DNA of 64,000 bases from a virus. The stretch lies in the IMG/VR virus record IMGVR_UViG_3300025151_000016, one strand, 5' to 3'. Below the pieces are notes generated by a model. That model saw nothing but the letters and a program-made list of their open reading frames with translations, had not been told where the DNA came from and searched no databases. The position numbers and the translations under genes were made by a program. Positions 1 through 64,000 of the stretch are shown here, in pieces; within the stretch, counting starts at the first letter, position 1; each line of letters starts with the position of its first letter.

Positions 1-10
1 TTTTACATGA

Positions 11-445
11 TTATTTTACGATAAGTTTTGGAAAAGCCTCCTCTACAAGTTTCTTGGTAATTCCTTTTGCTAATGCTTTCTTATCTTTCATAAGAATAAG
101 AAGCTTAGCATCTTTTGGGTGAATACCTTCAAGAATATCAATGAACATACGTTCACGTTTAAACCCCATCATCTGATCACCCACAAGTCCTTTAACGAAG
201 TATTTAAACTTCTTATGTTGATTGTGTAATGTGGAAGGTACAGTTTCTTCCTTGGCAGGTTCATACGGAGGATCACCAGGTGGTAATGACCATTGGACCA
301 GTTCGTCGTATGCGCCGCGGAGTAAGTCTTTTAAAGCCCAAGACTCGTGTTCACGAAGGACGTTTATTTTATCCTGTTTTGTTTTTGCCTTTGAAGCAAG
401 TTCAATTACTTCATAAACGTTTATAGTTCTAGTTTTGGTAACCAT
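11..445 (-). CDS. Conserved hypothetical protein downstream of rnh
   Basis: 144-aa ORF directly abutting rnh; no recognisable catalytic motif. Confidence 0.7.
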   Translation of the reverse strand: MVTKTRTINVYEVIELASKAKTKQDKINVLREHESWALKDLLRGAYDELVQWSLPPGDPPYEPAKEETVPSTLHNQHKKFKYFVKGLVGDQMMGFKRERMFIDILEGIHPKDAKLLILMKDKKALAKGITKKLVEEAFPKLIVK

Positions 446-1288
446 TTAAATAAAGTCCTCAATATCTTCAATCAATCTTTTACATCGTTTAGCCACTAGG
501 TAAGGAAAGACCTTGCCTTTATTATCATGCGTATCTTGGCTTTCAAATGTATTTATAATTTCACTTTTTAGAGCATCAGGTGTTTCATTTAAATCAATTA
601 ATTTTTTGTTACGTAAAAAATTACGATATATTTCTTGTCCTTGTGATTCAGGATTTTCTATTAATTGATCCAATAACTTTTGTCGAAGAGGTGTTTGACG
701 TGTACCTTCTACAAATACATTGTCACCAGACAAGACATTAGGTACGCCATCGGATGTATCGCCTCTTAGAATAAGTTCCATTAACTGTTTCCTAGGATGT
801 TCTATTTTTATATATTTCTTTGTCATAGGAGAATACTGTGACACATTGTCAAATTTCTGCAATTGTGCAAAATCTTTATCAGCAGATATAATCATAACTT
901 TTTCGTATTGACCAAACTCCTGTGTGTTGTAACAAAGCTGGCCAATAATATCATCAGCTTCGCATCCATCGATCTTTAATGTTTTATAGGGGAAGTGTTC
1001 GCCAAGTTCTTCAAACACTAGATTGGTGATACGAAATACTTCGTCCCAATCCATACTTGATTTCTTCCGGCCAATCTTACGAGCTGCTTTGTAATTAGGA
1101 AATGCTTTGTAACGCCAGTTGTTACCTGCGTCAGAGGTGATAACAACTTCACCAAAGTCTTTATGAAAACGTTTACGGTACATACGAATACTATTCAGAA
1201 TCATATGCCTGATAAGGTTTTCATCTATGTCAAGCTTTTGAGTAACAATGTTTCCAATAGCTATTCCATTATAATCAATAATAATCAT
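446..1288 (-). CDS. rnh: T4-type RNase H / 5'-3' exonuclease
   Basis: IIIDYNG, NWR...YKAARK, EADDIIG, ISADKDFAQL, GDTSDGVPN motifs; GGAG RBS before ATG at 1288. Confidence 0.95.
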   Translation of the reverse strand: MIIIDYNGIAIGNIVTQKLDIDENLIRHMILNSIRMYRKRFHKDFGEVVITSDAGNNWRYKAFPNYKAARKIGRKKSSMDWDEVFRITNLVFEELGEHFPYKTLKIDGCEADDIIGQLCYNTQEFGQYEKVMIISADKDFAQLQKFDNVSQYSPMTKKYIKIEHPRKQLMELILRGDTSDGVPNVLSGDNVFVEGTRQTPLRQKLLDQLIENPESQGQEIYRNFLRNKKLIDLNETPDALKSEIINTFESQDTHDNKGKVFPYLVAKRCKRLIEDIEDFI

Positions 1289-1311
1289 TACAAACTCCAT
1301 TCATATTAAGT

Positions 1312-1743
1312 TTATTCTACCACAGTTTCATCTGATTGTAAACCTAAAATATGCTTTCGATGTATTTTTCCTCCAACAAATGCGTTATAGTATTCTTCTG
1401 GTTTGAGTAACACATCGAGTTCAAGTTGATATTTCATTTCATAGTAAGAACATTGCCCTTTGGTCTTACATAACATAAGTATTTCACGATGAAACGCGCC
1501 AGCACCATTCTCTTCTACGAGTAATTGTACTTCTTTGCTAGATCCAAAATACTTACGCCAGTCAGACTCAGTTCTTGTCCTGACTCTACGTTTTCTTTTT
1601 TTCGTTTTTGGTAAAACTTTTGGTTTCCAGAAAAATTTCTTACCGATATATTTCATACCAGTTTCTTTTTCTGTTATTTGATACACGAATCCTTGATACT
1701 CTTCTGGAGTCTCGTCAAATTCTTTTCCATTATAATGCCACAT
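1312..1743 (-). CDS. GIY-YIG family nuclease
   Basis: GFVY...YIGKK, YFGSS, downstream conserved E and YYN. Confidence 0.8.
   Translation of the reverse strand: MWHYNGKEFDETPEEYQGFVYQITEKETGMKYIGKKFFWKPKVLPKTKKRKRRVRTRTESDWRKYFGSSKEVQLLVEENGAGAFHREILMLCKTKGQCSYYEMKYQLELDVLLKPEEYYNAFVGGKIHRKHILGLQSDETVVE
1314..1342 (-). promoter_or_regulatory. Sigma70-type (early) promoter for rnh
   Basis: TTTACA-N17-TAGAAT. Confidence 0.8.
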
Positions 1744-1754
1744 AAGGCTATTTA

Positions 1755-1892
1755 TTAATCGTCTTCAGTTTCTTCAAATTCAGATTCTTCACCACACATA
1801 GGGCAGAACATTGGAACTTCGTCTCCTTCTTCTAATAAGACGTAAGTTACCATATCACAAACGTCACACTCGGTCCAATATTCTTTATCCAT
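1755..1892 (-). CDS. 45-aa rubredoxin-like / zinc-ribbon protein (not in ORF track)
   Basis: Manual translation MDKEYWTECDVCDMVTYVLLEEGDEVPMFCPMCGEESEFEETEDD; CxxC...CPxCG. Confidence 0.8.
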   Translation of the reverse strand: MDKEYWTECDVCDMVTYVLLEEGDEVPMFCPMCGEESEFEETEDD

Positions 1893-2081
1893 TTAGCTTC
1901 CCCATCCAGCGAATTCTTCTTGGTTTTGCATTCTGACATGCCGTGTAGGCAATGTATATTCTTGCTCGCCCAAGCAAACTAAGTTTGGTGATTTTTTTAG
2001 ATATGCCTTTTTCTTTTCATCTGTGTCAAACCGCATAGAAAATGCATCACCATTATTTTTGTTTAAAAAATTATATGTCAT
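1893..2081 (-). CDS. Hypothetical protein
   Basis: 62-aa ORF coupled to both neighbours. Confidence 0.6.
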   Translation of the reverse strand: MTYNFLNKNNGDAFSMRFDTDEKKKAYLKKSPNLVCLGEQEYTLPTRHVRMQNQEEFAGWGS

Positions 2082-2407
2082 TCATGTTCTCCTCCTTGAC
2101 CGCGTAGATTATAGTTTTGTGGAACGTTGCCAGCTTTCTCAGCTTGTTCATGAACTATAGCAGTAATAAAGATTCCACAAATGATTAAAACATGAGCGCC
2201 AGCTGTCCAACCAAATATATAAGGATTGTTTATAATGGCAGCAAAGATCCCGCTCCACATTATTGATAGTATTAGAAACACCATTAAACCAAGTTGAGGT
2301 GGCAAGTTACGTAATGGTGAATGTTCAATAGTCATTATACTTTTCCACCCTTCTTTGAAAACAATCCAGATTGCTATAGGTGGGAATGCTTTAGGACTAT
2401 TTTTCAT
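2078..2407 (-). CDS. Hypothetical membrane protein
   Basis: Two hydrophobic segments; ATGA overlaps with neighbours. Confidence 0.65.
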   Translation of the reverse strand: MKNSPKAFPPIAIWIVFKEGWKSIMTIEHSPLRNLPPQLGLMVFLILSIMWSGIFAAIINNPYIFGWTAGAHVLIICGIFITAIVHEQAEKAGNVPQNYNLRGQGGEHE

Positions 2408-2808
2408 GTTCTATTTCCTCTAAGTGCAAAGAACAATCCACCTACCCATAAGAATACGTGTAAATTGTCGTATAAAATAACATCCATAAAACTATCGGGC
2501 TGGCCTACCCATATAACTCCTGTCATAATACTACAAATTGTAATACCACTAAACCGAGTTATAATATCATTAATTTCTTTTAGCTTCTGCCATATGACAG
2601 CGCCACCTACAAGCAAGCCTATACCAGCACCGATCTCACCGTATGCCGCGAACCACCACACAATATAAGGCAAGTCAAAACTTTCAGCGCCTTCTACTGT
2701 TACGGGTAATTTACTAAAGCCTTGTTGTAAAAACACAATTGCCAAAGGTATTCTTATGAGCCAATGACTCATACAAAAATCAGGTATTTTATTAGAAAGT
2801 AATTTCAC
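2404..2808 (-). CDS. DoxX-family membrane protein
   Basis: LIRIPLAIVFLQQGFSKL and E..AG.GLLVG pattern; 4 hydrophobic helices. Confidence 0.75.
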   Translation of the reverse strand: MKLLSNKIPDFCMSHWLIRIPLAIVFLQQGFSKLPVTVEGAESFDLPYIVWWFAAYGEIGAGIGLLVGGAVIWQKLKEINDIITRFSGITICSIMTGVIWVGQPDSFMDVILYDNLHVFLWVGGLFFALRGNRT

Positions 2809-5017
2809 AGGCGCCTCCTACGCATGCTGCAGAACCAAGTGTGTCTACATCTACATATTTTTTAGTTTCAAGTTGAGAAGCAAAATCTACTGGAGCAAGG
2901 TTCTGTTGAATCTTAGTCCATTTGTGTAAAAGGAACACGTCCTTCAAGCAATACTCAGCTTCTTTTGTATCGCTCATAAAATAATTATCCGCAAACTTTT
3001 TAAAACGACGAATCCACTCTGCACGAATATCAGAAACTTCTCCATGGTTATCATCTGGTAGTTGTGCTATAGAAGTGGCTTCCCATAAGTCGTTGAATCC
3101 TTTGCGTGTATCTACAATTAAGCCAGCAGCAAATAATGCAGCCTTGCCATATTTATTCACTATCTGTTCTTCGGTCAAGACTTCTGTCATAGGTGCTTGA
3201 TTAAAGTCTTTATCACCTGATCCACCAAGGAAAGATATACCAGCATATGCACCACGATTTTCAAAAACATAGTCTTCTACTTCACGCCACTGGTGATCCA
3301 TGACTGTTACAGTATTTGAAACATTATGGCGTAACTTAGGATGTGCACATAGCTTTTCGTTTGTTCCAAACTCTACCCAGTTATTTTGTACTGTGCTTAC
3401 TTTTTCTAAAAGCTTGGTGCCATATAGTTCTTCGCGATATAGTGAACCTTCTGGTGAGATAACAGGAAACGCAACAACATAGTCAGTTTTACCTGCAGAC
3501 CATACTGATTCTTCTACCATGTAAGGATTTGTCTCAGCAATTAGTTGTGAAACTTCTGATTCCTTATTTAATTGCACGTGTCGTAGGTAACGTGGTGAGT
3601 GTTCTGAGTGAATGCCAGAGGCAGTCTGCAACAGCACAGAAGCATTGCCAGAAGGTTTAACGCAGGTAGTACGAGCTGCTTGATTAATACCAATCAACTC
3701 AGCAACATCTTTATTGACTTGCTTTACGATCTCTGCACCTTGTCTTTGAATCTCTTCATCAAAAAGAACTTCAGGATTATTCATCCATCCTGTGATAGAA
3801 ACACCAAGTAATGCTTCACGCTCGAAGATCTTACGTGTTGTGTTTGATACATATTCAAATTTAGTATAACCCGCTTGGAGTGTGCCAAGAATAGCAGCAG
3901 CACGACATGCTTTGAAAAACTCTTCTTTGCTTGTACACTTGCCGCCATTGATTTCTGTGAGGTTACAACCCTGCCAGCCAGACTTACCATTGAGTTGTGG
4001 GTACATCCCAATCTCAACACATGGGTTTGTAGTAAAGTCTTTGTCCTCAACGAAATAAAAACCTGGTTCGCCAAACTCTTTGATTGATGTCATGAGATTA
4101 GAGAACTCTTCCTTTGTAACTTCTTTACGAACAATGACAGCTGAGTTGTTTGAACGACCACGTTGTGGATTATCAATAAACCAGTTACCTGTTTTTGCTT
4201 TCATCATTTCTTCATCATCAGGTGAGAATAAACAAATTGTTGCTGAACGACGAACACCACCTGATAATACAGCATCAGCAGCATGCATAGCAATATCATA
4301 TACTTCAATTGGTTTTAATGTATTACGACCTGATAGAACAATACCTTGTAACATATGTTCAATCTTATCTAATGTACGACGTAATGGTTCTGGTCCTGGA
4401 GCTTTGAAGCCACCAGAAATCATAGCACCTTTTGGACGAATCGCTGATAAGTCAAAGTAAATCTTACGGCCTTCAAATTCTGGATGAGTACCGCCACCTA
4501 CAAAATAAGAAGACATTAGAACTGAAAGAGAATCTGCCCAACCTTCGATTGAATCTTCTATATTAAAACCTTTTGCCTGCTTCTTACGTTCTTGTAACTT
4601 AGGCATCTTTTCAACGTGATGTTTTTGTACAGAGAATCCAGCACCTGCACCACAAAGTAAAATATAAAATAGCTCACCAAAGAATGCAGCGCGGTCTGCA
4701 TATGTTGAAGTACAGTTGTACATCTTCATAGGTTTCTTGAGTAGTTGCTCACCACCAAACTGAAGAGCACGTTGTGCACCAAGAGCATACTTTAATTTGT
4801 AAAGGGATTCAGCTTCATCAATTAGCTGTGATAGTTCAGGAGACATTCTCTTTTTATAATAGGTACGATGCATACCCATAACACGAGTAACTGCTTCTTC
4901 CCATGTTTCGTATCGCTCGTTATCTTCATCCCATCTACTATAACCTTCATAAAATTTAGTATCAGACATCATGGCACGTGTATTTCTGTCTGGATTGTTT
5001 GGGATAAGTTTGAGCAT
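2792..5017 (-). CDS. nrdJ: Ribonucleotide reductase, probably class II (adenosylcobalamin-dependent, monomeric RTPR type)
   Basis: YNC, GAGFSV, TNPCVEI, CNLTEIN, TCVKPSG, C-terminal CVGGAC; no class I YY pair and no adjacent beta-subunit gene; GGAG RBS before ATG at 5017. Confidence 0.8.
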   Translation of the reverse strand: MLKLIPNNPDRNTRAMMSDTKFYEGYSRWDEDNERYETWEEAVTRVMGMHRTYYKKRMSPELSQLIDEAESLYKLKYALGAQRALQFGGEQLLKKPMKMYNCTSTYADRAAFFGELFYILLCGAGAGFSVQKHHVEKMPKLQERKKQAKGFNIEDSIEGWADSLSVLMSSYFVGGGTHPEFEGRKIYFDLSAIRPKGAMISGGFKAPGPEPLRRTLDKIEHMLQGIVLSGRNTLKPIEVYDIAMHAADAVLSGGVRRSATICLFSPDDEEMMKAKTGNWFIDNPQRGRSNNSAVIVRKEVTKEEFSNLMTSIKEFGEPGFYFVEDKDFTTNPCVEIGMYPQLNGKSGWQGCNLTEINGGKCTSKEEFFKACRAAAILGTLQAGYTKFEYVSNTTRKIFEREALLGVSITGWMNNPEVLFDEEIQRQGAEIVKQVNKDVAELIGINQAARTTCVKPSGNASVLLQTASGIHSEHSPRYLRHVQLNKESEVSQLIAETNPYMVEESVWSAGKTDYVVAFPVISPEGSLYREELYGTKLLEKVSTVQNNWVEFGTNEKLCAHPKLRHNVSNTVTVMDHQWREVEDYVFENRGAYAGISFLGGSGDKDFNQAPMTEVLTEEQIVNKYGKAALFAAGLIVDTRKGFNDLWEATSIAQLPDDNHGEVSDIRAEWIRRFKKFADNYFMSDTKEAEYCLKDVFLLHKWTKIQQNLAPVDFASQLETKKYVDVDTLGSAACVGGACEITF

Positions 5018-5101
5018 GTATATTCTCCTAGAAAACAGTATAAAAAAAATACAACACGCGAAATGCATGCTATATGTTGTTAGTCATTTTTTGTTGATAG
5101 T

Positions 5102-5130
5102 ATTATATATTACTTTTCAGATTTTGAAAA
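5102..5130 (-). promoter_or_regulatory. Sigma70-type promoter for RNR
   Basis: TTTTCA-N17-TATAAT preceded by TTTAGGGG as in other copies. Confidence 0.65.
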
Positions 5131-5170
5131 CCCCTAAAGTGAAAAAAAATAAAAAAAATAAATTTTATTA

Positions 5171-5237
5171 TTTTAGGGGTTTACTTTCTAGAAAAACTGT
5201 ATATAATTTAAAGGTATCCTTTAAGGTGGATGGAGTA
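5171..5237 (+). repeat. Antisense-oriented promoter plus hairpin element, copy 1
   Basis: TTTACT-N16-TATAAT then TTAAAGG-TAT-CCTTTAA; 31 nt (5193-5223) identical to 54604-54634. Confidence 0.8.
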
Positions 5238-5645
5238 TCACTCAGGTTTCATCGCACCGTCAAGAGCATCTTCAGCTTGCTTATAGTAACTTTCATAAGC
5301 TAAGATAATAGCTTGCTGTTGCTGGACCATTGCACGTATATCACTAAAGTTTAAACCTAGATTCTCGTAACCTTCGCCGCTGAGTCCAAATATAGCAATA
5401 GGTTGACCAGTGCCACGAAGCTCTGTGAGTTTTTGTTCTAAATTTTCTTCTGTGATAATAACCCAATCTACTGGACGCATATTGAGTTCATCTACTGGAG
5501 GTAGATTAAGTTGTGGTTTTTCTACCGGTTTAGCGCTAACCGCTATTTCCCGTGGTGGCTGTCCCGCTAGACTGCACCCCATCAGACTTAGGACCAGGCC
5601 AAAGCCAAGGACACTCTTTATTAAATTGTTCCGCGTCAGTTGCAT
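5238..5645 (-). CDS. o-spanin (Rz1-like lipoprotein)
   Basis: Signal peptide with lipobox LMGC, Pro-rich segment; overlaps 3' end of upstream TM/coiled-coil gene. Confidence 0.7.
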   Translation of the reverse strand: MQLTRNNLIKSVLGFGLVLSLMGCSLAGQPPREIAVSAKPVEKPQLNLPPVDELNMRPVDWVIITEENLEQKLTELRGTGQPIAIFGLSGEGYENLGLNFSDIRAMVQQQQAIILAYESYYKQAEDALDGAMKPE

Positions 5646-6042
5646 TCATTTCATCCTCTGTTAATTCCGCTCCAGATAATATTTCAAAGCACCGACCAGC
5701 GTTTACAGTTCCTCTGTTAATCGCTCGTTCAATGCTATCAGTTTTCTCAACTGCTAATAGGCCTAAGTCCATATCAGCAAGTTTACTTGATAACCTACTA
5801 TTCTGTTTACGGATGTCCGCATATGCTTTATTAATTTTATTATTTTCTTCCATTACAGCAGCATAATTCTCTTTTAAAGAATTTATGGCTTCTTCGCTTG
5901 TTGCGACTGCTATTTCAAGTTTGGCATTATTGCCTGCTAAAACACGAATCGTTTCTTGAGTCGTTATGTAATATGTATACGCGCTATATGCAGCGGCGCT
6001 CAAGGATCCGATTATGAATAGCATTAGATATAATCTAAGCAT
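5536..6042 (-). CDS. i-spanin (Rz-like)
   Basis: N-terminal TM helix, long coiled coil, C-terminal Cys; overlapping lipoprotein gene. Confidence 0.7.
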   Translation of the reverse strand: MLRLYLMLFIIGSLSAAAYSAYTYYITTQETIRVLAGNNAKLEIAVATSEEAINSLKENYAAVMEENNKINKAYADIRKQNSRLSSKLADMDLGLLAVEKTDSIERAINRGTVNAGRCFEILSGAELTEDEMNATDAEQFNKECPWLWPGPKSDGVQSSGTATTGNSG

Positions 6043-6211
6043 CTTTCTGATCTTCCATATATTTTCTAAATCGTTTTAAAAGAACTGGATGTTTATCTTT
6101 TCGTCTACGGCGATCTGTTACGTTGGTAGTTTTAAACCTAGCCGTTGGTGGCAATGCTACCGAAGCGTTACCGATTGATGTAGCTGGAGATTCTTCTTCT
6201 ATTTTTTTCAT
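6035..6211 (-). CDS. 58-aa basic hypothetical protein (not in ORF track)
   Basis: MKKIEEESPATSIGNASVALPPTARFKTTNVTDRRRRKDKHPVLLKRFRKYMEDQKDA; TAATG overlap with upstream stop. Confidence 0.65.
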   Translation of the reverse strand: MKKIEEESPATSIGNASVALPPTARFKTTNVTDRRRRKDKHPVLLKRFRKYMEDQKDA

Positions 6212-6774
6212 TAGATTAACTCATCAACTGTTACGTATACTTTTTGGTTTGTTTTTATATGAATCGCTTCATATATATTCATCCCAAATACATCACCAAC
6301 CGGATGAGCATCTTCGCCTACACGAATACCGTCTTTAGGGTTTACATATTCATCCAATGTCTTGCACAATAGTTTTTCATATCTCACTTTATAAGTTCCG
6401 GGAGATAACCTACCATCTTCCAGAATAAACCACTGCGATGATTCCACCATAATATCACTGATGTCTAGACCTAAGTCTTTCAAACCTTGTTCTAGTTTTG
6501 CATCTTTTATATTATAATGGTCTTTGAGCAAGTAAAGAGCTGAGGCATAAGATCCGATCTTACCTGCTGGTATTAATTTTTTTATATTGAAAACGAGTCT
6601 ATGGAAAGGTGTGTAGGCATCTCTTTCTTCTGCAGACTCCGGGCGCTTTTGCTTCTTACCTTTTTCATCAATAAGACCAAGCTCAAACGCTTTAGTGTCC
6701 TTAAAACTCGTGACAAGTAATTTAAGGAATCTAAAGGTGTAGACTAAATCACCGGCTCTTTTAATAATGCCCAT
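6211..6774 (-). CDS. Conserved hypothetical T4-like phage protein
   Basis: 187-aa ORF with AFELGLIDEKGK and YTPFHRLVFNIKK blocks; coupled to neighbours. Confidence 0.7.
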   Translation of the reverse strand: MGIIKRAGDLVYTFRFLKLLVTSFKDTKAFELGLIDEKGKKQKRPESAEERDAYTPFHRLVFNIKKLIPAGKIGSYASALYLLKDHYNIKDAKLEQGLKDLGLDISDIMVESSQWFILEDGRLSPGTYKVRYEKLLCKTLDEYVNPKDGIRVGEDAHPVGDVFGMNIYEAIHIKTNQKVYVTVDELI

Positions 6775-7142
6775 TAAATTTTCCTTAGTGCATCTACTAC
6801 AGTTTGATCCATAGTGATATTTGTATACTGATCATTACGAATATAATTCAAAAATATTAAAAATGGTTTTACAATAGGCCAGTGTTTCTTATTAAGTTTT
6901 AATTCTAAAATATTCAATGCAGCCTCAATACCAAATACGTTAAAGACAACAATCAGGTGATTTAAAACTAGACGTTCTGCCAATGTGCCTGTTTCAATAT
7001 AACGATTACATAATCTTTTTATATATTTGAATCTATTTAAATCTTCTGTAAATTCTTCTGCATCAATAAACTTTGGATTGTAGTAGTTCTTTGCAGCGTA
7101 TATAAACAGATTGTCGTCTGATAATTCAATTTTCATTTTCAA
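6774..7142 (-). CDS. Conserved hypothetical T4-like phage protein
   Basis: YAAKNYYNP...EF.EDL.RFKYIKRL...ERLVLNH pattern. Confidence 0.7.
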   Translation of the reverse strand: MKMKIELSDDNLFIYAAKNYYNPKFIDAEEFTEDLNRFKYIKRLCNRYIETGTLAERLVLNHLIVVFNVFGIEAALNILELKLNKKHWPIVKPFLIFLNYIRNDQYTNITMDQTVVDALRKI

Positions 7143-7168
7143 TACCTAATTAGACTATTCAAGTCTAT

Positions 7169-7549
7169 TTAGGCGTTCATGAAAGCTTCTAAATCTTCTA
7201 ACATTCCAGCTTTTGTTTTACGACGATCTAATTCGATTCCTACGGTTCTACCATATATCTCAAGTTCACGCTTATTCATATCACAAAGGCAAGGATCGTT
7301 ATCACAGTTTTCATTATCGCACTCATCATTGTCTTCATCATTTACGTACATCTCTAACTTATCGTCAGACATTACATGTGATACAGGTTCAGGCGGAGGT
7401 GGAGGTGGAGCAGCCGCTTCAACTCTTTCTCCAAAAAACTCAGCAATGAATGATTCCGGAATTTTTTGAGATTTTAACAATTCACCCGTCTTTGGGTCGA
7501 TCCATCCTCTTGTAGTTGGATGTGAGCCTTTCGGTCCTTTTATAGCCAT
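7169..7549 (-). CDS. Hypothetical protein (poly-Pro linker, Cys/acidic patch)
   Basis: 126-aa ORF; C-terminal GIELDRRKTK helix-loop-helix-like segment. Confidence 0.65.
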   Translation of the reverse strand: MAIKGPKGSHPTTRGWIDPKTGELLKSQKIPESFIAEFFGERVEAAAPPPPPPEPVSHVMSDDKLEMYVNDEDNDECDNENCDNDPCLCDMNKRELEIYGRTVGIELDRRKTKAGMLEDLEAFMNA

Positions 7550-7563
7550 GATTACATTATCCT

Positions 7564-8244
7564 TTATGCTTCGGTTGATTTAATTATACTTTTGTCTCCG
7601 CTCTTATTGTCGTTTGGACGACCAGGTCCTGCTTTAACTCCAGCTGCTGCATTCTTTATTGTGTCTGCTGCTGCCTTAGCGCCGTCAATACCAGAGTCAG
7701 TTCCTTCAAGACCGCCATGTTTAGCAACGAAATCTTTTTCACCTTTTGATGCTTTTGAATCAATCGCCTCGGGTGGTGTTGCACCTTTTACATGGTCAGC
7801 ACGATTTCCTGCTTTTTCCATGATGCGGTCAAAGATTGGTCGTCTTGATTCTTGCTTCTCAGACATTTCTGTATCTTTACTATTATCTTTTAGTTCTGGC
7901 TTAGTGTTAACAACTTCTTTTCCATTTTTCATTGATTTAGAAATTGCTTTCCTACGTTTGTGTAAAAATTTATCACTCGCATCAACATCTCCATCGTTAT
8001 CGATGTCTTTGTCTTTACGGTCTGAGTGTTTACCCTTTAATTCTTTTTTATCTACAGGGTCCATTGCTTCGTTTGCTTCGTTCTTACCAGGTACTTTAAA
8101 GGGTGGCTTTGGTAATGTTACCGCTGCTTTACCTTTTTCTGATGAAGCTGATGCTTTCGCTAGCTTCTTTGCTAATGCTGCTTTTTGGTTTTCTTGGACC
8201 TCGGCCCAAGCTGCCGCAACATTTTTTATGTCTTTAGTTTTCAT
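7564..8244 (-). CDS. Lys-rich hypothetical, probable internal head protein
   Basis: DKDIDNDGDVDASD EF-hand-like loop; RBS before MKTKDIK. Confidence 0.6.
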   Translation of the reverse strand: MKTKDIKNVAAAWAEVQENQKAALAKKLAKASASSEKGKAAVTLPKPPFKVPGKNEANEAMDPVDKKELKGKHSDRKDKDIDNDGDVDASDKFLHKRRKAISKSMKNGKEVVNTKPELKDNSKDTEMSEKQESRRPIFDRIMEKAGNRADHVKGATPPEAIDSKASKGEKDFVAKHGGLEGTDSGIDGAKAAADTIKNAAAGVKAGPGRPNDNKSGDKSIIKSTEA

Positions 8245-8255
8245 TTTGGTTTCCT

Positions 8256-8531
8256 TTACATCCAAACTTGGGCTGCGTATGCTCCTGCAACAGCAATCAT
8301 TGCTATCCAGAATAGTTTATTTATTACATGCACTACTCGTGCGTTATCATCTACTTTACTCTCAATCTCATCTAACTTCTGAGAAAAACGATTAAGTCTT
8401 TCATAAGTTCGATCATGATCTTCTTTCAATCCTACTAATTTTTCTTCGGCGCGCGCCATAGCCACCATAGCTTCCGCTAGCTTATCGAGTTTATTCTCGA
8501 TGTTGTCTAATCTTGTATTTGTGGTAGCCAT
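8256..8531 (-). CDS. Coiled-coil protein with C-terminal TM helix
   Basis: Heptad pattern followed by hydrophobic LFWIAMIAVAGAYAA. Confidence 0.65.
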   Translation of the reverse strand: MATTNTRLDNIENKLDKLAEAMVAMARAEEKLVGLKEDHDRTYERLNRFSQKLDEIESKVDDNARVVHVINKLFWIAMIAVAGAYAAQVWM

Positions 8532-8545
8532 CTTATACCTATTTA

Positions 8546-8926
8546 TTATCCGCCAAACTCATGGCCTGCGACTCGCTTCATCTGTTTATTAAACTCAGAC
8601 TGCGATGGTTTTTCTTTATATAATTTAATTGAGATCTCAGGACGATCTTTACCTTTGATTCTCCAATTATAACCTTTATCCTTATGTTCTGGCTTGGTAG
8701 TCTTTACAACTCTACGTTTATAACCAGCAGCCCAAGACTCAGAACCTTCTTTCATTTTATTTGTTTTTCTAAACTTTGCAAGATCTTTTTCAGCTTCTTT
8801 TCTTCGAGCAGTTGCAGCTGCGGCATCTCTTTGACGATCTGCGTCTGTTCTACCACTCGCTTTATTGACTACTCTTAATAGTCTTTTCCTTGCCATTCCT
8901 TCTGAAAACGATTTAAATGTTTGCAT
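8546..8926 (-). CDS. Putative internal head protein
   Basis: N-terminus MQTFKSFSE resembles T4 capsid-targeting sequence; basic. Confidence 0.6.
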   Translation of the reverse strand: MQTFKSFSEGMARKRLLRVVNKASGRTDADRQRDAAAATARRKEAEKDLAKFRKTNKMKEGSESWAAGYKRRVVKTTKPEHKDKGYNWRIKGKDRPEISIKLYKEKPSQSEFNKQMKRVAGHEFGG

Positions 8927-9282
8927 TAGTTATCTACCTTTGCTCCACCGCGCCACTGGTAACAAGACCAGTATCTTGCTTTATACTTTGGTCCTGGATT
9001 ATCACAGTTATGTCTTGCTCTAAAAGATTTTCTCCGAGCTGGATCATCTCTTTTAATCTCCATATTAGGATCGCCGAAGCGAACAACTACGACTTTACCA
9101 TTCGGACCCATTGTGTACACTTTAAACTTCTTATTAGGATTTTCAGAAGTACGAATAGGATCGTTTAATTTTACTTTTTTACCTTGATACTCTGCTTCAG
9201 TAATCTCCATATCTTCGTACAGATTACATTCTTCACAAACCTGATCAATCTCATCGGCCCTATTCTGCTTGAACGTTTTCAT
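8926..9282 (-). CDS. Putative internal head protein
   Basis: MKTFKQ N-terminus; C-terminal VRFGDP...RRKSFRARHNC...ARYWSC domain. Confidence 0.6.
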   Translation of the reverse strand: MKTFKQNRADEIDQVCEECNLYEDMEITEAEYQGKKVKLNDPIRTSENPNKKFKVYTMGPNGKVVVVRFGDPNMEIKRDDPARRKSFRARHNCDNPGPKYKARYWSCYQWRGGAKVDN

Positions 9283-9582
9283 TTAAAACATCTTCTTGTA
9301 TCTAAGACGACTAGCTGCGCCGTGTCGCAGTGCATCTTGTGGTTTACTTCGCGCTTTACCTTTTGCAGCAGACATACCAGTATCTGACATCCTGCCTTTA
9401 TCATATGCCTTTTTAATACCAGCATCAGATCCTCGTGCTGGTTTATTTGTTGCTCTACCGCCAGGTTCATTGAATTGACGAGTATCTTGTTCTCCAGAAC
9501 GATAAGCTTTTTTCAATTGAGCTTTACGATCAGTTCCAGATCCTTTTATCGAGGCTTCTCGAAATTCTAAAAATGTTTTCAT
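9283..9582 (-). CDS. Putative internal head protein
   Basis: MKTFLEFRE N-terminus; basic. Confidence 0.6.
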   Translation of the reverse strand: MKTFLEFREASIKGSGTDRKAQLKKAYRSGEQDTRQFNEPGGRATNKPARGSDAGIKKAYDKGRMSDTGMSAAKGKARSKPQDALRHGAASRLRYKKMF

Positions 9583-9592
9583 GGCCGTGTTC

Positions 9593-9889
9593 CTATGTTC
9601 CGTAATCTGATTTGACGCTCTTGCTCATGCTATTAGCATCTGCAGCCGCGCTTTTATATTGTTCATGATCCTTACCATGCTTTTTCAACATTTTAACTGC
9701 ATGTTCATGGTCGCCGTGTGCATTATGATGAGCCATTGATGCATCTTGATGATGATCTCCGGAATCATCCCTAGCGTGGTGATAATCTCTTGCAGTTGCA
9801 TGTCTCTTCATCATAGATTGATGATGCTTCAGCAGTGCCATATCTTCATGAAGACGTAAGTCTTCTCTTAAGTTGTGAAAAGTTTTCAT
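9593..9889 (-). CDS. His-rich putative internal head protein
   Basis: MKTFHNLRE N-terminus; 16 His in 98 aa. Confidence 0.6.
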   Translation of the reverse strand: MKTFHNLREDLRLHEDMALLKHHQSMMKRHATARDYHHARDDSGDHHQDASMAHHNAHGDHEHAVKMLKKHGKDHEQYKSAAADANSMSKSVKSDYGT

Positions 9890-9890
9890 T

Positions 9891-10877
9891 TTAGTTTCCC
9901 CTTTTAGCCGAAAGATAAGCAGCTATAGCCATGTCTCTTCGTTCTTCTTTATCTTTACCTTTAAACTGTGGCGCGTCTGAAGCTTGGAAGTCTTTGATCC
10001 AAGAACCGATACCATCAGAAACTTTTAGTTTTTCGCCAAGATTCTTTTTTAATTTTTCTAAATCTTTTTTCAACTTATCTTTGTTAACAGAACCTGTTGC
10101 CTTTTTACTTAAGCCTGTCTTTGAAACATCTTTCATGCTCATTGAAAGTTCAGCAACTGGTTTTTTCTTTTGCGCCGGCTGTTTTGGCTGATCATGGTGA
10201 TACTCTTTGAATGGACGGTTTATCATCATGTCAGTCTTTTTGTCTGACATAGGTTTCTTTAGTTTTACAACTTTACCATTATTTCTTCTTGCCATATCTT
10301 TTGCATCTCTTTCATGAGATGCAAATCCAATAGCTAATCCTTTTTTATCAACTGCAGCATGAGTATGTTTGACAGCCTCATTGGTTGATTCTTTATGAGA
10401 AGCTTTATACAACTTTACTGCTTGAGCTACATGTTTATCCTTCATAGCTCTTTTTGCCTGCATATGATTTGGATTATCATCAATAAAACGAACTGTAGGC
10501 TCATCTACATTGTGCTTCTTAACATGCTTCTTATACGTATCAAACTTTTTAGGATCTATTGGTTTTCCAAATCTTTTACTCATTGGAGTCATGCTACGAG
10601 ATATTTCATTGACAGATTCTCTTTTAAGTTTACCTAATAAACCGCTGTACTGTCTTCGCTTCAAGCTTCCAGGTGTCATACTAGGTCGCTTGATTCCTGC
10701 AGCTCTTTGAGCTTTACGGTCTTTCTTTTTGTCAGCATCAATATCTGCTTGAGAAGGAGGTGTATATTTTTTCACTTCTCCCTTGATGACTTCTCTATCC
10801 ACTGGAACCATACGGATTTTTGGCTTTCCGTCTGGACCGACGTATCTTTCTGGTTTTCTATCTGCTGACTGTGGCAT
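9891..10877 (-). CDS. Lys-rich modular hypothetical protein, probably virion-internal
   Basis: Basic modules separated by x-x-E sites (ESVNE, ESTNE, NLGE). Confidence 0.6.
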   Translation of the reverse strand: MPQSADRKPERYVGPDGKPKIRMVPVDREVIKGEVKKYTPPSQADIDADKKKDRKAQRAAGIKRPSMTPGSLKRRQYSGLLGKLKRESVNEISRSMTPMSKRFGKPIDPKKFDTYKKHVKKHNVDEPTVRFIDDNPNHMQAKRAMKDKHVAQAVKLYKASHKESTNEAVKHTHAAVDKKGLAIGFASHERDAKDMARRNNGKVVKLKKPMSDKKTDMMINRPFKEYHHDQPKQPAQKKKPVAELSMSMKDVSKTGLSKKATGSVNKDKLKKDLEKLKKNLGEKLKVSDGIGSWIKDFQASDAPQFKGKDKEERRDMAIAAYLSAKRGN

Positions 10878-11132
10878 TTACTTTCCTCTTACTTTCGCGG
10901 CCAGATCTTTGTCTGCCTTTCCCCATGTACCAGATGATTTGGTAACGAATGAATTGACTCTTGCTAAGCCCCATTGTTGTGGAGTAGTACCAGGCCTATG
11001 ACCAGTTCTCCATGCGGCTACGCCTCGATTATAAACTTTACGAAGTATACCCATAGGCATACCAGACTTATCTGCTTTTTTCTTTAATGCCGCTGTGGCA
11101 TTTTCGTTTATGTAAGCTTTAAAGGTAATCAT
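10878..11132 (-). CDS. Putative internal head protein
   Basis: MITFKAYINE N-terminus; VYNRG.AAW...HRPG...QQWG.ARVNSF block. Confidence 0.6.
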   Translation of the reverse strand: MITFKAYINENATAALKKKADKSGMPMGILRKVYNRGVAAWRTGHRPGTTPQQWGLARVNSFVTKSSGTWGKADKDLAAKVRGK

Positions 11133-12514
11133 GCTGTTGCCCTGTTCTTTATTTTTGTATCTGCAGTACGAGCTCTGTCCATCATTCGATCGTGTTTACG
11201 AGCATCAGATGCTTTTTCTCGATCAATCTTCATTTTTGCGATATCTACTTTGCTATCTTTTTCACCAAACATTTGCTTGAACTTTTTCGTATGCTTTGAA
11301 GGTTTAGTTTTTGCAGTCTTGTCACCCGCAGCTGGCTTATACGCTGCTGGATTATCATCATCCATTTTAGATTGTCTTTTAAATTGACGATCTCTTGAAA
11401 CTTTTTGTGCCTTTGACAATCCAGAATGATATGCCTTTGGCTGTGTACCTGGTCGATCTTTAATATCAGAATCTTGTGGTGAACCTTTTTTACGTTCTTT
11501 GTCTTCGATGTTTAGAGTTTTAGGGTAATTCTTGTCCCCTGGTTTTAACTTCCGTTTTCCTGAAGCCCGACGTGCTCTGATATTAGCCCACAAACTTTCA
11601 TTTTGTCCAGGTGTAGCATCTTTCCACTTTTTTGCAGCTTCGGGCGTACCTTCATCAGGATAATCTTTGTACATGCTCTTAGTGTTATCTTCTTCGAGCT
11701 TTGACACTTGGTCTAACCAGCATCTTAACTTTTCAGTTTTTGTTTCTACAATTAAATAGTTTGATCCTAGGTGATGTATCTTACCAACAATACCTTTATC
11801 ATTAATAACAACTTCTTCACCGAGTTCAAATAAGTCATCACGAATATATGCTTCTCTTATATCTGAAACAGATTCTAATTGAACATGATTCTTGAATTCT
11901 CTTTTTTCCTTTAAACCCATACCTTTACGTACGTCATTAAATAAACGTTTAGCATCGGTATTGCTCATTGCCTTTGGTAAACCTTGAGCAAACTGTGTAA
12001 AGTCATTGTTAGAAGCATGACCACGCTGCTTTGTACCAGATGCGCCTTCGGCACCTTTGGCATCAGGATCTCTTTGGCCTGCTGATACTAACTTGACGCC
12101 ACCATCGAAGTTAAAGAATCCATGGCCACCTTTTTTACCATTGTACTTATTGAGTCGTAAATCATATTCTTTTACACGATCAGATCCAGCAACCATTATA
12201 ACTTTACGAAAACCCTCATCATATAATGCAGATAAAGCATGGAAAGGTGTTATGACTTTTTTGTTTATCATAATCTGTCGGCCATGCTTTGGAAACATTT
12301 TACGAACATATTTAACTTTATCTTTATATGCTAAAGGATTTTCTTTTTCATCATTTGATTGCGATAAGAATACTCGATAAGGATTTCTACCAGCTGCAGC
12401 GGCAAGTTTATCTAGCAATTTGCCATGACCAATAGTAGGAGGATTCATTCTACCAAAGGTAAAATAAACAATTCTTTCTTCTTCAACTAGAAATTTGCTA
12501 AATGAATTAATCAT
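11129..12514 (-). CDS. HxGH-type nucleotidyl(cytidylyl)transferase with long C-terminal extension
   Basis: FTFGRMNPPTIGH, VAGSDRV, SAGQRDPD, SGTKQR motifs. Confidence 0.8.
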   Translation of the reverse strand: MINSFSKFLVEEERIVYFTFGRMNPPTIGHGKLLDKLAAAAGRNPYRVFLSQSNDEKENPLAYKDKVKYVRKMFPKHGRQIMINKKVITPFHALSALYDEGFRKVIMVAGSDRVKEYDLRLNKYNGKKGGHGFFNFDGGVKLVSAGQRDPDAKGAEGASGTKQRGHASNNDFTQFAQGLPKAMSNTDAKRLFNDVRKGMGLKEKREFKNHVQLESVSDIREAYIRDDLFELGEEVVINDKGIVGKIHHLGSNYLIVETKTEKLRCWLDQVSKLEEDNTKSMYKDYPDEGTPEAAKKWKDATPGQNESLWANIRARRASGKRKLKPGDKNYPKTLNIEDKERKKGSPQDSDIKDRPGTQPKAYHSGLSKAQKVSRDRQFKRQSKMDDDNPAAYKPAAGDKTAKTKPSKHTKKFKQMFGEKDSKVDIAKMKIDREKASDARKHDRMMDRARTADTKIKNRATA

Positions 12515-13005
12515 TATGTAGACTTGCTCCCACGTTTCTTTTCCATCTCAGCTTTACGAGTCTTTGGTAAAAGCTTCTTAGCAAGTCTATCTATCTTTTT
12601 CTTCATAGCAGGTTTTTCGAGACGTTTTTCAATCTCTTGCCTACGAGCAAAAGTTAAGTCTGCTTTCGGAATATCTTTTGAGATCTTCTTAAACACTAAC
12701 ATTCGAGCAGCTTTACGTGCTCTACTCTTTAATTTTTCTGGGGATGCAAACCTACGCTTGGCTCTTTCACGTCCCATCTTAATACGTGACTTATAGCGTT
12801 TAAGTAAACGAGCTCGAGCTCTACGCTGTTGCATAGTAAGAGCTTCATCTACTTCTTCATCTGATTTAGGTGGATTAGTCGACGCGTAGTCTGGTCGATA
12901 CTTGCGCTTCTTTGCGTTCTTTTTAATTTGATCTGGCATGCCTGGGGCATAGTCTACAGTCAAAAAATCTTTGAAACCTAGTTTCTTATCCATTTTATCT
13001 GGCAT
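12514..13005 (-). CDS. Highly basic hypothetical protein
   Basis: R/K-rich helical segment after DEALT. Confidence 0.65.
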   Translation of the reverse strand: MPDKMDKKLGFKDFLTVDYAPGMPDQIKKNAKKRKYRPDYASTNPPKSDEEVDEALTMQQRRARARLLKRYKSRIKMGRERAKRRFASPEKLKSRARKAARMLVFKKISKDIPKADLTFARRQEIEKRLEKPAMKKKIDRLAKKLLPKTRKAEMEKKRGSKST

Positions 13006-14235
13006 TTAATTTCTTCCCGGTTTATCCCATCCCTTTAATATATCAGGCGAAAAGTTGTTGTAGGAGAATTCCATCCTGTCAACGATCTTTACCGCGTCAC
13101 CACCAAGTTTGTCAATAGCAACGTAACCTTCTTCTCCGGTTACCTTATATCCATTACGAGTCTTAACAAAAGTTTTAACTTTAGCAAGTTTGTTAAGAGT
13201 ATTTATAAGTTTTAATTTTGCAAGAACTATAACTTTTTGCAATTCAAACATATTTATGAGAGATTGTTTGTTTTTTTCACTAAAGAATGATAAAATATTA
13301 TCTAATTTTTGTCGCTGAGTTGCTTTTCCTCTTTCAGATTTTCTCTTAGCAATTTCTTTTGCGTACTTAAGTCGTATCCACCTAACGAGTTTATCGGCAT
13401 GTCCTCTTGAATCTCCAGGGACTTGTCCCTTTCTGACATACTTATTATTGAATTGCTCAATGAGGCGCGGTAACTCGTCCGATTTCTCGAGCGTCCTAAG
13501 TGTGGATCCTGCGATTTGGTTAAAGAGTTTACCAGCTTGCGATAGATATTCATTCACTTTCTCCGTATCTTTTTTATTCATAGTAACATTTGTCATATCT
13601 CTAAGCATTGCATCTTGCGACCAAACACCTTTAGACTTATTTAATTTAGAAACATTTACACCATATGAAGCTTTCATGGTTTCAAATGTTTTACCTGTAT
13701 ATGTGGTATGCCAAACAATTCCAATCTTAGATTTCTTAATCTCCGCAGCAGCGGCTGAATTACTTGGCACAGCATATACAATGGTATTAGGATGAAACGT
13801 AATATAAGATTCACCGTCTATCTTTTTAGTTGTTACATCGCCTGGTCCATATAAGAAGTCACCTTGTACGACACCTTTTATGCCTAGAGCAGGAAGTTCT
13901 CGCAAAGCTATGTTAAGCTTATCAGCAAGATCGCCAGAAGTATCAGCATCCACATCGCTGGCAGTTTTATATACTTTTGGATTCTTATTAAAGATTCCTT
14001 TCTTAGCGACAAAAAACTTTCCATCAGATGGATCAATACCAGCAAAGATAGCAGGAGCGCCATCCCACTTGACAGATACACTACCATCATGAGATCCTTT
14101 CAGCATGTTTCTTAATTCTCGTAAAGCATTAATAGCTTCCCTTGTTCCGTTCACACCACCGTAAAGTACTTTATCCTCTATATGAGTCATATGAGTATTT
14201 TTTTGTTCTGTTATATATGAGCTAAAATTTTCCAT
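13006..14235 (-). CDS. Ligase-like covalent nucleotidyltransferase fold protein (DUF6267-like)
   Basis: H.THIED, SVKWDGAPA (KxDG motif I), QGDF, EGYV, K.VDR.EFS. Confidence 0.6.
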   Translation of the reverse strand: MENFSSYITEQKNTHMTHIEDKVLYGGVNGTREAINALRELRNMLKGSHDGSVSVKWDGAPAIFAGIDPSDGKFFVAKKGIFNKNPKVYKTASDVDADTSGDLADKLNIALRELPALGIKGVVQGDFLYGPGDVTTKKIDGESYITFHPNTIVYAVPSNSAAAAEIKKSKIGIVWHTTYTGKTFETMKASYGVNVSKLNKSKGVWSQDAMLRDMTNVTMNKKDTEKVNEYLSQAGKLFNQIAGSTLRTLEKSDELPRLIEQFNNKYVRKGQVPGDSRGHADKLVRWIRLKYAKEIAKRKSERGKATQRQKLDNILSFFSEKNKQSLINMFELQKVIVLAKLKLINTLNKLAKVKTFVKTRNGYKVTGEEGYVAIDKLGGDAVKIVDRMEFSYNNFSPDILKGWDKPGRN

Positions 14236-14241
14236 ATGTAT

Positions 14242-14270
14242 ATTATATTCCATTTAAAGAAGAAAGTAAA
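14242..14270 (-). promoter_or_regulatory. Sigma70-type promoter giving a probably leaderless mRNA
   Basis: TTTACT-N17-TATAAT, 6 nt before ATG at 14235. Confidence 0.7.
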
Positions 14271-14273
14271 TCA

Positions 14274-15338
14274 TTATTTATATTTAAAATCACACATTAG
14301 ACGAGTAGGATAACCATCACCGCCTTGTGTATCTCTTAAGTTCAATTTAAAAACGTATGTTGAGGATTGCATTTCTATATCTATACGTTTACCTTTACCA
14401 CCTTTTCCTCCATAATAAACAACAGGAGCTGTTACTGTGGCTGCAGTTTGCATAGCACTTTGAGTCATTTCTTTTGACAATATCTTGCCACTTAATTTAT
14501 GTATGATATGATAATTGAAACCAATACCAGATTGAAGTAGATGACTTAATCCTACTTTACTAAACTTTGGACTCTTATCGACTTTTCCAGAACTCGTACC
14601 GTTGAATACATTACAGAACTCTTCTTCGTTAATACCAAATAATTTCAAGAGCTTTTTCCCGTTTGGATTTACAATCTTTTCTGCCTGTATTTCTTTCTTA
14701 GTAAGAATAGTTTTGACACCAACATTAAAGAACGTAGTAGTGCCACCAAGTTTTAGACTAAGATATATTGGACCTTGATCAATAGTAACTGTAATATCAG
14801 TTACAGATTTACCTACATCGAATCCTTTTCCTTTTGGATTAGTAAGTTGGATCTTCGGAGAGAACACGAGAGGACGGCGAGTATTTTCACCACCTACAAC
14901 ATCCACTTTAAACTCTTTTGATTCCGACATTTCATACGTCTTATCAAGGTGTTCAATCGCAGCTGACATGTTTCTATCTTTCACAGCATCACCAGCCCAC
15001 CAAGCTAAAAGTGCATCAGCAAACTGTGGTTCAAATAAGTTACCACGGTTGTTAGCACCACGATTACCAGAGGATCCATTGCCAAACTTTATTTTTACTT
15101 TTGATAAGTCTGCTTTAGCTTTTATATCTGCAATAGTCATATCGTCTTGCAACTGGCGAGTTACATTAACAGCGCCTTTCTTTGCTGGATCAATATTAAT
15201 CGGTGTCGGTGCTTTTGATTTTAAGATAGCAAAAAGTCTCTTGATCTCTTTTAGATTTTCCTCAGGGAAATCTTTGAGTTCAGAGTCTATCTCTTGCGTT
15301 GATTTTGGAAAGAATGTATAGGCCACACTAAACCCCAT
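14274..15338 (-). CDS. PD-(D/E)XK-like nuclease
   Basis: G..FE...TDITV....IYLSLK motif arrangement. Confidence 0.55.
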   Translation of the reverse strand: MGFSVAYTFFPKSTQEIDSELKDFPEENLKEIKRLFAILKSKAPTPINIDPAKKGAVNVTRQLQDDMTIADIKAKADLSKVKIKFGNGSSGNRGANNRGNLFEPQFADALLAWWAGDAVKDRNMSAAIEHLDKTYEMSESKEFKVDVVGGENTRRPLVFSPKIQLTNPKGKGFDVGKSVTDITVTIDQGPIYLSLKLGGTTTFFNVGVKTILTKKEIQAEKIVNPNGKKLLKLFGINEEEFCNVFNGTSSGKVDKSPKFSKVGLSHLLQSGIGFNYHIIHKLSGKILSKEMTQSAMQTAATVTAPVVYYGGKGGKGKRIDIEMQSSTYVFKLNLRDTQGGDGYPTRLMCDFKYK

Positions 15339-15356
15339 TGAATTAACAGTTGGTAC

Positions 15357-15364
15357 TATTTATA
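15357..15364 (-). promoter_or_regulatory. T4 late promoter
   Basis: TATAAATA upstream of 15338. Confidence 0.75.
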
Positions 15365-15367
15365 ATA

Positions 15368-15391
15368 AAAATAAAAGGGGCCGTAGCCCCC
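15368..15391 (-). terminator. Rho-independent terminator
   Basis: GGGGC-TACG-GCCCC followed by T-run. Confidence 0.8.
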
Positions 15392-15586
15392 TCATTTTAG
15401 TTCTATGTAAGTTTTCCGGCCTTTCCGGACCAGGTGATATTGATATTGTTCGAATCCACTATCAACTAAGTCTTGGTTGAGGCTATTGACCATCTTCTCT
15501 ACATTCTGTAGTTCTACAATATCCTCAGGTGAATTTTTAAATGTGCCAATTAGTTGAGGTTCTTTTTCACTTACTACTATTCCCAT
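15392..15586 (-). CDS. Hypothetical protein
   Basis: RBS GAGG before MGIVVSE. Confidence 0.6.
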   Translation of the reverse strand: MGIVVSEKEPQLIGTFKNSPEDIVELQNVEKMVNSLNQDLVDSGFEQYQYHLVRKGRKTYIELK

Positions 15587-15839
15587 TATCACTTTTCCTC
15601 TCAAATTGCTTAACCAGTGGTTGAGCAAGAAAGAAGTCACCATAGACTTCTTCTAAATAATCTAATACTATACATATTTCCAGAGCATTATCAAAGAATG
15701 TTTTTGCGCATAAGTCATAGTAAAACGTTTCATCAAGCTGTCCATAACAATGAGTCATGGTGTAATGATGGAGAGCATCGATAACCATGCTTTCAGGAAA
15801 CTCATATTGTTCTAATTGCTTTTGCACAATGCTCTCCAT
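15567..15839 (-). CDS. Hypothetical protein
   Basis: 90-aa ORF. Confidence 0.55.
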   Translation of the reverse strand: MESIVQKQLEQYEFPESMVIDALHHYTMTHCYGQLDETFYYDLCAKTFFDNALEICIVLDYLEEVYGDFFLAQPLVKQFERKSDNGNSSK

Positions 15840-15846
15840 ATTTTAG

Positions 15847-15948
15847 CTATTTATTCTTCTGAACTCTACGCTTTCGTGCAGCCTTTCTTTTACCTGATCC
15901 TTTCTTACGACGGCCTGGGCGTGGTCTGTTCTTATGAGGCCAAGGCAT
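15847..15948 (-). CDS. 33-aa very basic peptide (not in ORF track)
   Basis: MPWPHKNRPRPGRRKKGSGKRKAARKRRVQKNK; TAATG overlap with upstream gene. Confidence 0.7.
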   Translation of the reverse strand: MPWPHKNRPRPGRRKKGSGKRKAARKRRVQKNK

Positions 15949-16145
15949 TAATTATCCCTTAGTCTTTGAATTTCATAATCAGACTTAGCTTTGTCATATG
16001 CTAAGTAAAAAGCTATGAGCACAGCGGGTAACATAACAAAGTAAGTGCTATATTCCATAAGCTCAACTGTAACTAAAACAACGCCCAAACCGACACCGGT
16101 AAAGAATGAAATTTGAGCTAGGTTTTTCAAAAATAATGATAACAT
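15948..16145 (-). CDS. Small membrane protein
   Basis: Two hydrophobic segments; AAGGAG RBS. Confidence 0.65.
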   Translation of the reverse strand: MLSLFLKNLAQISFFTGVGLGVVLVTVELMEYSTYFVMLPAVLIAFYLAYDKAKSDYEIQRLRDN

Positions 16146-16156
16146 ATTAATTCTCC

Positions 16157-17122
16157 TTAAGAGGCAGTAGCGTATTCTACTGCCTTGTTAGCTGCTTTGA
16201 TTTTACGAGATTGATTGACACCGAACCACGCTGATTGCATACGTGTATCTGCATTACGACCAAGCTTGTGGTCTGTTAGATACGTGACAGAATTAAGAGC
16301 CTGCCACCATGTGCCTTCACCGAAGTTTGCACCAGGTTGAGTTTCAAGAACTTCATAAGCATCGCGTGCTGTTTTAGAAAGATCTTTAACAGTTTTAACT
16401 TCTGATTCCTTATGTGTATAAGGAAACACGTCATTGTAAAACTGAACCAATGACTCTGCTGTGAACCTACGAGTTGACAAAAACTCAGCCATTTCTTTGT
16501 ACTGTGAGAATTTGTCATGAGCAATGCCAAGTGTTTCTTTTACTTGATCAGCATCGAATACTGAACGGTGGTTTAACTTGACAAAATTCTTTGAAGCTGA
16601 GTTCAATGAGAAAGTAAGAGTGTTGCTACATACAACACGGATAGGAGTAAAACGAACATCAATCGCTTTACCATATTGGTGAGGATTGCTAAACAATAAG
16701 TAAGAGTCAACTTGGTCTTCGCCAAGGATTGTGAAGGAGTCTTTTACTTTTGCTAGAGCAAATACATTGCTGCCACCTTTCAAAGATCCGGCTGTATTCA
16801 TTTCCATATCGCCTGCAAGGACGTACTCAGAAAAGAACTCGAAAGCTTCGGAGTTTTGAACGGGGTTCCAATCCCCACCAACATTAGTTAAGATTTTGTT
16901 ATCTGATGAGCGAACCAAAGACTGTTGACCAGTAGGAATACGCTCTCCGTCTACTTCAATGAATGAATCGACTTTTTCTACTGACCAATCAAGACCAGCT
17001 TTTCTCATCATTTGCGCAGGAGTAAGATCGTTTGAGACTTCTACACCAAGACCATGCCAAGGCTTATCACCTGCATATGCCATTTGTGCTACGCCATCGA
17101 TCATTTCAACTTCATGTGCCAT
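16157..17122 (-). CDS. DUF932 / phage-plasmid protein (TIGR03299-like)
   Basis: MAHEVE...PWHGLG...AGLDW.V, TAGSL.GG, TPIRVVC.NTL, GTWW.A.N.VT. Confidence 0.9.
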   Translation of the reverse strand: MAHEVEMIDGVAQMAYAGDKPWHGLGVEVSNDLTPAQMMRKAGLDWSVEKVDSFIEVDGERIPTGQQSLVRSSDNKILTNVGGDWNPVQNSEAFEFFSEYVLAGDMEMNTAGSLKGGSNVFALAKVKDSFTILGEDQVDSYLLFSNPHQYGKAIDVRFTPIRVVCSNTLTFSLNSASKNFVKLNHRSVFDADQVKETLGIAHDKFSQYKEMAEFLSTRRFTAESLVQFYNDVFPYTHKESEVKTVKDLSKTARDAYEVLETQPGANFGEGTWWQALNSVTYLTDHKLGRNADTRMQSAWFGVNQSRKIKAANKAVEYATAS

Positions 17123-17153
17123 AATATATTTTCCTTTTCATTTTAATAATAAT

Positions 17154-17182
17154 ATAATACCATATTTCGTATTGATTGTAAA
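17154..17182 (-). promoter_or_regulatory. Sigma70-type early promoter
   Basis: TTTACA-N17-TATTAT with TG extension. Confidence 0.75.
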
Positions 17183-17211
17183 CCCCTAAAATGCATTTTT
17201 TGCATTTTTTT

Positions 17212-17559
17212 TTATCGCCTCATACTTGCAGCATCAACTGCAGCTTGCTTATTATCTTTACGTACTGGCATTAAGTTTGATTTATGAGTAACAACTATGC
17301 CAGCTATTTCATTACCTGTATATTTGACGGCATCTTTCTTTGTGCCATTTGAACAAATATTATCCGATGTAACACGAGGACCACAACTTAAATCAGGCAA
17401 TTGATTTTTATGTTTAGCTGTTGACTTACCTACACCTAACTGTTTTAAGAACTTTTCGTGTTCTGCTTCAGCTTTCCTAAGCTTTTTAGATTTATGCCCA
17501 GGCTTACGGCGCTTACCAGTGCCGTGAACCTGAACTCCTCTAATCATATGCATTGACAT
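17212..17559 (-). CDS. Hypothetical protein
   Basis: YTG..I.GI...HKSNL.PV block. Confidence 0.7.
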   Translation of the reverse strand: MSMHMIRGVQVHGTGKRRKPGHKSKKLRKAEAEHEKFLKQLGVGKSTAKHKNQLPDLSCGPRVTSDNICSNGTKKDAVKYTGNEIAGIVVTHKSNLMPVRKDNKQAAVDAASMRR

Positions 17560-17903
17560 TAAGCACGACTCCTTTGAAATTTTGACATGATATTATCATA
17601 CCATTCAGGATTTTTATTTTTAAGGATATTGAGTGGAGCGCTGTCAAGGCAATCTTTACTACGAGCTTCAGCATACTCTTCAACAGTATGAGATTTGATT
17701 AGTTCGGTTAAGAATTTAGCTTTAGTAAAAGGACCTTTATACTTGAAGCGAGCAATGAAAAGTTCCATTGGCATACCGATACGTGAAGGATGAATATTAT
17801 CCTTGCCATACACTTCATCATATGTTGGCTGGCCTTTATATGGTCCTTTATATTCTAAGTAGCCGCCATGATATGTGAAGTTTTTTCTGATAAACTTAGT
17901 CAT
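17559..17903 (-). CDS. Hypothetical early protein
   Basis: 114-aa ORF with RBS, downstream of an early promoter. Confidence 0.7.
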   Translation of the reverse strand: MTKFIRKNFTYHGGYLEYKGPYKGQPTYDEVYGKDNIHPSRIGMPMELFIARFKYKGPFTKAKFLTELIKSHTVEEYAEARSKDCLDSAPLNILKNKNPEWYDNIMSKFQRSRA

Positions 17904-17931
17904 TACAATCTCCTTAACATTTGATATAACT

Positions 17932-17960
17932 ATTCTACCACAGTTAAAACCAAATGTAAA
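17932..17960 (-). promoter_or_regulatory. Sigma70-type early promoter
   Basis: TTTACA-N17-TAGAAT; 32 bp identical to 31104-31135. Confidence 0.85.
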
Positions 17961-17997
17961 GGAAAAAGTTTACTTTAAAAACAAATATTTGTGATTT

Positions 17998-18183
17998 TTA
18001 TTTCTTGTCCATATTGTATGGCCAAGTGCCTGTTGGCATCCATGTTTTACTATTAGACCATGCGTGTTCTAACATGGAAAAACGTGACCAACTGCCGCCT
18101 TGTTTATTTAAAAATTTTATCCAGGCAATAAAGTTTCTAATTCTATTCATCTTCTTCATCTTTAGATTTATATGCCCATTCAT
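17998..18183 (-). CDS. Hypothetical protein
   Basis: Short ORF overlapping upstream gene; start uncertain. Confidence 0.5.
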   Translation of the reverse strand: MNGHINLKMKKMNRIRNFIAWIKFLNKQGGSWSRFSMLEHAWSNSKTWMPTGTWPYNMDKK

Positions 18184-18784
18184 CAGTATGTCCTACTGAC
18201 CATTTTGGCTCATCTTCTACACAGTAATTCTGAGTACAAACTTTAAAATCTGGTGTTTTTAATTTATCTGGTGTCAAAGAACTATCTCGCCATATGATTC
18301 TATTGTTTGGCTGTGCTGCAAATTGACCATTATCTAAACGTAAAACATTGAATGATTTGTGCTCAGGATCGTGCTCACTAAAATTAGTGTCAAGGACAGA
18401 TATATCGCGATGACAATTGTCTATTGTAAATTCATATTCTCCACCGTGCATTTTTTTATCTTTACCGAAAAACTCAGCTCTACATAAAATTGGTTTTTCT
18501 ATGACAGTAAGATCATAATCAAAACAATCCCAAAGCTGGAGAGTGTCAAGCGGCAGAAGTTCGCCGTGATCAGTCTTCCAAACAAAAGCTGAGATAGGAA
18601 GTTTGTCAAACAATGCGCCGTATTCTGTCAATAGTGTTTCAAAATATAATGCTTTGTATTTTGTAGACTTAACACTAATCCATATACCGGGTGTAAATTC
18701 GCCATGCCCATGTTCGAGATCATAGAGATACTCTTTTCGAACATAGACATGGACTGGGGGGAGCGGATGTATTAAAAATGCCAT
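18143..18784 (-). CDS. Conserved hypothetical protein
   Basis: VYVRKEYLYD...LQLWDCF...EHK...NGQFAAQPNNR. Confidence 0.75.
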   Translation of the reverse strand: MAFLIHPLPPVHVYVRKEYLYDLEHGHGEFTPGIWISVKSTKYKALYFETLLTEYGALFDKLPISAFVWKTDHGELLPLDTLQLWDCFDYDLTVIEKPILCRAEFFGKDKKMHGGEYEFTIDNCHRDISVLDTNFSEHDPEHKSFNVLRLDNGQFAAQPNNRIIWRDSSLTPDKLKTPDFKVCTQNYCVEDEPKWSVGHTDEWAYKSKDEEDE

Positions 18785-18788
18785 GATA

Positions 18789-19043
18789 TTATATATTATC
18801 CTTTTTCTTTTCAACTTCAGGTATTCTTAAAACTTTATGTGCAAACCATTTAAGAATTCTTTTAACACCATTGACAATCCATTCATTAAAGAAATGTCTA
18901 AGGATTCTAACAATAATAAGAATAGGTGAGTAAAGAACATCAAAGACGACTAGAAGAAGATCAACAATCAAGTCGATCATGCTGTCTACATTCCACAGCT
19001 CTTTTAGTCTCTTTTTAAATTTGGTTCTTGTTTTCTTAAACAT
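18789..19043 (-). CDS. Small membrane protein
   Basis: Central hydrophobic segment. Confidence 0.6.
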   Translation of the reverse strand: MFKKTRTKFKKRLKELWNVDSMIDLIVDLLLVVFDVLYSPILIIVRILRHFFNEWIVNGVKRILKWFAHKVLRIPEVEKKKDNI

Positions 19044-19621
19044 TAATCGCTATTGAGTGGGTTGTCCAATGCTTCTTGTAATTTTTCGTTTAAATCATTT
19101 TCAAGTTGTCTCGAATCTGCATCAATACGTTCTTCAGTTTCTCTCATAGTATTGCGAACATCTTTTTCAGATTCACGCATAAGTCCTTCTACTTCACGTA
19201 TAGATTGTGTAACATCTTTACGTAACTGATTCATTTCTTCACGCATAGTTTCTAAATGAGTTTCTATTAAGTCTTGAGAATTTTTCACTCTTACCTCTGA
19301 TGCTTCTACTTTATCTTCTGCTCTGTCAGCATGTGCTTCCATTGCAGCTACGTCTTCACGTAAATCGTTTTTTATATCTCTTGCATATTCAATCGCTTCA
19401 TCTACTCTTAACATGCTTTCATCTATTTTTAAAATAACTTTTTCATTTTCCGCAGCGATTGCATCTACATCAATGTTCTGTACAATTTCTTTCATGTCTG
19501 TGTAGTCTTTGTAAAACTCAAAGCCAGCCCAAAGTCCTCCACCTAAAGTAGATAACGCAGTAAGAACGACAAACATCTTACCGCCTCTAAATGTTGTACC
19601 AGCAATTTCAAATTCTGCCAT
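19043..19621 (-). CDS. Membrane-anchored coiled-coil protein
   Basis: N-terminal TM helix then long heptad region ending DNPL. Confidence 0.7.
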   Translation of the reverse strand: MAEFEIAGTTFRGGKMFVVLTALSTLGGGLWAGFEFYKDYTDMKEIVQNIDVDAIAAENEKVILKIDESMLRVDEAIEYARDIKNDLREDVAAMEAHADRAEDKVEASEVRVKNSQDLIETHLETMREEMNQLRKDVTQSIREVEGLMRESEKDVRNTMRETEERIDADSRQLENDLNEKLQEALDNPLNSD

Positions 19622-19622
19622 G

Positions 19623-21011
19623 TTAGTTTCCTTCGTACTGTTGTCTTACCATTTCTCTATGAGTAGCATCAGAAGCACCGTTAAAGAATCTTGCTGCAGG
19701 ATTGTCATAGTTCTGTTGTCCTTCATATATTTCTTTTGGTGCATAAAAATCAGCGTCTGCCATCTGCGGTTGTTGGTACTGTGCAAAGTTAGGATTATAT
19801 CCCATTAGCGCAGCTTGAGCATCTTCGCTATCATCACCAGCAACAGCAGCTGCAACTAAATCTTCTTGTGTTTCCAGTGATTCTTGCTTTGCTTCTTCTT
19901 CACTTTCTTCTTGATTTTCTATTTGTTCTGCAATAATATTATCCTCAAGAGAAAGAATATTTGTTAAAGTATTTTCTATTACGTTAGTCGCTGTTGCAAC
20001 TTCAAATGTATCAATCGTTATTTCTATATTTATAGACTGCTCTATAATTGATTCGGCAGATATATTACCTGTTTTATCAGGCATTTTCTTAACATCTTCG
20101 GATGCTACAACCTCTGGTTCTTCTGGTTCTTCTATCGTTTCAAGTTGTTCTTCGAGTGACATTACTTCTCCAGTCGATTGTATGTAAACCCATTCATCTT
20201 CTTGTAGTTGTGGTATTGTTTCATCTGGAGCATTACCTATAAAGTCTTCACAAGTAGGATCTACAACGGGTACTTGTTTACATGGATCTGGATCATATAC
20301 AAATGTGCTATAGATTGCAGCACTGCCAAACTCAGGTCCGTACCATCCTGGCCACTCGGCCGCATCTTTTCCTTCTATCTCAAGAGTAATAGTATCAATC
20401 TTATCACCAGTAATAAAAGGATCGTACCATTGCATTCCATATTTTGTTTCCCATTGATCAATGTGGTAAGAGTAATCCCATTCTTTTTCGTCTAATACAT
20501 TACCGGCTTTATCTTTTACAGTAACTGTAACGATAAGAGGATCTTGTCCTTCCACACCATTTGTGTCTTCCTGATTCGTATCTGCGTTTTTAACTTTCCA
20601 TTGCCAACGATAACCAACAACAGTTATGCCAGCAACTTTAAGAGCTTGACCAATAGCATCTTGTGTTTGAGAAATAACTGATGTTTCGTACCCAAACGTG
20701 TAAGTATCTTTGTTTGTTGCTGAGTTCGCGCATTGACCACCGGAACCAGGACTATTTTCTCCTCCGCTCCATCTTCTAAACCCAAATGTTTCAATACAAC
20801 CAGTAGTTGCTTCATAGTCTAGATCTTCAATGATCTGATCTATATAAACTTTATCTTCTTCAACACCAGAAAGATTAGTAGGCGCGAAGTTAAGCACGCT
20901 TTGATCAATATCATCTTGAGTTAAGTTACCGTCGTAAGAATATTCTTGACTAGATAGCGAGGAGCAAAGCAAGAAGAACGCCGCCGATAGTAAGAGCGGT
21001 TGTCTTATCAT
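19623..21011 (-). CDS. Exported acidic protein
   Basis: Signal peptide, aromatic beta-rich domain, Cys pairs, acidic linker. Confidence 0.65.
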   Translation of the reverse strand: MIRQPLLLSAAFFLLCSSLSSQEYSYDGNLTQDDIDQSVLNFAPTNLSGVEEDKVYIDQIIEDLDYEATTGCIETFGFRRWSGGENSPGSGGQCANSATNKDTYTFGYETSVISQTQDAIGQALKVAGITVVGYRWQWKVKNADTNQEDTNGVEGQDPLIVTVTVKDKAGNVLDEKEWDYSYHIDQWETKYGMQWYDPFITGDKIDTITLEIEGKDAAEWPGWYGPEFGSAAIYSTFVYDPDPCKQVPVVDPTCEDFIGNAPDETIPQLQEDEWVYIQSTGEVMSLEEQLETIEEPEEPEVVASEDVKKMPDKTGNISAESIIEQSINIEITIDTFEVATATNVIENTLTNILSLEDNIIAEQIENQEESEEEAKQESLETQEDLVAAAVAGDDSEDAQAALMGYNPNFAQYQQPQMADADFYAPKEIYEGQQNYDNPAARFFNGASDATHREMVRQQYEGN

Positions 21012-21678
21012 TCTTTTCCTTTCTGTCATCTACTGGCTTAGCATCAGGATCGTTATCCCATAAAGCTTGAGCAACTGTGCCGATGTTTCCTTTGTATGGA
21101 CAAGGTGTTCCAGCCATTTCCATAGCTTTAAATATAGTTTCTTCTTGACACATAAGTGCTACAGCCGCAACCTTCATACCCATGTTATAAAGTGTCTTGG
21201 CATTTTTTAACCTTTCACAGTTCATGTCACGAATATGTCCACCACCTGACATACCAAGTATCTGAGTTTGAACCGCTGCCGAATATGAGACAGTACATGT
21301 ATCATTTCCACCTGATTGAATAGATGGTGCAATTGCTGAAGGCGGTGCAGTAATTACTTCTTGAGTAATATCACTGGTGTTATTATTATTATTGTTTGCT
21401 GTGCTGTTAACTGTAGTATTGTTTGTATTTGTATTTGTACTAGTGCTCGTATTTGTATTATTTGTAGTAACATTAGAAGTAGAGTTAACAGTGCTTGTAC
21501 TATTAACTGTAGTATTGTTTGTAGTTGTTACATTCGAAGTATTTGTATTGTTAGTGGTGCTGTCAGTTTCCACATAACTGGTAGAATCAAATTTGCCGTC
21601 TGCATCATCGGTCACATCACCAAAAGCTGCAGAGGTTGCAATCATTACGAAGAACGCACCAAGTAGATGCTTCTTCAT
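20950..21678 (-). CDS. Exported protein with Thr/Asn low-complexity tract, Cys-rich domain and C-terminal anchor
   Basis: Signal peptide; TTNNTNTS-like repeats; CTVS...NCERLK...LMCQ...AGTPCP. Confidence 0.7.
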   Translation of the reverse strand: MKKHLLGAFFVMIATSAAFGDVTDDADGKFDSTSYVETDSTTNNTNTSNVTTTNNTTVNSTSTVNSTSNVTTNNTNTSTSTNTNTNNTTVNSTANNNNNNTSDITQEVITAPPSAIAPSIQSGGNDTCTVSYSAAVQTQILGMSGGGHIRDMNCERLKNAKTLYNMGMKVAAVALMCQEETIFKAMEMAGTPCPYKGNIGTVAQALWDNDPDAKPVDDRKEKNDKTTALTIGGVLLALLLAI

Positions 21679-21706
21679 TGAGTATCCTCTCTTCTCTGTT
21701 CATAAT

Positions 21707-21714
21707 TATTTATA
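21707..21714 (-). promoter_or_regulatory. T4 late promoter
   Basis: TATAAATA upstream of 21678. Confidence 0.7.
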
Positions 21715-21778
21715 AACTGTCTTTAAAAATGGTAATGACAATAATTTGTCAATTTTTTACTGTCAAATTTTTGACAAG

Positions 21779-21805
21779 CAAAAGGAGGGCTAACCGTGGC
21801 CCTCC
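21779..21805 (-). terminator. Rho-independent terminator
   Basis: GGAGGGC-loop-GCCCTCC-TTTT. Confidence 0.75.
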
Positions 21806-21837
21806 GCGTGCTTATTGAGTAGCAACCCTATACTAGT

Positions 21838-22236
21838 TTAGAATGAGAATGAAATACCTACTTCGATATCGCTCATTTCTTCAGCTTCTAGATCGTAACC
21901 TGTTTCAGCATAGACTTTGGAGTCCAGACCCCACATTGTCATGCCATACTCTGCACCGAAGTCTAGAGTTGGTAACTCATCATTGTTTAATGTAAATTCA
22001 TTATCATACAGAATGAAATCCATATCTGCTGAAAAAGCTACACCAGATGAGTGATCATATCCGATACCCGGTGTTAATGTAGCCACCATTGTTTCGTCAT
22101 TGATGTTGTAGCGGTTGTCTAATTCAGCACCTATTGAGATGCCAGTTGCTCCGATTTCAGCTGCTTCTGCTTCAGTCGTTGCCATGCAAGCTGTAAGTAG
22201 TAGTGCTGATGTTGCTGCTGCTGCTGCAAGTTTCAT
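21838..22236 (-). CDS. Small outer-membrane beta-barrel protein
   Basis: Signal peptide, alternating beta strands, C-terminal GISFSF beta-signal. Confidence 0.7.
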   Translation of the reverse strand: MKLAAAAATSALLLTACMATTEAEAAEIGATGISIGAELDNRYNINDETMVATLTPGIGYDHSSGVAFSADMDFILYDNEFTLNNDELPTLDFGAEYGMTMWGLDSKVYAETGYDLEAEEMSDIEVGISFSF

Positions 22237-22258
22237 TTAATTTTTCCCTTATTAAATT

Positions 22259-22492
22259 TTATTTACGATTCCAGATTTCATACAGAACCCAAACTGAGAT
22301 CAAACCCATGACGCCTTCAGCGCCGAGTCCAGCTAACATTGCTGTTACATTGTCAACTACACTCATACCTTCGGGCATGAATGGCATAGCACTTAGTCCT
22401 AGTATCTCTAGGATAATCGCTAATGCAGCAACACTAAGTCCTACATCAGCTAAGGCGCCTGCCCATGATTTCACTTTGTTTAAAGTTTCCAT
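22259..22492 (-). CDS. Small membrane protein
   Basis: Two hydrophobic helices; AAGGAG RBS. Confidence 0.7.
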   Translation of the reverse strand: METLNKVKSWAGALADVGLSVAALAIILEILGLSAMPFMPEGMSVVDNVTAMLAGLGAEGVMGLISVWVLYEIWNRK

Positions 22493-22511
22493 AATTGTCT
22501 CCTTACTTTAT

Positions 22512-22647
22512 GGTACCACTTTTCTGTTGCTAAGCAAGTGGCCAGCTCCCTGTGATTATGCAGCTAGTGCAAATCCAGAAGGTGCAAAGTTATCGTTTGC
22601 ATTTATGTTTTATAGACTCAAATACCAGTCAATCCTATTTCACCCCC
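22512..22647 (-). ncRNA. ssrA: Two-piece tmRNA, coding piece (3' end approximate)
   Basis: 5' GGGGGTGAAATAGGATTGAC; tag ORF 22600-22556 = ANDNFAPSGFALAA*; 3' hairpin with GCAACAGAA. Confidence 0.92.
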
Positions 22648-22658
22648 ACAAAACCACA

Positions 22659-22850
22659 CTACTTGGAATCTAAAACTTCTTTGCATTTACCTGATGCATA
22701 AGTTTCGAACCAACGAGGAACAAAGGCATGTATGAAGCAAGCATATGCTGCTTTTTCCAACTGCCATGAAATCCACAAAGCTCGTTTGAAATGTTGCCAG
22801 CGTGTCATGCCAGCTTCTTCTACGTGTGATTTACATTTCTTACTAATCAT
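22659..22850 (-). CDS. 63-aa protein (DUF6356-like) inside the tmRNA intervening segment
   Basis: AAGGA RBS; H.EE.GMT.WQHF..A...CFIHAFVP.WFET.AS. Confidence 0.8.
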   Translation of the reverse strand: MISKKCKSHVEEAGMTRWQHFKRALWISWQLEKAAYACFIHAFVPRWFETYASGKCKEVLDSK

Positions 22851-22870
22851 GTTTTTCCTTAATGTGTTTT

Positions 22871-22923
22871 TGGTGGAGGTGCTGGGTTCTGCCCCCAGGT
22901 CCTGTATATCCTCTAACATCTAT
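22871..22923 (-). ncRNA. ssrA: Two-piece tmRNA, acceptor piece (5' end approximate)
   Basis: GGACCTGGGGGCAGAACCCAGCACCTCCACCA; CACCTCC pairs with GGGGGTG giving G3.U70. Confidence 0.92.
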
Positions 22924-22929
22924 GAGGTT

Positions 22930-22958
22930 ATTTAACCATATATCCCAGAGAAAGTAAA
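22930..22958 (-). promoter_or_regulatory. Promoter for tmRNA precursor
   Basis: TTTACT-N17-TTAAAT, also contains late-like TAAATA. Confidence 0.7.
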
Positions 22959-23027
22959 TGGCTTTTCACGATATTCCTTGACCGTGATATAATTATCACT
23001 ATACCATTAACATCGTATACGATGAAT

Positions 23028-23411
23028 TTACTCTTCTTCTTGAGTATCGTGAATGTATAATTGGATAAGGGCATAATGCAATACCTTCATCAAATCTTTA
23101 CGAGCATCAGCGTGACTTCCTTTTTTGCCATATCGCTGAGCATACTTAAGAACATTACCGATACAGAAACCAGTGCCGTGGCCTCCATCAATAATGAATT
23201 CAGTTGCTTGAAACTTATCTTTAGCATAGTGCTGTTCATATGTCCCATCAATATAATTCTTAAACTCTTCAATTAAATTGCCTTCATTAAATTTATAATC
23301 AATCATGTCGTAGTTATTTAAATCCAAGGTAATAGGTCCTATCGTATCAATTTCAATTGTTGAATTTTTATTAGCGAATTCGACTACGTTGTCGTCTTTT
23401 GCCATATCCAA
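23028..23411 (-). CDS. DUF3310-like protein (T7 gp1.7 nucleotide-kinase related)
   Basis: HY...Q..E.I...GFCIGNVLKYAQRYGKK...DL.K..HY. Confidence 0.7.
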   Translation of the reverse strand: MDMAKDDNVVEFANKNSTIEIDTIGPITLDLNNYDMIDYKFNEGNLIEEFKNYIDGTYEQHYAKDKFQATEFIIDGGHGTGFCIGNVLKYAQRYGKKGSHADARKDLMKVLHYALIQLYIHDTQEEE

Positions 23412-23559
23412 GTCTCCTCATAATTTTCATTCGTTCGTTGTAATGCATTCTCGGCCACTTACTTATTTCTTCTTGAGTTCTACCACAACCAACACATTCT
23501 TTTGTTTTTCTATCAATTCGACATATCTGTACGCATGGTGTTACGTACATCAATCCCAC
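23371..23559 (-). CDS. DUF1289-family small Cys protein
   Basis: TPCVQIC...CVGCGRT..EI..W. Confidence 0.85.
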   Translation of the reverse strand: MGLMYVTPCVQICRIDRKTKECVGCGRTQEEISKWPRMHYNERMKIMRRLGYGKRRQRSRIR

Positions 23560-24035
23560 CTACCAGTCCAGACATAAAAGACATGTAGTCCAATAATCTT
23601 ACTTACGCTCAAAGATTTTTCTTTATTCCAAAACGGATCTACATAATTAGCGTGATAGAATGTAGCTCCATGTGATGGATCTACAGTGTTACCAATTATA
23701 ACGTCACGTGCTATAACCATAGCTCTATCCCAAGCACGTTTTTCTCGAGGCGTATGGTCCTTTACAAGGAACGTCCAACTGAATTGTTTGTACTGATAAA
23801 CAACATCACATATATTATCAGGAAAATGCGCGTGATTAACACGATTCATAGTTACGTGTGCCACAGCAATTTGTCCTTCTATCCTTTCGCTTCTTGCTTC
23901 ATGATAGACGTTCATTGCCAGACAGTTTTGCTGTTTTGGATCTACTTCAGGTAGACCAAGCATAGCGATGCTAAATAAGCCTGCTGTTATACTCATAGTG
24001 ATTAACCCACTTGTTATAGAAATAAATCTGTTCAT
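23550..24035 (-). CDS. Cell wall hydrolase, SleB/Hydrolase_2 family
   Basis: CLA.NVYHEARSE...AVA.V..NRV...ICDVVYQ..QFSW...ATFYHA.YV.P.W. Confidence 0.92.
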   Translation of the reverse strand: MNRFISITSGLITMSITAGLFSIAMLGLPEVDPKQQNCLAMNVYHEARSERIEGQIAVAHVTMNRVNHAHFPDNICDVVYQYKQFSWTFLVKDHTPREKRAWDRAMVIARDVIIGNTVDPSHGATFYHANYVDPFWNKEKSLSVSKIIGLHVFYVWTGRWD

Positions 24036-24075
24036 TAGTATTTATTATAGCTCGTATTCCTCTTTTTCATGTACC

Positions 24076-24104
24076 ATTCTATACTATTCTTTCGCAAATG
24101 TAAA
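24076..24104 (-). promoter_or_regulatory. Sigma70-type promoter
   Basis: TTTACA-N17-TAGAAT. Confidence 0.75.
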
Positions 24105-24143
24105 GGAAAAAGTTTTGTTTGTTTTCAATAAGATACGTTTTTT

Positions 24144-24151
24144 TATAAATA
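24144..24151 (+). promoter_or_regulatory. T4 late promoter for plus-strand operon
   Basis: TATAAATA 19 nt before ATG at 24171. Confidence 0.75.
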
Positions 24152-24170
24152 GTTACGAAGGGAAACTGCT

Positions 24171-24653
24171 ATGATAGATCCAATAAGCGCGATCGGAATG
24201 GCGACAGCCGCGTATAATGGCATTAAAAAAGCTGTTAGTACGGGTAAAGAGTTGCATGATATGGCGGGTACGCTGCAGAAATGGGCTACATCTATGTCTG
24301 ACTTAGATTTTGCTCATAAGCAGGCTCAGAATCCTCCAATGTTTAAAAAAATGTTTGGCGCAAGTCAAATAGAACAAAACGCATTAGAAGTATGGGGCCA
24401 TAAGCAAAAGGCTAAAGAAATGCGTGAGGAAATGAAAACACATATTAGTTTTTATTATGGACCATCTGCTTGGGATGAGATTGTTCGTATAGAAGGTGAT
24501 ATGAGAAAGAAACGTAAAGAAGCTGTGTATGCAGCCGAAGAGCGTAAACAGTTAATATTAGAATGGTTAGTAGGAATCATTGTAGGTGCGGCTGTTCTTG
24601 GCATCATGATTTTAATAATCTGGATTATAGGTTCAACACAAGGGAAATGGTAA
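24171..24653 (+). CDS. Hypothetical protein with C-terminal TM helix
   Basis: MIDPISA start, RBS, late promoter. Confidence 0.8.
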   Translation: MIDPISAIGMATAAYNGIKKAVSTGKELHDMAGTLQKWATSMSDLDFAHKQAQNPPMFKKMFGASQIEQNALEVWGHKQKAKEMREEMKTHISFYYGPSAWDEIVRIEGDMRKKRKEAVYAAEERKQLILEWLVGIIVGAAVLGIMILIIWIIGSTQGKW

Positions 24654-24833
24654 ATGTGGGTATTGCTATGGGTACAGTTAATGGCAACACAAAATGTAAA
24701 TCACTTTCATATTGGTAATTATTCAAAAGAAGTAGACTGCCAGTCGGCTATGAGTGCCGCTGCTGTTTTAGTTACTAGTAAAAATGAAAGCGTTGCTTGC
24801 TTGTACGTAGATATTAATGACATTAGAAATTAG
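24654..24833 (+). CDS. 59-aa exported/membrane hypothetical protein (not in ORF track)
   Basis: MWVLLWVQL...YSKEVDC...SVAC; starts right after upstream stop. Confidence 0.7.
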   Translation: MWVLLWVQLMATQNVNHFHIGNYSKEVDCQSAMSAAAVLVTSKNESVACLYVDINDIRN

Positions 24834-26017
24834 ATAAAAGCTTCCAAAGTATTAGGAGCCTTTTCAATATTGTATGATCGAGTCTTGTTATCTTGCAAGA
24901 CATACTCTGCTTCGATCATTTGCAAGTCACCACCTAAAAATCTTTTTACATTTTCTGCCATGTCCATTGCTGTCGTAACAGGCACGTTCTGACATATCAT
25001 ATTTAAGTTCTTTAGTCCTCCTTGTAATATAAAGTCTTTTGGCATCTTCATTATATCCAATGCTTCGCGAGTATTGATATAACGATCTTCATCGGGGTGG
25101 CATAAGGTATGAGGGAAGTGACCAACGAAAGCACCAATACGATCTTTTCCTATCTCAGTCATCTTTCTCATTATATTTCCACCAGCCGATAACTTATCAA
25201 ACATATAGTTACACTTCTCAGAAAGCTTCTGGTGACCCCTTTCTGCCATCCAAACGCCCACATCCTTATAAGATACACCTTTATCTTCAATATAGTGTAA
25301 AGGATTAGTTGTCTTTTCAATTAGTTGAAAGAACTCAGGATGAGTAATTCCACCATGCATTTCTTCTAGTACGTATTGATAGTAAGGATTGTCCGAAGGT
25401 TTCTGTTTGCTATTCACCTGTTCAAACATTGGATCTGGTTCGTTTGTAGCAGATGAACGAATCTGATCTTCGATCTTAGTGTATGGTCGATTGTAATACG
25501 ATAAGATTGGTACAGAGTTTCCTTTCCAAAAGAAATAGAATGATCTATCTCTAACCTGGCTTAATCCGTGGAGGATTGATTTGGTTTTGTAGATGGAGAA
25601 GACGTAACCGTTTCTTCTTCCGATTTCTCTAAGTTTTGCCACAACTGGTTCTCCCATTCGACTAGCGAGCCGTGGAGCATTTTCACCCCAGAACACAGTT
25701 GGTTGGATGGATTCGAGCACATACTCGGCAGACTTGACCATCCAATCATTAGTATTACTATCACCGCTGCTAGTAGGACTAAGTGAAGAAAGCCCCGCAC
25801 AAGGGCAGACAGTATTGACCACATCCACTCTGCTAGGAGCAGTGTCCCCTTTATCAAGCAGTAGATAAGGAATATTATTATTATAATAGTTAAGAAGTTG
25901 GCTATCATTTGCTGTAAAATCCGTGTAAGAGAGGATGTATTCGGGTCGTTTCCCGAATACGTTTTCCATTGCTATTGTTTCACCTCCTATGAGAGGAACA
26001 ATACTTGCATAATTCAT
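24830..26017 (-). CDS. DNA cytosine-C5 methyltransferase-like protein
   Basis: PC (CPCAGLS), EN (GENAP), QxRxR (QVRDRSF) and C-terminal NVP motifs; motif I divergent (VPLIGG). Confidence 0.75.
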   Translation of the reverse strand: MNYASIVPLIGGETIAMENVFGKRPEYILSYTDFTANDSQLLNYYNNNIPYLLLDKGDTAPSRVDVVNTVCPCAGLSSLSPTSSGDSNTNDWMVKSAEYVLESIQPTVFWGENAPRLASRMGEPVVAKLREIGRRNGYVFSIYKTKSILHGLSQVRDRSFYFFWKGNSVPILSYYNRPYTKIEDQIRSSATNEPDPMFEQVNSKQKPSDNPYYQYVLEEMHGGITHPEFFQLIEKTTNPLHYIEDKGVSYKDVGVWMAERGHQKLSEKCNYMFDKLSAGGNIMRKMTEIGKDRIGAFVGHFPHTLCHPDEDRYINTREALDIMKMPKDFILQGGLKNLNMICQNVPVTTAMDMAENVKRFLGGDLQMIEAEYVLQDNKTRSYNIEKAPNTLEAFI

Positions 26018-26970
26018 TAATTCACCTTGTAATAATCTTTGTACCAAGTGACAAATTTTTCCACGCCATCAGCAATAGGTGTTGTTGGATTATAACCTAA
26101 TTTCTGGAGTTTAGTCGTATCTGACCATGTGGCTGGAGTATCTGCCGGATGTGCTTCACAAGGATTACGTATTGCTGTGCGACCAAGGTTCTTTTCAATA
26201 TGATCTACAAAATCAAGTAACTCTACTTGTTGTCCATATCCGATATTATATATCTCATGATAACTATCACTATCTGTGACAACTTTATCTATCACTAGGC
26301 TTATGCCATGAACAATATCTTCAACGTAAGTAAAGTCACGTTTCATATCACCAAAGTTATATAAGTCAATTGGTTTACCTTTTATAATATTATCAGTAAA
26401 CTTAAACAGCGCCATGTCAGGTCTTCCATAAGGACCATACACAGTAAAGAATCGTAAGCCAGCGGTACGTTTAATTTTTGAATGACCAAACTGACATTCG
26501 TTTACTTTTTTAGACCAGCCATAAGGGTTGTTTTGATTTTCAGGTTTATCAACTTCATTCCAAGGTAACGGCTGTCCATGCATTACACATGATGATGAAG
26601 CATATACTACAGGAATATTGAGTCCTTCGACTTCCAATGCTTCGACGATACGCTGTGTACCAGTAATGTTTGTGTCAATATAGTGCTGTGGTTCGTCCAT
26701 AGCGTGACGTGGATTTGCATATGCTGCAAGGTGTAAGACTACGTCCACGTCATCAAATAATTTCTTATCAGGATGAATGTCTTGAATATCGAGTTGTAAC
26801 GTATCAACTCCATAGTCTTCTCTTAATATTCTTGCTCTTTCTCTTTTTAGTTCTACATCGTAGTAGTCATTAAAATTATCTACTCCTACTACTTGGTGTC
26901 CTCTTGCTGCATAGTATATTGCAGAGTGGAAGCCTATCATGCCGGCTTGGCCTGTGATAAATATTTTCAT
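26017..26970 (-). CDS. NAD-dependent epimerase, UDP-glucuronate 4-epimerase-like
   Basis: TG.AG.IG, DNFNDYYD..LK..R, YASSS, YxxxK, LRFFTVYGPYGRPDMA, RDFTY. Confidence 0.88.
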   Translation of the reverse strand: MKIFITGQAGMIGFHSAIYYAARGHQVVGVDNFNDYYDVELKRERARILREDYGVDTLQLDIQDIHPDKKLFDDVDVVLHLAAYANPRHAMDEPQHYIDTNITGTQRIVEALEVEGLNIPVVYASSSCVMHGQPLPWNEVDKPENQNNPYGWSKKVNECQFGHSKIKRTAGLRFFTVYGPYGRPDMALFKFTDNIIKGKPIDLYNFGDMKRDFTYVEDIVHGISLVIDKVVTDSDSYHEIYNIGYGQQVELLDFVDHIEKNLGRTAIRNPCEAHPADTPATWSDTTKLQKLGYNPTTPIADGVEKFVTWYKDYYKVN

Positions 26971-28214
26971 ACGAAAAATTCCTCGAGTCCTTGTGGTTGG
27001 TTGCTAGTAGTGTTCAAAGCGAGATCGATAATTTCTTTCACAACCATTTCTCCATCGGAGTGTTGCTTCCAAAATTCAAACGCCATCTCTCTCCAATCAT
27101 CTCTCATCGCAGGATCATTTTTAAGTTTGACCATTTGGTCGCGGCACTCATTAAAGTTAGTATAGTCAACGCCTAGAGTGCCAGAGTTTTGACATTGACT
27201 AATTGGTTTACCTTGTACAGGATGAATTACATTATCACAAAAGTGTTTGTGAAATAACGGTACTGTACCTGAAGCTATACATTCGGCGTGGCAATTTTCT
27301 ATATTGTTACCATAGTGTTCTGCTTTTAAAAAGTATAAGTCAGAACCAAATGCTGACCGTGACATACGATCCATAGCTTCTGAGTTTATATATTGTGGAT
27401 AAAGGTATGCACCTTTGCCTTCAACTTCTTTGCCATACAAATCAGGTGTAAACTTAACTTCATTAAATTGTTTCTCAGGTCTGAAATGATTTTCTACAAT
27501 TCTACGATCTGTAGGATTGTCTGATTTATTATCACGATATAAGACTAAAGGATATTGTATAGAAGCTTCTAGTCCTTCCAACACAGTGATAAATCCTTGT
27601 TCCATCAAAGCATCTTGATGGAAGTCAATCATAACACTTGGTCCTTTCCACATAGCAGTACGGCCAATCCATCTTACCATGTTGTGTTGTTGTTCTTCAA
27701 TAGGACGCCAGTACTTTGCACGGTGTCCATCATAATCAAAGCCAAGTCCCATCTTTGTAAGTGGAGTTTCAATCTTGTTTTTTCTCATAAACTTACAGAA
27801 ATCATTTTCCATACTATGAGTCATAATAACATCTACATTTTCGCATACTTCTTTTAAGTTAGCATTACGTGCAATGGATGCTGCTTTATGATCTACGTTA
27901 ATAAACGCTTTACGAATATTAATATGTTTAAGAAACGGAATAAAATTATCCTGGCATTCTTGAGGATGACTCTTTGAAGGTACTGAATATATGATACACA
28001 AATCAAAATATTCATTAATCCAATTGGCATTTATCTCCCATTCATTTGCCATTGAGAATTCTTTTTGCTTTATATCTAATCCTTTGGCTCTACCCCATTT
28101 TTTATCAGTAGCAGATAAGATATGAGCACCCGTTACTTTTTGCATTTGTATTGCACACTGTGTAACACCGCAACCTTCAGTGCCGCGACCAAGGACAATT
28201 GCAATTCTAGTCAT
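26967..28214 (-). CDS. agt: DNA glycosyltransferase, T4 alpha-glucosyltransferase homolog
   Basis: N-terminal I.I.LGRG.EGCGVT resembles T4 AGT; WIGR...WKG; E....E.IA.GTVP.F. Confidence 0.8.
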   Translation of the reverse strand: MTRIAIVLGRGTEGCGVTQCAIQMQKVTGAHILSATDKKWGRAKGLDIKQKEFSMANEWEINANWINEYFDLCIIYSVPSKSHPQECQDNFIPFLKHINIRKAFINVDHKAASIARNANLKEVCENVDVIMTHSMENDFCKFMRKNKIETPLTKMGLGFDYDGHRAKYWRPIEEQQHNMVRWIGRTAMWKGPSVMIDFHQDALMEQGFITVLEGLEASIQYPLVLYRDNKSDNPTDRRIVENHFRPEKQFNEVKFTPDLYGKEVEGKGAYLYPQYINSEAMDRMSRSAFGSDLYFLKAEHYGNNIENCHAECIASGTVPLFHKHFCDNVIHPVQGKPISQCQNSGTLGVDYTNFNECRDQMVKLKNDPAMRDDWREMAFEFWKQHSDGEMVVKEIIDLALNTTSNQPQGLEEFFV

Positions 28215-28590
28215 TAATAAATTCCTTACATTCAATTAAAACATTATGTACGTATTTATGATCGTTTAACTTACGATTTCTAGGGGAAGGATGTGGTAAG
28301 ACAAAGTGATCTTCGAAACCAAGACGTTTCAAATAGCTCGATACCATTGAACCCCATACAACTATCTTATCATAGTTTTTAAGACTTGTACATAATAAAG
28401 TGTGATCAAAAGTCTTAAATTTAAAATCCCATTCAGGATCAAATGATAAGTTAGTGAAGGAGACATGTGTGAGGTCCAGTTGATCTAACCAGCTATGAAA
28501 TCTTTTGTACGCAGATCCCTTTGCCTTACTCACTGCTACCTTTGAAGGATTCATTCCAACAAAGATAATTCTAGACCGAAACGAATTCAT
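28207..28590 (-). CDS. Uracil-DNA glycosylase superfamily-like protein
   Basis: IFVGMNPS, FTNL, LPHPSPRN motifs. Confidence 0.7.
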   Translation of the reverse strand: MNSFRSRIIFVGMNPSKVAVSKAKGSAYKRFHSWLDQLDLTHVSFTNLSFDPEWDFKFKTFDHTLLCTSLKNYDKIVVWGSMVSSYLKRLGFEDHFVLPHPSPRNRKLNDHKYVHNVLIECKEFIND

Positions 28591-29038
28591 ATTCAATTCC
28601 AGCTTCTTCAAACATAGCTGAAGTTAAAGCAAATGATTCAACCCAATGCTCAGGTATTTCCTGATTAGGCATAACCACACGTTTAACACCAACTTGAATT
28701 ACGCCTTTAGCGCAATCAGAACAAACAGGTAAACCCCACACGTATAATGTAGATCCATCAAGTGATACACCATTATATGTAGCGTTGTATATTACATTCT
28801 GTTCTGCATGAACAACATACCTGTACTTAATTTTCTTGACAGCGTATCTATTCAAATCATCTTTTATACCACGAGGAAAGCCATTGTATCCTTGAGCAAG
28901 TACCTGCCCTTTCTTTCCTATAGCAACAGCACCAATCTTAGATGACGGGTCCTTTGACCAAGTGCTTACTTCCTTTGCTAATCCTAGGTATCTTATATCC
29001 CATTTATTTGACAAGGTGAAAGTGCCTTTCATATACAT
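28571..29038 (-). CDS. cd: dCMP deaminase
   Basis: WSKDPS..IGAV, GYNGFPRG, HAEQN, PVCSDC. Confidence 0.92.
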   Translation of the reverse strand: MYMKGTFTLSNKWDIRYLGLAKEVSTWSKDPSSKIGAVAIGKKGQVLAQGYNGFPRGIKDDLNRYAVKKIKYRYVVHAEQNVIYNATYNGVSLDGSTLYVWGLPVCSDCAKGVIQVGVKRVVMPNQEIPEHWVESFALTSAMFEEAGIEYEFVSV

Positions 29039-29690
29039 GCAAGTTTTGTACTTGCCACATAATCATACCGGGTTGAAGTCCTTCATAGCTGTGGGCATGT
29101 CGATCAATTCTGTTTATGTTATCACATAGCAATGAGAGTACATGCATTTGCCAGGCATAATCATTCTTATAACCAAACACTACATCATTCGAACGCATTT
29201 GAACTACAGCGTTAAGTACATCATCACGAATGTAATAGCTCACAGCGTTTGTACATATGAAATCATTCTTTTCGTTTTCATTGTATTCTAGCCAGACAGA
29301 AGGACGATTGTATACCATTGTAGCTCTACGTCCATCAGGATTTTCAATTAACTCATCAAGGACATGACCATACTGTTGGTGGTACTTATCAGACCAGATA
29401 AGATGACCATAGTTTGAATTAATTTCACCGTGTTTATTTGCTGCGTATTGCCAAGCTTGTGGAACACTTTCACCAATATCATTTACGTTTGTGGATTGAC
29501 TTTCATACCAATCTAATTCTTCTTGAATATAATCATAGTTTGGCGAACCAAAGATAGCAGGCTCATCAGCAACAAACGATGCACCAATCAGTTCAATAGT
29601 TTTTTGACCGGTTCTATCGATTGTAAATGCTTCATCATTGAGTTCACCAATAAAGAACTGGCGAATATCATGTACACTATGTAGTTTCAT
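29004..29690 (-). CDS. gp42: dCMP hydroxymethylase (T4 gp42-like, thymidylate synthase fold)
   Basis: INSNYG, DFICTN, MRSNDVVFGYKNDYAW (Asp at the dCMP-specificity position), NLHVYERHF. Confidence 0.9.
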   Translation of the reverse strand: MKLHSVHDIRQFFIGELNDEAFTIDRTGQKTIELIGASFVADEPAIFGSPNYDYIQEELDWYESQSTNVNDIGESVPQAWQYAANKHGEINSNYGHLIWSDKYHQQYGHVLDELIENPDGRRATMVYNRPSVWLEYNENEKNDFICTNAVSYYIRDDVLNAVVQMRSNDVVFGYKNDYAWQMHVLSLLCDNINRIDRHAHSYEGLQPGMIMWQVQNLHVYERHFHLVK

Positions 29691-30030
29691 TTTTTACTCG
29701 CTTTGGACGATTTAGAAAGTCACGATCAGGATCTTGGCCATCAATACCATTATTCATATATGCAGCAAAGAATGAAGCATAGTTAATAATATCAATGCAT
29801 GAATCTTCGAGGCTTTCAAAGTTTGGTTCGTAATTTGGATCAGATTCCATTGCTTCGAGTACTGATTGCATGCGTAACACTTTTGCATACATTGTATCAA
29901 GAAGAGTTGAACAACCTCTAGGGTAATACATTGCTTGTTGTATTCTAGAGCTTGGGTTCTGGTAATCATTACCTTTTCTGTTTTGTACTTCTGCAGCTTT
30001 CTGCAAAACTTTAAGTGATTCTTTACTCAT
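29677..30030 (-). CDS. Nucleotide-modification-associated small protein (DUF1599/Nmad1-like)
   Basis: K..DY...K..R...ESLEDS..D.INY. Confidence 0.65.
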   Translation of the reverse strand: MSKESLKVLQKAAEVQNRKGNDYQNPSSRIQQAMYYPRGCSTLLDTMYAKVLRMQSVLEAMESDPNYEPNFESLEDSCIDIINYASFFAAYMNNGIDGQDPDRDFLNRPKRVKNETT

Positions 30031-30600
30031 TTATCTTGTACCTCTACCACGTATTTCACGGTTAACCTTAGGGCGAAAATGCTTGATGGAAGCACCTTCA
30101 ATATACTCAGCCATGCCATCAATATTGAATTGACTAGTATTAATATATTTTATAACAATTTCTAAAGATTGTAAACCATTTTCTGTGAGAAACTCTCTAA
30201 ATTTTCTACCAGATGATTCACTAATTACACTATCATCTAGAAAACTTCTTAGATGATTACCTTGGCGGCTATTGATGCTTGCAGATGGAGCGTCTGTTTT
30301 ACCAATATAAAGTGTATAAGGTCCTAATGTAACAAACCAACCGTATACACCTTTTGCTTTGCTTGCTGCAAAAGGAGCCGGTCCTCTTTGACCAGGAATT
30401 CTTTCAAGCTTCTTAGGAACTTCTAAAAATTCATAATCAAAATCTACATATGGAAGAGATTTGCCGGCAAAATCTGGTAGATCTCTTGGAGGCATATTCT
30501 TTTTATGTAAACGTATTTTTCCATAAACTTCAGCCTCATCCCATAATTTTTTAATATCAATCGAACTAAGCATTGATGCTAAATTATTTAATATAGACAT
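30031..30600 (-). CDS. GIY-YIG-like endonuclease
   Basis: GVYGW...LYIGKT...SRQ..H...E...I.HF.P..N. Confidence 0.65.
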   Translation of the reverse strand: MSILNNLASMLSSIDIKKLWDEAEVYGKIRLHKKNMPPRDLPDFAGKSLPYVDFDYEFLEVPKKLERIPGQRGPAPFAASKAKGVYGWFVTLGPYTLYIGKTDAPSASINSRQGNHLRSFLDDSVISESSGRKFREFLTENGLQSLEIVIKYINTSQFNIDGMAEYIEGASIKHFRPKVNREIRGRGTR

Positions 30601-30878
30601 TATCTGTAATCCCGAATGTATACGTCCCAATGCGTTGCATTTTCTTTTGGCGTATCTTTTGCCCAACGATGTAAACGTGGACCACGTGGTCTGCACCATA
30701 CACCTTGTGTAGGACGATCACGATTAATATCAAAGTATGGGGATTTGCGATAGTTCTTGATGAAGCTGTTGCGATAAGCAAGTAGTTCTTTAAGTCCAGC
30801 AATAGCAGGATCATCAAGAGTTTTAACCGTAAAACGATAATTTTCGGATGTACGATTTTTATAAGTTACATAAGCCAT
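30600..30878 (-). CDS. Hypothetical protein
   Basis: RGPR...A..WDVY pattern; coupled to neighbours. Confidence 0.65.
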   Translation of the reverse strand: MAYVTYKNRTSENYRFTVKTLDDPAIAGLKELLAYRNSFIKNYRKSPYFDINRDRPTQGVWCRPRGPRLHRWAKDTPKENATHWDVYIRDYR

Positions 30879-31081
30879 TATGATGCCTCCAGTAACTTTT
30901 CAAATTCTATTTCATTTGCTTTTTCTTCACGCTCAACATTCTTTTCAAGATCTTCACAAATATCGAGCAACTCAATAATTATTTGAGTACGGGCCATTTG
31001 TTGGTTGAATGCTCTACGAGCGAGACTAGACAATTTCTTTTTCATTGTCATTGCGTCTTGTATATCACGAACTATAATCAT
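30878..31081 (-). CDS. Hypothetical early protein
   Basis: AAGGAG RBS, early promoter upstream. Confidence 0.7.
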   Translation of the reverse strand: MIIVRDIQDAMTMKKKLSSLARRAFNQQMARTQIIIELLDICEDLEKNVEREEKANEIEFEKLLEAS

Positions 31082-31106
31082 AGTATCTCCTTCATTTATA
31101 GATACT

Positions 31107-31135
31107 ATTCTACCACAGTTAAAACCAAATGTAAA
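31107..31135 (-). promoter_or_regulatory. Sigma70-type early promoter
   Basis: TTTACA-N17-TAGAAT. Confidence 0.85.
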
Positions 31136-31163
31136 CCTTTTTGTTTCGTTTTAAAACAATAAC

Positions 31164-31637
31164 TTAGAATTTTGTTAAGAATTGTGCTATTCTTCCTACA
31201 AATGGTAACAGCATAAGTGCCATCATAAGATTCATACCAGTATGTGCCATAGCTATTCGTAAGGTATCACCTTTTGGCCAGCCATCAGATACAAAGATAC
31301 CGGCTAACCATATGGTTCCAGTAGTTCCAATGTTAGCTCCTAACACAGCAGCAACTGCGGCTGGTAGCGGTAAGGCGCCTGAAGCAACTAACGCAATGAT
31401 TGCAGTAGTTGATAATGAAGACGATTGCCACAAGAGTGTCATTACTATTCCACCAATAAACATGTATATCGGATTACCTAAAAAGAATTGTAAGTGGTCC
31501 ATGTTACCCATTGACTTCATACCACCTGAGAATGTTTTAAGTCCAATGTAAAATATTACTAAGCCAACTAAAGCAGTTATTACGGGATTTCCTAGATCCA
31601 TTTTCTTTACCTTCTTCCAAAGTTTTTTATTCGACAT
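31164..31637 (-). CDS. Na/Pi cotransporter family protein (single repeat)
   Basis: QSSS motif, GANIGTT, 4-5 TM segments. Confidence 0.85.
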   Translation of the reverse strand: MSNKKLWKKVKKMDLGNPVITALVGLVIFYIGLKTFSGGMKSMGNMDHLQFFLGNPIYMFIGGIVMTLLWQSSSLSTTAIIALVASGALPLPAAVAAVLGANIGTTGTIWLAGIFVSDGWPKGDTLRIAMAHTGMNLMMALMLLPFVGRIAQFLTKF

Positions 31638-31638
31638 A

Positions 31639-32052
31639 TTACAAACCTTTATCTAATTCCCCATGATTATCTTCATGGTTCGGTCCTACCCATCCATCAG
31701 GCTTCAATAGATCTGGTAGACCAAATGGATTAGGACGTCCTGGTTTTACGCCAACCTGTTTATTCATATTGGCTTTATATATCTCGTCCCAAGCTTTACT
31801 TGCATCAACATTGAATACATCAAGTGTACCGATAGCAAAAACACATAGATCAATCAAGCCATCTACAATTTCTTCTGAATTACCAGAGTTGGCAGCTTGC
31901 ATAGTTTCATGTAATTCTTCTTGACACATAAGCAAACGGAACATAAGGTACTTGTTCATAAGTACTTTATCATCTTTATTCTTTTCAAACCATTCATTGA
32001 CACCATACTTCTTATGCATGTCTGCCATGTCTTGTACCCAATTAGTACTCAT
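31639..32052 (-). CDS. MazG-like all-alpha NTP pyrophosphohydrolase (possible dCTPase/dUTPase)
   Basis: EE..E...E.VDGL.D, ANM.K...KP.GW..P. Confidence 0.8.
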   Translation of the reverse strand: MSTNWVQDMADMHKKYGVNEWFEKNKDDKVLMNKYLMFRLLMCQEELHETMQAANSGNSEEIVDGLIDLCVFAIGTLDVFNVDASKAWDEIYKANMNKQVGVKPGRPNPFGLPDLLKPDGWVGPNHEDNHGELDKGL

Positions 32053-32076
32053 ACTTTACCCTTTATTGTTTTGTAC

Positions 32077-32105
32077 ATTATATCACCTTTTGCATAGTAA
32101 GTAAA
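32077..32105 (-). promoter_or_regulatory. Sigma70-type promoter
   Basis: TTTACT-N17-TATAAT overlapping the GAPDH 3' end. Confidence 0.7.
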
Positions 32106-33064
32106 CCTTTCATGTAGTTTGCAACATCAGCCATTCTACAACTAAATGCCCATTCGTTATCATACCAGGCTAATACTCTAACTAAATTATTATTTGATAC
32201 TCGTGTTTGTTCTGGTGCAAAAATACAACTTTCTTTTGTTGTATTAAAATCACTGCTTACGAGTGGCAATGGCTCGTAGCCAATAATGCCAGACATATCA
32301 TTACGTGTGCTTTCATATACATGTTTATTAACAATGCTTTCAGTAACTTGTTCTTTAACTTGTACTGTTAAATCAATGCAACTTACATTTGGCGTAGGTA
32401 CTCTTATTGCTCCGCCCATTATTTTACCATTGACAGGAGGATAAACTTCTCCTAGTGCCTTTGTTGCTCCTGTGCTTGTTGGAATCATATTGACAGCACC
32501 TGCTCTTGCTCTATAAGGATCTTTGTGCCTTTTATCTATAGTGCTTTGGTCTCCGGTGTAACTATGTATTGTTGTCATTTGTCCTGCTACAATACCACAG
32601 GTTTCATCTAATATTTTAACAAGTGGCGCTAAACAGTTTGTTGTACAACTTGCATTGCTAACAACGTGTTCGTGCTTCTGTATGTCATTATGGTTCACAC
32701 CATATACTACTGTGCGTTTACATTCTTTAGCAGGCGCACTTATGACAACTTTCTTTGCTCCATTTATTGTATGATGCATGCATTCAACACCGTTATTGTA
32801 AGCACCCGTACATTCTAATACAACATCAACATTATGCCACTTTAGTTTTTTTATATCTCTTTCTTCTGTCCATACCAAAGGTTCATGTATAGGACCTGTG
32901 TAACGCCCATGCACACTATCATACTTTAACAAGTGAAGGTTTACTTCTTCTCCACCTGAAGCATTGATTTGAACTACATTCATATCATTACGTTGGCTCA
33001 TTATGTGTCTTGCAACACAACGTCCTATACGACCGAAGCCATTGATACCTATATTAAGTTTCAT
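32078..33064 (-). CDS. gap: Glyceraldehyde-3-phosphate dehydrogenase, type I
   Basis: GINGFGRIGR, LKYDSVHG, ASCTTNCLAP, TTIHSYTGDQ, RVPTPNVS, WYDNEW. Confidence 0.92.
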   Translation of the reverse strand: MKLNIGINGFGRIGRCVARHIMSQRNDMNVVQINASGGEEVNLHLLKYDSVHGRYTGPIHEPLVWTEERDIKKLKWHNVDVVLECTGAYNNGVECMHHTINGAKKVVISAPAKECKRTVVYGVNHNDIQKHEHVVSNASCTTNCLAPLVKILDETCGIVAGQMTTIHSYTGDQSTIDKRHKDPYRARAGAVNMIPTSTGATKALGEVYPPVNGKIMGGAIRVPTPNVSCIDLTVQVKEQVTESIVNKHVYESTRNDMSGIIGYEPLPLVSSDFNTTKESCIFAPEQTRVSNNNLVRVLAWYDNEWAFSCRMADVANYMKGLLTMQKVI

Positions 33065-33734
33065 TTATTTTTGGATATATTGCGCTAATTGCTTTAGCTA
33101 TTACTGTGGCCAGTTCCATATGTTCTTTTTGTGTCCCGTTTGCAGAACGTAACTCGATATAATGAATCCAGCTACGAATGGTGCCATTAACATAAAGCTT
33201 AGAAACTGTGTTCCCTTCTGGCAAGATTGCTCTTGCCTGTTCTTTTGCGATTCCTCGTTCGAGTGCTTCATTGTAGATCCTCTTTACATGTTCGATTACA
33301 AACTTTTGTTGAGCATCCCACCAAGCTTCAAGTGCTGGATCGGTTGCTTCAATACTATTCTGACGATTCTTTTCGTCCTGTAGTCGTGCTTCTCTTAAAA
33401 CAAAATCATTATTAAGATCATTGATGCTAGCATACCGCTGAGAAAACTCTTGAAATGAAAACGATCTGTGCCTGAGGAACTGCCTTGCGATGTCTCTTGT
33501 CGTTGTGACTTCGACACAGCAGCTTGCCATTTCGAATGGTGACCAGTGCTTGTGCTTGATGAGGTAGTCAAGTAACTTTCTCGTTGTTTTGGTGTTAGCC
33601 TGGTTCGATGGATTGGAGACACGGGCGCAATACGCGATGAGGTCTTGCGTGTTGTCGAGGCCCATGATACCGAGTTCACCGGAGTGTATGTGCCGAACAG
33701 GTTGTGAGTATGAGATGAGACGTGCATGCGTCAA
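33054..33734 (-). CDS. thyX: Flavin-dependent thymidylate synthase
   Basis: HWSPFE, RHRSFSFQEFSQRY, KEQARAILP. Confidence 0.95.
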   Translation of the reverse strand: MTHARLISYSQPVRHIHSGELGIMGLDNTQDLIAYCARVSNPSNQANTKTTRKLLDYLIKHKHWSPFEMASCCVEVTTTRDIARQFLRHRSFSFQEFSQRYASINDLNNDFVLREARLQDEKNRQNSIEATDPALEAWWDAQQKFVIEHVKRIYNEALERGIAKEQARAILPEGNTVSKLYVNGTIRSWIHYIELRSANGTQKEHMELATVIAKAISAIYPKINET

Positions 33735-33967
33735 TGCAGCGAGCCTCCCTCAGCAGACAACGTTTTTACATTATCTGAGTTATCTACAATTGCCTGAATC
33801 ATATCGTTATAGTCGCCTTCAGTTAACATTGTCTTCCACATGGAAAGAGATATTGTATTAAACACTGCAGCGATAGCGAGTGGTTCATTTTCAAAAAGTA
33901 AATCATCTGCGAAGTTCATTACTTTTTTGTATAATTTTTCTACATCTTGTATTTTATCATCTTGCAT
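33731..33967 (-). CDS. Hypothetical protein
   Basis: 78-aa ORF coupled to thyX. Confidence 0.65.
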   Translation of the reverse strand: MQDDKIQDVEKLYKKVMNFADDLLFENEPLAIAAVFNTISLSMWKTMLTEGDYNDMIQAIVDNSDNVKTLSAEGGSLH

Positions 33968-33968
33968 T

Positions 33969-35342
33969 TTATTCTACCTTAAAGTCCTTAAATCTTTCAT
34001 TCATTTTTGTTTTGTCAAAAGTTGGAGTATCATCAACTAATCCATCAGAGCCGCCGTCTGCGTCCTCTAGCCTCATCTTGGAGCGATCTACTTTTATCGC
34101 GAACCGTTTATATTGGGTCGGATCGTTATAACGATTCTTTAATTGTTTCACTAGTATCTGGCCAAGCGAGTTTAGTTCTTCGTTTGAAATAAGTGCGAAC
34201 ATGAGGTCGGCTGTAGCGGGTAATCCAAAAGACTCGCTCGTGTCTTCAAGCCCAATATCCGAAGAAGAATAACCTGCACGAGTCGTCTGTGTTGCAGATA
34301 CGATCGGTACGTCAAACTCCACCGCGAGACCTCGTATCTCCTCAGCAATTGCTTTAATGTAGGAGTATGAGTTGATTGCACCGCCCATTCCTTTCATTCT
34401 ACTAGATGCACAAATATTTAAATAATCAATAAAGATAATGTCAGGTATGAAGTTCTTCTTTAACTTCAATTCATTTAACAAAGCACGGAAGTGAGATGTG
34501 TTTGCTTGGCCAGTAGGATATTCCTTAATGATAAGCTTACCGTTAGTACGAGCAGCAATAGTGGAAACCTTATTGGTTAGCATTTCTTTGGAAAGATGTT
34601 CTAGCTGATCAATCGGTACGTCAAGTAGATTAGCATCCATACGTTCAGCGATTCTTTCCTCACTCATTTCCATAGTTATGTATAGGACATTCTTGCCTTG
34701 AGTTAAAGCCGATGCACCAACATGACACATGAATAGAGATTTACCTACACCGGTACCAGCAAGAGCAATGTTGAGTGTTTTATTTGGAAGACCACCTTTT
34801 GTAATCTTATTAAAGAACTCAAGATCAAATGGAATCCTTTCCTCTTGCTCATGATAGAAATCATAACGTTCACCGACATTTTCAATATAGTCGTGACCAA
34901 TGTTAGTATCAAAGGAAACAGCCAAAGCTTTTGATAGAATATCTGGTAAGGCATTCTTTGTAAGAGTCTGGTGTTTACCATCAATAATTGTAATTGATTG
35001 CATGATAGCATTATAGACTGCACGATCTTGACACCACTTTTCTGTAGTATCAACTAACCACTTATCATCAATCTGTTCTGTATCAAATATGCCAGGCATA
35101 ATCTCCACAGCATGACGATACTGTTCATCATTAAATTTATCTGATTGATCTAACTCAATCTTAAATGATTCTTGAGTTGGCAGTTTATTATACTTCGCAA
35201 CATACTTAGCAATCTCTTTAAATAGTTGCTGATAAACGCCTTCAAAATAGTCTGGTTGCACAAACGGCATTACCTTGCGTGTATACTTCTCGTTAGTGAG
35301 AAGGTTACGCAAGATAGTTTGTTCAATGTTAATATTATTCAC
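33969..35342 (-). CDS. gp41: Replicative DNA helicase
   Basis: AGTGVGKS, IDYLNI, SATQTTR, ESFGLPATAD, KQLKNRY. Confidence 0.96.
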   Translation of the reverse strand: MNNINIEQTILRNLLTNEKYTRKVMPFVQPDYFEGVYQQLFKEIAKYVAKYNKLPTQESFKIELDQSDKFNDEQYRHAVEIMPGIFDTEQIDDKWLVDTTEKWCQDRAVYNAIMQSITIIDGKHQTLTKNALPDILSKALAVSFDTNIGHDYIENVGERYDFYHEQEERIPFDLEFFNKITKGGLPNKTLNIALAGTGVGKSLFMCHVGASALTQGKNVLYITMEMSEERIAERMDANLLDVPIDQLEHLSKEMLTNKVSTIAARTNGKLIIKEYPTGQANTSHFRALLNELKLKKNFIPDIIFIDYLNICASSRMKGMGGAINSYSYIKAIAEEIRGLAVEFDVPIVSATQTTRAGYSSSDIGLEDTSESFGLPATADLMFALISNEELNSLGQILVKQLKNRYNDPTQYKRFAIKVDRSKMRLEDADGGSDGLVDDTPTFDKTKMNERFKDFKVE

Positions 35343-35523
35343 GTTCGGATAGTTCCTTTATACGTTTATATGCGTTCTGTAATTGTTCTTGTAAATCTCT
35401 TACATTCTTCTTTAATAAATTAATCTCTGCTATCATTTGACCAGCGTTATTCATAGGAACCTCCCAATATTCTTTTTGCTCTTTAGTGTGAGCCATTGCG
35501 TCAATATCATCTTTACTTATCAT
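35335..35523 (-). CDS. Small coiled-coil hypothetical protein
   Basis: 62-aa ORF directly after a promoter. Confidence 0.65.
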   Translation of the reverse strand: MISKDDIDAMAHTKEQKEYWEVPMNNAGQMIAEINLLKKNVRDLQEQLQNAYKRIKELSERE

Positions 35524-35528
35524 AATTT

Positions 35529-35557
35529 ATTCTACCACAGTTTTCATAGAAAGTAAA
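35529..35557 (-). promoter_or_regulatory. Sigma70-type promoter, probably leaderless mRNA
   Basis: TTTACT-N17-TAGAAT, 5 nt before ATG. Confidence 0.75.
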
Positions 35558-35560
35558 CCA

Positions 35561-35992
35561 TTATTGATTGTGTCCTCTACTCGTAGATAATATTTGAATA
35601 GAAGTTTCATCTGCCCATCCGTCATCCACTATTGCGGGTCCATGTCCTGTTCCATCAGGAGCAGCTGGTTCTTCCTCATCTAGCTTTACTTCTATTTGTT
35701 TGTCTTCCATGTTTTCATTTAAAGTTGACATCAATATGCTATGTAAGATATGACTAGCTGTTTTATCTAATCCAGGATCACCAGCCTTCACCCAATCAAT
35801 TGGAGTATATTCTAAGCTATAATCAAACTTAAGTTCCATTGTTTGTTCGTTTATCTTAATGCTAGTGTAACTAATATGACAACTCGAATAATCGCCTGTA
35901 AGTATTTCAATATGCCAGTAATCATCCTTTTCAGGAATTAATCTGTAGTTTCTATTCTCTACCCACTCTTCAGTTATTTTCGTTTTGACCAT
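35561..35992 (-). CDS. Hypothetical protein, paralog of the adjacent gene
   Basis: W.I.....Y....I.Y..IK.....L.F...TP...DP.L...A..IL pattern shared with 35970-36287. Confidence 0.7.
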   Translation of the reverse strand: MVKTKITEEWVENRNYRLIPEKDDYWHIEILTGDYSSCHISYTSIKINEQTMELKFDYSLEYTPIDWVKAGDPGLDKTASHILHSILMSTLNENMEDKQIEVKLDEEEPAAPDGTGHGPAIVDDGWADETSIQILSTSRGHNQ

Positions 35993-36287
35993 AGATCAAT
36001 GTCCCGTTTGCTAAATTAGTTTTTATTAAATCTTCAAGAATGATTCCAGCGTAGTCTTTAAACTCTGGATCTTCTGCACTTAAATTACTTATAGGAGTTT
36101 GACGGATAGCTAGCGTAAATGCTAACTTATTATTTACACCATCAAACTTTACGTTACCAAAGGCGCATATCGTACCTTTATATTTACTTTCACGAAACTC
36201 AACTTCCCAAGCTTGTGAATTATCAACGCCGTCCATCTTATGCAGGACATAATGAATACCTTCACTTACTTTATCTAAGTTAATCAT
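35970..36287 (-). CDS. Hypothetical protein between uvsX and gp41
   Basis: 105-aa ORF; paralog of 35561-35992. Confidence 0.7.
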   Translation of the reverse strand: MINLDKVSEGIHYVLHKMDGVDNSQAWEVEFRESKYKGTICAFGNVKFDGVNNKLAFTLAIRQTPISNLSAEDPEFKDYAGIILEDLIKTNLANGTLIYGQNENN

Positions 36288-36439
36288 TTCGCTAAGCTCT
36301 TACGTAATTCAGATCCTTCAAAGTTATTCATGCTTGCATACTTTTTTAGTACTTCGTTTTCAGGATCTAAACGCTTCAACTCACGAGCAAGTTGGTCAAT
36401 CATTTCGTAATCCATTTTTGTTTTAATATGCTTACCCAT
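36284..36439 (-). CDS. 51-aa hypothetical protein (not in ORF track)
   Basis: MGKHIKTKMDYEMIDQLARELKRLDPENEVLKKY...; TAATG and ATGA overlaps. Confidence 0.65.
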   Translation of the reverse strand: MGKHIKTKMDYEMIDQLARELKRLDPENEVLKKYASMNNFEGSELRKSLAK

Positions 36440-37485
36440 TATTCTGCCTCAACAATAGTATCTGGATCTACCAGTGCTTTATGACCAATTGAATACTGCT
36501 TCTTAATAAACTCGCTGAACGCTGTTGTTTCAAAGATAGGATCCCAAAACTCTTTTTCTAGAGTTTGATCATATCGTACTTTACCAAACTCTTGGCCATC
36601 AGGACCATTAGCTTGTTGATACCAACCAGCCGAAGGTTTAGTAACATATCCACCAGCAAGAGCTACGTCAAGAAGACCGCTGTAACTTTGAACTCCACCT
36701 TCCCAAGATACGGAGATAGGAATCTTTGATTTTTCTTTTACATAACGAGACTTATCAACATTAATTACAAAGTCATAGCCTGTAATCTCTGTACCCTTTT
36801 TATTTTGCCTACGTCCAATGATCCAAATGTTATCGGCTGAGTAGTAGATACCTGTTCCACCACCTACGATATCTTTTGGAAATAATCCTATTTCTTTATA
36901 AGTATGATTAACTGCTATTAAAGGAATATCCTTCATAGTCAAGTAAGGTGTTACCATACGGAACAAACCTTTGAGTGCTTTTGCTCTTGACATATCAGCC
37001 ACAGACTTTTCATTCAATGCATCTTCAAGTTCTTTCTTCGATGCAAGGTTACCAATACTATCAATAACAATAACAACTCGATCATTGCGATCAAGTTCTT
37101 CGAGTTGACCAACAAGATCAAACTTTAGTTCTTCTACATTTGCAATAGGTGTATGCAATACACGCTGTACATCAATATCAAATTGTTCAAAGTAAGATTG
37201 TGGTGAACCAAACTCAGAATCATAAAATAGCATGACTGCATCAGGATACTTTTTCATGTATGCGCTAGCCATGAGTAAACCAAAAGAAGTCTTAAAGTGT
37301 TTTGACGGACCAGCCAATACTGTAAGGCCTGGAGTTAACCCACCGTCAACTGAACCAGATAAAGCAACGTTTACCATTGGTACATCTGTTGGAACCATAT
37401 CTTTTTCAGTAAAGAACTTTGATTCGCCAAGAACTTCGGTAGACTTAATCTTCGAGTTCTTTTTTAATTTATCCATAATTGACAT
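36439..37485 (-). CDS. uvsX: RecA-like recombinase
   Basis: AGPSKHFKT, YDSEFG, DSIGNLASKKE, GGGTGIYYSAD. Confidence 0.96.
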   Translation of the reverse strand: MSIMDKLKKNSKIKSTEVLGESKFFTEKDMVPTDVPMVNVALSGSVDGGLTPGLTVLAGPSKHFKTSFGLLMASAYMKKYPDAVMLFYDSEFGSPQSYFEQFDIDVQRVLHTPIANVEELKFDLVGQLEELDRNDRVVIVIDSIGNLASKKELEDALNEKSVADMSRAKALKGLFRMVTPYLTMKDIPLIAVNHTYKEIGLFPKDIVGGGTGIYYSADNIWIIGRRQNKKGTEITGYDFVINVDKSRYVKEKSKIPISVSWEGGVQSYSGLLDVALAGGYVTKPSAGWYQQANGPDGQEFGKVRYDQTLEKEFWDPIFETTAFSEFIKKQYSIGHKALVDPDTIVEAE

Positions 37486-38272
37486 TTTGTTCTCTTTCTC
37501 TATCGTCTAATTCGTAACATTTGCGATACTCATTGTTTATTCTAATACATTTTTCAATAATTGTAAACCCCTTATCGAAATTTACTAGAGCTGCAGTGTC
37601 CTTTGGAAAGCATGCGCCACCATATCCTTGCTTACCATCTGGCCCAGGAACTTTAGTATGCGAATGTCCAATACGTGAATCAGTACCAATAGCTTTTACG
37701 ACCTTATTAAATGTTTGTCCTTGACGAGCAATTGAATCATATAACTGATTGAAGAATGTAACCTTTAATGCTAAGAAAGAATTTATGCCATACTTTACAA
37801 AGCTGGCTTCTTTCGGAGTCATCTTATATACAGGACATGGTGTACATAGGCTATACTCATCATAAATCTTTTCTAAGAAATTAGTGTTTACTTCGTTTCC
37901 ACCAAAGACATGAAACTCTGGACGAATAAAATCTTCGTTAGCAGCTTTTTCTGTAAGAAACTCTGGATTGTAAATGAGATTATATTTTTCAAACTTATCA
38001 AAGAAAGTAGGAACGACGGTTGACTTTATTACGATAGGAATATTAGGACCAAGCGCAAGAACAACTTCAGTTAAAATAGAATCGTCAATAGATCCATCTT
38101 CACCAAACGGCGTAGGCACACAAACAAATGCAACACTGTACTTTGTAATATCAAGTTCATGTACACTATTTCCATACTTTGGATCTACAATATACTTTTG
38201 TAACTTAGGATGATTAAATCCATAGTCTACAGCTTTACCAACAAACCCATGGCCTACAATTATCATCTTCAT
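37469..38272 (-). CDS. ugd: UDP-glucose 6-dehydrogenase (short form)
   Basis: G.GFVG, VCVPTP, IKSTV, NPEFL, KY..N.FLA.KV.FFN, GYGGACFPKD. Confidence 0.88.
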   Translation of the reverse strand: MKMIIVGHGFVGKAVDYGFNHPKLQKYIVDPKYGNSVHELDITKYSVAFVCVPTPFGEDGSIDDSILTEVVLALGPNIPIVIKSTVVPTFFDKFEKYNLIYNPEFLTEKAANEDFIRPEFHVFGGNEVNTNFLEKIYDEYSLCTPCPVYKMTPKEASFVKYGINSFLALKVTFFNQLYDSIARQGQTFNKVVKAIGTDSRIGHSHTKVPGPDGKQGYGGACFPKDTAALVNFDKGFTIIEKCIRINNEYRKCYELDDREREQNVNYG

Positions 38273-38273
38273 A

Positions 38274-38702
38274 TTACGCCCCTTCATTTTGTGCCACTCG
38301 TCTACGTAGATCACTACTACTAAATCTATGTTCACGCTTATTAAAATATAAACGAATACCTTTACGACGACATACTTCTTTACCAGTAAAATCTTTGTTC
38401 TTGTATTCTTCACCCATGATTTTTACATTTATGTCAAACATTTCTAATATGTCAATCACGTCATTTTCACCTTGATAACAAACTATCTCATCAACGTATT
38501 TTACACCAGCCAATTGAACATAACGTTCTACCAATGTTTGTACTGGTGCATTCTTATCATCTCTGTCAAGAGAAGGATCTACCTGTAGACCACATATAAG
38601 ATAATCACAAATAGTTTTAGCTTCACGTAACATTGCTACATGACCAGCATGTAATAAATCAAATGTAGATAATGTTAAGCCAATTGTTTTAGTAGATTCC
38701 AT
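38274..38702 (-). CDS. TagD-like (glycerol-3-phosphate) cytidylyltransferase
   Basis: STFDLLHAGH, YVDEI, R.H.FSSS. Confidence 0.85.
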   Translation of the reverse strand: MESTKTIGLTLSTFDLLHAGHVAMLREAKTICDYLICGLQVDPSLDRDDKNAPVQTLVERYVQLAGVKYVDEIVCYQGENDVIDILEMFDINVKIMGEEYKNKDFTGKEVCRRKGIRLYFNKREHRFSSSDLRRRVAQNEGA

Positions 38703-39379
38703 GTTTCTTCCCATGTTTTAACTTGATGTACGCCTTGTCCAGCTGAGGCAAGAGCCCAAGATAGTTTATAGTCATTGCCACCCGGTTCCATTTTGTCACC
38801 AAAGAATTCAATACGATCATTTTCTAAATCAAAGTCACGTGTTATTTGTGACTTGTCACAGCCAGGTAATGTAATATCGATTCCAGTATCACCTGCAACT
38901 TCAAATAATATATGTGGGTATCTTTCTTGCATTGTAGTTGCAATCTGTACGCGTTCACTTTGATGATAATCCCATTCTTTGTACATAGCTCTTTCTTCAA
39001 GCGTATTGTTTCTTCCTAGGATACTAAAGTTTACAAGACCAGGACGTTGATCAAAATGCATACCAGTTTTGCAGGGAAACTTTGATTTGAGTATATAATC
39101 TCTTAGATCAAACTCTACGTCTAAAGGTAGTGCAAAAATTCCAGAATGCAAGTTCTTATCCTGTCGCCAAACATCGTTTCCTGAACAATTATAAACCTTT
39201 TCACATAGATTGTAAATAGTAGATCCTATTTGTTCTAATGTTTTTTTCCTATCTGAACCAGTAACTAGATAGCACGTATTGTTCGTAGCAAAATCCTCGA
39301 ACCATTTTGCAAATACAGAATCTATTTTCATTCTGCTTTCTGTTAAAGTACCATCCACATCAAATATAAACTTACGCAT
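38675..39379 (-). CDS. HAD IIB phosphomannomutase-like enzyme
   Basis: FDVDGTLT, VTGSD, R.GL.NFS..GR, FFGDK..PGGNDY. Confidence 0.85.
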   Translation of the reverse strand: MRKFIFDVDGTLTESRMKIDSVFAKWFEDFATNNTCYLVTGSDRKKTLEQIGSTIYNLCEKVYNCSGNDVWRQDKNLHSGIFALPLDVEFDLRDYILKSKFPCKTGMHFDQRPGLVNFSILGRNNTLEERAMYKEWDYHQSERVQIATTMQERYPHILFEVAGDTGIDITLPGCDKSQITRDFDLENDRIEFFGDKMEPGGNDYKLSWALASAGQGVHQVKTWEETWNLLKQLA

Positions 39380-39713
39380 AACCAACTGTCTCTCTCTGTA
39401 TATCGTTATGATTAAACTCTGCCCAATACAATTCAAAGGCAACACCATCTTTTAAACATTCAAATTGATGATAAACACCGGGCTTGACTTTTGTGTATTC
39501 ACCTGGTTCTAGTATTGTTTCATCAACCAAGTCATAATCATTTTGCCATACACGAATAAGCATACGACCAGACTCAACATAGAATCCATTCCATTTAAAC
39601 TCGTGTAGATGTTTGGAGCAAACACCACCTTTATTCATTTCAATTCTATGAAACTCAAGAACACCATTCATTTCAATCTGTTCTGTAAGTCCCCATACTT
39701 TACCTGCTTTCAT
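39372..39713 (-). CDS. Cupin, sugar-isomerase-like
   Basis: K.WG, CS.H.H..K...FYV.SG, V.PG.YH.F. Confidence 0.75.
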   Translation of the reverse strand: MKAGKVWGLTEQIEMNGVLEFHRIEMNKGGVCSKHLHEFKWNGFYVESGRMLIRVWQNDYDLVDETILEPGEYTKVKPGVYHQFECLKDGVAFELYWAEFNHNDIQRETVGYA

Positions 39714-40371
39714 GCCATTTCCTTGCATCTTCTGGAGTGTTAATTTCTATTCCATTCCATTCTACACTAGTTACGCCGATTTGTACACCATTTTTTAACC
39801 ATCGTAGTTGTTCTAGTTGTTCGATCTCTTCTTCTTTTTCTATTGGAAGTCTTGGATACAACTCTAACATATTTCTTTTATAACCATATACACCTAGGTG
39901 CCAATCTCCGTATCCTGTTATGCCTCTCCCAAACCAAAGTGCTTGATCTCCAGCTCTAATCATTTTTACTGAGTGAGGATCATTCTGCTTATCTTTTGGC
40001 ATAGGTGTCCATACGGTTGTCACCTCATAATTTTTTAAATGCCAATGAACATTGTTTATTATTTCTGGTGTAACGTCTGGCATGTCACCTTGTACATTTA
40101 TATATTGATCATAGTCTAGTTTTTCTAAGGCAGCTCCAGCACACCGCTCGGTTCCATTACTGAATTCTCTGTTGTCATATATCACGTGCTTGAGTGGAAC
40201 TGCATGTGCAACAGATCTATGATCAGTGAGTACATACGTATCAAATCCAGACTTAACGCAAGCATCGTAAACTCTACGAATCATTGTCGTTCCACCAAGA
40301 TTACATATAGGCTTACCTGGAAATCTACTTGATTCGTATCGAGCAGGAATTAATATCGCTGTGGTCGTCAA
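39700..40371 (-). CDS. kdsB: CMP-Kdo synthetase
   Basis: IPARY.SSRFPGKP, NGTERC, NVQGD.P, H.G.YGY, EQLEQLRWL, INTPED. Confidence 0.9.
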   Translation of the reverse strand: MTTTAILIPARYESSRFPGKPICNLGGTTMIRRVYDACVKSGFDTYVLTDHRSVAHAVPLKHVIYDNREFSNGTERCAGAALEKLDYDQYINVQGDMPDVTPEIINNVHWHLKNYEVTTVWTPMPKDKQNDPHSVKMIRAGDQALWFGRGITGYGDWHLGVYGYKRNMLELYPRLPIEKEEEIEQLEQLRWLKNGVQIGVTSVEWNGIEINTPEDARKWHESR

Positions 40372-41552
40372 ATTAAACTCTCTAAAATTTCTAATACCTG
40401 TTTACTATTATCTTCTACACCAATGTCAATAGCACTCTTTACGCATGTTCTTGTAAAATCTAAGCTGAATCTGTTGCCGTTGCTATCCATCCCTGTGTTT
40501 ATTAAATATACGTTACATACTTCATTCGTTATTTTATCCATAAGCAAATCACTATAAACTTTAACTGATCTTGGCATAAACGGTGATCCGTAACAAGGAG
40601 AGAATATTTTCTTTATCTCATCGCTGCCAGCTTCTGTTCCAGGCATTTGACTTGTGTAACCAGTTTCAAAGAAGCGTCTAACCGTATTACCACTTATTTT
40701 ACTTACAGGTGGAAACCGACCTGTTGCATCCATAGTTAAGAAGAATATATTATCAGGATGACCGAACTGATCCTGATCAGTCCAGGCATTGCTAACACAA
40801 TCTATAGAATAACTTAATCTTGCGTTCGCAGCTCCAGGATTTTCTACTACAAGAGTATCTCGTTTCTTTGCTTCTTCAACAGCATTAAAAATAGTTGGGT
40901 GAGTCTCTTGAGTTAATCCTTCTGATTTAGCATAACAACCGGTTTCTATAATACGAATGCCTTTATCGTTCCATGACACTTCATCATCAGATATAAGACG
41001 AAACTCTGGATCACTACTTAACGTTGTTTTACCTGTGCCGCTTAATCCAAACATAAGGTTTGTTTTATCTTCATAAGTAAAAGCTGCACAATGCATAGGA
41101 AGAATGTTTTGATCTGGTAGTTCAAATCCTAAGATACTAAACACACCTTTTTTAATCTCACCAAGAAACGTAGTACCACCAATAAGCATTGTCTTTTCAT
41201 CTAAGTGCACAGCAATAGTAGGTTGGCATTTTATTTCTGTATTATGAATGATAGTCCAGTCTGCGCAATGTTCGTACGGATTATCTACAACAGTAAACAT
41301 ATTACGTACAAACTGTGCATGTCTATCATCATTTGTTTCTACACGAAAACAAAAACCTGATGTATAGAAAACAAGATTATGCTCTGTATCATACTCATTT
41401 ATATCTTCAAAGAACTCCCAGTAATTGAGATCTTTACCGATCTTGTTATACTTAGGTCGTGTTAGATCTAAATGCTTAGTTCTATTTCCAAAGTGTACTT
41501 TATTTTCAGGAGAACGACCGGTTGGTTCAGTTGTTATTTCTATATTGGGCAT
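40368..41552 (-). CDS. pckA: PEP carboxykinase (ATP), compact form
   Basis: TGRSP, GEIKKG, PMHC, FGLSGTGKTTLS, DDE, GCYAK, FSPCYG.PF. Confidence 0.88.
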   Translation of the reverse strand: MPNIEITTEPTGRSPENKVHFGNRTKHLDLTRPKYNKIGKDLNYWEFFEDINEYDTEHNLVFYTSGFCFRVETNDDRHAQFVRNMFTVVDNPYEHCADWTIIHNTEIKCQPTIAVHLDEKTMLIGGTTFLGEIKKGVFSILGFELPDQNILPMHCAAFTYEDKTNLMFGLSGTGKTTLSSDPEFRLISDDEVSWNDKGIRIIETGCYAKSEGLTQETHPTIFNAVEEAKKRDTLVVENPGAANARLSYSIDCVSNAWTDQDQFGHPDNIFFLTMDATGRFPPVSKISGNTVRRFFETGYTSQMPGTEAGSDEIKKIFSPCYGSPFMPRSVKVYSDLLMDKITNEVCNVYLINTGMDSNGNRFSLDFTRTCVKSAIDIGVEDNSKQVLEILESLI

Positions 41553-42321
41553 AACTAAATTCCATTATGTTTTCTACTAAGTTGTCAAAATCAGAAAGCT
41601 TTAACATGTTTGGTCCATCAGATGGTGCACTGTCTGGATCTGCATGCACTTCTATAAAAAAGCTAGAAATGCCGAGAGCAGCACCAGCCCGAGCAAGATG
41701 AGGCACGTACTTGCGATTTCCACCAGTCGAGGTTCCTTGACTACCTGGTGTTTGTACTGAATGAGTAATATCGTAAACAAATCTATCACCAAGATCAGCA
41801 AGTAAATCATACATGCCAGTGAAATCATTAACAAGACGTCCGTAACCAAAGCTTGTTCCTCTTTCTGTTATCCAGACTTCTTCGGCTCTTTTAGTCTTAG
41901 ATAATATTCCTTTTACGTCCCATGGTGCCATAAACTGGCCTTTTTTAATATTTATGATTTTTTCAGTTTTACATGCTTCTACAATCAAATCAGTTTGCCT
42001 GCATAGGAAAGCTGGTATCTGTAATACATCAACAGCACTATTACTTCCTTGATAAGCTAAAGATCTAATTTGATCTACAGTATGAACATCTGTAAGAATC
42101 TTTAGACCCGATATCTCATTTTTAAGATCTATAAATGCATGATTAGTTGGATATAAACCCAATCCTCTTTCACCATCTATCGATGTTCTATTAGCTTTAT
42201 CAAAGCTAGCTTTAAAGAAATATTCCACACCATACTTATCGCAAACTTGTTTACAATGTTCTGCTATTTCTCCTGATCTGCCTATACTCTCATGTTGGCA
42301 GGGTCCTGCAATAATTCTCAT
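41527..42321 (-). CDS. kdsA: Kdo-8-phosphate synthase
   Basis: IAGPC, KASFDKANRTS, QIPAFLCRQTDL, KKGQF, TERGTSFGY, SDGPN. Confidence 0.93.
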   Translation of the reverse strand: MRIIAGPCQHESIGRSGEIAEHCKQVCDKYGVEYFFKASFDKANRTSIDGERGLGLYPTNHAFIDLKNEISGLKILTDVHTVDQIRSLAYQGSNSAVDVLQIPAFLCRQTDLIVEACKTEKIINIKKGQFMAPWDVKGILSKTKRAEEVWITERGTSFGYGRLVNDFTGMYDLLADLGDRFVYDITHSVQTPGSQGTSTGGNRKYVPHLARAGAALGISSFFIEVHADPDSAPSDGPNMLKLSDFDNLVENIMEFSYAQYRNNN

Positions 42322-43254
42322 CTATCCATTCCTATAAACATATTCTAATGCACGATCGGCTTCTACTTCCATAGGCCGGTTTTCGTACCAGTTACCAGTT
42401 TCACGATCAAACTCTTTACATAGCATAGCAATTTCAGATGTTGTGATAGGATAACTACGTTTGACCGCGTTACCTGCAATTGCTACCATGATTTGGTACA
42501 TCTTACTGTACCATCCAGTGTTACTTATAGTCATATAATCTGACGCTAATTTCTTTGGCCAGAACGGGCAATCGTGGTAACTTGACCACACAACATTATG
42601 ATTATCCATTTGTGATTTACGATGTTCAATTACTTGCTTTGCCCATTCAGGTGGTAATCTATCTATGAAGTTATTAGAGTGCTTTTTTTCTTCATATGGA
42701 TACTTAGCCATAAGTTCTTCTGGATCTATAGGATAACCTGTGTGATTACTAAATATGAAATTGTAAGCACCAATGTAACTACCAGGGATGTAATACATCC
42801 GAGACAAGTCCTTAGTCTGTTTATCTCCGATGTCTCCGAGATCTGTGTTAAGCGCGTACCAGAAATGTCGAATTCGTACTCCATCAACTGATCCTGTAAG
42901 CGGAAAAACAAGACGGAACTTCGGTAGATCACGAGTGGAACTAGCAGTGCTATAACAAATAAATTTATGTTGGCCAAAACGATCCAGAAGCTCATTCTCT
43001 AGATCTCCTTTAAATTCATGATCATCAACGTCAACAGCCGCCCAAGCTCCCCAGCTAAGTACATTTCTGTTGGCCCGAGTAGTTCCGTCTTCGTACGTAG
43101 CCGGCGATATAAGTTGTGCATCTTTCTTTCCTTTTAAAGGTTGTTCCGCTAATTTATATAGGAACTTTTCAAAGCTTGGCCATTCTTCAAAGTCAAACCT
43201 TTTATGAGTCTTGTTGTCAAACTGACTATTAAATACTGTGACAGTATAATACAT
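42322..43254 (-). CDS. Putative AEP-superfamily primase-like protein
   Basis: AVDVDD, YST.S, KFRLVFPL, D....D.SR.YY.P; coupled to gp43. Confidence 0.6.
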   Translation of the reverse strand: MYYTVTVFNSQFDNKTHKRFDFEEWPSFEKFLYKLAEQPLKGKKDAQLISPATYEDGTTRANRNVLSWGAWAAVDVDDHEFKGDLENELLDRFGQHKFICYSTASSTRDLPKFRLVFPLTGSVDGVRIRHFWYALNTDLGDIGDKQTKDLSRMYYIPGSYIGAYNFIFSNHTGYPIDPEELMAKYPYEEKKHSNNFIDRLPPEWAKQVIEHRKSQMDNHNVVWSSYHDCPFWPKKLASDYMTISNTGWYSKMYQIMVAIAGNAVKRSYPITTSEIAMLCKEFDRETGNWYENRPMEVEADRALEYVYRNG

Positions 43255-45794
43255 TATGCAAAGAAATCCTCCAAAGTAGCAACCGGCTCAGCTGACCAAC
43301 CCACAGCATCGAGGATTGGGCGAAGCGGTTCAATAAAAGTCTTATCAAACATTATACCATAGTCTATATAGCTTTGTAAACCAATTTCTTTCGGTAAAAT
43401 GCCAGGAAATGAAATAACATTTTCTTTGATAGGATTAGGAGTTTTAAGATAACAAAACTTAATTTTTTCACCGTTCTTAATCGTTTCATATTTACGTTCA
43501 AGCGAGTTTTGCTTGATAGCATGATTATATAGCAATGAACCACGTACATGTATTGGGCAGCCTTTGCTATATATGTTCTTACGGTCTTTCCATTTTGCTA
43601 TCTCAGTAACTCCACGAGGAAATGAGATGTCTTCTGGTGCGAGTGATGAGAACTCATTACGGAAATTACGGATAAATTCTTGTACGTCAGATTGAGAACC
43701 TTCAATAATAACTTTGAATATTTCTTTGAATTTATTACGAACAACTTCTGGTGTAGATGACTTGATAGCTTCAATACCCATCATCTTTAATTTTGGTGTA
43801 GCATACTGTACACCTTCGGAGTTATGTACGTTGAGGATATATCGTTTCTTTGCTGTCCATATACCACGATCGGCAATAACTTCACGAGCCATTTCCATAC
43901 GAGGAGTGTAGCCATTCATTACATGAAAGAATGCAGAATAAGAATCTTTTAAAACGTTTTCAAAATGATCATTACAGATTTTATCAAGGAACTTAACAGG
44001 ATCTTTAGGATTGAAGTTCTTTACAAATGGACTCATATTGATATAAACTGAATCGGTATCGATTGCAACCACATAATCTTTCTTGGTGCCAAGCATCTTA
44101 TTCATTTCGGAGTTGATTGCTTCTTCGGCCCAGCGGATAACTGTTTGACCAGTAAGTGTAACTGATTCAGCCAGAGCATTATCAAAGTACTTAAAGTATT
44201 TGTTGGCCAATGCACCATACAATGAGTTAAGCAGGATTTTGATTGCCATCTGATTATTTTCAAGCTGGTTAATCGTAGATTCCAAAGCTTTGTCTTTTGT
44301 TTGCTCATACATCGATTGTGTTTTAAGCATTTTCTTTTTAATAACTGTACGTTCAGAATAGTAGTCAACAATCAATTCAGGTATGATACCTTGAGACTTT
44401 TTAGTAAATGGTACACCCGAAGCACATACAGCATAGTCTTCGCATACTTGCTTGTGACGATCATGATCCAAATAATAATCAGGTCCTTGTGGAAACCTGT
44501 ATGTGTAGTCTTTATATAGATTTTCTGGAGATATGTTTTGCTGTACAATAATATTAGGATATAGAGAATTCAAATCAAAAGATACAACCCAATCATGTGC
44601 ACCAACCTGAGGATCTTTTACATAACCACCAGCAATAGACTTACGTTCATTATCAGGATTACCAAAGACTGCATATGGTACAGACTTAATTTGATTTACT
44701 GGTGAAACAATGTTTTTACTAAGAAGCCTGCGATAGATAATAGATTCCCATATGTTTGTTACACCAAACACAGCGTTTAAATTAACGCCACCTTTATATG
44801 CCATCGTTAAGGCAAGAGATATAAGCCCCATCTTCTGATCAATACGATCCACAAGCTGAACATCTTTAATATTATAGTCAATAAACTTTTGGTGATCTTC
44901 TTTATATAACGTATATAAATTACCATGTTCTTCATATGACAACTTACGTTCACCAAGAACTACGTGGCCAATATGATCGAGTTTATACGATTCTTGGTTG
45001 CCATATGAGTATCCAAACTTTTGAAATAACTCGAGATAATCTGCTGTTTGAATGCCAACTAATTCAAAAGTCAATAGTTCACGTTGCATTTTTCTGACAG
45101 TACGTTCGTTAACCATGTTCCAAGGAGATAACCGACGTGCAGCTTCTTCGGATCCAATCATGCGAATACGATTTACGAGATATGGAATATCAAAGAAATC
45201 AGAGTTCCAGCCAGTGATAACATCAGGATAGTTCTTTGTCCAATAACCAAGAAACTTGGCGAGCATATCTTCTTCTGAGTTACAATGGTGATACTGAATC
45301 ATATCACCTTTCATATCTACCTGTGTTTTTTCATAGTCATAAGTATCGAGTCCCCATACCTGATAGATAGAGGATTTACTTGATTTCAATGCAATAGAAA
45401 TGATAGGATACGCAGCTTCTTCCGGTGTAGGGAAGCCATCATCAGATGCAACCTCAATATCGAAGTTAACTACGTTGATGTGATTAACATCGAACTTAAT
45501 GTCATCTGGATATAGATCTGTAATAAATTGGTGAATGTAGTTTGTAGTACCAAAGATCTTAAAGTTCTCGGTATCTTTATATGTTTCAATAAAATCTTTT
45601 GCTTCAGACATTTTGCTGAAGTTGATTTCTTTTAAGTCATGACCTTCAAAGGATTTGTACTTACCTTTTTCTTTGACGGGTACAAATAACTTAGGAGCAA
45701 ACTTATGTTTCTTTGAAACTGGTGTACCGTTATCTGTATATCCACGGTACAGGATAGAATTGCCATAACGATTGATAGACGTATAGAATGCCAA
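43254..45794 (-). CDS. gp43: Family B DNA polymerase
   Basis: [25 protein letters not shown]...NSLYG, DTDS, KKRY; TTG start with GGAGG RBS. Confidence 0.97.
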
Positions 45795-45820
45795 AAAATA
45801 AAACCTCCATTGTTGATGCT

Positions 45821-45849
45821 ATTCTATCATAAAAAAAGGGGATTGTAAA
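45821..45849 (-). promoter_or_regulatory. Sigma70-type promoter for gp43
   Basis: TTTACA-N17-TAGAAT. Confidence 0.8.
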
Positions 45850-45866
45850 CCCCCTAAATTTATTTT

Positions 45867-46298
45867 TTATAGTTCACTCAACAATGTTTTAAGTTTCTTT
45901 TTGCTTTTGCCTCTGACTTTTGCTTTGCTAACATCGTTCATTGGCACTTCACCGCCTTCAGCTACCATCACTACTCCAAGCATACCCATTGTTGCGTGCG
46001 GTGTACAAACATACACATACACACCTGGTACATCGAAGGTAATGCTAACTTCTTTGTTGTTCTTACTTTTTCTTGGAATGTCCCATCCATCTGGTCCTGC
46101 AACAAATTCTACGTTGTGTCCTTTAGATGTTGGTACCCACGTGATTGTGTCACCTACGTCAATAGCGACAACATCTTCGCTGTACACCATCTTAGCACCA
46201 TCGTCACGTTTATTTAACATTTCGATTGTTACGTCTGCCGCGAATGCTGGAACAGACAATGAAGCCATAACGGCTACTGTAGATAAAAGTTTCTTCAT
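45867..46298 (-). CDS. Pseudoazurin (periplasmic blue copper protein)
   Basis: Signal peptide; EMLNK, GHNV, YVCTPH..MGM type-1 Cu ligands. Confidence 0.9.
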   Translation of the reverse strand: MKKLLSTVAVMASLSVPAFAADVTIEMLNKRDDGAKMVYSEDVVAIDVGDTITWVPTSKGHNVEFVAGPDGWDIPRKSKNNKEVSITFDVPGVYVYVCTPHATMGMLGVVMVAEGGEVPMNDVSKAKVRGKSKKKLKTLLSEL

Positions 46299-46320
46299 TA
46301 TGAATTCCCCTGTGTTGTTT

Positions 46321-46350
46321 TGAAAGGGGCCATTACAGCCCCTTCAGTTT
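46321..46350. terminator. Hairpin terminator
   Basis: AAGGGGC-loop-GCCCCTT with T/A flanks. Confidence 0.65.
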
Positions 46351-46405
46351 TTATTTACCACCCTTCTTCTTTTCGATAGGGTTTCTTAGATATGTATGAT
46401 CTGGA

Positions 46406-46579
46406 TCAATCATTGTTTATCTCTTTTATTTGTAACATACAACGCTTAGACTCCTCGTGATACCCAAGTCGCGTTAGTTCTGCCGCTGCCCGTGAGTACC
46501 CTATCACCTTCGTAGTACGGTCTAATGAAGACCACAATGCCGATAAGGGCGAGTATATACAAGACATTACTGTTGACAT
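46406..46579 (-). CDS. 57-aa small protein (not in ORF track)
   Basis: MSTVMSCIYSPLSALWSSLDRTTKVIGYSRAAAELTRLGYHEESKRCMLQIKEINND; follows the DUF1127 gene. Confidence 0.65.
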   Translation of the reverse strand: MSTVMSCIYSPLSALWSSLDRTTKVIGYSRAAAELTRLGYHEESKRCMLQIKEINND

Positions 46580-46783
46580 TCATACCCATCCTTTTAGGTT
46601 ATCGTTATAGTCTTTGACTAATCGATAAGATGGGTCGCCCATAGCTACTCTTTTAATGTCTCCTCGACCAATACCAATATCATTTAATTCATGATCTGTA
46701 AGTCTCGAAAGTTCATTATATGTGTTTCTATAAGTTTGTCTGTTACGTAGTTTCTGTAAGAAGTTGTTTACTAGATTTGTCAT
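46580..46783 (-). CDS. DUF1127 (YjiS-like) small protein
   Basis: R.T..EL.RL.D.EL.DIGI.R.DI. Confidence 0.9.
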   Translation of the reverse strand: MTNLVNNFLQKLRNRQTYRNTYNELSRLTDHELNDIGIGRGDIKRVAMGDPSYRLVKDYNDNLKGWV

Positions 46784-47207
46784 GGTTTACCTCGTTTTGA
46801 CCAATGTTGATTTTACGAGGACGCTTCTCTTCAGGTAGGATGACTTCTAAACTGACTGTCAAAATCCCATCCATCATGTCTGCTCCAGTGACTTCTGTGT
46901 ATTCGCTTAACCGATATGACTTCTTAAACTTTCGAGCACTTATACCTTTATGAACGTAACTATTTTGATCACGCCTTTGTGGTCTATCACCAGTGATAGT
47001 AAGCACGTGGTCTTTGATTTCAATATCAATATGATCTTTATTAAAACCTGCTACTGCAAGCTCAATCTCATATTTCATACTGTCGTGTTTGATTACGTTA
47101 TGTGGGGGATAAGTATCCTTCGCGTGGCTGTGTATTGATTCCAGCTGATCGAAGATGTGGTCGAAACCTAAGAATGCGTTTCGGGGATATACGAAATTAC
47201 CTGTCAT
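46743..47207 (-). CDS. hsp20: Small heat-shock protein
   Basis: GFD, YPP.N, IELAVAGF, HKGIS.R.F, DGIL, PEEKRPRKI. Confidence 0.95.
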   Translation of the reverse strand: MTGNFVYPRNAFLGFDHIFDQLESIHSHAKDTYPPHNVIKHDSMKYEIELAVAGFNKDHIDIEIKDHVLTITGDRPQRRDQNSYVHKGISARKFKKSYRLSEYTEVTGADMMDGILTVSLEVILPEEKRPRKINIGQNEVNHDKSSKQLLTETT

Positions 47208-47262
47208 TTTTTCCTCCTATGACTAGCAAGGTTATATTGGGCCCGATCATTCGGCACCCATA
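47205..47262 (-). promoter_or_regulatory. ROSE-like RNA thermometer 5'UTR of hsp20
   Basis: 5' hairpin then CCTTGCTA-GTCA-TAGGAGG placing UUGCU opposite the SD. Confidence 0.65.
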
Positions 47263-47263
47263 T

Positions 47264-47271
47264 TATTTATA
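47264..47271 (-). promoter_or_regulatory. T4 late promoter
   Basis: TATAAATA upstream of hsp20 leader. Confidence 0.7.
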
Positions 47272-47306
47272 TAGTTATTGCTATTACAAATGTAAATAGC
47301 TGGTAT

Positions 47307-47714
47307 TCATTTATTTCCAATATTATATTTTGGACACAGTTCCCACTGGTCCTTTTCTTTATAAGAAATTATTTTAATCTGCCGCAGTGGAGCAACGTTG
47401 AGTTCTTCTTTACGAACAAAGTCAATAAGACCCCAATCGCTCAACAATGTAGCAATAGTATTCCTACGTGCAATATCGTTTTCTTCTAGATTAGCTTTCT
47501 TCCCATCTAGCATAAACAGCTCTTTAAAGTGTACAATAAAGTACCGGCCTTGTTTATGTAAGATGTGGCATGATTGAAACAACTTACGATCTTTGCGTGA
47601 TGCTACGCCGATACGAGTAAGTGTTTCACGAACCTTTAAAAAGTCATCTGGTTCGTTTAGTGTAATCTCCAACATAGTAGTTGGTGACCATTCAATTACA
47701 TTATTTTCTTCCAC
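47307..47714 (-). CDS. regA: Translational repressor
   Basis: PDDFLKVRETLTRIG, QSCHILHKQGRYFIVHFKE, W.L.PKYNIG. Confidence 0.97.
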   Translation of the reverse strand: MEENNVIEWSPTTMLEITLNEPDDFLKVRETLTRIGVASRKDRKLFQSCHILHKQGRYFIVHFKELFMLDGKKANLEENDIARRNTIATLLSDWGLIDFVRKEELNVAPLRQIKIISYKEKDQWELCPKYNIGNK

Positions 47715-48078
47715 CTTTACTCACCTTCTTTTCTAATTCTTTAATTTGCTCAGGTGATAGAAGTGAAAGAGCTTGTTTAGCTTTATCATTGCTATAGCCA
47801 TAATACTCTTTTACCACTTCAATATCACTTACTAAGTCAGGTTTGTTCCATTTTGAAAAACGTTTCCGCTTCCTGACAATATTTATAAGAAAATGAAATT
47901 GAAGCTTTTTATCGAGGTGAGCATATTGATTCATCTCGTTTGCTATAGCTACAGTGTCTGAGAAATAAGATAGACCACGATTCACCATGAAAGCGTTATA
48001 TTGCTTTTCAGTTATATCGTCAATCATTATATCTTGTTTAGTAAAATTAATTGCGTTCAAATATTCAAAAGGACTCAT
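47701..48078 (-). CDS. gp62: Clamp loader small subunit
   Basis: F.YL.AIN, Y..FMVNRGLS, ANEMN, EYYGYS..KA. Confidence 0.93.
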   Translation of the reverse strand: MSPFEYLNAINFTKQDIMIDDITEKQYNAFMVNRGLSYFSDTVAIANEMNQYAHLDKKLQFHFLINIVRKRKRFSKWNKPDLVSDIEVVKEYYGYSNDKAKQALSLLSPEQIKELEKKVSKGGRK

Positions 48079-48629
48079 GATGATTCATTATAATTAAGAA
48101 AAATTAATCCAGAATGACTGGATGTTTGAAGAGAGCCACTACTATGTGTAATGGCAAATGTTAAGTTATCACCTGCTACAAAACTTTCAGGTGTAATAGC
48201 AGTGTGATTGCCGCGTGATCCAGTAGATGTACAATCCACAACTACTGTCTTAGCTGTAGCGCTACTATTTTTAAATAGCGTGACAGTAGTGTTACCAGAT
48301 CCTGAAAGAGTATTTAATTGCATAGAAATATTTTTAACAGTGCCGCTGAAAGGCATACGATAACCGCTGTTCGTACCAGTAAGTACATGATTAGTTACAC
48401 CAGTAAGACTTTGAGAATTTTCTAAATCATCATCAACTGAAATAAAGGCGTTTGGAGGAACTCCATGTAGTTGTGTAACACTCGATAGATTAAAGTGTTG
48501 TCCGTCAGTAATAAAATCACCTGATTCAGCAGAATCTAGATTACCAATAAAAATTGGATTGACAAGAACAAACCTGTCGTTTGCACTATCTCTGAATCCA
48601 GCAGCTTGATATGGTATTTCTTGTGGCAT
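48075..48629 (-). CDS. Hypothetical beta-rich protein inserted in the replication operon
   Basis: S/T/G-rich; own late promoter at 48654-48661. Confidence 0.65.
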   Translation of the reverse strand: MPQEIPYQAAGFRDSANDRFVLVNPIFIGNLDSAESGDFITDGQHFNLSSVTQLHGVPPNAFISVDDDLENSQSLTGVTNHVLTGTNSGYRMPFSGTVKNISMQLNTLSGSGNTTVTLFKNSSATAKTVVVDCTSTGSRGNHTAITPESFVAGDNLTFAITHSSGSLQTSSHSGLIFLNYNESS

Positions 48630-48653
48630 TATATCCTCATACAATTATAACAC

Positions 48654-48661
48654 TATTTATA
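48654..48661 (-). promoter_or_regulatory. T4 late promoter
   Basis: TATAAATA. Confidence 0.65.
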
Positions 48662-49241
48662 GTGCACGTACAACAGTTTGCATCCGCATGACATCCAATG
48701 AAATATCATGACGAGGATCATGGTGAATAAAAGATTGTGCACAACCATCTGGCATAAACTTGTCGTCAATGTCTGATCCCCATAACAATCCATCAAGGAA
48801 AGATCGAGTATCTCTTACGTTCCACCAAGGATATGGTATTCCCTTATCGCATGAATATAAAAGTTTTTCCATAAGAACTGGATCAAACATATTGCCGCGT
48901 GTGTATACGCGCCGTATATCCATTCCTTGTGTATATTCTGTGATAAAGTTCCAAAGGTTAGAAATAGATACATCACTCGGTGAAGGCTTGAGTTGCTGTT
49001 GAGCCTGCTCTGATTGCTTTCCCCACCATTCTAAGGTAGATTTATCTATTTTTCTGCCAAACTTCTTTACCTGTTCCTCTACATCAAATTTAATAAAAGC
49101 TGTGTCTTCTACTAGGTTATCGTAGTTATAAGGATCTAAAGCATAGTTACTTTCATTGAAACGAAGAATAGCAAGAGATACTGCAACTCCAGTATATTGA
49201 TTTCCTAACGTTTCAAAATCGTATATGATACAATCGTCCAT
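48657..49241 (-). CDS. dexA: DexA-like 3'-5' exonuclease
   Basis: YDFETL, TLEWW.KQ, RG..FD, RD.RS, H.P..D...D. Confidence 0.85.
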   Translation of the reverse strand: MDDCIIYDFETLGNQYTGVAVSLAILRFNESNYALDPYNYDNLVEDTAFIKFDVEEQVKKFGRKIDKSTLEWWGKQSEQAQQQLKPSPSDVSISNLWNFITEYTQGMDIRRVYTRGNMFDPVLMEKLLYSCDKGIPYPWWNVRDTRSFLDGLLWGSDIDDKFMPDGCAQSFIHHDPRHDISLDVMRMQTVVRAL

Positions 49242-50179
49242 TATTTAAAATCCACGTTTGCCATGATTTCTGTCATACATGCTACAACATTTAATTCATG
49301 GTCTGCCACAAAGGCATCTTTGTATTGATAGTCTGCAAGGATAAGAACTAATTGTGGAATAGATCGAGGTTCTATAAATTCATTCATATTATCATATAAG
49401 CCACGAAAGATTCCTACAGTATCTTGGTCCATATTGTTTACGACCCAAGACCTCATCTTCTTGAAATTCTTTTCTTTTAAACTGGTAGAAAGCTCAGCAA
49501 ACCCAGCTCCGCTAGGATTAATATCACTGCCATCAATACTACTCCCACCAATACTGCTTCGTTGTCCTTCATTTATTACTCTCCTCCAGTCCGGTGCGTA
49601 TTTCATAATTAGATCAGCTACAGCTTTCGAATCATAAGATACGTTTTCTTGGTCTAATATATATACGAAACGTTTATAAAATTGAGCTGCAATATCAGCT
49701 AGTGCTTTCTTTGACGTATTAAATTCATATACGCCACACCGAGAATGTAGGGGTTCAATAACACGATTCTTAAAGTTACATGTTAAAATGAAACGGCAAT
49801 TATTTGCAAACTCTTCCATGAAACCACGAAGAGCTGGCTGTGTTGATTGTGGATTAAGATAGTCAGCCTCATCGAGAATGATAACTTTATATCCACCTTG
49901 TAAAGATACAGACGAAGCAAATTGTTTTATCTTGCCACGTAGTGTATCGATGTTGCCTTCTTCAGATCCATTGATTACTATATAATCGAGATCGAGCTCG
50001 TTACACATAGCACGAGCAATTGTAGTCTTACCAAGACCAGCGGTACCAGTAAACAGCATGTTAGGCATGTCACCAGTATCAACTATTTTTTGAAATGTAT
50101 TCTTTAAGTCTGCGGGTAAGATTGTATCGGCCACTTTCCGCGGCCGGTACTTTTCAACCCATAAGAAATCTTTACTCAT
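49241..50179 (-). CDS. gp44: Clamp loader large subunit
   Basis: WVEKYRP, G.AG.GKTT, DEAD, SRC. Confidence 0.96.
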   Translation of the reverse strand: MSKDFLWVEKYRPRKVADTILPADLKNTFQKIVDTGDMPNMLFTGTAGLGKTTIARAMCNELDLDYIVINGSEEGNIDTLRGKIKQFASSVSLQGGYKVIILDEADYLNPQSTQPALRGFMEEFANNCRFILTCNFKNRVIEPLHSRCGVYEFNTSKKALADIAAQFYKRFVYILDQENVSYDSKAVADLIMKYAPDWRRVINEGQRSSIGGSSIDGSDINPSGAGFAELSTSLKEKNFKKMRSWVVNNMDQDTVGIFRGLYDNMNEFIEPRSIPQLVLILADYQYKDAFVADHELNVVACMTEIMANVDFK

Positions 50180-50206
50180 CTGCTCTCCTCATAATGTAAT
50201 AATAAT

Positions 50207-50235
50207 ATTTTAAACCAATTTTGAGCAAATGTAAA
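50207..50235 (-). promoter_or_regulatory. Sigma70-type promoter
   Basis: TTTACA-N17-TAAAAT. Confidence 0.65.
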
Positions 50236-50433
50236 CTATTCAGATTCCGCAGCCTCTTCTTCATCGCGTTGTTCTACGATTTGTATAAGCTGAATACACT
50301 GGTCTCGTAGTGTACCAATAGTACTAAGCTCTTCGCCTTTGAATCCACCACGCTGCGTAATAGCATCAATAACTGCTACCGCTGAACGGCTAACTCGGTT
50401 ACATAGATCATAAACCTGTTCGTGATCTGACAT
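50236..50433 (-). CDS. Hypothetical protein
   Basis: VIDA..QRG.FKGEEL..IG.LR; AGGAG RBS. Confidence 0.7.
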   Translation of the reverse strand: MSDHEQVYDLCNRVSRSAVAVIDAITQRGGFKGEELSTIGTLRDQCIQLIQIVEQRDEEEAAESE

Positions 50434-50445
50434 AATAATCTCCTA

Positions 50446-51132
50446 TTAATCTTTGTAGGTTGAGGACTTTTCGAGGGCTACCCAATACTTTAAGTCCATA
50501 TCATCTGAAGTACTGGTGAACTGTGATATAAGCTTCGATGATATTTCCACTTTATAATCAGATGGAATCATACGAAGGTTACTAATATTTAAAATGAATT
50601 TAAAGTCTTCTGACTTGTATTCTCCATCAACATCAATAGAGTATGTATTCGATGTACTGTTAGTTGTATCTACAACTGTAAGTGTAACTACACCATTTGA
50701 ACCAGTAATCGATACCTCGCTGTGGCCAAGTGCCGAAGCAGCACGTTTCAGGTTGGCAAGTGTTGTTTGATCCAAAGTAAAAGTAACTTCGGGATCTGGC
50801 ATATTAATTGGTTTACTTGGAGACGTAAGCATTTCTGTATCTGAAAAGAAATACTTAATCTTTGCTCTACCTGACGTATCACCAATTGTAGCAAATTGAT
50901 CGTCAAGTTTTAGGTTAGCGGCATCAAATAAATTTACAACCGATAAGAATTCTGGTAGATCGTATATGCCAAACGTACGATCAAATTCTTCCGGCACAGT
51001 TGCCTGAGCAAGAATATTCTTAGCTTCAGACATAGTCATAACAGACTTCCCTGGATGAATCACTAAGTTAGGATTAATCGAAGAGAAGTTCTTCAAAGTT
51101 TGCATAGTAAAGCTGGATAGTTCCATAATCAA
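50446..51132 (-). CDS. gp45: Sliding clamp
   Basis: LKNFSSIN, FGIYDL.EFL, YWVALE. Confidence 0.95.
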   Translation of the reverse strand: MIMELSSFTMQTLKNFSSINPNLVIHPGKSVMTMSEAKNILAQATVPEEFDRTFGIYDLPEFLSVVNLFDAANLKLDDQFATIGDTSGRAKIKYFFSDTEMLTSPSKPINMPDPEVTFTLDQTTLANLKRAASALGHSEVSITGSNGVVTLTVVDTTNSTSNTYSIDVDGEYKSEDFKFILNISNLRMIPSDYKVEISSKLISQFTSTSDDMDLKYWVALEKSSTYKD

Positions 51133-52850
51133 TTCCCTTTTAGTTTACTAAAATTTTTCTCTTTGTGAAACTCGAGTTTGTTTTCGAACTTCCCTTCAAG
51201 AATATCACCTTTATGAGAAATAACAAACACGTTAGTATCGTCATCTAATGTGTGTATTATCTTCATAAGATTGTCAACACCTTCATAATCTAAAGATGAA
51301 TCGAATGTTTCATCCAAAATAAGCAGGTTAGTTGCAACCGAGTTCTTCATCTTGGCTATCATGCGCCAAGTAAAGAGTAACGCCAGATCGATACGCTGTT
51401 TCTCACCCTCGGAAAACGAGTCGTAAGTAAAGGCGTCGCGATGTCTGGATCGAATAGTTTCTGAGAATGCTTCGTCCAGGTGAAAGGATACGAAGAAATC
51501 TAGAACCTGTAAGTATTGATTTACGAGTTTATTTATAACCGGTAAATACTGTTTAATAATTTTTGTTTTAATTCCTGTGTCTTTGAGCATTTCTAGTATA
51601 ACACTATTATAACTCAAAGATTCGTTTAAGTACAATCTTTTTTCAAATAAATCGTCTTTTTTTCCTTTTAATAGTTCAAGGTCAGTTTTAGACTTGGCCA
51701 CATCACCATCGTTGCCGCGTATCTTTGTTATTGCATCATTGATATTTTGTATCTGGCCTTGAAGCCTCACGATTTCTCGATTGTTAGAAGATATAGATGC
51801 TGTTTTATTTCGTATGTCTTCTGAGGTATTTGTAAGTTGACTTAAAGCATCTTCCACAACAGTTGACTGATCACCTACATCGTCTAAAGCTTTTTGTATT
51901 TCTGCTGCTTTTGTCTTAGCAGTAGTAAGTTTTGTTGATCGTAGTTCTGAATCAATATCTTGAGAACATGTTGGACATGTATCATTTTCCTCGTAAAACT
52001 TTGTTTCTTTAACGAGTGTAGAAATCTTCTGATTGAACTCAGCTTTGTATTGTAACAATGCTTGTTTCTTATCATGATTCTTTTTAAGGTCTTCTTGTAA
52101 GCCAATAGAGCTTTGATCAATCTCATCTGACAAAGTAGCATTACTTGTTTGCAATGTTTGTATCTCGTCATTGACATCTTTTATTTCAAGTTCTTTACTT
52201 TCAATCTGGTCGTTACTAAGACTTTCAACCTCTTTAATATATTTTGATTGTAAGTCAATCTTTTCTTTTGCGAGTTCTAAATCATATTCTGTAGACTTTA
52301 TATCTTCTTTGAGTAAACCATTCTTTTCTTTTAGAATAGTATTCATCTTAGAGAATACATTAATATCCAGAAGATCCTCGATAACATCACGCCTAGCGCC
52401 GGCTGCAAGTTGCATGAAGGGAATGAAGGAGGAACTGCCGAGCACGACGATCTGGTGAAAGCTTTTATGATTAAGCTTAATGATGTTTTGCTCGAGGATC
52501 TTCTGGTACTCTTTGGAATGAGAGGACTGATTTATCATAGTCCCGTCTTTCCAAATCTCGAATATGTTTGGCCTGATACCACGAACTATTTTATAGTTCG
52601 AACCAGACACGTTGAATTGAACTTCAACTAGACAATTCTTATTATTAATCGAATTAAGAAGTTGAGGCTTACTAATATTTCTATGTGCTTTACCGAATAA
52701 CGCAAATGCCAAAGCATCAAGCATGGTCGATTTGCCTGCACCATTGTGGCCTACAACCAATGTAGTTTTTGAGTCAGTAAAGTCTACTGTGGTAAAAGAG
52801 TTTCCTGTAGAAAGGAAATTCTTCCACTTTAAGGTGGTAAATTTAATCAT
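51129..52850 (-). CDS. gp46: Rad50-like recombination ATPase
   Basis: NGAGKST, CPTC hook, FSEGEK, LDE.FD, ISH. Confidence 0.96.
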   Translation of the reverse strand: MIKFTTLKWKNFLSTGNSFTTVDFTDSKTTLVVGHNGAGKSTMLDALAFALFGKAHRNISKPQLLNSINNKNCLVEVQFNVSGSNYKIVRGIRPNIFEIWKDGTMINQSSHSKEYQKILEQNIIKLNHKSFHQIVVLGSSSFIPFMQLAAGARRDVIEDLLDINVFSKMNTILKEKNGLLKEDIKSTEYDLELAKEKIDLQSKYIKEVESLSNDQIESKELEIKDVNDEIQTLQTSNATLSDEIDQSSIGLQEDLKKNHDKKQALLQYKAEFNQKISTLVKETKFYEENDTCPTCSQDIDSELRSTKLTTAKTKAAEIQKALDDVGDQSTVVEDALSQLTNTSEDIRNKTASISSNNREIVRLQGQIQNINDAITKIRGNDGDVAKSKTDLELLKGKKDDLFEKRLYLNESLSYNSVILEMLKDTGIKTKIIKQYLPVINKLVNQYLQVLDFFVSFHLDEAFSETIRSRHRDAFTYDSFSEGEKQRIDLALLFTWRMIAKMKNSVATNLLILDETFDSSLDYEGVDNLMKIIHTLDDDTNVFVISHKGDILEGKFENKLEFHKEKNFSKLKGN

Positions 52851-53908
52851 GCTATTTCGAGTGTCTGTGCTTCCACATATAGATCGTTCATTTCTTTTTT
52901 GATACGATCTTTATCCAACTCTGTCTCCACGTTATCAATGTATGTATTAACGAGAGATGTTGTATCTTCAAGAGATACGTTTTCATCTTCTACGTTACTT
53001 CCAATAAATTCTGAAAAATTATCTTGAATTTTGAGTTCATATATTTTCCTATTCTGTATTCTATCAACAAATCGGTCGAATGTAAATAGGTCATTTTTAT
53101 TAATTACTACAATTTTTACAAATTTATTGTCTAGTGATGTAACGTCATAATCTCCGAAATCAGCCACCACATCGTCGTAATAGATCCGATGGAACAAAGT
53201 ATGAGGGTTATGGATAGGAGTAAGGTCACGTGTTGATGTATCCAAGATGTGAAAGTATTTTTTGTCGTGGGCGTCATTCCAGAAAAACTCCATTTGTGAT
53301 CCAAGGTAATGGATATTACCTTTATTTGATTTTGTATGATAGTGTCCTGATAACACCATCTCGAATCTATCGAAGATAGAAGGGTCCATGCCATGCGTGC
53401 TTTCAATACCCTTCATCATTTCAAAACCGTCAAGTTCTAAATGAGCACCGAGGATTGGAGCATCACATTTTTTAATAAATTCTATGTATTCTTTTTCATT
53501 CTCAGGATTAATCCATGGAACCATTGCAATCTTAAGTTCATCATATTCTAAGACTGTAGGATTATTTACGATATGTACCTCATTCATATAATGTCCAAGT
53601 AACTCTTTTAATGAGTTCAAGTCATTTGTATTCTTATAGTACGTATCATGGTTACCACATATAATATCCATAGTGATACCATACTCACGTAACTTATGAA
53701 GGAACATCTTACGATTACGTGTAAGTGCTTTGAAGTTAATAAACTTACGATTGTCATAGTAATCACCGAGGTGAAGAATATGTTTTATATTATTTTTTAA
53801 GAGATAGGGGAAAAATACTTCATTATAAAATTTGTCTGCATTATCTAAAAAAATATCAGAAGAATTGCGAACACCACAATGGGTGTCATTCAATATAGCT
53901 ATTTTCAT
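52847..53908 (-). CDS. gp47: Mre11-like nuclease
   Basis: DTH.G, GD..D, GNHD, SGHYH. Confidence 0.96.
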   Translation of the reverse strand: MKIAILNDTHCGVRNSSDIFLDNADKFYNEVFFPYLLKNNIKHILHLGDYYDNRKFINFKALTRNRKMFLHKLREYGITMDIICGNHDTYYKNTNDLNSLKELLGHYMNEVHIVNNPTVLEYDELKIAMVPWINPENEKEYIEFIKKCDAPILGAHLELDGFEMMKGIESTHGMDPSIFDRFEMVLSGHYHTKSNKGNIHYLGSQMEFFWNDAHDKKYFHILDTSTRDLTPIHNPHTLFHRIYYDDVVADFGDYDVTSLDNKFVKIVVINKNDLFTFDRFVDRIQNRKIYELKIQDNFSEFIGSNVEDENVSLEDTTSLVNTYIDNVETELDKDRIKKEMNDLYVEAQTLEIA

Positions 53909-54501
53909 TCATCATCCATAAATGTTTGTAGGTCAGAATCAACACGCATAACTCGTTTCTTACGTGTCTTTTCTTCTTGTACATATTGACGAAACTCTGT
54001 ATCACGTTCTTTTACTTTATCAATACGATCTTTGAGTTGATCGACAAATACCTGTACAGCATTATTAGCAGCTTTATCTTCAACGTCTCCGAACACGTAC
54101 TGTTCAATACCAGACTGTGATAAGTACTTGAGTTTAATGTCTTGTTGTTTCTTTTCTTTTGCGATACGACGTAGGAATGCGTACCAAGAAATTTGAGTGA
54201 AATACGCGAATGCGTTTGGGTTACCTGATCGTGTAGCAGCTTCAATGTTATAGTTTTCAATAGCCTTTAGACAATTCTCAACTGCGTCCATCACCATCTC
54301 TTCACGATAAGTGTAACGTATGAAATTAGATTTATGTGATAAGCCTTCGGCAATTTTAAGAAAGCACTGCGCGATGTAATTAGGAACAACTGGAAGCGTG
54401 GATTCTTTTTCTTTTGCTTCCTTCACTACTGTACAATAATCAACAACTGCCTGTGAAAATTCTTTGTTATTTACGTAGTGAATGCTTTTCTTCTTGGCCA
54501 T
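53905..54501 (-). CDS. gp55: Late-transcription sigma factor
   Basis: HYVNNKEF, NF..YTYREEM..D, NAFAYFTQI...AF.RRI.KEK. Confidence 0.96.
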   Translation of the reverse strand: MAKKKSIHYVNNKEFSQAVVDYCTVVKEAKEKESTLPVVPNYIAQCFLKIAEGLSHKSNFIRYTYREEMVMDAVENCLKAIENYNIEAATRSGNPNAFAYFTQISWYAFLRRIAKEKKQQDIKLKYLSQSGIEQYVFGDVEDKAANNAVQVFVDQLKDRIDKVKERDTEFRQYVQEEKTRKKRVMRVDSDLQTFMDDE

Positions 54502-54525
54502 AATATATCCTCATTCAATATTTCT

Positions 54526-54554
54526 ATTCTATACTATATTTCAATAAAAGTAAA
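54526..54554 (-). promoter_or_regulatory. Sigma70-type promoter for the gp55 operon
   Basis: TTTACT-N17-TAGAAT. Confidence 0.75.
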
Positions 54555-54581
54555 CTAAAAAAATAATTTTTTTTTATTGCA

Positions 54582-54649
54582 TTTTAGGGGTTTACAATCC
54601 TGCAAAACTGTATATAATTTAAAGGTATCCTTTATGGTGGGCTGGATTA
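54582..54649 (+). repeat. Antisense-oriented promoter plus hairpin element, copy 2
   Basis: TTTACA-N16-TATAAT, TAAAGG-TAT-CCTTTA; 31 nt identical to 5193-5223. Confidence 0.8.
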
Positions 54650-55087
54650 CTAGTGTAATTTATTTTTACCGGGCCCAGGGAATAACTTAATTACATTATC
54701 GTTATCGCTGTCTTCATCTTCTCCGTCAAGGATTGCTGTGATTTTTTTCATATACTTTTTAAATTTTTCGTCGCCGTCAACTGGCGAGCGGTCATCATTT
54801 TCTGAGCTTAGCGCGTTGTAATATTCTTTTACTACTTCCTTTATAGGAGTTGCTTCTACAAGAATATGTTCGGCGTTTAAAGTTTGAAACGTTCCTTCTT
54901 CGAGCTGCATAATCATTAGGGGTCTAAAAATGTGATACCGTAATCCATCAGGTCTATCTACAGTAACTACCTTCAAAGGATTACGTATGACAAGACCAGG
55001 ACCTTCATCATCAGTCCAATCAACTACCTCGCACACAATTTCGTCGCCGGTGCTAAGTAAGCATTGTTTTACAATTATATCGGTCAT
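54650..55087 (-). CDS. Conserved hypothetical protein downstream of uvsW
   Basis: L.TGDEIVCEV...IRNPL pattern; synteny. Confidence 0.7.
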   Translation of the reverse strand: MTDIIVKQCLLSTGDEIVCEVVDWTDDEGPGLVIRNPLKVVTVDRPDGLRYHIFRPLMIMQLEEGTFQTLNAEHILVEATPIKEVVKEYYNALSSENDDRSPVDGDEKFKKYMKKITAILDGEDEDSDNDNVIKLFPGPGKNKLH

Positions 55088-56565
55088 ATGTCTACCTTAA
55101 TGACTTTATATTTAAATTGTTCTTTGTCGTATATTTTTATGCGTTCAGCGCCATGAAGTAACGTGTAATTTTTTCTATTCTGCCAGTGTAAGTCGTCGGT
55201 TATGTCGTAGAGTGTTGTTTCACGTCCATCATCGGATTGGCGTAACCCTCGTCCGATAGATTGTAAAACCTTAATTTGAGACTTTGACGGGCTAGCGAAC
55301 ACGATATTATGCAGATTCCGTATATTAATACCAGTACTAAAGGTACCAAGACTTGCAACAATAATTGCACCATTTTGTTTCTCCACTATTTTACGAATTG
55401 CTTCTCTATCTGAAGTTGCCACTTCACCAGACACAAAGAAAACTTTTCTTCCTTCCTCTGCCTTACTATTTATTAAATCATAGAGAGGCTTTCCATGAGC
55501 CTCCACACGACTAAATAAGACAAGAGTATTTCCCTTAGCATCCAGAGCGAGATTCCGAATAAGCCTATTACGAGTAGTATTTCCAATAATGAATTCAATT
55601 TCATCTTGATATGTTTTGTTGCCAAAGTCTTTCCTCACTTCTTCTGTATAATTTAATAAAAGTACTTTAATATCTAAAGGAGCCAATGTTCCTTCGTCTT
55701 GTAACGTTTTGGTCATGGTAACCTGATGCACAGGCCCAAATAATCCCTCAAGGACGAGTCTATGTGTCTGCGTGCCGTCGAGTGTGCCAGTTGTGCCGAA
55801 CCTATACTTTGCTTTTGTCGCCTTATTCATTATTGACGACAGGGACTTAGATTTAAATCCGTGGCACTCATCTCCTATTACCATACCAAACTGTTCAAAC
55901 CATTTCTTAGGAAACTTATATATCGACTGCCAGGTTGAAATAATAACACGTTTAGGAGAGTTCTTATCTTTACCTGAATATATTCTATGACACATATCTT
56001 CTACGTTCATATTATAATCTTTAAAGTCTGTATACATTTGTTCAACTAAAGAAGTAGTTGGAACGATAATTAAAACTTTATCATTTTCATTCTCCATTTC
56101 CATCCAGTACTTAATAATAAGATAGATGATAAATGATTTACCAGATCCTGTAGGTGATAATAGAATAGCACGATTTGAAATTAAAGAACGAATAACTGCG
56201 TCGTACTGATAGTCTCTTGGAGCAAACGGAAGATTTGAAACGCTTAAGAAATTATCAAATACTTTTTGATCAACTACATTCTTATCGGTAGGAGATCCAT
56301 AATCCGATTCTTCTAATTCATATGTATATCCTCTTTCAGTACAAAACTTACGAAGATAATGAAACAATCCAGCATTTAATTCGTTTGTAAGATTATTATA
56401 TAAACGTATCTTACCATCCCATACCTTATTCTTATACGCAGGCATAAACTTATATCCTGGAACATAGAATGAAAAGTACTCGGATAGTTCTTGAGCTGGA
56501 CCACGTTCGCAGTCTACATACATCATACTATAATCTTTTAGCTGAACTTTAAAGTCTGCCATCAA
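55084..56565 (-). CDS. uvsW: SF2 helicase
   Basis: SPTGSGKS, DECH, TGT, FSTGINI, LQSIGRGLR. Confidence 0.96.
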   Translation of the reverse strand: MMADFKVQLKDYSMMYVDCERGPAQELSEYFSFYVPGYKFMPAYKNKVWDGKIRLYNNLTNELNAGLFHYLRKFCTERGYTYELEESDYGSPTDKNVVDQKVFDNFLSVSNLPFAPRDYQYDAVIRSLISNRAILLSPTGSGKSFIIYLIIKYWMEMENENDKVLIIVPTTSLVEQMYTDFKDYNMNVEDMCHRIYSGKDKNSPKRVIISTWQSIYKFPKKWFEQFGMVIGDECHGFKSKSLSSIMNKATKAKYRFGTTGTLDGTQTHRLVLEGLFGPVHQVTMTKTLQDEGTLAPLDIKVLLLNYTEEVRKDFGNKTYQDEIEFIIGNTTRNRLIRNLALDAKGNTLVLFSRVEAHGKPLYDLINSKAEEGRKVFFVSGEVATSDREAIRKIVEKQNGAIIVASLGTFSTGINIRNLHNIVFASPSKSQIKVLQSIGRGLRQSDDGRETTLYDITDDLHWQNRKNYTLLHGAERIKIYDKEQFKYKVIKVDI

Positions 56566-57008
56566 TCGCCTTGTTCAAACTGCCTCCAACGAATCATATT
56601 GGAAATAGTTTGATGTCTCCATTTTAAGTTATCAATTATATCGGTAAGACTATCTATAACTGTCTTCCAATATTCTATTTTTTCTTCGGACTGCTGGATC
56701 TCAGGATCCGAGTCATAGTAATAATCCATCTCGCCTTTGAGGATACGCAATCCATTGAAAGGATCAGGATCCCAACCTTTTTCGGCTAATTCATCTTGAT
56801 CCATTTTACCATTATAGTAAAGCCATTTTTCTTTAAGCAAATTTTTCTGCGTAAACTCTGCTTTCTTCTTCATAAGCTTGGCCTCGGCCAGTAGCTGAAG
56901 ATATTTAGCATGTAATTTTGGAGTGTCTCTAGAAGTAGCATCTAGTTTGCTGTTATCAATAATGCAATCCTCTTGCCACATAGCAAGAATCGTTTTCAAG
57001 TCAATCAT
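56562..57008 (-). CDS. uvsY: Recombination mediator
   Basis: D..ID...L....P.LH.KY, KWLYY.GK, I.WR.F. Confidence 0.93.
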   Translation of the reverse strand: MIDLKTILAMWQEDCIIDNSKLDATSRDTPKLHAKYLQLLAEAKLMKKKAEFTQKNLLKEKWLYYNGKMDQDELAEKGWDPDPFNGLRILKGEMDYYYDSDPEIQQSEEKIEYWKTVIDSLTDIIDNLKWRHQTISNMIRWRQFEQGD

Positions 57009-57024
57009 AATGTTCCTATTTCAG

Positions 57025-57570
57025 TTAAGAAATTTCAAAGTAAGAGAATCTAAAATTAGCAGGGTACGTAAGAAAAGATTCAGTTGTAGTCGATTCAAAT
57101 GTTATGTTACCAAGACCAGTTGGTATACAATCTTTGTATTTAATTTTTCGTGTGGTATTATTGTGGCTAGATAAAATAGACACAGTAATATCAGCATTGG
57201 TTGGTGGTATCTGCTCAGATCTATTTAGTGGCGATTTATAATCCTGTTGAACGATACGAGTAATCCAGTTGTACATTTCAATGTATGAGTTCATATTCTC
57301 ATCAAGAATAATCATTGCAGATAGTTCGCCAAACCGAAGTGTATCTCCAGCAAAAGGTACATTGGCCACACGTAGATGTGGAAGTTCTGCTGCCGTAAGA
57401 GATGTGTCTGGATGTAGCACAGATTGAGCAAAGAACTCTAGGTTAGGAAAGTTCTTTCGATCAATTGAAAGTTTAAACGCGTTTGGCTGTAGATAGTTAA
57501 TATTATTGAGCTGGCTTTGTGAGCTCGTAGTACTAACTGCTACAGTTACTGCTGGATTTAATGTAGGCAT
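57025..57570 (-). CDS. gp3: Tail completion / sheath stabiliser (gp3-like)
   Basis: N.L.P..F, DENM..Y.E.YNW, F.FSYF; position after gp23. Confidence 0.8.
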   Translation of the reverse strand: MPTLNPAVTVAVSTTSSQSQLNNINYLQPNAFKLSIDRKNFPNLEFFAQSVLHPDTSLTAAELPHLRVANVPFAGDTLRFGELSAMIILDENMNSYIEMYNWITRIVQQDYKSPLNRSEQIPPTNADITVSILSSHNNTTRKIKYKDCIPTGLGNITFESTTTESFLTYPANFRFSYFEIS

Positions 57571-57595
57571 ATTCTTTTTCCGTTCTGCTTACATC

Positions 57596-57603
57596 TATTT
57601 ATA
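57596..57603 (-). promoter_or_regulatory. T4 late promoter
   Basis: TATAAATA. Confidence 0.75.
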
Positions 57604-57607
57604 TAAG

Positions 57608-57632
57608 AAAAAAGGCTGCTTTTCAGCAGCCT
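57608..57632 (-). terminator. Rho-independent terminator
   Basis: AGGCTGCT-GAAA-AGCAGCCT-TTTTT. Confidence 0.8.
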
Positions 57633-57838
57633 ACCTCTTTCATGTAAAACCCAGGCGTGCATTTTCTAGGTATCATTTCCCATAAGGCCGATATTGTAAA
57701 GTGACCTTCTTTCTCTGGGCAAGCTTTGAGTGACCATTGTCTAGCTTTTTCGTACACGTCTTCTTTTGTTGCGCCGTGCAAAGTTGTTTCGCACCAGCCA
57801 TAATCATTGCGCCAAAATGTGAATGCCATTTTATACAT
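57623..57838 (-). CDS. Hypothetical protein
   Basis: 71-aa ORF coupled to upstream gene. Confidence 0.6.
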   Translation of the reverse strand: MYKMAFTFWRNDYGWCETTLHGATKEDVYEKARQWSLKACPEKEGHFTISALWEMIPRKCTPGFYMKEVGC

Positions 57839-58089
57839 TAAGCTACCTCGTAACCAAAGTTTTCTACTAAAAAGTCATTACCGTATTCTTCAGCAATCGC
57901 CATGCAGATTTGCTCACGTGGTTCAGTATCCATTTCGTCTACTAATGCTGAAGCCATTTTAAACTGCTTCATTCCAAGGTGAAAATGTACTGCTAAGAAA
58001 GATTTACAATCGCTCATATACAGATCTTTAAGATCTTTGTTTGTTTGTGCGTAGCTGAATGTTTGATCTATTAGAGTTTTTACTGACAT
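57838..58089 (-). CDS. Hypothetical early protein
   Basis: RBS and early promoter upstream. Confidence 0.65.
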   Translation of the reverse strand: MSVKTLIDQTFSYAQTNKDLKDLYMSDCKSFLAVHFHLGMKQFKMASALVDEMDTEPREQICMAIAEEYGNDFLVENFGYEVA

Positions 58090-58116
58090 TTGGTTTTTCC
58101 TTTATCTGATATATCT

Positions 58117-58145
58117 AGTCTACCATAGTTTCTCGGGAATGTACA
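58117..58145 (-). promoter_or_regulatory. Sigma70-type early promoter
   Basis: TGTACA-N17-TAGACT with TG extension. Confidence 0.65.
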
Positions 58146-58153
58146 CCTTTTTG

Positions 58154-58242
58154 TTTCGTTTAAAAACAACTACTTACGCTTTTTTTTCATAAGTAGTTGA
58201 AAACAAACAAAACTTTCTTTTCGTTTAAAAACAACTACTTAC
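58154..58242. repeat. 24-bp direct repeat with internal inverted partial copy
   Basis: TTTCGTTTAAAAACAACTACTTAC at 58154-58177 and 58219-58242; TAAGTAGTTG at 58190-58199. Confidence 0.9.
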
Positions 58243-58246
58243 AAAA

Positions 58247-58273
58247 TAAAAAAAGGGCCGCCGAAGCGACCCT
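58247..58273 (-). terminator. gp23 terminator with CUUCGG tetraloop
   Basis: AGGGTCGC-TTCG-GCGGCCCT followed by T-run. Confidence 0.9.
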
Positions 58274-58301
58274 AGTAGTATCGAGCTAGTGATACTTAAT
58301 C

Positions 58302-59621
58302 TTATGCCATGATGTTGTCAACACGGAAGATTCTGTAGTACTGGTTTGTTTTCGCTGTTGCAAGACCATTAGCTGGTGCTGAACCTACGAATGGGTTTGA
58401 CGCCATGCCGTAACGAGTTTTAAAACCAATTTTTGGCTGGAAGTCATTCTCACCAACCGCACGTACCATTGTTAACGGTACATATGGACAGTAGAAAACA
58501 CCTGCGTCATATGGGTTAGTACCCTTATAACCTACAGTTACATAATCGGTTGTTGAATACGGGTCAATATAGACTCGTGTTTTACCGTTCATAACACCTG
58601 CAAATGTATTACCTGTGTCATCAACATTCAAGTTAGTTGAAAGTGCCGGAGCATAATCCAAAGAACCTGCAGCTGCTAGAGCAGAAGCAACGTCTGAAGA
58701 ACAGATAATGAAGTTACCTTTTCCTCTACGTGTTTCTTTTGCAATCACGTTTGAATCTCTTTCGATTTGTACGTGTAAGCCTTTGAATTTTTCAACTGAC
58801 CAACGACCGTCAGCATCTGTTGACATGTCAAAGATACCGTTGATTGCTGTTGAGGATTGACCTGCACCAGTTTTAGCTTGTGAGTTGATTGTTCGGATTA
58901 CTTCACGGTTAATTTCCGCTAAGATCTCTGTTGACAGAATGTTTGCCAATTCTGTCTCAGCATCAAGACCATGAATTGCTTTCAAGTCTTGTGCTAGTTC
59001 TAGAGAGTATTCCGCTTTCAACGCACGTGACTTCGCAGTCACAGTTGATTTTTCGATGGTGAAGCCCATGTTACGGAATGCACCTGAAAGTTCAGATCTA
59101 CCGGTGTCTATACCGTCGCCGAATGTAAGGCTTCGTTCTGAGTCAAGTGATGAGTCACCGGCAACGTTACCAGCTGCTGGATCGATTCCGTCAAGACCTG
59201 ATGGTGATGAGGAATGAGTATCTGAAGAGTCACCAGCGAATGTAGTGTCTGCTTCGTTGAATAGAGCTTCGGTTGCACCAGTTGTACCACTTGTGTAGCG
59301 AGCTTTCATCGCGAAGATCAGGCCTGTTGGACCAGTCATCGGCTGAACGCCTGCAACGTCATAAGCGATCATGTTAGGTGCTGCACGACGTACTAATGAA
59401 ATCAATACTGGATCCCAGTTTGATACAGATGCATTAGATACAGAAGTTGCAGGTGCTTCTGACAAGAAGCTCATCTGTGCGCGCTCTTCTTGAAGAGCTT
59501 TTTCTGTGTTCTCTAAGAGAACAGCTGTTACTGCTTTACGGTGGTTGTCAGCGATAGTACCGGCAGATTCTTCTGCTAATACTGGATTCCACTTTTCCAC
59601 CAAACGATCATAAGTTTCCAT
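58302..59621 (-). CDS. gp23: Major capsid protein
   Basis: VQPMTGPTGLIFA, KSRALKAEYSLELAQDLKAIHGLDAE, FYCPYVPL, FQPKIGFKTRYG. Confidence 0.98.
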   Translation of the reverse strand: METYDRLVEKWNPVLAEESAGTIADNHRKAVTAVLLENTEKALQEERAQMSFLSEAPATSVSNASVSNWDPVLISLVRRAAPNMIAYDVAGVQPMTGPTGLIFAMKARYTSGTTGATEALFNEADTTFAGDSSDTHSSSPSGLDGIDPAAGNVAGDSSLDSERSLTFGDGIDTGRSELSGAFRNMGFTIEKSTVTAKSRALKAEYSLELAQDLKAIHGLDAETELANILSTEILAEINREVIRTINSQAKTGAGQSSTAINGIFDMSTDADGRWSVEKFKGLHVQIERDSNVIAKETRRGKGNFIICSSDVASALAAAGSLDYAPALSTNLNVDDTGNTFAGVMNGKTRVYIDPYSTTDYVTVGYKGTNPYDAGVFYCPYVPLTMVRAVGENDFQPKIGFKTRYGMASNPFVGSAPANGLATAKTNQYYRIFRVDNIMA

Positions 59622-59633
59622 TTCTAGAACTCC

Positions 59634-60686
59634 TTAAGGATTTGATTTTCTAATTGCGTTAAGGTACTGAGACATTACATCGCTAACTTCTACAGAAGGT
59701 GTATCTTCATCTGTAGTGTCTTCTACGATTGCGGACTCAGCGGTTTTCTTTGCAAAATATGTTTCTTTGATAGTAGCAACTTTTTGTGTAAAAGTTTCTT
59801 CATCTTCAAAGTCAATTTCTTCTGCTAGAGTTTTTAGCTTCTCGACTTGAGTTTCTGCTAGATCTTTAGATGCTTCACGGATGATAGCATCACGCTTAAG
59901 ATCTTCTAGTTCTTCAGCAAGTGCGATAGACTTAGTCATTGCATCGTTGTAGCTTTCTTCAAGCTCTTCGTTTGCACTGGCTAGTTCGTCGACGAGGTCA
60001 ACTTTGGACTCAGGTACTTCTACGTAAGACTCTACGAATAGATCTTTCATCTTGTTCATAAATGTCTCAGCGATTTCAGTACGCAAACCTGTTTGTACAG
60101 CAAGTTTGTTTTCTTCCATCCATGTCTCAACCACATAGTTGAGGTAGCTATCAACCTTCTCTACCATCTGTTCTTTTGTAGAAGCAAGTTCTGTTTCCAG
60201 TTCTTCTTTATACGCTTCTTCCAAACGATCGATTTCTTGAGAAAGTTTTGCCTTTACCGCAGCTTCAAAAATTACAGCTGTTTTGGCTTTGAACTCTTCG
60301 GAAAGAGTTGCCTCAGATTCGACTAATGCATTTAGGTCATCAGAGAAATCAACTTTAATGTCGAGTTCTTGATCTTCAATAATTGTATCTTCGATATCAT
60401 CGGCAGATACGTCTTCACCCATCATTTTACCATATGCAGCCATTAGCTGGTCTTTTTTCATACCAGTCATCATGCCGTGCATAGCATTGATCATGCCAGC
60501 TTTTGTCTTTGGCATTGGTTCGCTGTTTTTCTTATCACCTTTGCGAGCCGGAGCTTGCGAGGTGTTATCCCCAGCTTTATCTACAGAAGCGACAGATTGT
60601 GCCTCTGCATTTTTAGGATCGTGAGCTTCTTCCACAACGTCGTTGTCATCGAGCTCAACTTCCTGGTCTTCTACTTGATCAGTCAT
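59634..60686 (-). CDS. gp22: Prohead core scaffold protein
   Basis: LSEEFK.K...IFEAAV, VDSYLNYVVE.W..EN; synteny. Confidence 0.93.
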   Translation of the reverse strand: MTDQVEDQEVELDDNDVVEEAHDPKNAEAQSVASVDKAGDNTSQAPARKGDKKNSEPMPKTKAGMINAMHGMMTGMKKDQLMAAYGKMMGEDVSADDIEDTIIEDQELDIKVDFSDDLNALVESEATLSEEFKAKTAVIFEAAVKAKLSQEIDRLEEAYKEELETELASTKEQMVEKVDSYLNYVVETWMEENKLAVQTGLRTEIAETFMNKMKDLFVESYVEVPESKVDLVDELASANEELEESYNDAMTKSIALAEELEDLKRDAIIREASKDLAETQVEKLKTLAEEIDFEDEETFTQKVATIKETYFAKKTAESAIVEDTTDEDTPSVEVSDVMSQYLNAIRKSNP

Positions 60687-60696
60687 GTTTGACTCC

Positions 60697-61356
60697 TTAT
60701 GTTTTACTTTTCAGCAACGAGAGGAAATTCTTAAACTCACGAGTCTGAACCTCATAGAGATCCTTTCGTGGAGCCTTTTTAATTTCAGTCTCCATTTTTT
60801 CAATTTCTCGAGCTTCAATAACGCCGTTATTCCAGATCCACTCAACACCTTCCATTATTCCATTAACAAAAGCAGTTGGTGCTGATGGGTCTTGTACGAT
60901 ATCAACCGTATTAAGAATAAAGTCGTCCTTGACGACCATTGCGCCGTTTCTTTGCTCGAGGCTACCCATACCACGAGTTGAAACACCCAGTTTGACTCCG
61001 CCATCAAGCAGACCCTTAACGATCTGTCCATTTGGAGTATCCAAAATGCGTGCTTTACCCACAACATCGTCTTTTTGCCAATCAAGGGCTTCGATGAGGT
61101 GGGATACTTTGTCTAAGTTTACAGTCGGTCCATCAGGGTGGTTTAACTCTCCAACTGCACGCTTAGTGCTAACTTGTTCTTTAACGTATTTGTCAACAGC
61201 CTTTTCCATAATAGGCTTAGGATAAACTCTGCCATTACGGTTTTTCTTCTCGGCCTGCATGAACACGCCTTCGATGAAATAATCTTTACTACCATTTTCT
61301 TTTGCTTCAGTAATGATTTCAACATCGTTGTCGCTATATTCAGCAATTAATTTCAT
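60697..61356 (-). CDS. gp21: Prohead protease
   Basis: NRNGRVY, GELNHP, GVSTRGMGS, DIV.DPSAP.A. Confidence 0.97.
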   Translation of the reverse strand: MKLIAEYSDNDVEIITEAKENGSKDYFIEGVFMQAEKKNRNGRVYPKPIMEKAVDKYVKEQVSTKRAVGELNHPDGPTVNLDKVSHLIEALDWQKDDVVGKARILDTPNGQIVKGLLDGGVKLGVSTRGMGSLEQRNGAMVVKDDFILNTVDIVQDPSAPTAFVNGIMEGVEWIWNNGVIEAREIEKMETEIKKAPRKDLYEVQTREFKNFLSLLKSKT

Positions 61357-61360
61357 AGTC

Positions 61361-61576
61361 TTAACCTTTATATTGTTTTATAAACTCTTTACCCATCTTC
61401 TCGGCTTCAGCCGCGGTGCGATAAGAGTCTAGTTTTTCATTATCAATATAGGTAATGAATCGTCCTTTGTCCTTGTGAATCATGAGACGATTCTTCCCAA
61501 CCTTCATGTCTTTAACATGCTGACCGGGAGGCATTTTACCACGAGTTTTTTCTCTCAGCTGTTTAAACGTTTTCAT
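61361..61576 (-). CDS. Prohead core protein (gp68 position)
   Basis: MKTFKQLRE N-terminus; lies between the gp67-like gene and gp21. Confidence 0.6.
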   Translation of the reverse strand: MKTFKQLREKTRGKMPPGQHVKDMKVGKNRLMIHKDKGRFITYIDNEKLDSYRTAAEAEKMGKEFIKQYKG

Positions 61577-61596
61577 TTTAAACCTTGTTTAACTAT

Positions 61597-61604
61597 TATT
61601 TATA
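61597..61604 (-). promoter_or_regulatory. T4 late promoter
   Basis: TATAAATA. Confidence 0.75.
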
Positions 61605-61626
61605 CTAATTAAAATTTGTAATAAAA

Positions 61627-61884
61627 TTATTCTTCATCTTCTGTTTCTTCCTCAGATGATTCTTCCTCAGATGATTCTTCCTCTTCTGTTTCTTCAACTT
61701 CTTCATCATCTAGATCTAGTTCTAATTGTTCTTCTTCTTCGCCATTAAAAATGTGTCCGGCCACTTTAACCTTTTCAGCTTCTAATGCATCATTTACTTT
61801 TGATTGAAGTATAGTGTGGAAGTGTGGTTCCGCTTTAGCAAAGTTTTGTCTAGTTATATCGTCAATTAAATCTTCAATACTCAT
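61627..61884 (-). CDS. gp67: Prohead core protein (gp67-like)
   Basis: Short ORF with highly acidic tail right after the portal gene. Confidence 0.75.
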   Translation of the reverse strand: MSIEDLIDDITRQNFAKAEPHFHTILQSKVNDALEAEKVKVAGHIFNGEEEEQLELDLDDEEVEETEEEESSEEESSEEETEDEE

Positions 61885-63392
61885 TGTTCATCTCCAGTTG
61901 GTTCATCGTCTGTTGGACCTTCATCATCCATTTGTTTACCTAAGTTTTCAATTTCTTCATCAGTGAACTGAAGCACGTTTTTCATTACCCATTCTTTTGA
62001 ATAGTATTCGCCAACGTACTGCTGCATCTGATCAAGTGTTTGAATTCTTTCTCTCAATATTTCTGCGTCTCTGAGTTCTGTAAAATGATTATCGCGTGTA
62101 TGTTCTACTATAATGCTGTTTTTCCAGCTGTCCCAGTCTTCTTCAGTAATAATACTTTTTAAGATCAATTGCTTTTTTAATATGCCATAGAACAGCATAT
62201 TAAATCGCGATCTCAATCTATCTATAAACTTCTGAAACTTTAATTCATCACGGTTAATCTCAGTAGATCTACCAAGTGAGAACTGTGATTCTTGCTCAAG
62301 CCTGTTTATAGGTACGTTAAGCGATCTGTAGAGACGTTTCTGGAAGTATATGATATCGTCGATCTGTCCCAGGTTTTCACCGCCTGGTAAGGTAGAGATC
62401 TCAGTTCCTCGACCACCTTCTCGTCTTGGAAGCCAAAAATCTTCAAGCATCGACATACTTTTTCTATCATCTCTTATTGCCCCTGTGCTAGCATCATATA
62501 CCAGTTTATTACGATACTTCGCCATAATATTTTTCATATATTCTTCGGCCTTACCTCTTGGTAAGTTACCAACATCAATATAGAATATTCTACGTTCAGG
62601 AGCTCGAGCTAGTCTGTATATAACCAGCGAGTCTTCCATCATGCGTAATTGGTTAATAGGTTTTAGTGCCTTATGTAAATGAGACACAACCTTACGACGT
62701 TCTTCGTCAAGTAAACCGGATGTAACATAACTTACAGAATCAGGACTCATCTTGATTCCTTGTTTAGTTGTTCCTGGTTTGTCCTGATAGATAAAAAACT
62801 CGTTTACATTTTCAATAATAGAAGCACCACTAATTGGATCTCTTTTCTTCTTAACTTCTTTTACTTTACGAATCTTTGCTGCGTCTATAGGACGTATTTC
62901 TTGAATACCAAGCTTAGGATTCTTTTCGTCTACAACTAAGTGATGATACATTCTACCATCGACGTACCAACGCTTGTATATGTCATGCCCTAAGGTATTA
63001 AACTCAAGCATTGAATATACTTGATCAAATTCTTCTTGAATTTGTTTCTTTATATTATCTGGTGCTTCAACATTATCAAGCACAAGCGATACAGATTTTT
63101 CTGTATCTGAAGATGTAACTGATTCGTTTACAATATCTTCTACAGCAGCATCAACCTCTGGATGGGTTGCTACTTGTCTATATTGTCGAATAAGTTGAAA
63201 GTCGTCTTTGGATTTTTTATCGTCATCACCAATGTTTACGTAGGTACCATAATGTGCACCAGCAGCAGTTACATAACCTGCTCCATCCTCATCTACAGGA
63301 GGTACGATTGACGGCAGCATATCCTTTCCGCTAGATGCTTTCGCTCTACGGATTTCAAATCCAAATAATTTAAGTCCGCTATTATCTGCCAT
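61881..63392 (-). CDS. gp20: Portal protein
   Basis: WYVDGR, LRMMEDSLVIYRLARAPERRIFYIDVGNLP, EDFWLPRREGGRGTEI. Confidence 0.98.
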   Translation of the reverse strand: MADNSGLKLFGFEIRRAKASSGKDMLPSIVPPVDEDGAGYVTAAGAHYGTYVNIGDDDKKSKDDFQLIRQYRQVATHPEVDAAVEDIVNESVTSSDTEKSVSLVLDNVEAPDNIKKQIQEEFDQVYSMLEFNTLGHDIYKRWYVDGRMYHHLVVDEKNPKLGIQEIRPIDAAKIRKVKEVKKKRDPISGASIIENVNEFFIYQDKPGTTKQGIKMSPDSVSYVTSGLLDEERRKVVSHLHKALKPINQLRMMEDSLVIYRLARAPERRIFYIDVGNLPRGKAEEYMKNIMAKYRNKLVYDASTGAIRDDRKSMSMLEDFWLPRREGGRGTEISTLPGGENLGQIDDIIYFQKRLYRSLNVPINRLEQESQFSLGRSTEINRDELKFQKFIDRLRSRFNMLFYGILKKQLILKSIITEEDWDSWKNSIIVEHTRDNHFTELRDAEILRERIQTLDQMQQYVGEYYSKEWVMKNVLQFTDEEIENLGKQMDDEGPTDDEPTGDEQ

Positions 63393-63411
63393 TTTAATTC
63401 CTTTTAACAGT

Positions 63412-63441
63412 AAAGAAAGGGCAGAAAAGCTCTGCCCTTCC
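63412..63441 (-). terminator. Terminator after the tail tube gene
   Basis: AAGGGCAGA-loop-TCTGCCCTT-TCTTT. Confidence 0.7.
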
Positions 63442-63455
63442 CTCTATTTATTCAC

Positions 63456-63983
63456 TTACGTAGTGGTATTAGATTCCCAGTACTGGACTTGGAATTCCAC
63501 CGTGAATCTCTCGATTTCGTTTTCTGAAGCATAGTTCAGATCGATTGGAGAGACCGCAGTTGGAAAACAACCACGGAAGTTATAAGTCTTCAGAGTAGAT
63601 CCGTCTTTGTCGATTTGATCAACAATAAGATCTGCCTCGTAATCTGTGACGTTGGTTAGACCAGTGTTTTGCTGGTGGCCGTTCATGCCATTCATCCAAC
63701 GCTCCATTGAATCACGAATTCTGAAGTCTGTGTCGTTTATAATAGTCGGCGTCCATACATCGAATACACGATCGCCGGCCATTTTTAATTGTCTACCTCG
63801 GAAAGGTACGATAATAGTACCGATAGTAGAACCTGGAAGCTGAGCTGCCTCGCAAAGGAATGAAGTAATTTCTACATCACCGTTTGCGTAAGTAGGAAAA
63901 TTGATAGTAGCTTTAAACAGATTAGGTCTAGCGCCACCACCTCTCAGCTTGGATTTGAAGTCATCAACTCCTAAAATAGCCAT
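63456..63983 (-). CDS. gp19: Tail tube protein
   Basis: GGARPNLF, PFRGR.LK.AGDR.F..W, E.W.N, FP......L, F.V.F...YW. Confidence 0.95.
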   Translation of the reverse strand: MAILGVDDFKSKLRGGGARPNLFKATINFPTYANGDVEITSFLCEAAQLPGSTIGTIIVPFRGRQLKMAGDRVFDVWTPTIINDTDFRIRDSMERWMNGMNGHQQNTGLTNVTDYEADLIVDQIDKDGSTLKTYNFRGCFPTAVSPIDLNYASENEIERFTVEFQVQYWESNTTT

Positions 63984-64000
63984 TTGTTATCTCCTCTGAC

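Follow-up and report, generated by a model that had tools for sequence, protein, structure and literature searches.

Can the segment that is discarded from a two-piece tmRNA serve as the place of a protein gene, and can the RNA and the protein both be functional? This question is raised by a locus in IMG/VR record IMGVR_UViG_3300025151_000016, a stretch of 64,000 nucleotides of viral DNA to which we refer as the window, in which a small open reading frame lies between the two pieces of a tmRNA gene. RNase P cleavage and 3′ trimming are the maturation steps of permuted tmRNA, and the intervening segment (IVS) that they remove would here contain a message.

A permuted two-piece tmRNA gene in a marine T4-like phage

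The source of the window is an uncultured marine T4-like phage, as shown by matches to T4-like DNA polymerase, major head, portal and helicase proteins. By DNA polymerase, its nearest cultured relatives are the Kyanoviridae phage C48C1 (54.5%) and marine cyanomyophages. No permuted tmRNA is present in C48C1, the best DNA polymerase match, and blastn of the tmRNA locus against cultured phages gave no match. The locus itself is a permuted two-piece tmRNA gene of the alphaproteobacterial type, in which the acceptor piece, the IVS and the coding piece (from 22647) follow one another on the minus strand:

22871-22923, minus strand: acceptor piece, with a 5′ inter-piece pairing segment, the T arm (loop GGCAGAA), the acceptor 3′ strand and an encoded CCA (Rfam RF04321 and RF01849; compensatory changes in the T and acceptor stems)
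22881-22875, minus strand: acceptor 3′ strand, CACCUCC (sequence)
22874-22871, minus strand: discriminator A (22874) and CCA (22873-22871) (sequence)
22512-22647, minus strand: coding piece, with the acceptor 5′ strand GGGGGUG (containing G3), the D-loop, inter-piece pairing segments, the tag frame and a 3′ GCAACAGAA hairpin (Rfam)
22556-22600, minus strand: tag frame, ANDNFAPSGFALAA plus stop, with the resume codon at 22600 (sequence, Rfam)

Both Rfam models matched above their cut-offs (RF04321, 77.3 bits against 47; RF01849, 67.2 bits against 50), and the alignment treats the ORF, about 190 nt, as an insert within the acceptor-stem loop. An earlier reading of the letters alone (the sequence-only reading) had proposed a two-piece permuted gene with these boundaries and this tag, and a 7-bp acceptor stem with G3·U70 joining the halves; every one of these elements is confirmed. 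Of the two programs that it suggested as a check, Rfam recognized the gene and ARAGORN called no tmRNA gene here. The coding piece is very compact: G1 and the resume codon are about 47 nt apart, which leaves little room for pseudoknots.

The tag frame has a resume codon, a hydrophobic end in ...AA and a stop, and a search with the tag pattern found at least 119 viral contigs. G3·U70 was present in all of 359 sampled genes. Among 11 copies bearing a DUF6356 gene in the IVS, the acceptor stem, the T stem, the stem between the two pieces and the stem that closes the IVS all had compensatory changes on both sides (counts not corrected for relatedness), and the tag is intact among ORF-bearing copies. 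The folding z-score of the whole precursor (−1.2) was not significant. We conclude that the two-piece tmRNA gene is under selection and predict that it is a working one. Its type suggests an alphaproteobacterial host or donor, although Melnitz, a phage of OM43, also carries an alpha-type permuted tmRNA (PMC9004378).

A protein gene under selection inside the spacer

Between the CCA and the coding piece lie the following elements:

22648-22870, minus strand: IVS of 223 nt, a hairpin with a closing stem of about 10-12 bp stacked on the acceptor stem and the gene in its loop (Rfam, folding, covariation)
22856-22860, minus strand: ribosome binding site (RBS) AAGGA, 5 nt before the ATG and unpaired in the consensus fold (sequence)
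22659-22850, minus strand: DUF6356 (PF19883) gene of 63 codons, with its ATG at 22850 and stop at 22661-22659 (Pfam, dN/dS)

The presence inside the IVS of an RBS (22860-22856) and an intact 63-aa ORF resembling DUF6356, as first noticed in the sequence-only reading, is supported by a Pfam match at E 2.5e-12 (47.2 bits against a cut-off of 24.4). An AGGA or GGA motif occupies the place of the RBS in other IVS-located DUF6356 copies. Searches of IMG/VR and JGI metagenomes yielded 91 distinct DUF6356 genes; in 17 cases the gene follows a tmRNA CCA directly. A dN/dS survey of such ORF-in-loop copies, which had been suggested as a check, showed that the frame is kept: across the 17 distinct copies (110 pairs) the median dN/dS was 0.084 and the maximum 0.18, variable columns were distributed 20/9/48 over the three codon positions, and in-frame stops were absent, with 3-9 in each of the other two frames. 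The five closest IVS copies have the same IVS ends and dN/dS values of 0.07-0.15; because these ends are shared, the five probably diverged after insertion. Assembly error is unlikely, since a near-identical locus (L486) comes from a separate assembly. The spacer ORF is therefore considered a real protein gene maintained by selection, and its expression is predicted.

A longer reading of this gene was rejected. An 86-codon ORF can be drawn from an ATG at 22919 in the acceptor piece, but that start is ACG in L001 and L002, the leader is out of frame in L008 and L013, and free-standing homologues begin at the ATG of the 63-codon gene. Databases hold versions of 81-86 aa, in which gene callers have run the ORF into the acceptor piece.

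These observations bear on the possibility that one of the two elements is dead, either because insertion inactivated the tmRNA or because the ORF is an untranslated relic in a neutral spacer. The absence of an ARAGORN call would be in keeping with this, as would a precedent from Coxiella, in which an IVS ORF is apparently not expressed (PMC4990558). The low dN/dS among the closest IVS copies argues that the ORF is no relic, however, and compensatory changes in all tRNA-like stems, together with the intact tag, argue that the tmRNA of ORF-bearing copies is no wreck. We regard a dead element as highly improbable.

The spacer forms a hairpin continuous with the acceptor stem

The sequence-only reading had remarked that the ends of the IVS could extend the acceptor stem. 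These ends do pair, with covariation, in two arms:

22860-22870, minus strand: 5′ arm of the closing stem, AAAACACAUUA (consensus pairs, mutual information)
22648-22661, minus strand: 3′ arm of the closing stem (sequence, folding, consensus fold)

Consensus pairs join alignment columns 37-47 with 251-261, and changes on both sides occur at three of them. Among 233 viral IVSs, positions 2-10 of the stem were paired in 90-94%, and mutual information exceeded 1 bit at positions 5 and 7 (uncorrected for relatedness). A stem score of 7 or more was reached by 97% of long viral IVSs versus 44% of chimeric controls. By continuing the acceptor stem, the stem of about 10 bp would preserve the shape of the pre-tmRNA for tRNA-processing enzymes whatever the content of the loop. 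The UAG stop of the ORF opens the 3′ arm, where it pairs with UUA of the 5′ arm to form the innermost pairs of the stem, 11 nt before the RNase P site. Since a stop-like UGA or UAG is present in the 3′ arm of ORF-free IVSs too, the position of the stop within the stem needs no regulatory explanation.

An exchangeable slot for small genes

One search pattern was applied to viral contigs (100 IVSs) and to bacterial genomes (107 IVSs). The bacterial loci that it missed are mostly standard or short-IVS genes, and some of the IMG/VR contigs sampled may be prophage or host DNA. In this unbiased viral sample the IVSs had a median length of 69 nt, and 37 were at least 90 nt long; a single ORF covered at least 75% of the segment in 25 of these 37, against 6.9 expected from shuffles. 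About a quarter of the sampled viral permuted tmRNA genes thus have an ORF-filled IVS. The bacterial median was 29 nt, one IVS of the 107 reached 90 nt, and none was ORF-filled. Length-targeted IVS scans added further cargo families. Of 18 multi-member ORF groups, two or three of which are probably shadow frames of other cargos, 12 had pN/pS below 0.5; they include DUF6356 and about 11 other cargo families.

Cargo and tmRNA are not tied to one another. Across 79 tmRNA genes with the same tag, IVS length ranged from 5 to 459 nt, and 15 cargo changes are needed on the tmRNA tree. Identical arms flank a 229-nt IVS with an ORF in L348 and a 25-nt IVS in L627, nearly identical arms are found with and without cargo in L672 and L577, and tmRNAs 89-92% identical to that of the window have ORF-free IVSs of 29-57 nt. 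DUF6356 appears at 3 places on the tmRNA tree; a test did not reject a single origin for the IVS-located genes (AU p = 0.064), so this cargo may have been inserted repeatedly or only once. With ORF-free tmRNA alleles on one side and DUF6356 mostly free-standing on the other, the RNA and the gene can each do without the other. We conclude that the IVS serves aquatic phages as a general slot for exchangeable cargo, and ORF-filled IVSs are therefore common in phage metagenomes. Cargo comes, goes and is replaced, presumably through recombination within the conserved arms of the tmRNA.

The slot is also occupied in other ways. A distant DUF6356 lineage, probably an independent insertion of the family, fills a 152-nt IVS at L092:6414-6600 and reads 33 nt into the coding piece. 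DUF6356 is accompanied by a hydrophobic protein in IVSs of 443-459 nt in L018, L019 and L514, and two tandem genes occupy IVSs of 443-499 nt in L018 (2982-3424), L514 and L105. The commonest cargo in the length-targeted sample is a hydrophobic peptide of 38-44 aa, present in 54 IVSs of 159-294 nt (L167, L174-L287). The UGA of the closing stem serves as its stop codon, and many of these IVSs have an extra short, overlapping upstream ORF behind AAGGAG in the 5′ arm of the stem.

Among cultured phages, Melnitz (MZ577097, 46077-46260; L681:6078-6261) has an IVS of 142 nt (46077-46218) with a GGAG RBS and a 54-codon ORF (46096-46260) that is unannotated in GenBank and related to IVS cargos of the uncultured phages L135 and L244. 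This ORF runs on past the RNase P site and stops 42 nt into the coding piece, so that cleavage by RNase P would turn it into a non-stop message. Selection is less clear for this cargo family, with a group pN/pS of 0.74. The Melnitz record lacks locus tags 87 and 88. Unannotated permuted tmRNAs are also present in Sinorhizobium phage Phosso (L684; PV764938, 349596-350198), whose 410-nt IVS has no filling ORF and apparently holds nested hairpins, and, with IVSs of 93-111 nt, in Ruegeria phage V10, Phaeobacter phage MD18 and Mesorhizobium phage Cp1R7A-A1.

The DUF6356 cargo

DUF6356 is predicted to be a three-helix protein with high confidence (pLDDT 95). H9, H20, H41 and P45 are conserved, the last three invariantly. 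A PDB sequence search and a Foldseek search with the model gave no match, the best hit in a structure comparison (Z 5.6) was not meaningful, and the ESM Atlas returned DUF6356 clusters only. Pfam and PHROGs revealed no nuclease similarity in the cargo.

Most distinct DUF6356 genes (74 of 91) have no tmRNA around them, and free-standing copies that are 83-84% identical and sit in other gene contexts are nested among IVS copies on the tree. Of 151 genomes sampled from the class to which a Planktomarina genome belongs (Alphaproteobacteria), 28 carry a member of the family, and 20 of 29 alphaproteobacterial genes (L727-L755) are divergent from a regulator of the Lrp/AsnC family, a neighbour that hints at an amino-acid-responsive role. 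It is tempting, if rather doubtful, to picture the product as a small, histidine-containing, amphipathic membrane-associated protein that acts in an amino-acid-responsive process and was taken from alphaproteobacterial hosts. As far as can be told, its function is unrelated to tmRNA. Relatives of DUF6356 (42-46% identical) also exist in spindle-shaped archaeal viruses of Nitrosopumilaceae (H21 and H22; BK067784 and BK067785).

Transcription and surroundings of the locus

Two further features flank the tmRNA gene:

22930-22958, minus strand: putative promoter, with a −35-like TTTACT, 17 nt, and TTAAAT (read from the sequence)
21784-22492, minus strand: two downstream genes (77 aa and 132 aa) and the next terminator (21805-21784) (sequence)

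A promoter upstream of the acceptor piece had been part of the sequence-only reading, and this claim stands in part. TTTACT-17-TTAAAT (22958-22930) does not pass a sigma-70 scan, and it overlaps a match of only 6/8 to the T4 late motif TATAAATA; on the other hand, exact TATAAATA occurs at the same place in the relatives L008 and L013. Promoter-motif counts (38 of 61, against 35% in shuffled sequences) have an imprecise anchor and carry little weight, and no late-promoter motif was seen between the T arm and the RBS. A real promoter at this position is plausible.

No terminator was found between the tmRNA and the two downstream genes, so the primary transcript may be polycistronic and the two genes are possibly co-transcribed with the tmRNA. 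The same gene pair is found 3′ of the tmRNA in L018. Farther along, between 19043 and 21678, are three minus-strand genes with N-terminal hydrophobic segments, encoding proteins of 242 aa (with a Thr/Asn-rich repeat), 468 aa (acidic) and 192 aa (coiled-coil-like); the acidic protein had no PHROG match at E 1e-15. Two plus-strand genes lie at 24171-24833 in an otherwise minus-strand region, with exact TATAAATA upstream at 24144.

Discussion

How could one transcript yield both a tmRNA and a protein? We think it probable that the locus contains a working two-piece tmRNA whose discarded spacer is used as a slot for a passenger gene, the precursor being translated before processing destroys the spacer. 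The tmRNA precursor would very probably also serve as a messenger in that case. What the cargo gains is, most simply, likely to be a strong promoter, a place where insertion does no harm, and conserved sequence on either side for recombination.

From the layout of the gene, a single transcript would run from the acceptor piece through the IVS into the coding piece. Ribosomes could load at the RBS, 10 nt after the CCA and about 200 nt before the pairing partner of the acceptor piece is made, and would translate the ORF to its stop inside the IVS. Once the halves pair, RNase P would cut before G1 of the coding piece, as in established tRNA and tmRNA processing. Transcripts of permuted tmRNA genes are cut by tRNA-processing enzymes (PMC11915505). 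The resulting acceptor-plus-IVS intermediate would remain a complete message until 3′ processing back to the CCA, and, judging from the conserved determinants, the mature tmRNA would be charged with alanine and rescue ribosomes together with host SmpB. With the stop 11 nt short of the RNase P cut, a complete message would be present in the precursor as well as in the intermediate of acceptor piece and IVS. With the exception of the excised loop, any RNA containing the RBS and ORF would have the acceptor piece too. If these steps are correct, protein output would be tied to tmRNA synthesis and limited by maturation.

The excised loop is the centre of a different proposal, in which the whole IVS is cut out by RNase P and an endonuclease acting at the CCA, persists as a stem-closed mini-mRNA and is the main source of protein. 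The IVS does contain RBS, start and stop, both at this locus, where a released loop would be a complete message, and in 109 of 127 long ORF-filled cases, and the complementary IVS ends could protect such a loop. In the remaining 18 of the 127, however, the stop would be lost on excision. As the CCA is encoded, 3′-to-5′ trimming would suffice for maturation and would destroy the loop. The excised IVS of 23S rRNA is rapidly degraded (PMC4990558). A persistent mini-mRNA therefore seems to us very unlikely as the main messenger.

It is also possible that translation and maturation are coupled and that the coupling itself is selected. Initiating ribosomes would cover the 5′ arm of the closing stem and terminating ones would melt its 3′ arm, delaying maturation, failed translation would speed it, and the levels of tmRNA and cargo protein would be set against each other. 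Several features of the locus are compatible with such an arrangement. The AUG is 20 nt after the CCA and the stop is within the stem; ribosome footprints at start and stop would overlap both stem arms. Start codons in long ORF-filled IVSs cluster at 11-21 nt, with the exception of one large family at about 41, the RBS of this copy can pair with UCC just before the stop, and in the 18 of 127 IVSs whose stop lies beyond the RNase P site, processing gives a non-stop message. Yet this pairing of the RBS is not maintained across the DUF6356 copies, the stop-like triplets of the 3′ arm occur in ORF-free IVSs as well, and the cargos are unrelated and exchangeable. Close relatives without any ORF, whether with arms 89-92% identical or with identical arms, speak against obligatory gating, the strict form of the suggestion in the sequence-only reading that translating the loop could gate maturation. 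Ribosomes and processing are likely to compete kinetically to some degree, yet the data can be accounted for without selected gating, which we judge improbable.

A bolder version can be offered as speculation that we would not expect to hold: the pre-tmRNA would be a dual-function RNA in which a translation-versus-maturation switch sets the amounts of mature tmRNA and cargo protein, and where the stop lies beyond the RNase P site, as in Melnitz and L092, the tmRNA would tag the product of its own spacer in an arfA-like feedback.

With the passenger-slot reading, a well-catalogued RNA family acquires a new gene form, in which the discarded part of a stable-RNA precursor is a messenger, and aquatic phages use this spacer as an exchangeable slot for small genes between conserved recombination arms. 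There is also a blind spot in annotation. ARAGORN misses a tmRNA with a long spacer and gene callers start the ORF too early, within the acceptor piece (81-86 aa), or, conversely, the tmRNA is annotated and the ORF omitted, as in Melnitz; counts of phage tmRNAs and of small genes are probably too low in both cases. Such loci offer a natural setting in which to ask how a single transcript accommodates both translation and tRNA-type processing, and the cultured phage Melnitz is available as a test system.

Comparison with known systems

The locus shares with permuted alpha-type tmRNA (RF01849, RF04321; PMC11915505) the order of the pieces, an IVS between CCA and G1, the G3·U70 pair, an ANDN...LAA tag and the 3′ GCAACAGAA motif. 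It differs from the 107 bacterial permuted genes, with their median of 29 nt and no ORF-filled member, in having a protein-coding IVS of 223 nt. Permuted alphaproteobacterial tmRNA genes are reportedly (Mao, 2009) a hotspot for rickettsial palindromic elements. In a survey of 97,179 tmRNA sequences, a tRNA-Ala and a repetitive element were the only items noted inside an IVS (PMC11915505). The sequence-only reading knew of no description of an ORF in a tmRNA spacer, and we likewise found no report of a protein gene in a tmRNA IVS in the part of the literature that could be searched.

Marine T4-like phages with ssrA, namely Methylophilales phage Melnitz and pelagimyophages (PMC9004378), resemble the source of the window as T4-like marine myophages with a phage-borne permuted tmRNA. 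HTVC008M has a 49-nt IVS without an ORF, and the 142-nt IVS of Melnitz holds its unannotated 54-codon ORF of a family other than DUF6356; the paper on Melnitz does not mention the IVS (PMC9004378). The DUF6356 gene of the window is a regular member of PF19883, above the curated cut-off and with invariant H20, H41 and P45. The family is normally free-standing (74 of 91 in phages; 20 of 29 divergent from Lrp/AsnC in Alphaproteobacteria), and here it lies inside an IVS.

Group I introns with a homing endonuclease in the tmRNA T-loop (PMC11915505) likewise place a protein gene inside a tmRNA gene from which it is removed on maturation. In our locus the T-loop is intact, the site is a different one, splicing is not involved and the cargo has no nuclease similarity; no Rfam intron family matched the tmRNA locus.

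By analogy, the closest functional counterpart is the ORF-bearing IVS of 23S rRNA in Coxiella and Leptospira (S23p; PMC4990558), also a stem-closed insert in a stable-RNA precursor, with an ORF and a patchy spread. The 23S rRNA IVS is cut out without religation; at our locus the closing stem is observed and removal is expected. RNase III makes the cut in 23S rRNA and one protein family is involved, whereas tRNA-processing enzymes are expected to act here and many unrelated small genes are selected. The spacer, unlike the 23S IVS, is a normal part of a permuted gene, the host RNA is tmRNA and not rRNA, and the cargo is PF19883 and not S23p. In Coxiella, the ORF of the 23S IVS is in decay and seems not to be translated in vivo (PMC4990558); the DUF6356 ORF, in contrast, is not decaying. 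Alpha-type permuted tmRNA and two-piece tmRNA in phages (PMC9004378) were already known, and what this locus appears to add is a spacer filled by a protein gene.

Follow-up and report, generated by a model that had tools for sequence, protein, structure and literature searches.

Genes for hydroxymethylcytosine and its glycosylation in a marine T4-like phage suggest an acidic sugar on viral DNA

T-even phages make glucosyl-hydroxymethylcytosine (glucosyl-hmC) with a gene set that in T4 comprises gp42, cd, gp56 and an alpha-glucosyltransferase, and RB69 and its relatives carry arabinosyl-hmC (Thomas et al. 2018, PMC6024577). The interval between PolB and UvsX is plastic in such phages; RB69 has a proposed arabinose module there, and near uvsX T4 carries gene 42 and beta-gt (PMC6024577). 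A uronic acid is known from the DNA of Bacillus phage SP-15, as phosphoglucuronate on dihydroxypentyl-uracil (PMC5977210). Pyle, Lund, O'Toole and Saleh obtained hexuronic-acid-, Kdo- and heptose-cytosine in E. coli from viral gene clusters (bioRxiv 10.1101/2023.12.21.572611; Cell Rep 2024), the hexuronic-acid-cytosine with the epimerase-dependent, subclass II glycosyltransferase (GT) of contig 57 (bioRxiv 10.1101/2023.12.21.572611). With hexuronic-acid-cytosine and the glucuronate of SP-15 DNA as precedents, a uronate on cytosine is not a categorically new idea.

The locus described here lies in a 64,000-nt window, one strand of IMG/VR record IMGVR_UViG_3300025151_000016 from an uncultured marine T4-like phage; the window is the whole stretch of DNA that was analysed. 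Positions 24830-30030 of the minus strand hold a single operon of seven co-oriented genes with overlaps of 1 to 41 nt, and the contiguous seven-gene block of the original prediction is thereby recovered in full (Table 1). As predicted from these genes, the phage set is sufficient to swap cytosine for hmC and to attach a sugar to it, and neighbouring genes suggest that this sugar is acidic, either galacturonic or glucuronic acid. The genes are best read as specifying a uronate on hmC, a reading in which we place about even confidence.

Table 1. Predicted genes of the modification locus, from first to last in the operon, followed by other relevant genes of the window
Feature	Position	Strand	Support
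Nmad1/DUF1599-like small helical protein (first operon gene; weak match)	29677-30030	-	Pfam DUF1599 17.6 bits (cut-off 25); PHROG 18404 E 2e-11; PHROG 1485 E 7e-10
gp42-type dCMP hydroxymethylase, predicted to make 5-hm-dCMP	29004-29690	-	PDB 1b49 E 3.9e-73
dCMP deaminase	28571-29038	-	PF00383 62.8 bits; PHROG 174 E 2e-40
Half-size UDG-superfamily protein, SMUG/MUG-type motifs	28207-28590	-	Pfam UDG 22.2 bits (cut-off 24.3)
T4 alpha-glucosyltransferase (AGT)-family DNA glycosyltransferase (GT-B)	26967-28214	-	PF11440 115.6 bits (gathering cut-off 25)
UDP-glucuronate 4-epimerase family SDR (UDP-GlcA <-> UDP-GalA, predicted)	26017-26970	-	PDB 5u4q 245 bits
Divergent C5-cytosine methyltransferase (C5-MTase)-like protein (last operon gene)	24830-26017	-	PF00145 45.4 bits (cut-off 22)
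MazG/PRA-PH-type NTP pyrophosphohydrolase, candidate dCTPase (gp56 analogue)	31639-32052	-	PF01503 36.8 bits; PHROG 671 E 8e-22
ThyX (separate gene, covers dTMP synthesis)	33054-33734
Mini UDP-glucose-dehydrogenase (UGDH)-like enzyme, 267 aa	37469-38272	-	PF00984 and PF03721 only
TagD/RfaE-domain-II-like nucleotidyltransferase, predicted NDP-/CDP-activated sugar or polyol	38274-38714	-	PF01467 45 bits
Eukaryotic-type phosphomannomutase (HAD) homolog	38675-39379	-	PF03332 78.9 bits
Small cupin, candidate sugar-phosphate isomerase	39372-39728	-	PF07883 33.4 bits
KdsB-like cytidylyltransferase, ATP-dependent PEP carboxykinase (PEPCK) and KdsA-like Kdo-8-P synthase	39700-42321	-	PF02348 94.8, PF01293 299.3 and PF00793 155.4 bits

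The gp42 homolog matches the T4 enzyme over its full length (residues 6-227 against 8-225 of 1b49) at ∼60 per cent identity, and the Cys of its 'FICTN' and the Asp of its 'KNDYAW' align with the identical catalytic residues C148 and D179 of T4 ('FMCTN' and 'RNDYAW'), the cytosine-specifying position having been located through the D179N mutant chain 6l18. Asp179 of T4 gp42 takes the place of the thymidylate synthase Asn. The cytosine-specifying Asp of the original prediction is thus present, as is the dCMP deaminase; the 5-hydroxy-C offered as an alternative acceptor is without basis, since the product of gp42 is a hydroxymethyl group. The Nmad1-like gene exists and is kept upstream of gp42 in relatives, but its Pfam match falls below the cut-off. 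The MazG-type gene, conserved beside the primase in relatives, may encode the dCTPase.

These genes suggest the following scheme. Before replication, the putative MazG-type pyrophosphatase and gp42 would turn the dC nucleotide pool into 5-hydroxymethyl-dCMP, the dCMP deaminase and ThyX would maintain the dTMP supply, and the phage polymerase would put hmC into DNA, to a predicted extent that may or may not be complete. After replication, the AGT homolog would move a sugar onto the hydroxymethyl group, the donor most likely being a phage-made hexuronate: UDP-glucuronate would arise from UDP-glucose through the mini-UGDH, and the epimerase would turn it into UDP-galacturonate. DNA so modified is predicted to carry galacturonosyl-hmC (or glucuronosyl-hmC).

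That the transferase is a T4 AGT homolog, as originally proposed, is evident from both its PF11440 score and a full-length match to the T4 a-gt structures 1xv5/1y8z (E 3e-44, ∼30 per cent identity). The UDP contacts G15, R204 and E311 of T4 a-gt are invariant across 63 AGT sequences. Among the glucose contacts H116 and H140 are retained, while H114 is replaced by Val and S117 by Lys in all 63 clade members, leaving two of the three residues of the glucose-contacting triad (His114, His116 and His140, as listed in PMC6024577). Its sequence makes the protein a member of this fold family, with a glucose specificity that the pocket residues do not establish. Sister lineages with a gp42-deaminase-AGT-MTaseL-UvsX arrangement and without epimerase or UGDH have the T4-like pocket motifs 'HDH(S/N)' and 'SIEYTH', and the epimerase-linked clade has 'NVDHK' and 'NIENCH' without exception. 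However, 'DHK' is widespread across the AGT superfamily and the change is therefore not diagnostic; given the single evolutionary origin of the linked clade, the contrast also amounts to one event.

The closest characterised matches of the epimerase are UDP-glucuronate 4-epimerases (UGAepi), led by 5u4q and followed by the B. cereus enzyme 6zl6 (141 bits) and MoeE5 (99 bits), and not GalE (∼66 bits), UXS (65 bits) or the heptose epimerase HldD (65 bits). The NAD motif, S125-S127, Y150/K154, T176 and R183 are invariant across 58 sequences, such that the Ser/Thr-Tyr-Lys triad, the carboxylate-binding Ser/Thr cluster and the equivalent of Arg185 are all retained (T176/R183 correspond to T178/R185 of B. 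cereus UGAepi). In the latter enzyme Arg185 anchors the GalA carboxylate and its loss yields a decarboxylase (PMC12338863). JGI annotates relatives of the epimerase as UDP-glucuronate 4-epimerase, and the assignment in the original prediction holds.

The dehydrogenase was predicted at the right coordinates and the gene is correct, but it is a truncated form without the UDP-binding domain, and not a full UGDH. From its true start (MKMIIVGHGFVG) the protein consists of the NAD domain and the catalytic central domain and ends ∼45 residues past the catalytic Cys; PF03720, the C-terminal UDP-binding domain, gave no Pfam match in it, and alignments to UGDHs in the PDB stop at about residue 320 of 390-450. 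The same domain is missing from all 36 homologs (45-60 per cent identity), in which the catalytic core is intact and GxGxxG (G7/G9/G12), NPEFL, K170, N175, C221 and D225 are invariant. The AF2 model (pLDDT 93) retrieves UGDHs in Foldseek with TMq 0.76-0.81 and TMt ∼0.5, about half of each UGDH being covered. Sequence and model are thus consistent with a UGDH-like catalytic core and not a canonical UGDH. To our knowledge the C-terminal domain binds UDP in all characterised UGDHs, and without it the substrate is not secure; UDP-glucose may not be the substrate.

Co-occurrence across phage genomes, put forward as a check on the original prediction, was examined in 80 related IMG/VR loci. In 74 of 74 loci the AGT is followed by the epimerase, with a gap of at most 15 nt in 69 of them and a 4-nt overlap in the window, and in 60 of 67 relatives the next gene after the epimerase is the mini-UGDH. 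Most relatives, unlike the window, have the UGDH-like gene inside the block, which strengthens the pathway logic; this conserved order also implies that the window layout is a rearranged form of one module. The AGT-epimerase-mini-UGDH trio has come through no fewer than three rearrangements, represented by the window type, by L036 and by L075/76, and the AGT and epimerase stay joined where the UGDH has moved off, as in the window. In the relatives the block lies between PolB and UvsX.

The main rival is ordinary alpha-glucosyl-hmC of the T4 kind, for which the host would provide the UDP-glucose, with the epimerase, mini-UGDH, Kdo and NDP-sugar genes being AMGs for host LPS, capsule or a virion glycan that became neighbours only via an insertion hotspot. 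We regard this as a serious minority possibility, perhaps half as probable as the uronate. In its favour, H116, H140 and every UDP contact of T4 a-gt are retained. Phage C48C1, the nearest isolate, has epimerase-UGDH-UvsX without gp42 or AGT, and the pair can therefore serve another target. The inner core of LPS contains GalA, Kdo and heptose, a set matched by the Kdo and NDP-sugar genes of the window together with GalA. A pelagimyophage paper reads rfaE and UGDH as LPS genes (AMGs), which again favours a glycan outside the DNA. Against this rival stand the AGT-epimerase gap of 0-15 nt in those 69 loci and a pair that remains joined when the UGDH moves. No LPS-type transferase was found among the ORFs scanned, lineages lacking the epimerase-UGDH pair carry the distinct, T4-like pocket, and the DNA GTs of reconstituted viral clusters need partner epimerases (Pyle et al.). 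The proposal that the AGT homolog transfers glucuronate or galacturonate to hmC therefore stands in its gene identities and pathway logic, but the sugar is read from gene linkage and an LPS-type role is live.

The transferase might also use another phage-made donor, or place more than one sugar on hmC, which appears unlikely. Candidate donors are Kdo (KdsA, KdsB, PEPCK) and an NDP-heptose or NDP-mannose (cupin, phosphomannomutase, TagD/RfaE-II-like protein). Viral GT-B enzymes have made Kdo- and heptose-cytosine, the heptose case requiring a cytidylyltransferase and a HAD enzyme (bioRxiv 10.1101/2023.12.21.572611). The nucleotidyltransferase (NCBIfam rfaE_dom_II 76.7 and TagD 62.9 bits, both under their cut-offs; PDB matches ECT 72.7 and TagD 52.5 bits) adjoins gp42 in 34 of 38 loci, and in L092, from another AGT subclade, it lies directly upstream of the transferase beside a different SDR. 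The small cupin sits before it in relatives, and the phosphomannomutase homolog has a DxDxT motif at its refined start. KdsB, PEPCK and KdsA form a predicted CMP-Kdo supply route that may or may not be tied to DNA modification. Against such donors, the Kdo genes occur in only nine of 80 relatives, each with an AGT at least 83 per cent identical to that of the window, and the pocket motifs of the transferase are unchanged; the AGT homolog is the sole GT recognised in the window, where no beta-GT was found; and it keeps its UDP contacts, whereas Kdo donors are CMP-linked. In its fullest form, which we consider a little less probable again, three activated sugars would be phage-made (a UDP-hexuronate, an NDP-heptose or NDP-mannose, and CMP-Kdo, for which the phage would also provide the PEP) and more than one would be placed on hmC as an LPS-core-like acidic DNA glycan. 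If this were true, the minimal UGDH would be a new enzyme form working without a UDP-binding domain, for example by pairing physically with the epimerase or by using a nucleotide sugar other than a UDP-sugar.

Very improbably, the transferase adds glucose to hmC and the mini-UGDH, with an open active site, converts this glucose, once on the DNA, to glucuronosyl-hmC by oxidation at C6, as the missing UDP-binding domain and intact core of 36 of 36 homologs would allow. Against this, the accompanying epimerase is of the UDP-GlcA type and requires soluble UDP-uronate, and mini-UGDHs are also encoded by C48C1, the Campylobacter CP21 group and Microbacterium phages, which lack gp42 and AGT.

For a uronate on hmC, then, speak the gp42 residues, the full-length AGT, the UGAepi-type epimerase, the intact mini-UGDH core, their conserved linkage, the pocket contrast, the precedents and the position of the block in relatives, within the PolB-UvsX interval. 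Counted against it are the retained H116/H140, the missing UDP domain, the C48C1 pair and the LPS-core sugar set, as well as the cost to DNA packaging of an additional negative charge at every cytosine.

The C5-MTase-like call is borne out by the PF00145 score and by motifs I, IV (Pro-Cys), VI, VIII and X in canonical order, with PLIGG, CPCAGLS, GENAP, QVRDR and QNVP invariant in 46 sequences; its NCBIfam dcm score is far under the cut-off, and the Atlas places it in virus-only C5-MTase clusters. The gene also follows the AGT in sister lineages without uronate genes. If hmC fully replaces cytosine, phage DNA would offer this protein no substrate. The UDG-like protein has 'GMNPS' and 'HPSPRN' motifs, with G..P and PHPS..NR..N invariant (alignment A2) and the motif A Asn not conserved in distant members. 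Its AF2 model (pLDDT 83) matches almost exclusively UDG-superfamily chains, with vaccinia D4, SMUG1 (TMq 0.63) and TDG at the top. The assignment to the UDG superfamily is tentative: the Pfam score is just under the cut-off, the protein is about half the usual length and the Foldseek E-values are weak (4e-3 to 2e-2). It is possibly a U or 5hmU glycosylase or binder.

The locus shares with the T-even system gp42, the dCMP deaminase and a full-length alpha-GT with its UDP contacts, as well as, in the relatives of the window, the PolB-UvsX interval that houses the block. It differs from T4 in a transferase whose sugar pocket has changed (H114V, S117K) and which invariably comes with a UDP-GlcA 4-epimerase and mostly with a mini-UGDH, and in adding the C5-MTase-like protein and mini-UDG. 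RB69 is likewise a T4-like phage in which glucose on hmC is replaced, with donor genes proposed between PolB and UvsX, but the sugar, transferase family and donor pathway are all different. SP-15 has a uronic acid on its DNA, as predicted here, and a UGDH that is 29.5 per cent identical to its homolog, the mini-UGDH, whereas its base is a thymine derivative, its linkage a phosphodiester and its gene set different. With subclass II of Pyle et al. the window shares a DNA GT adjoining a sugar epimerase, for which hexuronosyl-methylcytosine is predicted, and with their clusters more broadly it shares nearby Kdo and heptose donor genes. Their 5hmC arises post-replicatively through a C5-MT and a TET-like oxygenase in a GpC context, whereas the window appears to use the gp42 nucleotide-pool route; a C5-MT-like gene is present and no TET-like 5mYOX oxygenase was found among the scanned window ORFs. 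Subclass II GTs are described as GT-A-like, whereas that of the window is a GT-B enzyme of the T4 alpha-GT family, and the window phage also brings a UGDH-like enzyme. The chemistry predicted here is a natural variation on one that laboratory work has already produced with different viral genes.

The original prediction, that the homolog of T4 alpha-glucosyltransferase (AGT) in the window puts glucuronate or galacturonate on hmC, is partly supported. The gene set, the residues of its enzymes and the linkage of transferase, epimerase and UDP-glucose dehydrogenase (UGDH) favor an acidic sugar, while against it stand the occurrence of an epimerase–UGDH pair without gp42 or transferase in C48C1, the nearest isolate phage, and the missing UDP-binding domain of the window's short UGDH-like enzyme (mini-UGDH). 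It is very probable that hmC is made and glycosylated in this phage, and there appears to be about an even chance that the sugar on it is a hexuronate.

The window comes from a marine T4-like phage that has not been cultured, and whose PolB is 54.5 per cent identical to that of C48C1 (Kyanoviridae) and ∼46 per cent identical to cyanophage PolBs; at the DNA level an isolate is matched only over a gp42 segment, at ∼65 per cent identity. The hypermodification operon comprises seven minus-strand ORFs, running from 30030 down to 24830, that overlap by 1 to 41 nt with no intergenic gap at any of seven junctions, and it ends against convergent plus-strand ORFs. An early promoter likely lies upstream, where there is also a small unrelated insertion. 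The ORF just upstream of the operon has a GIY...YIG-like motif by eye, matches no Pfam or PHROG family, lacks a counterpart in all 80 related loci and is probably a homing-endonuclease-type insertion. Metabolic genes are mixed among the replication genes of the window, and include a full GAPDH, a Na/Pi-cotransporter fragment, a PHROG 'ferredoxin' family protein and a B12-type ribonucleotide reductase.

Coordinates of features in the window and in related loci
Feature	Source	Coordinates	Strand
Hypermodification operon (Nmad1-like, gp42, dCMP deaminase, UDG-like, transferase, epimerase, C5-MTase-like)	window	24830-30030	-
C5-MTase-like gene (MTaseL)	window	24830-26017	-
Epimerase (SDR)	window	26017-26970	-
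Transferase (AGT homolog)	window	26967-28214	-
UDG-like gene (mini-UDG)	window	28207-28590	-
ORF just upstream of operon	window	30031-30600	
MazG/PRA-PH pyrophosphatase	window	31639-32052	
ThyX	window	33054-33734	
Metabolic genes (four coordinate sets)	window	32078-33064, 31164-31637, 18143-18814, 2792-5068	
Mini-UGDH	window	37469-38272	-
Second sugar operon (KdsA-like, ATP-dependent PEP carboxykinase, KdsB-like, cupin, PMM-type HAD, TagD/RfaE-II-like nucleotidyltransferase)	window	38274-42321	
Short UGDH form	C48C1 (L081)	25279-26238	
Radical-SAM, QueC-like and SAM-methyltransferase genes	L003	7436-9285	
Radical-SAM, QueC-like and SAM-methyltransferase genes	L015	6825-9594	
Transferase with different SDR and TagD-like nucleotidyltransferase	L092	2004-4558	

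All of the operon's gene assignments held when checked, the Nmad1-like gene on weak matches and the 127-aa UDG-like protein just under the Pfam threshold. The identity of gp42 is unambiguous from its match to the T4 structure (E 4e-73), with both the catalytic Cys and the cytosine-specifying Asp present. The dCMP deaminase and a separate ThyX cover dTMP synthesis, and the MazG/PRA-PH pyrophosphatase is a candidate dCTPase. The UDG-like protein has SMUG/MUG-type motifs and a predicted structure that is a cut-down UDG fold. Its PHPS..NR..N motif is invariant, but distant relatives have GHSPS in place of GMNPS at motif A. Activity may thus not be shared throughout the family, and the protein might bind a modified base instead of acting as a glycosylase. 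MTaseL, the last gene, encodes a very divergent yet complete C5-methyltransferase-like protein in which every catalytic motif is invariant.

An IMG/VR scan with the transferase returned 135 related stretches, a widespread marine clade without a cultured member, from which 80 loci at 64–99 per cent identity were kept and their gene order compared by tblastn synteny. In all 74 loci with room for it the epimerase comes after the transferase (gap ≤15 nt in 69), and it is itself followed by the mini-UGDH in 60 of 67; MTaseL follows in 51 of 52, and gp42 is found upstream in 43 of 45. Most often the order is (cupin)-(nucleotidyltransferase)-gp42-deaminase-(mini-UDG)-transferase-epimerase-mini-UGDH-MTaseL-UvsX, the whole set lying between PolB and UvsX. 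This interval is plastic, holding the proposed arabinose module of RB69 and also, near uvsX, gene 42 and beta-gt of T4 (PMC6024577). The window and five close relatives show a derived arrangement in which the operon has been relocated, with the epimerase still joined to the transferase and the mini-UGDH still beside UvsX, while in other rearrangements (L036, L075/76) the trio is also kept together. In some related loci (L003, L015) radical-SAM, QueC-like and SAM-methyltransferase genes lie between gp42 or deaminase and transferase, and may constitute a second base-modification pathway in the same block.

A second scan was made with P0125, a 45 per cent identical transferase from the representative search. 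Nine sister-lineage loci (L085, L097-L102, L105, L106) carry gp42, deaminase, transferase and MTaseL, usually followed by UvsX, and neither epimerase nor UGDH was found within their fetched flanks; L104 is also listed among the sister T4-like lineages without these genes nearby. Given that these lineages have MTaseL too, it is part of the hmC/transferase core and not of the uronate genes. Such a core partner is puzzling if cytosine is completely exchanged for hmC. In the L092 subclade ('QVDHN') two genes stand ahead of the transferase, one for a different SDR of 292 aa and one for a TagD-like nucleotidyltransferase overlapping the transferase, which suggests yet another self-made donor, and self-supplied donors thus look general in this transferase family.

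The transferase aligns over its whole length with T4 alpha-glucosyltransferase (E 3e-44, ∼30 per cent identity), and among phage records, cultured phages included, AGT homologs do not exceed 31 per cent identity. The sister lineages keep the T4 motifs 'HDH(S/N)' and 'SIEYTH', while in the epimerase-linked clade these read 'NVDHK' and 'NIENCH' without exception, with the UDP contacts unchanged. Here His114, one of three glucose-contacting histidines of T4 a-gt (PMC6024577), has become Val and the neighboring Ser has become Lys (S117K), a single evolutionary event relative to the sister lineages. This pocket change fits an altered donor, as supporting evidence and not as proof; H114V/S117K was downgraded as a diagnostic of uronate use, 'DHK' being common across 114 AGT-superfamily representatives. 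Plain glucose on hmC is unlikely, though still a reading of some weight, and other or mixed sugars take up what probability remains.

The remaining two enzymes would supply a uronate donor. The 317-aa SDR is assigned by its closest relatives to the UDP-glucuronate 4-epimerase family: among solved structures the three best matches are 5u4q, a structural-genomics entry from Klebsiella (245 bits), the characterized B. cereus UDP-GlcA 4-epimerase (141 bits) and MoeE5, against ∼65 bits each for GalE, UXS and heptose epimerase, and JGI annotates its relatives as UDP-glucuronate 4-epimerase. All 58 homologs share the NAD motif, the Ser-Tyr-Lys triad, a Ser cluster and residues matching T178 and R185 of the B. 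cereus enzyme; this Arg binds the carboxylate of galacturonate, and without it the enzyme becomes a decarboxylase (PMC12338863). A close homolog occurs in only 4 of 50,697 phage records. The best NCBIfam match, ADP-heptose 6-epimerase (109 bits against a cut-off of 274.6), was rejected because in the PDB HldD scores only 65 bits where UDP-GlcA 4-epimerases reach 245 and 141, and because the signature residues are those of the latter, and a UDP-xylose synthase for an RB69-like arabinose route was ruled out by the kept Arg185 equivalent. Since the epimerase is retained, galacturonate is favored over glucuronate.

The originally predicted boundaries of the mini-UGDH are correct: 47 homologs share the start MK(M/I)xIVGHG just after a stop codon, which rules out a 314-aa GTG-start ORF. 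The protein is unusual in that its 267 aa comprise a short version of the NAD domain and the central, catalytic domain; all solved UGDHs have in addition a UDP-binding domain at the C-terminus, which is missing here. Across 36 sequences (45–60 per cent identity) neither the NPEFL loop nor the catalytic Cys, Lys, Asn and Asp vary, and the confident AlphaFold model (pLDDT 93) superposes on UGDH domains one and two (TMq 0.76-0.81, TMt about 0.5). Cores of this kind, roughly 250–320 aa, recur in unrelated phage groups, namely C48C1, Campylobacter CP21-type and Microbacterium phages (in the last adjoining a glycosyltransferase), with a partial match in SP-15, and raise the enzymological question of function without a nucleotide-binding domain. 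Oxidation of the hmC hydroxymethyl group by this enzyme was set aside, as phages that lack gp42 carry the same enzyme.

LPS inner cores contain Kdo, heptose and GalA, and the sugar genes of the window might accordingly be LPS AMGs with a non-DNA role. The pelagimyophage literature reads such genes in this manner (PMC7029224). C48C1 carries epimerase, mini-UGDH and UvsX while homologs of gp42 and of the transferase are absent, which means that the pair can have a target other than hmC, and the window's mini-UGDH is the last gene of the second operon, a run of overlapping ORFs with the Kdo and nucleotidyltransferase genes. However, no LPS-type transferase was found among the window ORFs scanned, where the T4-type enzyme alone is recognizable as a glycosyltransferase; nor was a second glycosyltransferase found there or in the inserts inside relatives' blocks (radical SAM, QueC-like, SAM MTase, homing endonuclease). 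Cupin and nucleotidyltransferase lie directly upstream of gp42 in most relatives. Kdo genes are confined to 9 of 80 relatives, all in the subclade closest to the window, and are therefore an accessory layer.

If a hexuronate is indeed attached to hmC, much of the cytosine in an abundant ocean T4-like phage group would bear a sugar with negative charge. It would be the first such case in nature and on the scale of a genome, the chemistry having been seen until now only after reconstitution in E. coli. There would be consequences for the physics of DNA packaging, for how these phages withstand restriction, CRISPR and anti-phage DNA glycosylases, and for their recovery by sequencing.

The chemistry itself is not categorically novel, as cytosine carrying a uronate has been obtained experimentally before. 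Pyle, Lund, O'Toole and Saleh (bioRxiv 10.1101/2023.12.21.572611; Cell Rep 2024) reconstituted hexuronic-acid-modified cytosine in E. coli from viral clusters of a C5-MT, a TET-like oxygenase and a GT, with or without an epimerase; contig 57 required its epimerase, while the contig 91 GT alone gave an isomer. The same study describes Kdo-modified cytosine made by a GT-B enzyme and heptose-modified cytosine from a cluster encoding both a cytidylyltransferase and a HAD enzyme, and in its database mining GT-B enzymes lay mostly beside thymidylate-synthase-type genes (bioRxiv 10.1101/2023.12.21.572611). SP-15 DNA has long been known to bear glucuronate on a thymine derivative (PMC5977210). What sets the window locus apart is a nucleotide-pool route to hmC, a transferase of the T4 alpha-GT family and a predicted uronate supply of its own, in two steps and by way of a minimal UGDH.

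Follow-up and report, generated by a model that had tools for sequence, protein, structure and literature searches.

Gene organization between gp43 and uvsX

The window is a stretch of 64,000 nucleotides from IMG/VR virus record IMGVR_UViG_3300025151_000016, whose source is an uncultured marine T4-like phage. Between its DNA polymerase and UvsX genes lies a row of genes that overlap or abut, all on the minus strand and listed here from the upstream flank:

43254..45794, minus strand: DNA polymerase gp43, upstream flank (PF00136 and PF03104)
42322..43254, minus strand: primase-like ORF, 310 aa (phrog_9765 'DNA primase', 162 bits)
41527..42321, minus strand: KdsA (NF003543)
40368..41552, minus strand: compact ATP-dependent PEPCK (PF01293)
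39700..40371, minus strand: KdsB, CMP-Kdo synthetase (PF02348, CTP_transf_3)
39372..39728, minus strand: metal cupin, 118 aa (Cupin_2)
38675..39379, minus strand (corrected; longest ORF 38675..39448): PMM/alpha-PGM-type HAD-IIB phosphomutase (PF03332)
38274..38714, minus strand: RfaE-domain-II/TagD-like nucleotidyltransferase (PF01467)
37469..38272, minus strand (longest ORF 37469..38413): short Ugd-like protein (PF03721 and PF00984)
36439..37485, minus strand: UvsX recombinase, downstream flank (PF21134 and PF00154)

A first-pass annotation had described the seven genes from kdsA to ugd as overlapping or abutting and co-oriented with the DNA polymerase and uvsX. The coordinates, strand and overlaps of all seven hold, and the enzyme identities are borne out by strong profile and PDB sequence matches. 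The pck/kdsA, kdsB/pck and uvsX/ugd overlaps are 26, 4 and 17 nt, respectively, and kdsA abuts the ORF upstream of it. That primase-like ORF, which separates gp43 from kdsA, is a correction to the earlier description. It gave no match in a Pfam search and has a homologue in Phage C48C1 (Kyanoviridae; 54.5% identity between the polymerases) and in most related loci; it belongs to the conserved backbone of the clade and is no sugar enzyme. Two starts were also revised: the PMM-like gene likely begins at 39379 (MRKFIFDVDGT) rather than at 39448, and ugd likely begins at 38272 or 38287 (MKMIIVGHGFVG), the longer ORFs being read-through upstream into the adjoining gene.

The hmC-glycosylation module

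The interval was compared with about 300 related loci. It is the slot that holds gp42 and alpha-glucosyltransferase hmC glucosylation in T4, and the expectation of DNA-modification genes here is met by the relatives, which carry gp42-dcd-AGT-epimerase-ugd-C5MT in this interval and run epim-ugd-c5mt-uvsX at its end. The module of the clade comprises gp42, dCMP deaminase, an AGT-like transferase, an epimerase and a C5-MTase-like protein, together with the nucleotidyltransferase and the short Ugd. It is contiguous in most relatives and split in the window, where the gp42-AGT part lies at 24.8-29.7 kb:

29004..29690, minus strand: gp42 dCMP hydroxymethylase orthologue, which makes hmC (PDB 1b49, E 4e-73)
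28571..29038, minus strand: dCMP deaminase (PF00383)
26967..28235, minus strand: AGT-like DNA glycosyltransferase (PF11440, 116 bits)
26017..26970, minus strand: SDR nucleotide-sugar epimerase/dehydratase (PF01370, 138 bits)
24830..26047, minus strand: C5-cytosine-methyltransferase-like protein (PF00145, 45 bits)

The AGT-like transferase has 135 related viral loci, and the C5-MTase-like gene is conserved beside ugd and uvsX in relatives. The gp42 orthologue keeps NDYAW (T4 D179) and SND (the D169 equivalent), and by the latter it is of the hydroxymethyl rather than the 5-hydroxy type, according to published criteria (bioRxiv 10.1101/2025.06.16.659550). RB69, like the window phage, brings its own sugar-nucleotide enzymes, for the RB69/DLP3 arabinosyl-5-hydroxycytosine pathway (bioRxiv 10.1101/2025.06.16.659550). 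That pathway differs in having a 5-hydroxy-type gp42 and, in RB69, an SIS isomerase, a HAD phosphatase and a kinase-nucleotidyltransferase, whereas the window phage has the cupin, PMM, TagD/RfaE-II-like protein, short Ugd and SDR epimerase.

Of the 36 AGT-centred loci with their upstream side covered, 28 carry the nucleotidyltransferase and 13 the cupin; kdsA occurs in 8, PCK and pmm in 6 each, and kdsB in 5. Ten complete pol-to-uvsX intervals contain the nucleotidyltransferase in seven cases, the cupin in three and kdsA in one. The gp43-uvsX interval of the window thus holds two sets of genes, an accessory KdsA/KdsB/cupin/PEPCK cassette and genes of the hmC module.

The nucleotidyltransferase (TIGR02199 77 bits and TIGR01518 63 bits, both under cut-off; TIGR00125 above cut-off) immediately precedes gp42 in most AGT-centred loci. 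The Ugd-like protein (~267 aa) has only PF03721 and PF00984; it keeps GxGxxG and GGACFPKD, its alignment with 3vtf stops at about residue 321 of 444, and the C-terminal UDP-/nucleotide-sugar-binding domain is missing. Both genes had been placed in the Kdo operon; the locus comparison does not support that membership and assigns them to the core of the hmC-glycosylation module.

The HAD protein had been read as a Kdo8P phosphatase replacing KdsC. It matches PF03332 (PMM, 79 bits), has the DVDGT and GGNDY motifs, and its significant PDB matches with a natural function are all phosphomannomutases or alpha-PGM, so it was rejected as a KdsC substitute in favour of a PMM/alpha-PGM-type mutase. The gene occurs in three of the ten complete intervals, always with the nucleotidyltransferase, and kdsA is in only one of the three.

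KdsA and KdsB

KdsA scores 313 bits against NF003543 (cut-off 242) and is of the metal-dependent type, with Cys8 in AGPCQHES; its best PDB match is 3fs2 (E 9e-78), and relatives are found on 143 viral contigs. KdsB scores 95 bits against CTP_transf_3; its top NCBIfam matches are all KdsB, with scores under cut-off, and all 13 of its PDB sequence matches are KdsB, the best being E. coli KpsU (1gq9). By sequence both are ordinary members of the bacterial CMP-Kdo pathway (KdsD, KdsA, KdsC, KdsB). With regard to the capsule paralogues KpsF/KpsU, the phage KdsB is nearest to KpsU, and the phage KdsA is nearest to an alphaproteobacterial enzyme. E. coli kps loci have an isomerase and a synthetase paralogue (KpsF/KpsU) inside a glycan cluster, a parallel to the phage set with its candidate isomerase.

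The phage set differs from the bacterial pathway in having a lytic-type T4-like phage as carrier, a PEPCK inside the row and the 118-aa cupin at the place expected for the isomerase, and in lacking an SIS/CBS isomerase, KdsC and a transferase. None of the window ORFs scanned proved to be an SIS-domain or KdsC-like protein, as the first-pass annotation had noted for KdsD and canonical KdsC, and a search of five large viral records with kdsA gave no SIS domain either. The annotation's remark that no obvious Kdo transferase is present also stands: families PF04413, PF05159 and PF06258 were not found in five large records.

A 96%-identical contig (L004) lacks exactly kdsB, window positions 39714-40369 being replaced by 45 nt; kdsB is a clean indel, and KdsB is dispensable in this near-identical strain. 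A similar kdsB joint, from 39713 to 40420, was seen on one low-depth (4x) contig from another marine run.

The cupin as a candidate arabinose-5-phosphate isomerase

The cupin belongs to a virus-dominated family with invariant residues K10, W12, G13, S38, H40, H42, H87, E99, Y101, D109 and R112, and its AF2 model has a pLDDT of 93. Among characterised cupins, small phosphomannose and lyxose isomerases come closest, the best PDB sequence match being a 113-aa Thermococcus phosphomannose isomerase (7zvm, E 0.03). The C2 stereochemistry of phosphomannose and lyxose isomerases matches that of the arabinose-5-P-forming reaction. Archaeal cupin phosphomannose isomerases (7zvm, 7zvy) and cupin D-lyxose isomerases resemble the window cupin in length (~110 aa), cupin fold and His-rich metal site; there is also a Foldseek match, and some atlas relatives of the cupin match PF01050 or PF07385 weakly. 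Identity is only ~20%, however, and the window cupin carries a distinct invariant set (K10, W12, G13, N47, E99, Y101, D109, R112) and different genomic partners, kdsA and kdsB.

The cupin is the commonest partner family of viral kdsA, in 58 of 81 kdsA loci, although these loci were found via kdsA and are hence biased towards it. In AGT-centred loci it is present in all eight with kdsA versus 5 of 28 without, and three separate subclades of the cupin each have Kdo-type neighbours. A bacterial MAG (G011) has its sole kdsA in a kdsA-kdsB-cupin operon, within an LPS-type cluster with glycosyltransferases, and no KdsD was found in it; this bacterial case is one MAG, possibly incomplete, from an order in which 108 of 121 genomes have KdsD and 13 have no KdsD hit. 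The operon in this KdsD-less genome makes the cupin a candidate non-SIS A5P isomerase. The cupin may therefore be a sugar-phosphate aldose-ketose isomerase, and we propose an arabinose-5-P isomerase, possibly of a new kind. The earlier suggestion that it replaces KdsD is retained for its comparative support, as a candidate role and not as a proven activity.

Alternatively, cupin, PMM, nucleotidyltransferase and short Ugd could form one colinear pathway feeding AGT-like hmC glycosylation, with the cupin substituting for PMI or GmhA instead of KdsD and kdsA/kdsB/pck being mere neighbours. A mannose form would run F6P -> mannose-6-P -> mannose-1-P -> NDP-mannose -> NDP-mannuronate, and a heptose form from sedoheptulose-7-P to ADP-heptose with an HldD-like epimerase. 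Gene order equals pathway order, and phosphomannose and lyxose isomerases provide the cupin's best leads in PDB and Pfam. In most loci of the T4-like clade the cupin immediately precedes the nucleotidyltransferase, in five of them without kdsA (L118, L120-122, L137), which also counts against a tie between cupin and Kdo. The nucleotidyltransferase best matches RfaE domain II and the epimerase HldD (best NCBIfam match, ADP-heptose 6-epimerase, 109 bits, under cut-off). Cupins of a distant branch adjoin GDP-mannose 4,6-dehydratase, but they form a different clade, well separated from the window's (99% support). Moreover, a second phage lineage pairs the cupin with kdsA without nucleotidyltransferase or PMM, G011 does likewise without GmhA or a clear RfaE-II, 15 of 28 nucleotidyltransferase loci have no cupin, and the Ugd has no nucleotide-sugar-binding domain. 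We consider this pathway rather improbable.

The compact PEPCK and GAPDH

The PEPCK has 394 aa (PF01293, 299 bits), which corrects an expected length of ~540, and its shortness puts it under all NCBIfam cut-offs. It retains TGRSP, GEIKKG, MHC, GLSGTGKTT, DDE, NARLSY and NTG..R..TR, none of which varies across 12 family members. Every nucleotide-, metal- and substrate-binding motif of E. coli PckA (1aq2, ~540 aa) is aligned and conserved; the phage enzyme has ~145 residues fewer, its N-terminal domain is smaller and a C-terminal tail is missing. The 120 best relatives listed, each standing for one cluster at 90% identity, range from 394 to 416 aa. This large family extends across marine metagenomes and viral contigs, with no counterpart found in cultured phages. 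The window also encodes a possible gluconeogenic partner:

32078..33064, minus strand: type I GAPDH (TIGR01534, 376 bits, above cut-off)

In 67 viral loci the compact PEPCK lies between gp46 and gp45 in 20, within 2.5 kb of GAPDH in 12, elsewhere in 16, and beside kdsA or kdsB in only 19. The idea that the Kdo genes have their own PEP supply is plausible for this locus, but the enzyme is not dedicated to Kdo. With a little less than an even chance, it could instead be a general gluconeogenic auxiliary gene working with the phage GAPDH, turning TCA-cycle carbon into triose and pentose phosphates for nucleotides, its place being a shared insertion hot spot. The distribution over the 67 loci, the GAPDH in the same window and records with PEPCK and without AGT (G008-G010) favour such a role. 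Against it, kds adjacency occurs in at least four gene orders on different backbones (PCK-kdsA; kdsA-PCK-kdsB; kdsA-kdsB-PCK-cupin; and cupin-kdsA-kdsB-PCK, L223-227), and this repetition argues for some functional coupling. The gluconeogenic and Kdo-supply roles are not exclusive.

Proposed role and destination of CMP-Kdo

We give about an even chance to the interpretation that the accessory cassette boosts Kdo supply for host envelope glycans and shares the interval with separate hmC-module genes. The compact PEPCK would convert oxaloacetate to PEP, and the cupin, as a PMI-like metal isomerase replacing SIS-type KdsD, would most likely convert ribulose-5-P to arabinose-5-P. KdsA would condense the two to Kdo-8-P, presumably dephosphorylated by the host phosphatase KdsC, and KdsB would form CMP-Kdo. 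Since no transferase is encoded, the presumed users of CMP-Kdo in the infected cell would be host enzymes (WaaA or those of the capsule), which would put it into envelope glycans and not into DNA. The nucleotidyltransferase and truncated Ugd would act in the hmC module, and the PMM-type mutase would be a variable gene found only alongside the former. Against this interpretation, the surroundings of the cassette are genes of early replication and DNA modification and not a surface-glycan island, and cupin-PMM-nucleotidyltransferase-Ugd is colinear with a PMI-PMM-pyrophosphorylase-dehydrogenase pathway.

The first-pass annotation had named DNA as the destination, with host LPS or virion glycans as alternatives; in the DNA version CMP-Kdo would be the donor for hmC hypermodification, via the AGT-like enzyme or some transferase not yet recognised. 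The phage does have the hmC-making gp42 orthologue and an AGT-like transferase, encodes no host-type Kdo transferase, and has relatives in which kdsA-(kdsB)-cupin runs straight into nucleotidyltransferase-gp42-dcd-AGT-epim-ugd-C5MT in the pol-uvsX interval (L020, L022, L069, L106-112). AGT-family enzymes, however, are known to use UDP-glucose as donor, and the bacterial trio stands in an LPS-type cluster. Profiling of kdsA/kdsB against gp42/AGT, as earlier proposed, largely uncoupled the Kdo genes from AGT. They are variable in the hmC/AGT clade (kdsA in 1 of 10 complete intervals), and kdsB is missing from the near-identical strain. In G533, a complete genome of 146.6 kb with terminal repeats, gp42/AGT are present but there is no DAHP_synth_1 gene, and so no kdsA. 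Conversely, G001 (91% complete), of the second lineage, has cupin-kdsA-kdsB and no AGT-family gene, PF11440 being absent in a search whose positive control matched in G006. As gp42 is present in both Kdo-bearing phage lineages examined, G001 included, this independence covers AGT and not hmC itself. The related genomes lend the DNA destination no support, and we regard it as very unlikely.

Viral kdsA/kdsB have been reported before and read as cell-wall or LPS auxiliary genes, in cyanophage S-SCSM2R (PMC12801897) and in an environmental viral genome from Tara (PMC5332604), reports that do not describe the cupin partnership or PEPCK. S-SCSM2R has no homologue of the window cupin or compact PEPCK, and its kds genes lie in a region of glycosyltransferase and photosynthesis genes, whereas those of the window lie between gp43 and uvsX.

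Organization of the gp43-uvsX region

The region between the genes for DNA polymerase (gp43) and UvsX was annotated by Pfam, NCBIfam, and PDB sequence searches, and the proteins of the window were mapped onto all loci fetched for comparison, namely 80 around KdsA relatives, 80 around relatives of the AGT-like protein, 67 around relatives of the compact PEP carboxykinase (mini-PEPCK), and a further 80, from metagenomes, around distant cupins. The window derives from an uncultured marine myovirus of the T4-like type; its DNA polymerase shares 54.5% identity with its counterpart in Phage C48C1 (Kyanoviridae) and about 46% with those of cyanomyophages. Every gene in the region lies on the minus strand, in the order gp43, primase-like ORF, kdsA, PEPCK, kdsB, cupin, phosphomannomutase (PMM)-type HAD, nucleotidyltransferase, ugd, and uvsX.

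Features flanking or accompanying the gene row
43254-45794, minus strand: gp43, upstream flank
Between gp43 and kdsA, minus strand: 310-aa primase-like ORF, from profile searches
36439-37485, minus strand: UvsX, downstream flank
24830-29690, minus strand, 9-13 kb downstream of the row: hmC module, comprising gp42, dCMP deaminase, a weak UDG-superfamily ORF, an AGT-like gene, an SDR epimerase, and a C5-MTase-like gene

The first-pass annotation had read the row as a Kdo operon with its own PEP supply, in which the cupin and the HAD replaced missing enzymes and the CMP-ulosonate was destined for DNA or, alternatively, for host LPS or virion glycans. This reading is partly supported: the gene row, with neighbours that overlap or abut, was confirmed as observed, and the assignments of the HAD to KdsC and of the sugar to DNA were not. 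Two ORF starts were corrected, that of the PMM-like gene to 39379 and that of ugd to 38272 or 38287. Co-transcription of the row is suggested only by the gene overlaps, because promoter-like sites in the 36.0-46.5 kb interval were no more frequent than in shuffled sequences and no convincing internal terminator was found there. A 3.2-kb contig, approximately 91% identical, covers ugd to pck; its run is only guessed to be RNA, and it is unreadable as a transcript. At the DNA level, cultured phages gave only one match, a nucleotidyltransferase of Vibrio phages with 68% identity, the context of which was uninformative.

KdsA, KdsB, and the PMM-type HAD

Gram-negative bacteria cannot do without Kdo synthesis. 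The viral KdsA exceeds the curated equivalog cut-off (NF003543, 313 bits versus 242), and all 40 PDB matches at E <= 1e-20 were Kdo8P synthases. Its N-terminal AGPC motif, with Cys8 in MRIIAGPCQHES, places it in the metal-type class (Asn in the non-metal type). For KdsB, the top NCBIfam matches were all KdsB models, at scores below cut-off (164 versus 193); the PDB matches were KdsB or KpsU in 13 of 13 cases, and the PARYxSSRxPGKP, QGD, and EQLR motifs could be aligned. The kdsB gene is exactly absent from a 96%-identical contig, where 656 nt are replaced by 45 nt, and a joint resembling the kdsB-less one was found in a single low-depth (4x) contig of another marine run. The presence or absence of kdsB is thus polymorphic among 96%-identical phage contigs (L004/L005 versus window 39714-40369). 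L004/L005 are also mosaic: the kdsA, primase-like, polymerase, and nucleotidyltransferase products are 100% identical to those of the window, and PEPCK and PMM only 89-90%. Viral kdsA and kdsB genes as such were already known (PMC12801897, PMC5332604).

The HAD protein matched PF03332 (PMM) with 79 bits against a cut-off of 22.4 and belongs to the HAD-IIB family. It contains DVDGT where the DxDGT nucleophile motif was sought and GGNDY where GGNDxE was sought, and it was counted as a predicted phosphomannomutase of the eukaryotic/HAD type; all PDB matches with a natural function were phosphomannomutases or alpha-PGM. By these matches it is not of the type of KdsC, the Kdo-8-P phosphatase, which is a capless HAD of about 180 aa. 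Nothing was found in favour of the earlier proposal that the HAD replaces KdsC: the PMM-like gene is missing from most kdsA loci, often follows the polymerase gene directly, and in complete intervals always occurs with the nucleotidyltransferase. The sequence alone would still be compatible with a phosphatase activity.

The hmC-glycosylation module

The gp42 orthologue matched T4 dCMP hydroxymethylase with an E value of 4e-73 and retains SND (equivalent of D169) and NDYAW (equivalent of T4 D179). Hydroxymethyl and 5-hydroxy gp42 enzymes are distinguished by diagnostic residues described in the RB69/DLP3 preprint (bioRxiv 10.1101/2025.06.16.659550), and by these criteria the gp42 of the window keeps the hydroxymethyl-type residues. 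The AGT-like DNA glycosyltransferase (422 aa) matched PF11440 with 116 bits. The combination expected for T4-type hmC glycosylation, a dCMP hydroxymethylase with both Asp equivalents plus a DNA glycosyltransferase, is therefore present. Because a gp42 orthologue with hydroxymethyl residues is accompanied by the AGT-like module, it is almost certain that the phage produces hmC and attaches a sugar to it.

Three further proteins were compared with known sugar-pathway enzymes. The SDR epimerase is closest to ADP-heptose 6-epimerase. The nucleotidyltransferase, which resembles RfaE domain II and TagD, has the HxGH motif as LHAGH and scores above the cut-off of the general model (TIGR00125, 48 bits versus 27.7) and below those of the equivalogs (TIGR02199, 77 versus 181.5; TIGR01518, 63 versus 165). 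The Ugd-like protein has the N-terminal domain with its Rossmann motif and the central domain, with the catalytic Cys in GGACFPKD; it ends near the position of residue 321 of 444 in 3vtf and lacks the C-terminal sugar-binding domain PF03720, and so departs from the three-domain architecture of UDP-glucose/GDP-mannose 6-dehydrogenases. As a mere guess of ours, this short Ugd might oxidize the sugar after its transfer to DNA.

In the AGT-bearing clade, a conserved row was observed: (o117)-nucleotidyltransferase-gp42-dcd-(udg-like)-AGT-epimerase-ugd-C5MT-uvsX. The nucleotidyltransferase, the epimerase, and the short Ugd therefore belong to the hmC-glycosylation module, and the TagD-like gene and ugd, which the first-pass annotation had included in the Kdo operon, are removed from it. 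In the window this row is split: ugd and gp42 are separated by uvsX, gp41, thyX, GAPDH, mazG, and further genes. Genes of the rfaE/ugd type have been described in pelagimyophages (PMC7029224); that the nucleotidyltransferase, epimerase, and truncated Ugd form part of the hmC module is new within the literature searched, and it helps to narrow down which sugar marine T4-like phages attach to their DNA. Just upstream of o117-gp42, a 222-aa ORF (30031-30699) had no Pfam, PHROG, or NCBIfam match; a 40%-identical homologue lies beside gp42 in G001 (L245), a genome of an unrelated lineage, and the ORF could be an unrecognised component of the hmC pathway.

Distribution of the Kdo genes and destination of the sugar

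Of the 36 AGT-centred loci in which the upstream region was covered, 28 have the nucleotidyltransferase, 13 the cupin, 8 kdsA, 6 PEPCK, 6 PMM, and 5 kdsB. These sets are nested, since all kdsA loci have the cupin and all cupin loci have the nucleotidyltransferase. Upstream of the nucleotidyltransferase, the Kdo genes form inserts that vary from locus to locus, and only one of ten complete polymerase-to-uvsX intervals contains kdsA. The complete genome G533 (146.6 kb, with terminal repeats) has the gp42/AGT module and no gene of the KdsA family. In the other direction, cupin-kdsA-kdsB occurs in a second phage lineage with no nucleotidyltransferase or AGT nearby; its 91%-complete representative G001 yielded no PF11440 gene in a search that detected AGT in the positive control genome G006. 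G001 carries a gp42 orthologue, so that independence of the Kdo genes from hmC itself does not follow. Among the neighbour families of this lineage, no KdsC, KdsD, or glycosyltransferase was recognized by Pfam, and in five large kdsA-bearing viral records no transferase of the WaaA (PF04413), KpsC/S (PF05159), or ELM1/GtrOC1 (PF06258) type was detected, nor any SIS domain.

In these searches and loci, neither a CMP-Kdo transferase nor co-inheritance with the hmC genes, the two marks of a hypothetical Kdo-bearing DNA modification, was thus found. The dissociation of kdsA and AGT in both directions (G533, G001), together with the missing transferase, is close to the outcome that the first-pass annotation had itself named as contrary to a DNA destination, and that destination is not supported. 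We regard as improbable that cassette-bearing members place an acidic phage-made sugar on virion hmC, with Kdo supplied by KdsA/KdsB and possibly a uronic acid by the truncated Ugd; if true, Kdo- or acidic-sugar-hmC would represent DNA hypermodification of a new class. We favour, as the best reading, an accessory Kdo-supply cassette, for which the destination of the sugar is inferred. The cassette would boost the supply of Kdo-8-P and CMP-Kdo in the infected cell, a host-made envelope glycan would be the user of the additional CMP-Kdo, and the genes occupy a plastic slot that adjoins the genes for hmC glycosylation and in part alternates with them.

The cupin as a candidate arabinose-5-phosphate isomerase

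To our knowledge, the first enzyme of Kdo synthesis is known only as a SIS-domain protein (KdsD, the arabinose-5-phosphate (A5P) isomerase). The 118-aa cupin contains only a Cupin_2 domain and neither the SIS domain nor the CBS pair of KdsD/KpsF/GutQ, so that it is a candidate for a protein that works like KdsD, not for a member of that family. The family is large and almost purely viral (atlas clusters 90-100% Uroviricota): a full HMMER search at E <= 0.001 returned 1191 representatives of 50%-identity clusters. It has no member in cultured phages. Cellular members were rare (2 of 401 Alphaproteobacteria). A search for contigs through the cupin itself used one narrow pattern and gave only 7 loci, so that cellular occurrence is under-sampled.

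The cupin is the commonest companion of viral kdsA, in 58 of 81 loci versus 52 for kdsB, in a set that is biased towards kdsA because it was fetched with it. The association was also seen in AGT-centred loci (cupin in 8/8 with kdsA versus 5/28 without) and in loci retrieved via the cupin itself. In a tree of 136 cupins, the clade of the window (96% support), in which kdsA is next door in most rows, was separate from a second clade (99%). The latter comprises one small branch with adjacent kdsA, a large subclade of mixed context, five members of which adjoin GDP-mannose 4,6-dehydratase, and a subclade in which genes for a KdsB/NeuA-family cytidylyltransferase, a radical-SAM/SPASM enzyme, and a class-III aminotransferase come immediately after the cupin; in two instances kdsA lies no more than 3.3 kb away. 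This last row (metagenome loci L271, L278, L290-292, L305, L308-310, L320, and L322) looks, by analogy with Shewanella Kdo8N, like an amino-ulosonic acid pathway, and its low-GC marine contigs are probably viral.

The AF2 model of the cupin was confident (pLDDT 93). Its nearest characterised proteins in sequence and fold are generic small cupins, including 110-aa Thermococcus phosphomannose isomerases (PMI), D-lyxose isomerases, and KdgF; Foldseek returned quercetinase, KdgF, CapF, PMI, and lyxose isomerase, which do not fix the substrate. Forms of the cupin fused to other domains, in most cases methyltransferases, were uninformative about function. PMI-type isomerases yield the 'left-hand' C2 configuration, as in arabinose-5-P, and from this an A5P-forming activity of the cupin appears chemically reasonable.

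A cellular case was found in the alphaproteobacterial MAG G011, where a 731-kb contig carries an ELM1/GtrOC1-like glycosyltransferase gene followed by kdsA-kdsB-cupin, with a cupin 65% identical to that of the window. This kdsA is the only one of the genome, in which no KdsD (CBS-domain matches only) and no GmhA were detected. KdsD was found in 108 of 121 genomes sampled from the order of G011; as 13 of the 121 lack a match in any case and G011 is one MAG, its support for the cupin as a KdsD substitute is suggestive only. The ELM1-like protein can be considered a candidate Kdo transferase. Close to this row (L089, G011:C9, approximately 406-419 kb) there are also a GT8-like gene and one for a methyltransferase.

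The earlier proposal that the cupin substitutes for KdsD thus stands in part, through its frequent company with viral kdsA and the suggestive case of a single MAG. We put its identity as an A5P isomerase at a little short of an even chance. Tentatively, and independently of any Kdo on DNA, it could be the first representative of a class of A5P isomerases that lacks the SIS domain and is widespread in ocean viruses. A rather doubtful alternative is that the cupin is a PMI or a sedoheptulose-7-P isomerase supplying the PMM and the nucleotidyltransferase, which would explain both the colinearity of cupin-PMM-nucleotidyltransferase-Ugd with pathway order and the five loci that have the cupin and lack kdsA. 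A KdgF- or NanQ-like Kdo anomerase was ranked lower, as KdsA and the cupin occur alone, without KdsB, in many loci. If the cupin is an A5P isomerase, a small cupin doing the work of a SIS-domain enzyme would be a new enzyme class, pathway annotation would change, and genomes seemingly without KdsD may have the activity. The literature searched held nothing relevant on a cupin-type arabinose-5-phosphate isomerase, and as far as it shows, the cupin-KdsA partnership and this possible role are new.

The compact PEPCK and other window ORFs

The mini-PEPCK retains the Kinase-1a P-loop, the TGRSP substrate loop, and the KKG, MHC, and DDE motifs for metal and phosphoryl binding, all invariant in 12 family members. 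With 394 aa it falls short of the full-length two-domain architecture of about 530-540 aa, and its 304 bits are below every curated cut-off (369-815); relative to E. coli PckA (1aq2), approximately 78 N-terminal and 60 C-terminal residues are missing. The family is large, and the length of the best 120 relatives listed, one per 90%-identity cluster, is 394-416 aa throughout. It has no member in cultured phages, no description of a phage PEPCK as an auxiliary gene was found in the literature searched, and as far as that literature shows the compact family is new. It also gives a measure of how far the enzyme can be pared down.

Of the 67 viral loci, 19 have the gene next to kdsA/kdsB, 20 between gp46 and gp45, 12 within 2.5 kb of GAPDH, and 16 elsewhere. 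The dedicated PEP supply envisaged by the first-pass annotation is reasonable for the present gene order, and PEPCK-kds adjacency recurs in four different arrangements. More likely, the mini-PEPCK is a general gluconeogenic auxiliary gene that is at times recruited beside KdsA. The window also encodes a type I GAPDH (32078-33064; TIGR01534, above cut-off), and the proximity of GAPDH in 12 other viral loci suggests that the two are a gluconeogenic auxiliary pair, which would point to gluconeogenic rewiring by abundant ocean phages.

A 157-aa ORF at 31164-31637 matches a Na/Pi symporter over part of its length (NF037997, slightly over the cut-off), is 90% identical in the fetched loci L053/L054, and may serve as an auxiliary gene for phosphate transport in fragmentary or minimal form. 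Two ORFs (11129-12514 and 7564-8265) matched 'cytidyltransferase' PHROGs (phrog_3041/395 at 238 and 209 bits; phrog_764 weakly) and no Pfam family. Genes for DUF6267 (13006-14253) and DUF932 (16157-17122) proteins lie near them and recur beside the mini-PEPCK in other loci.
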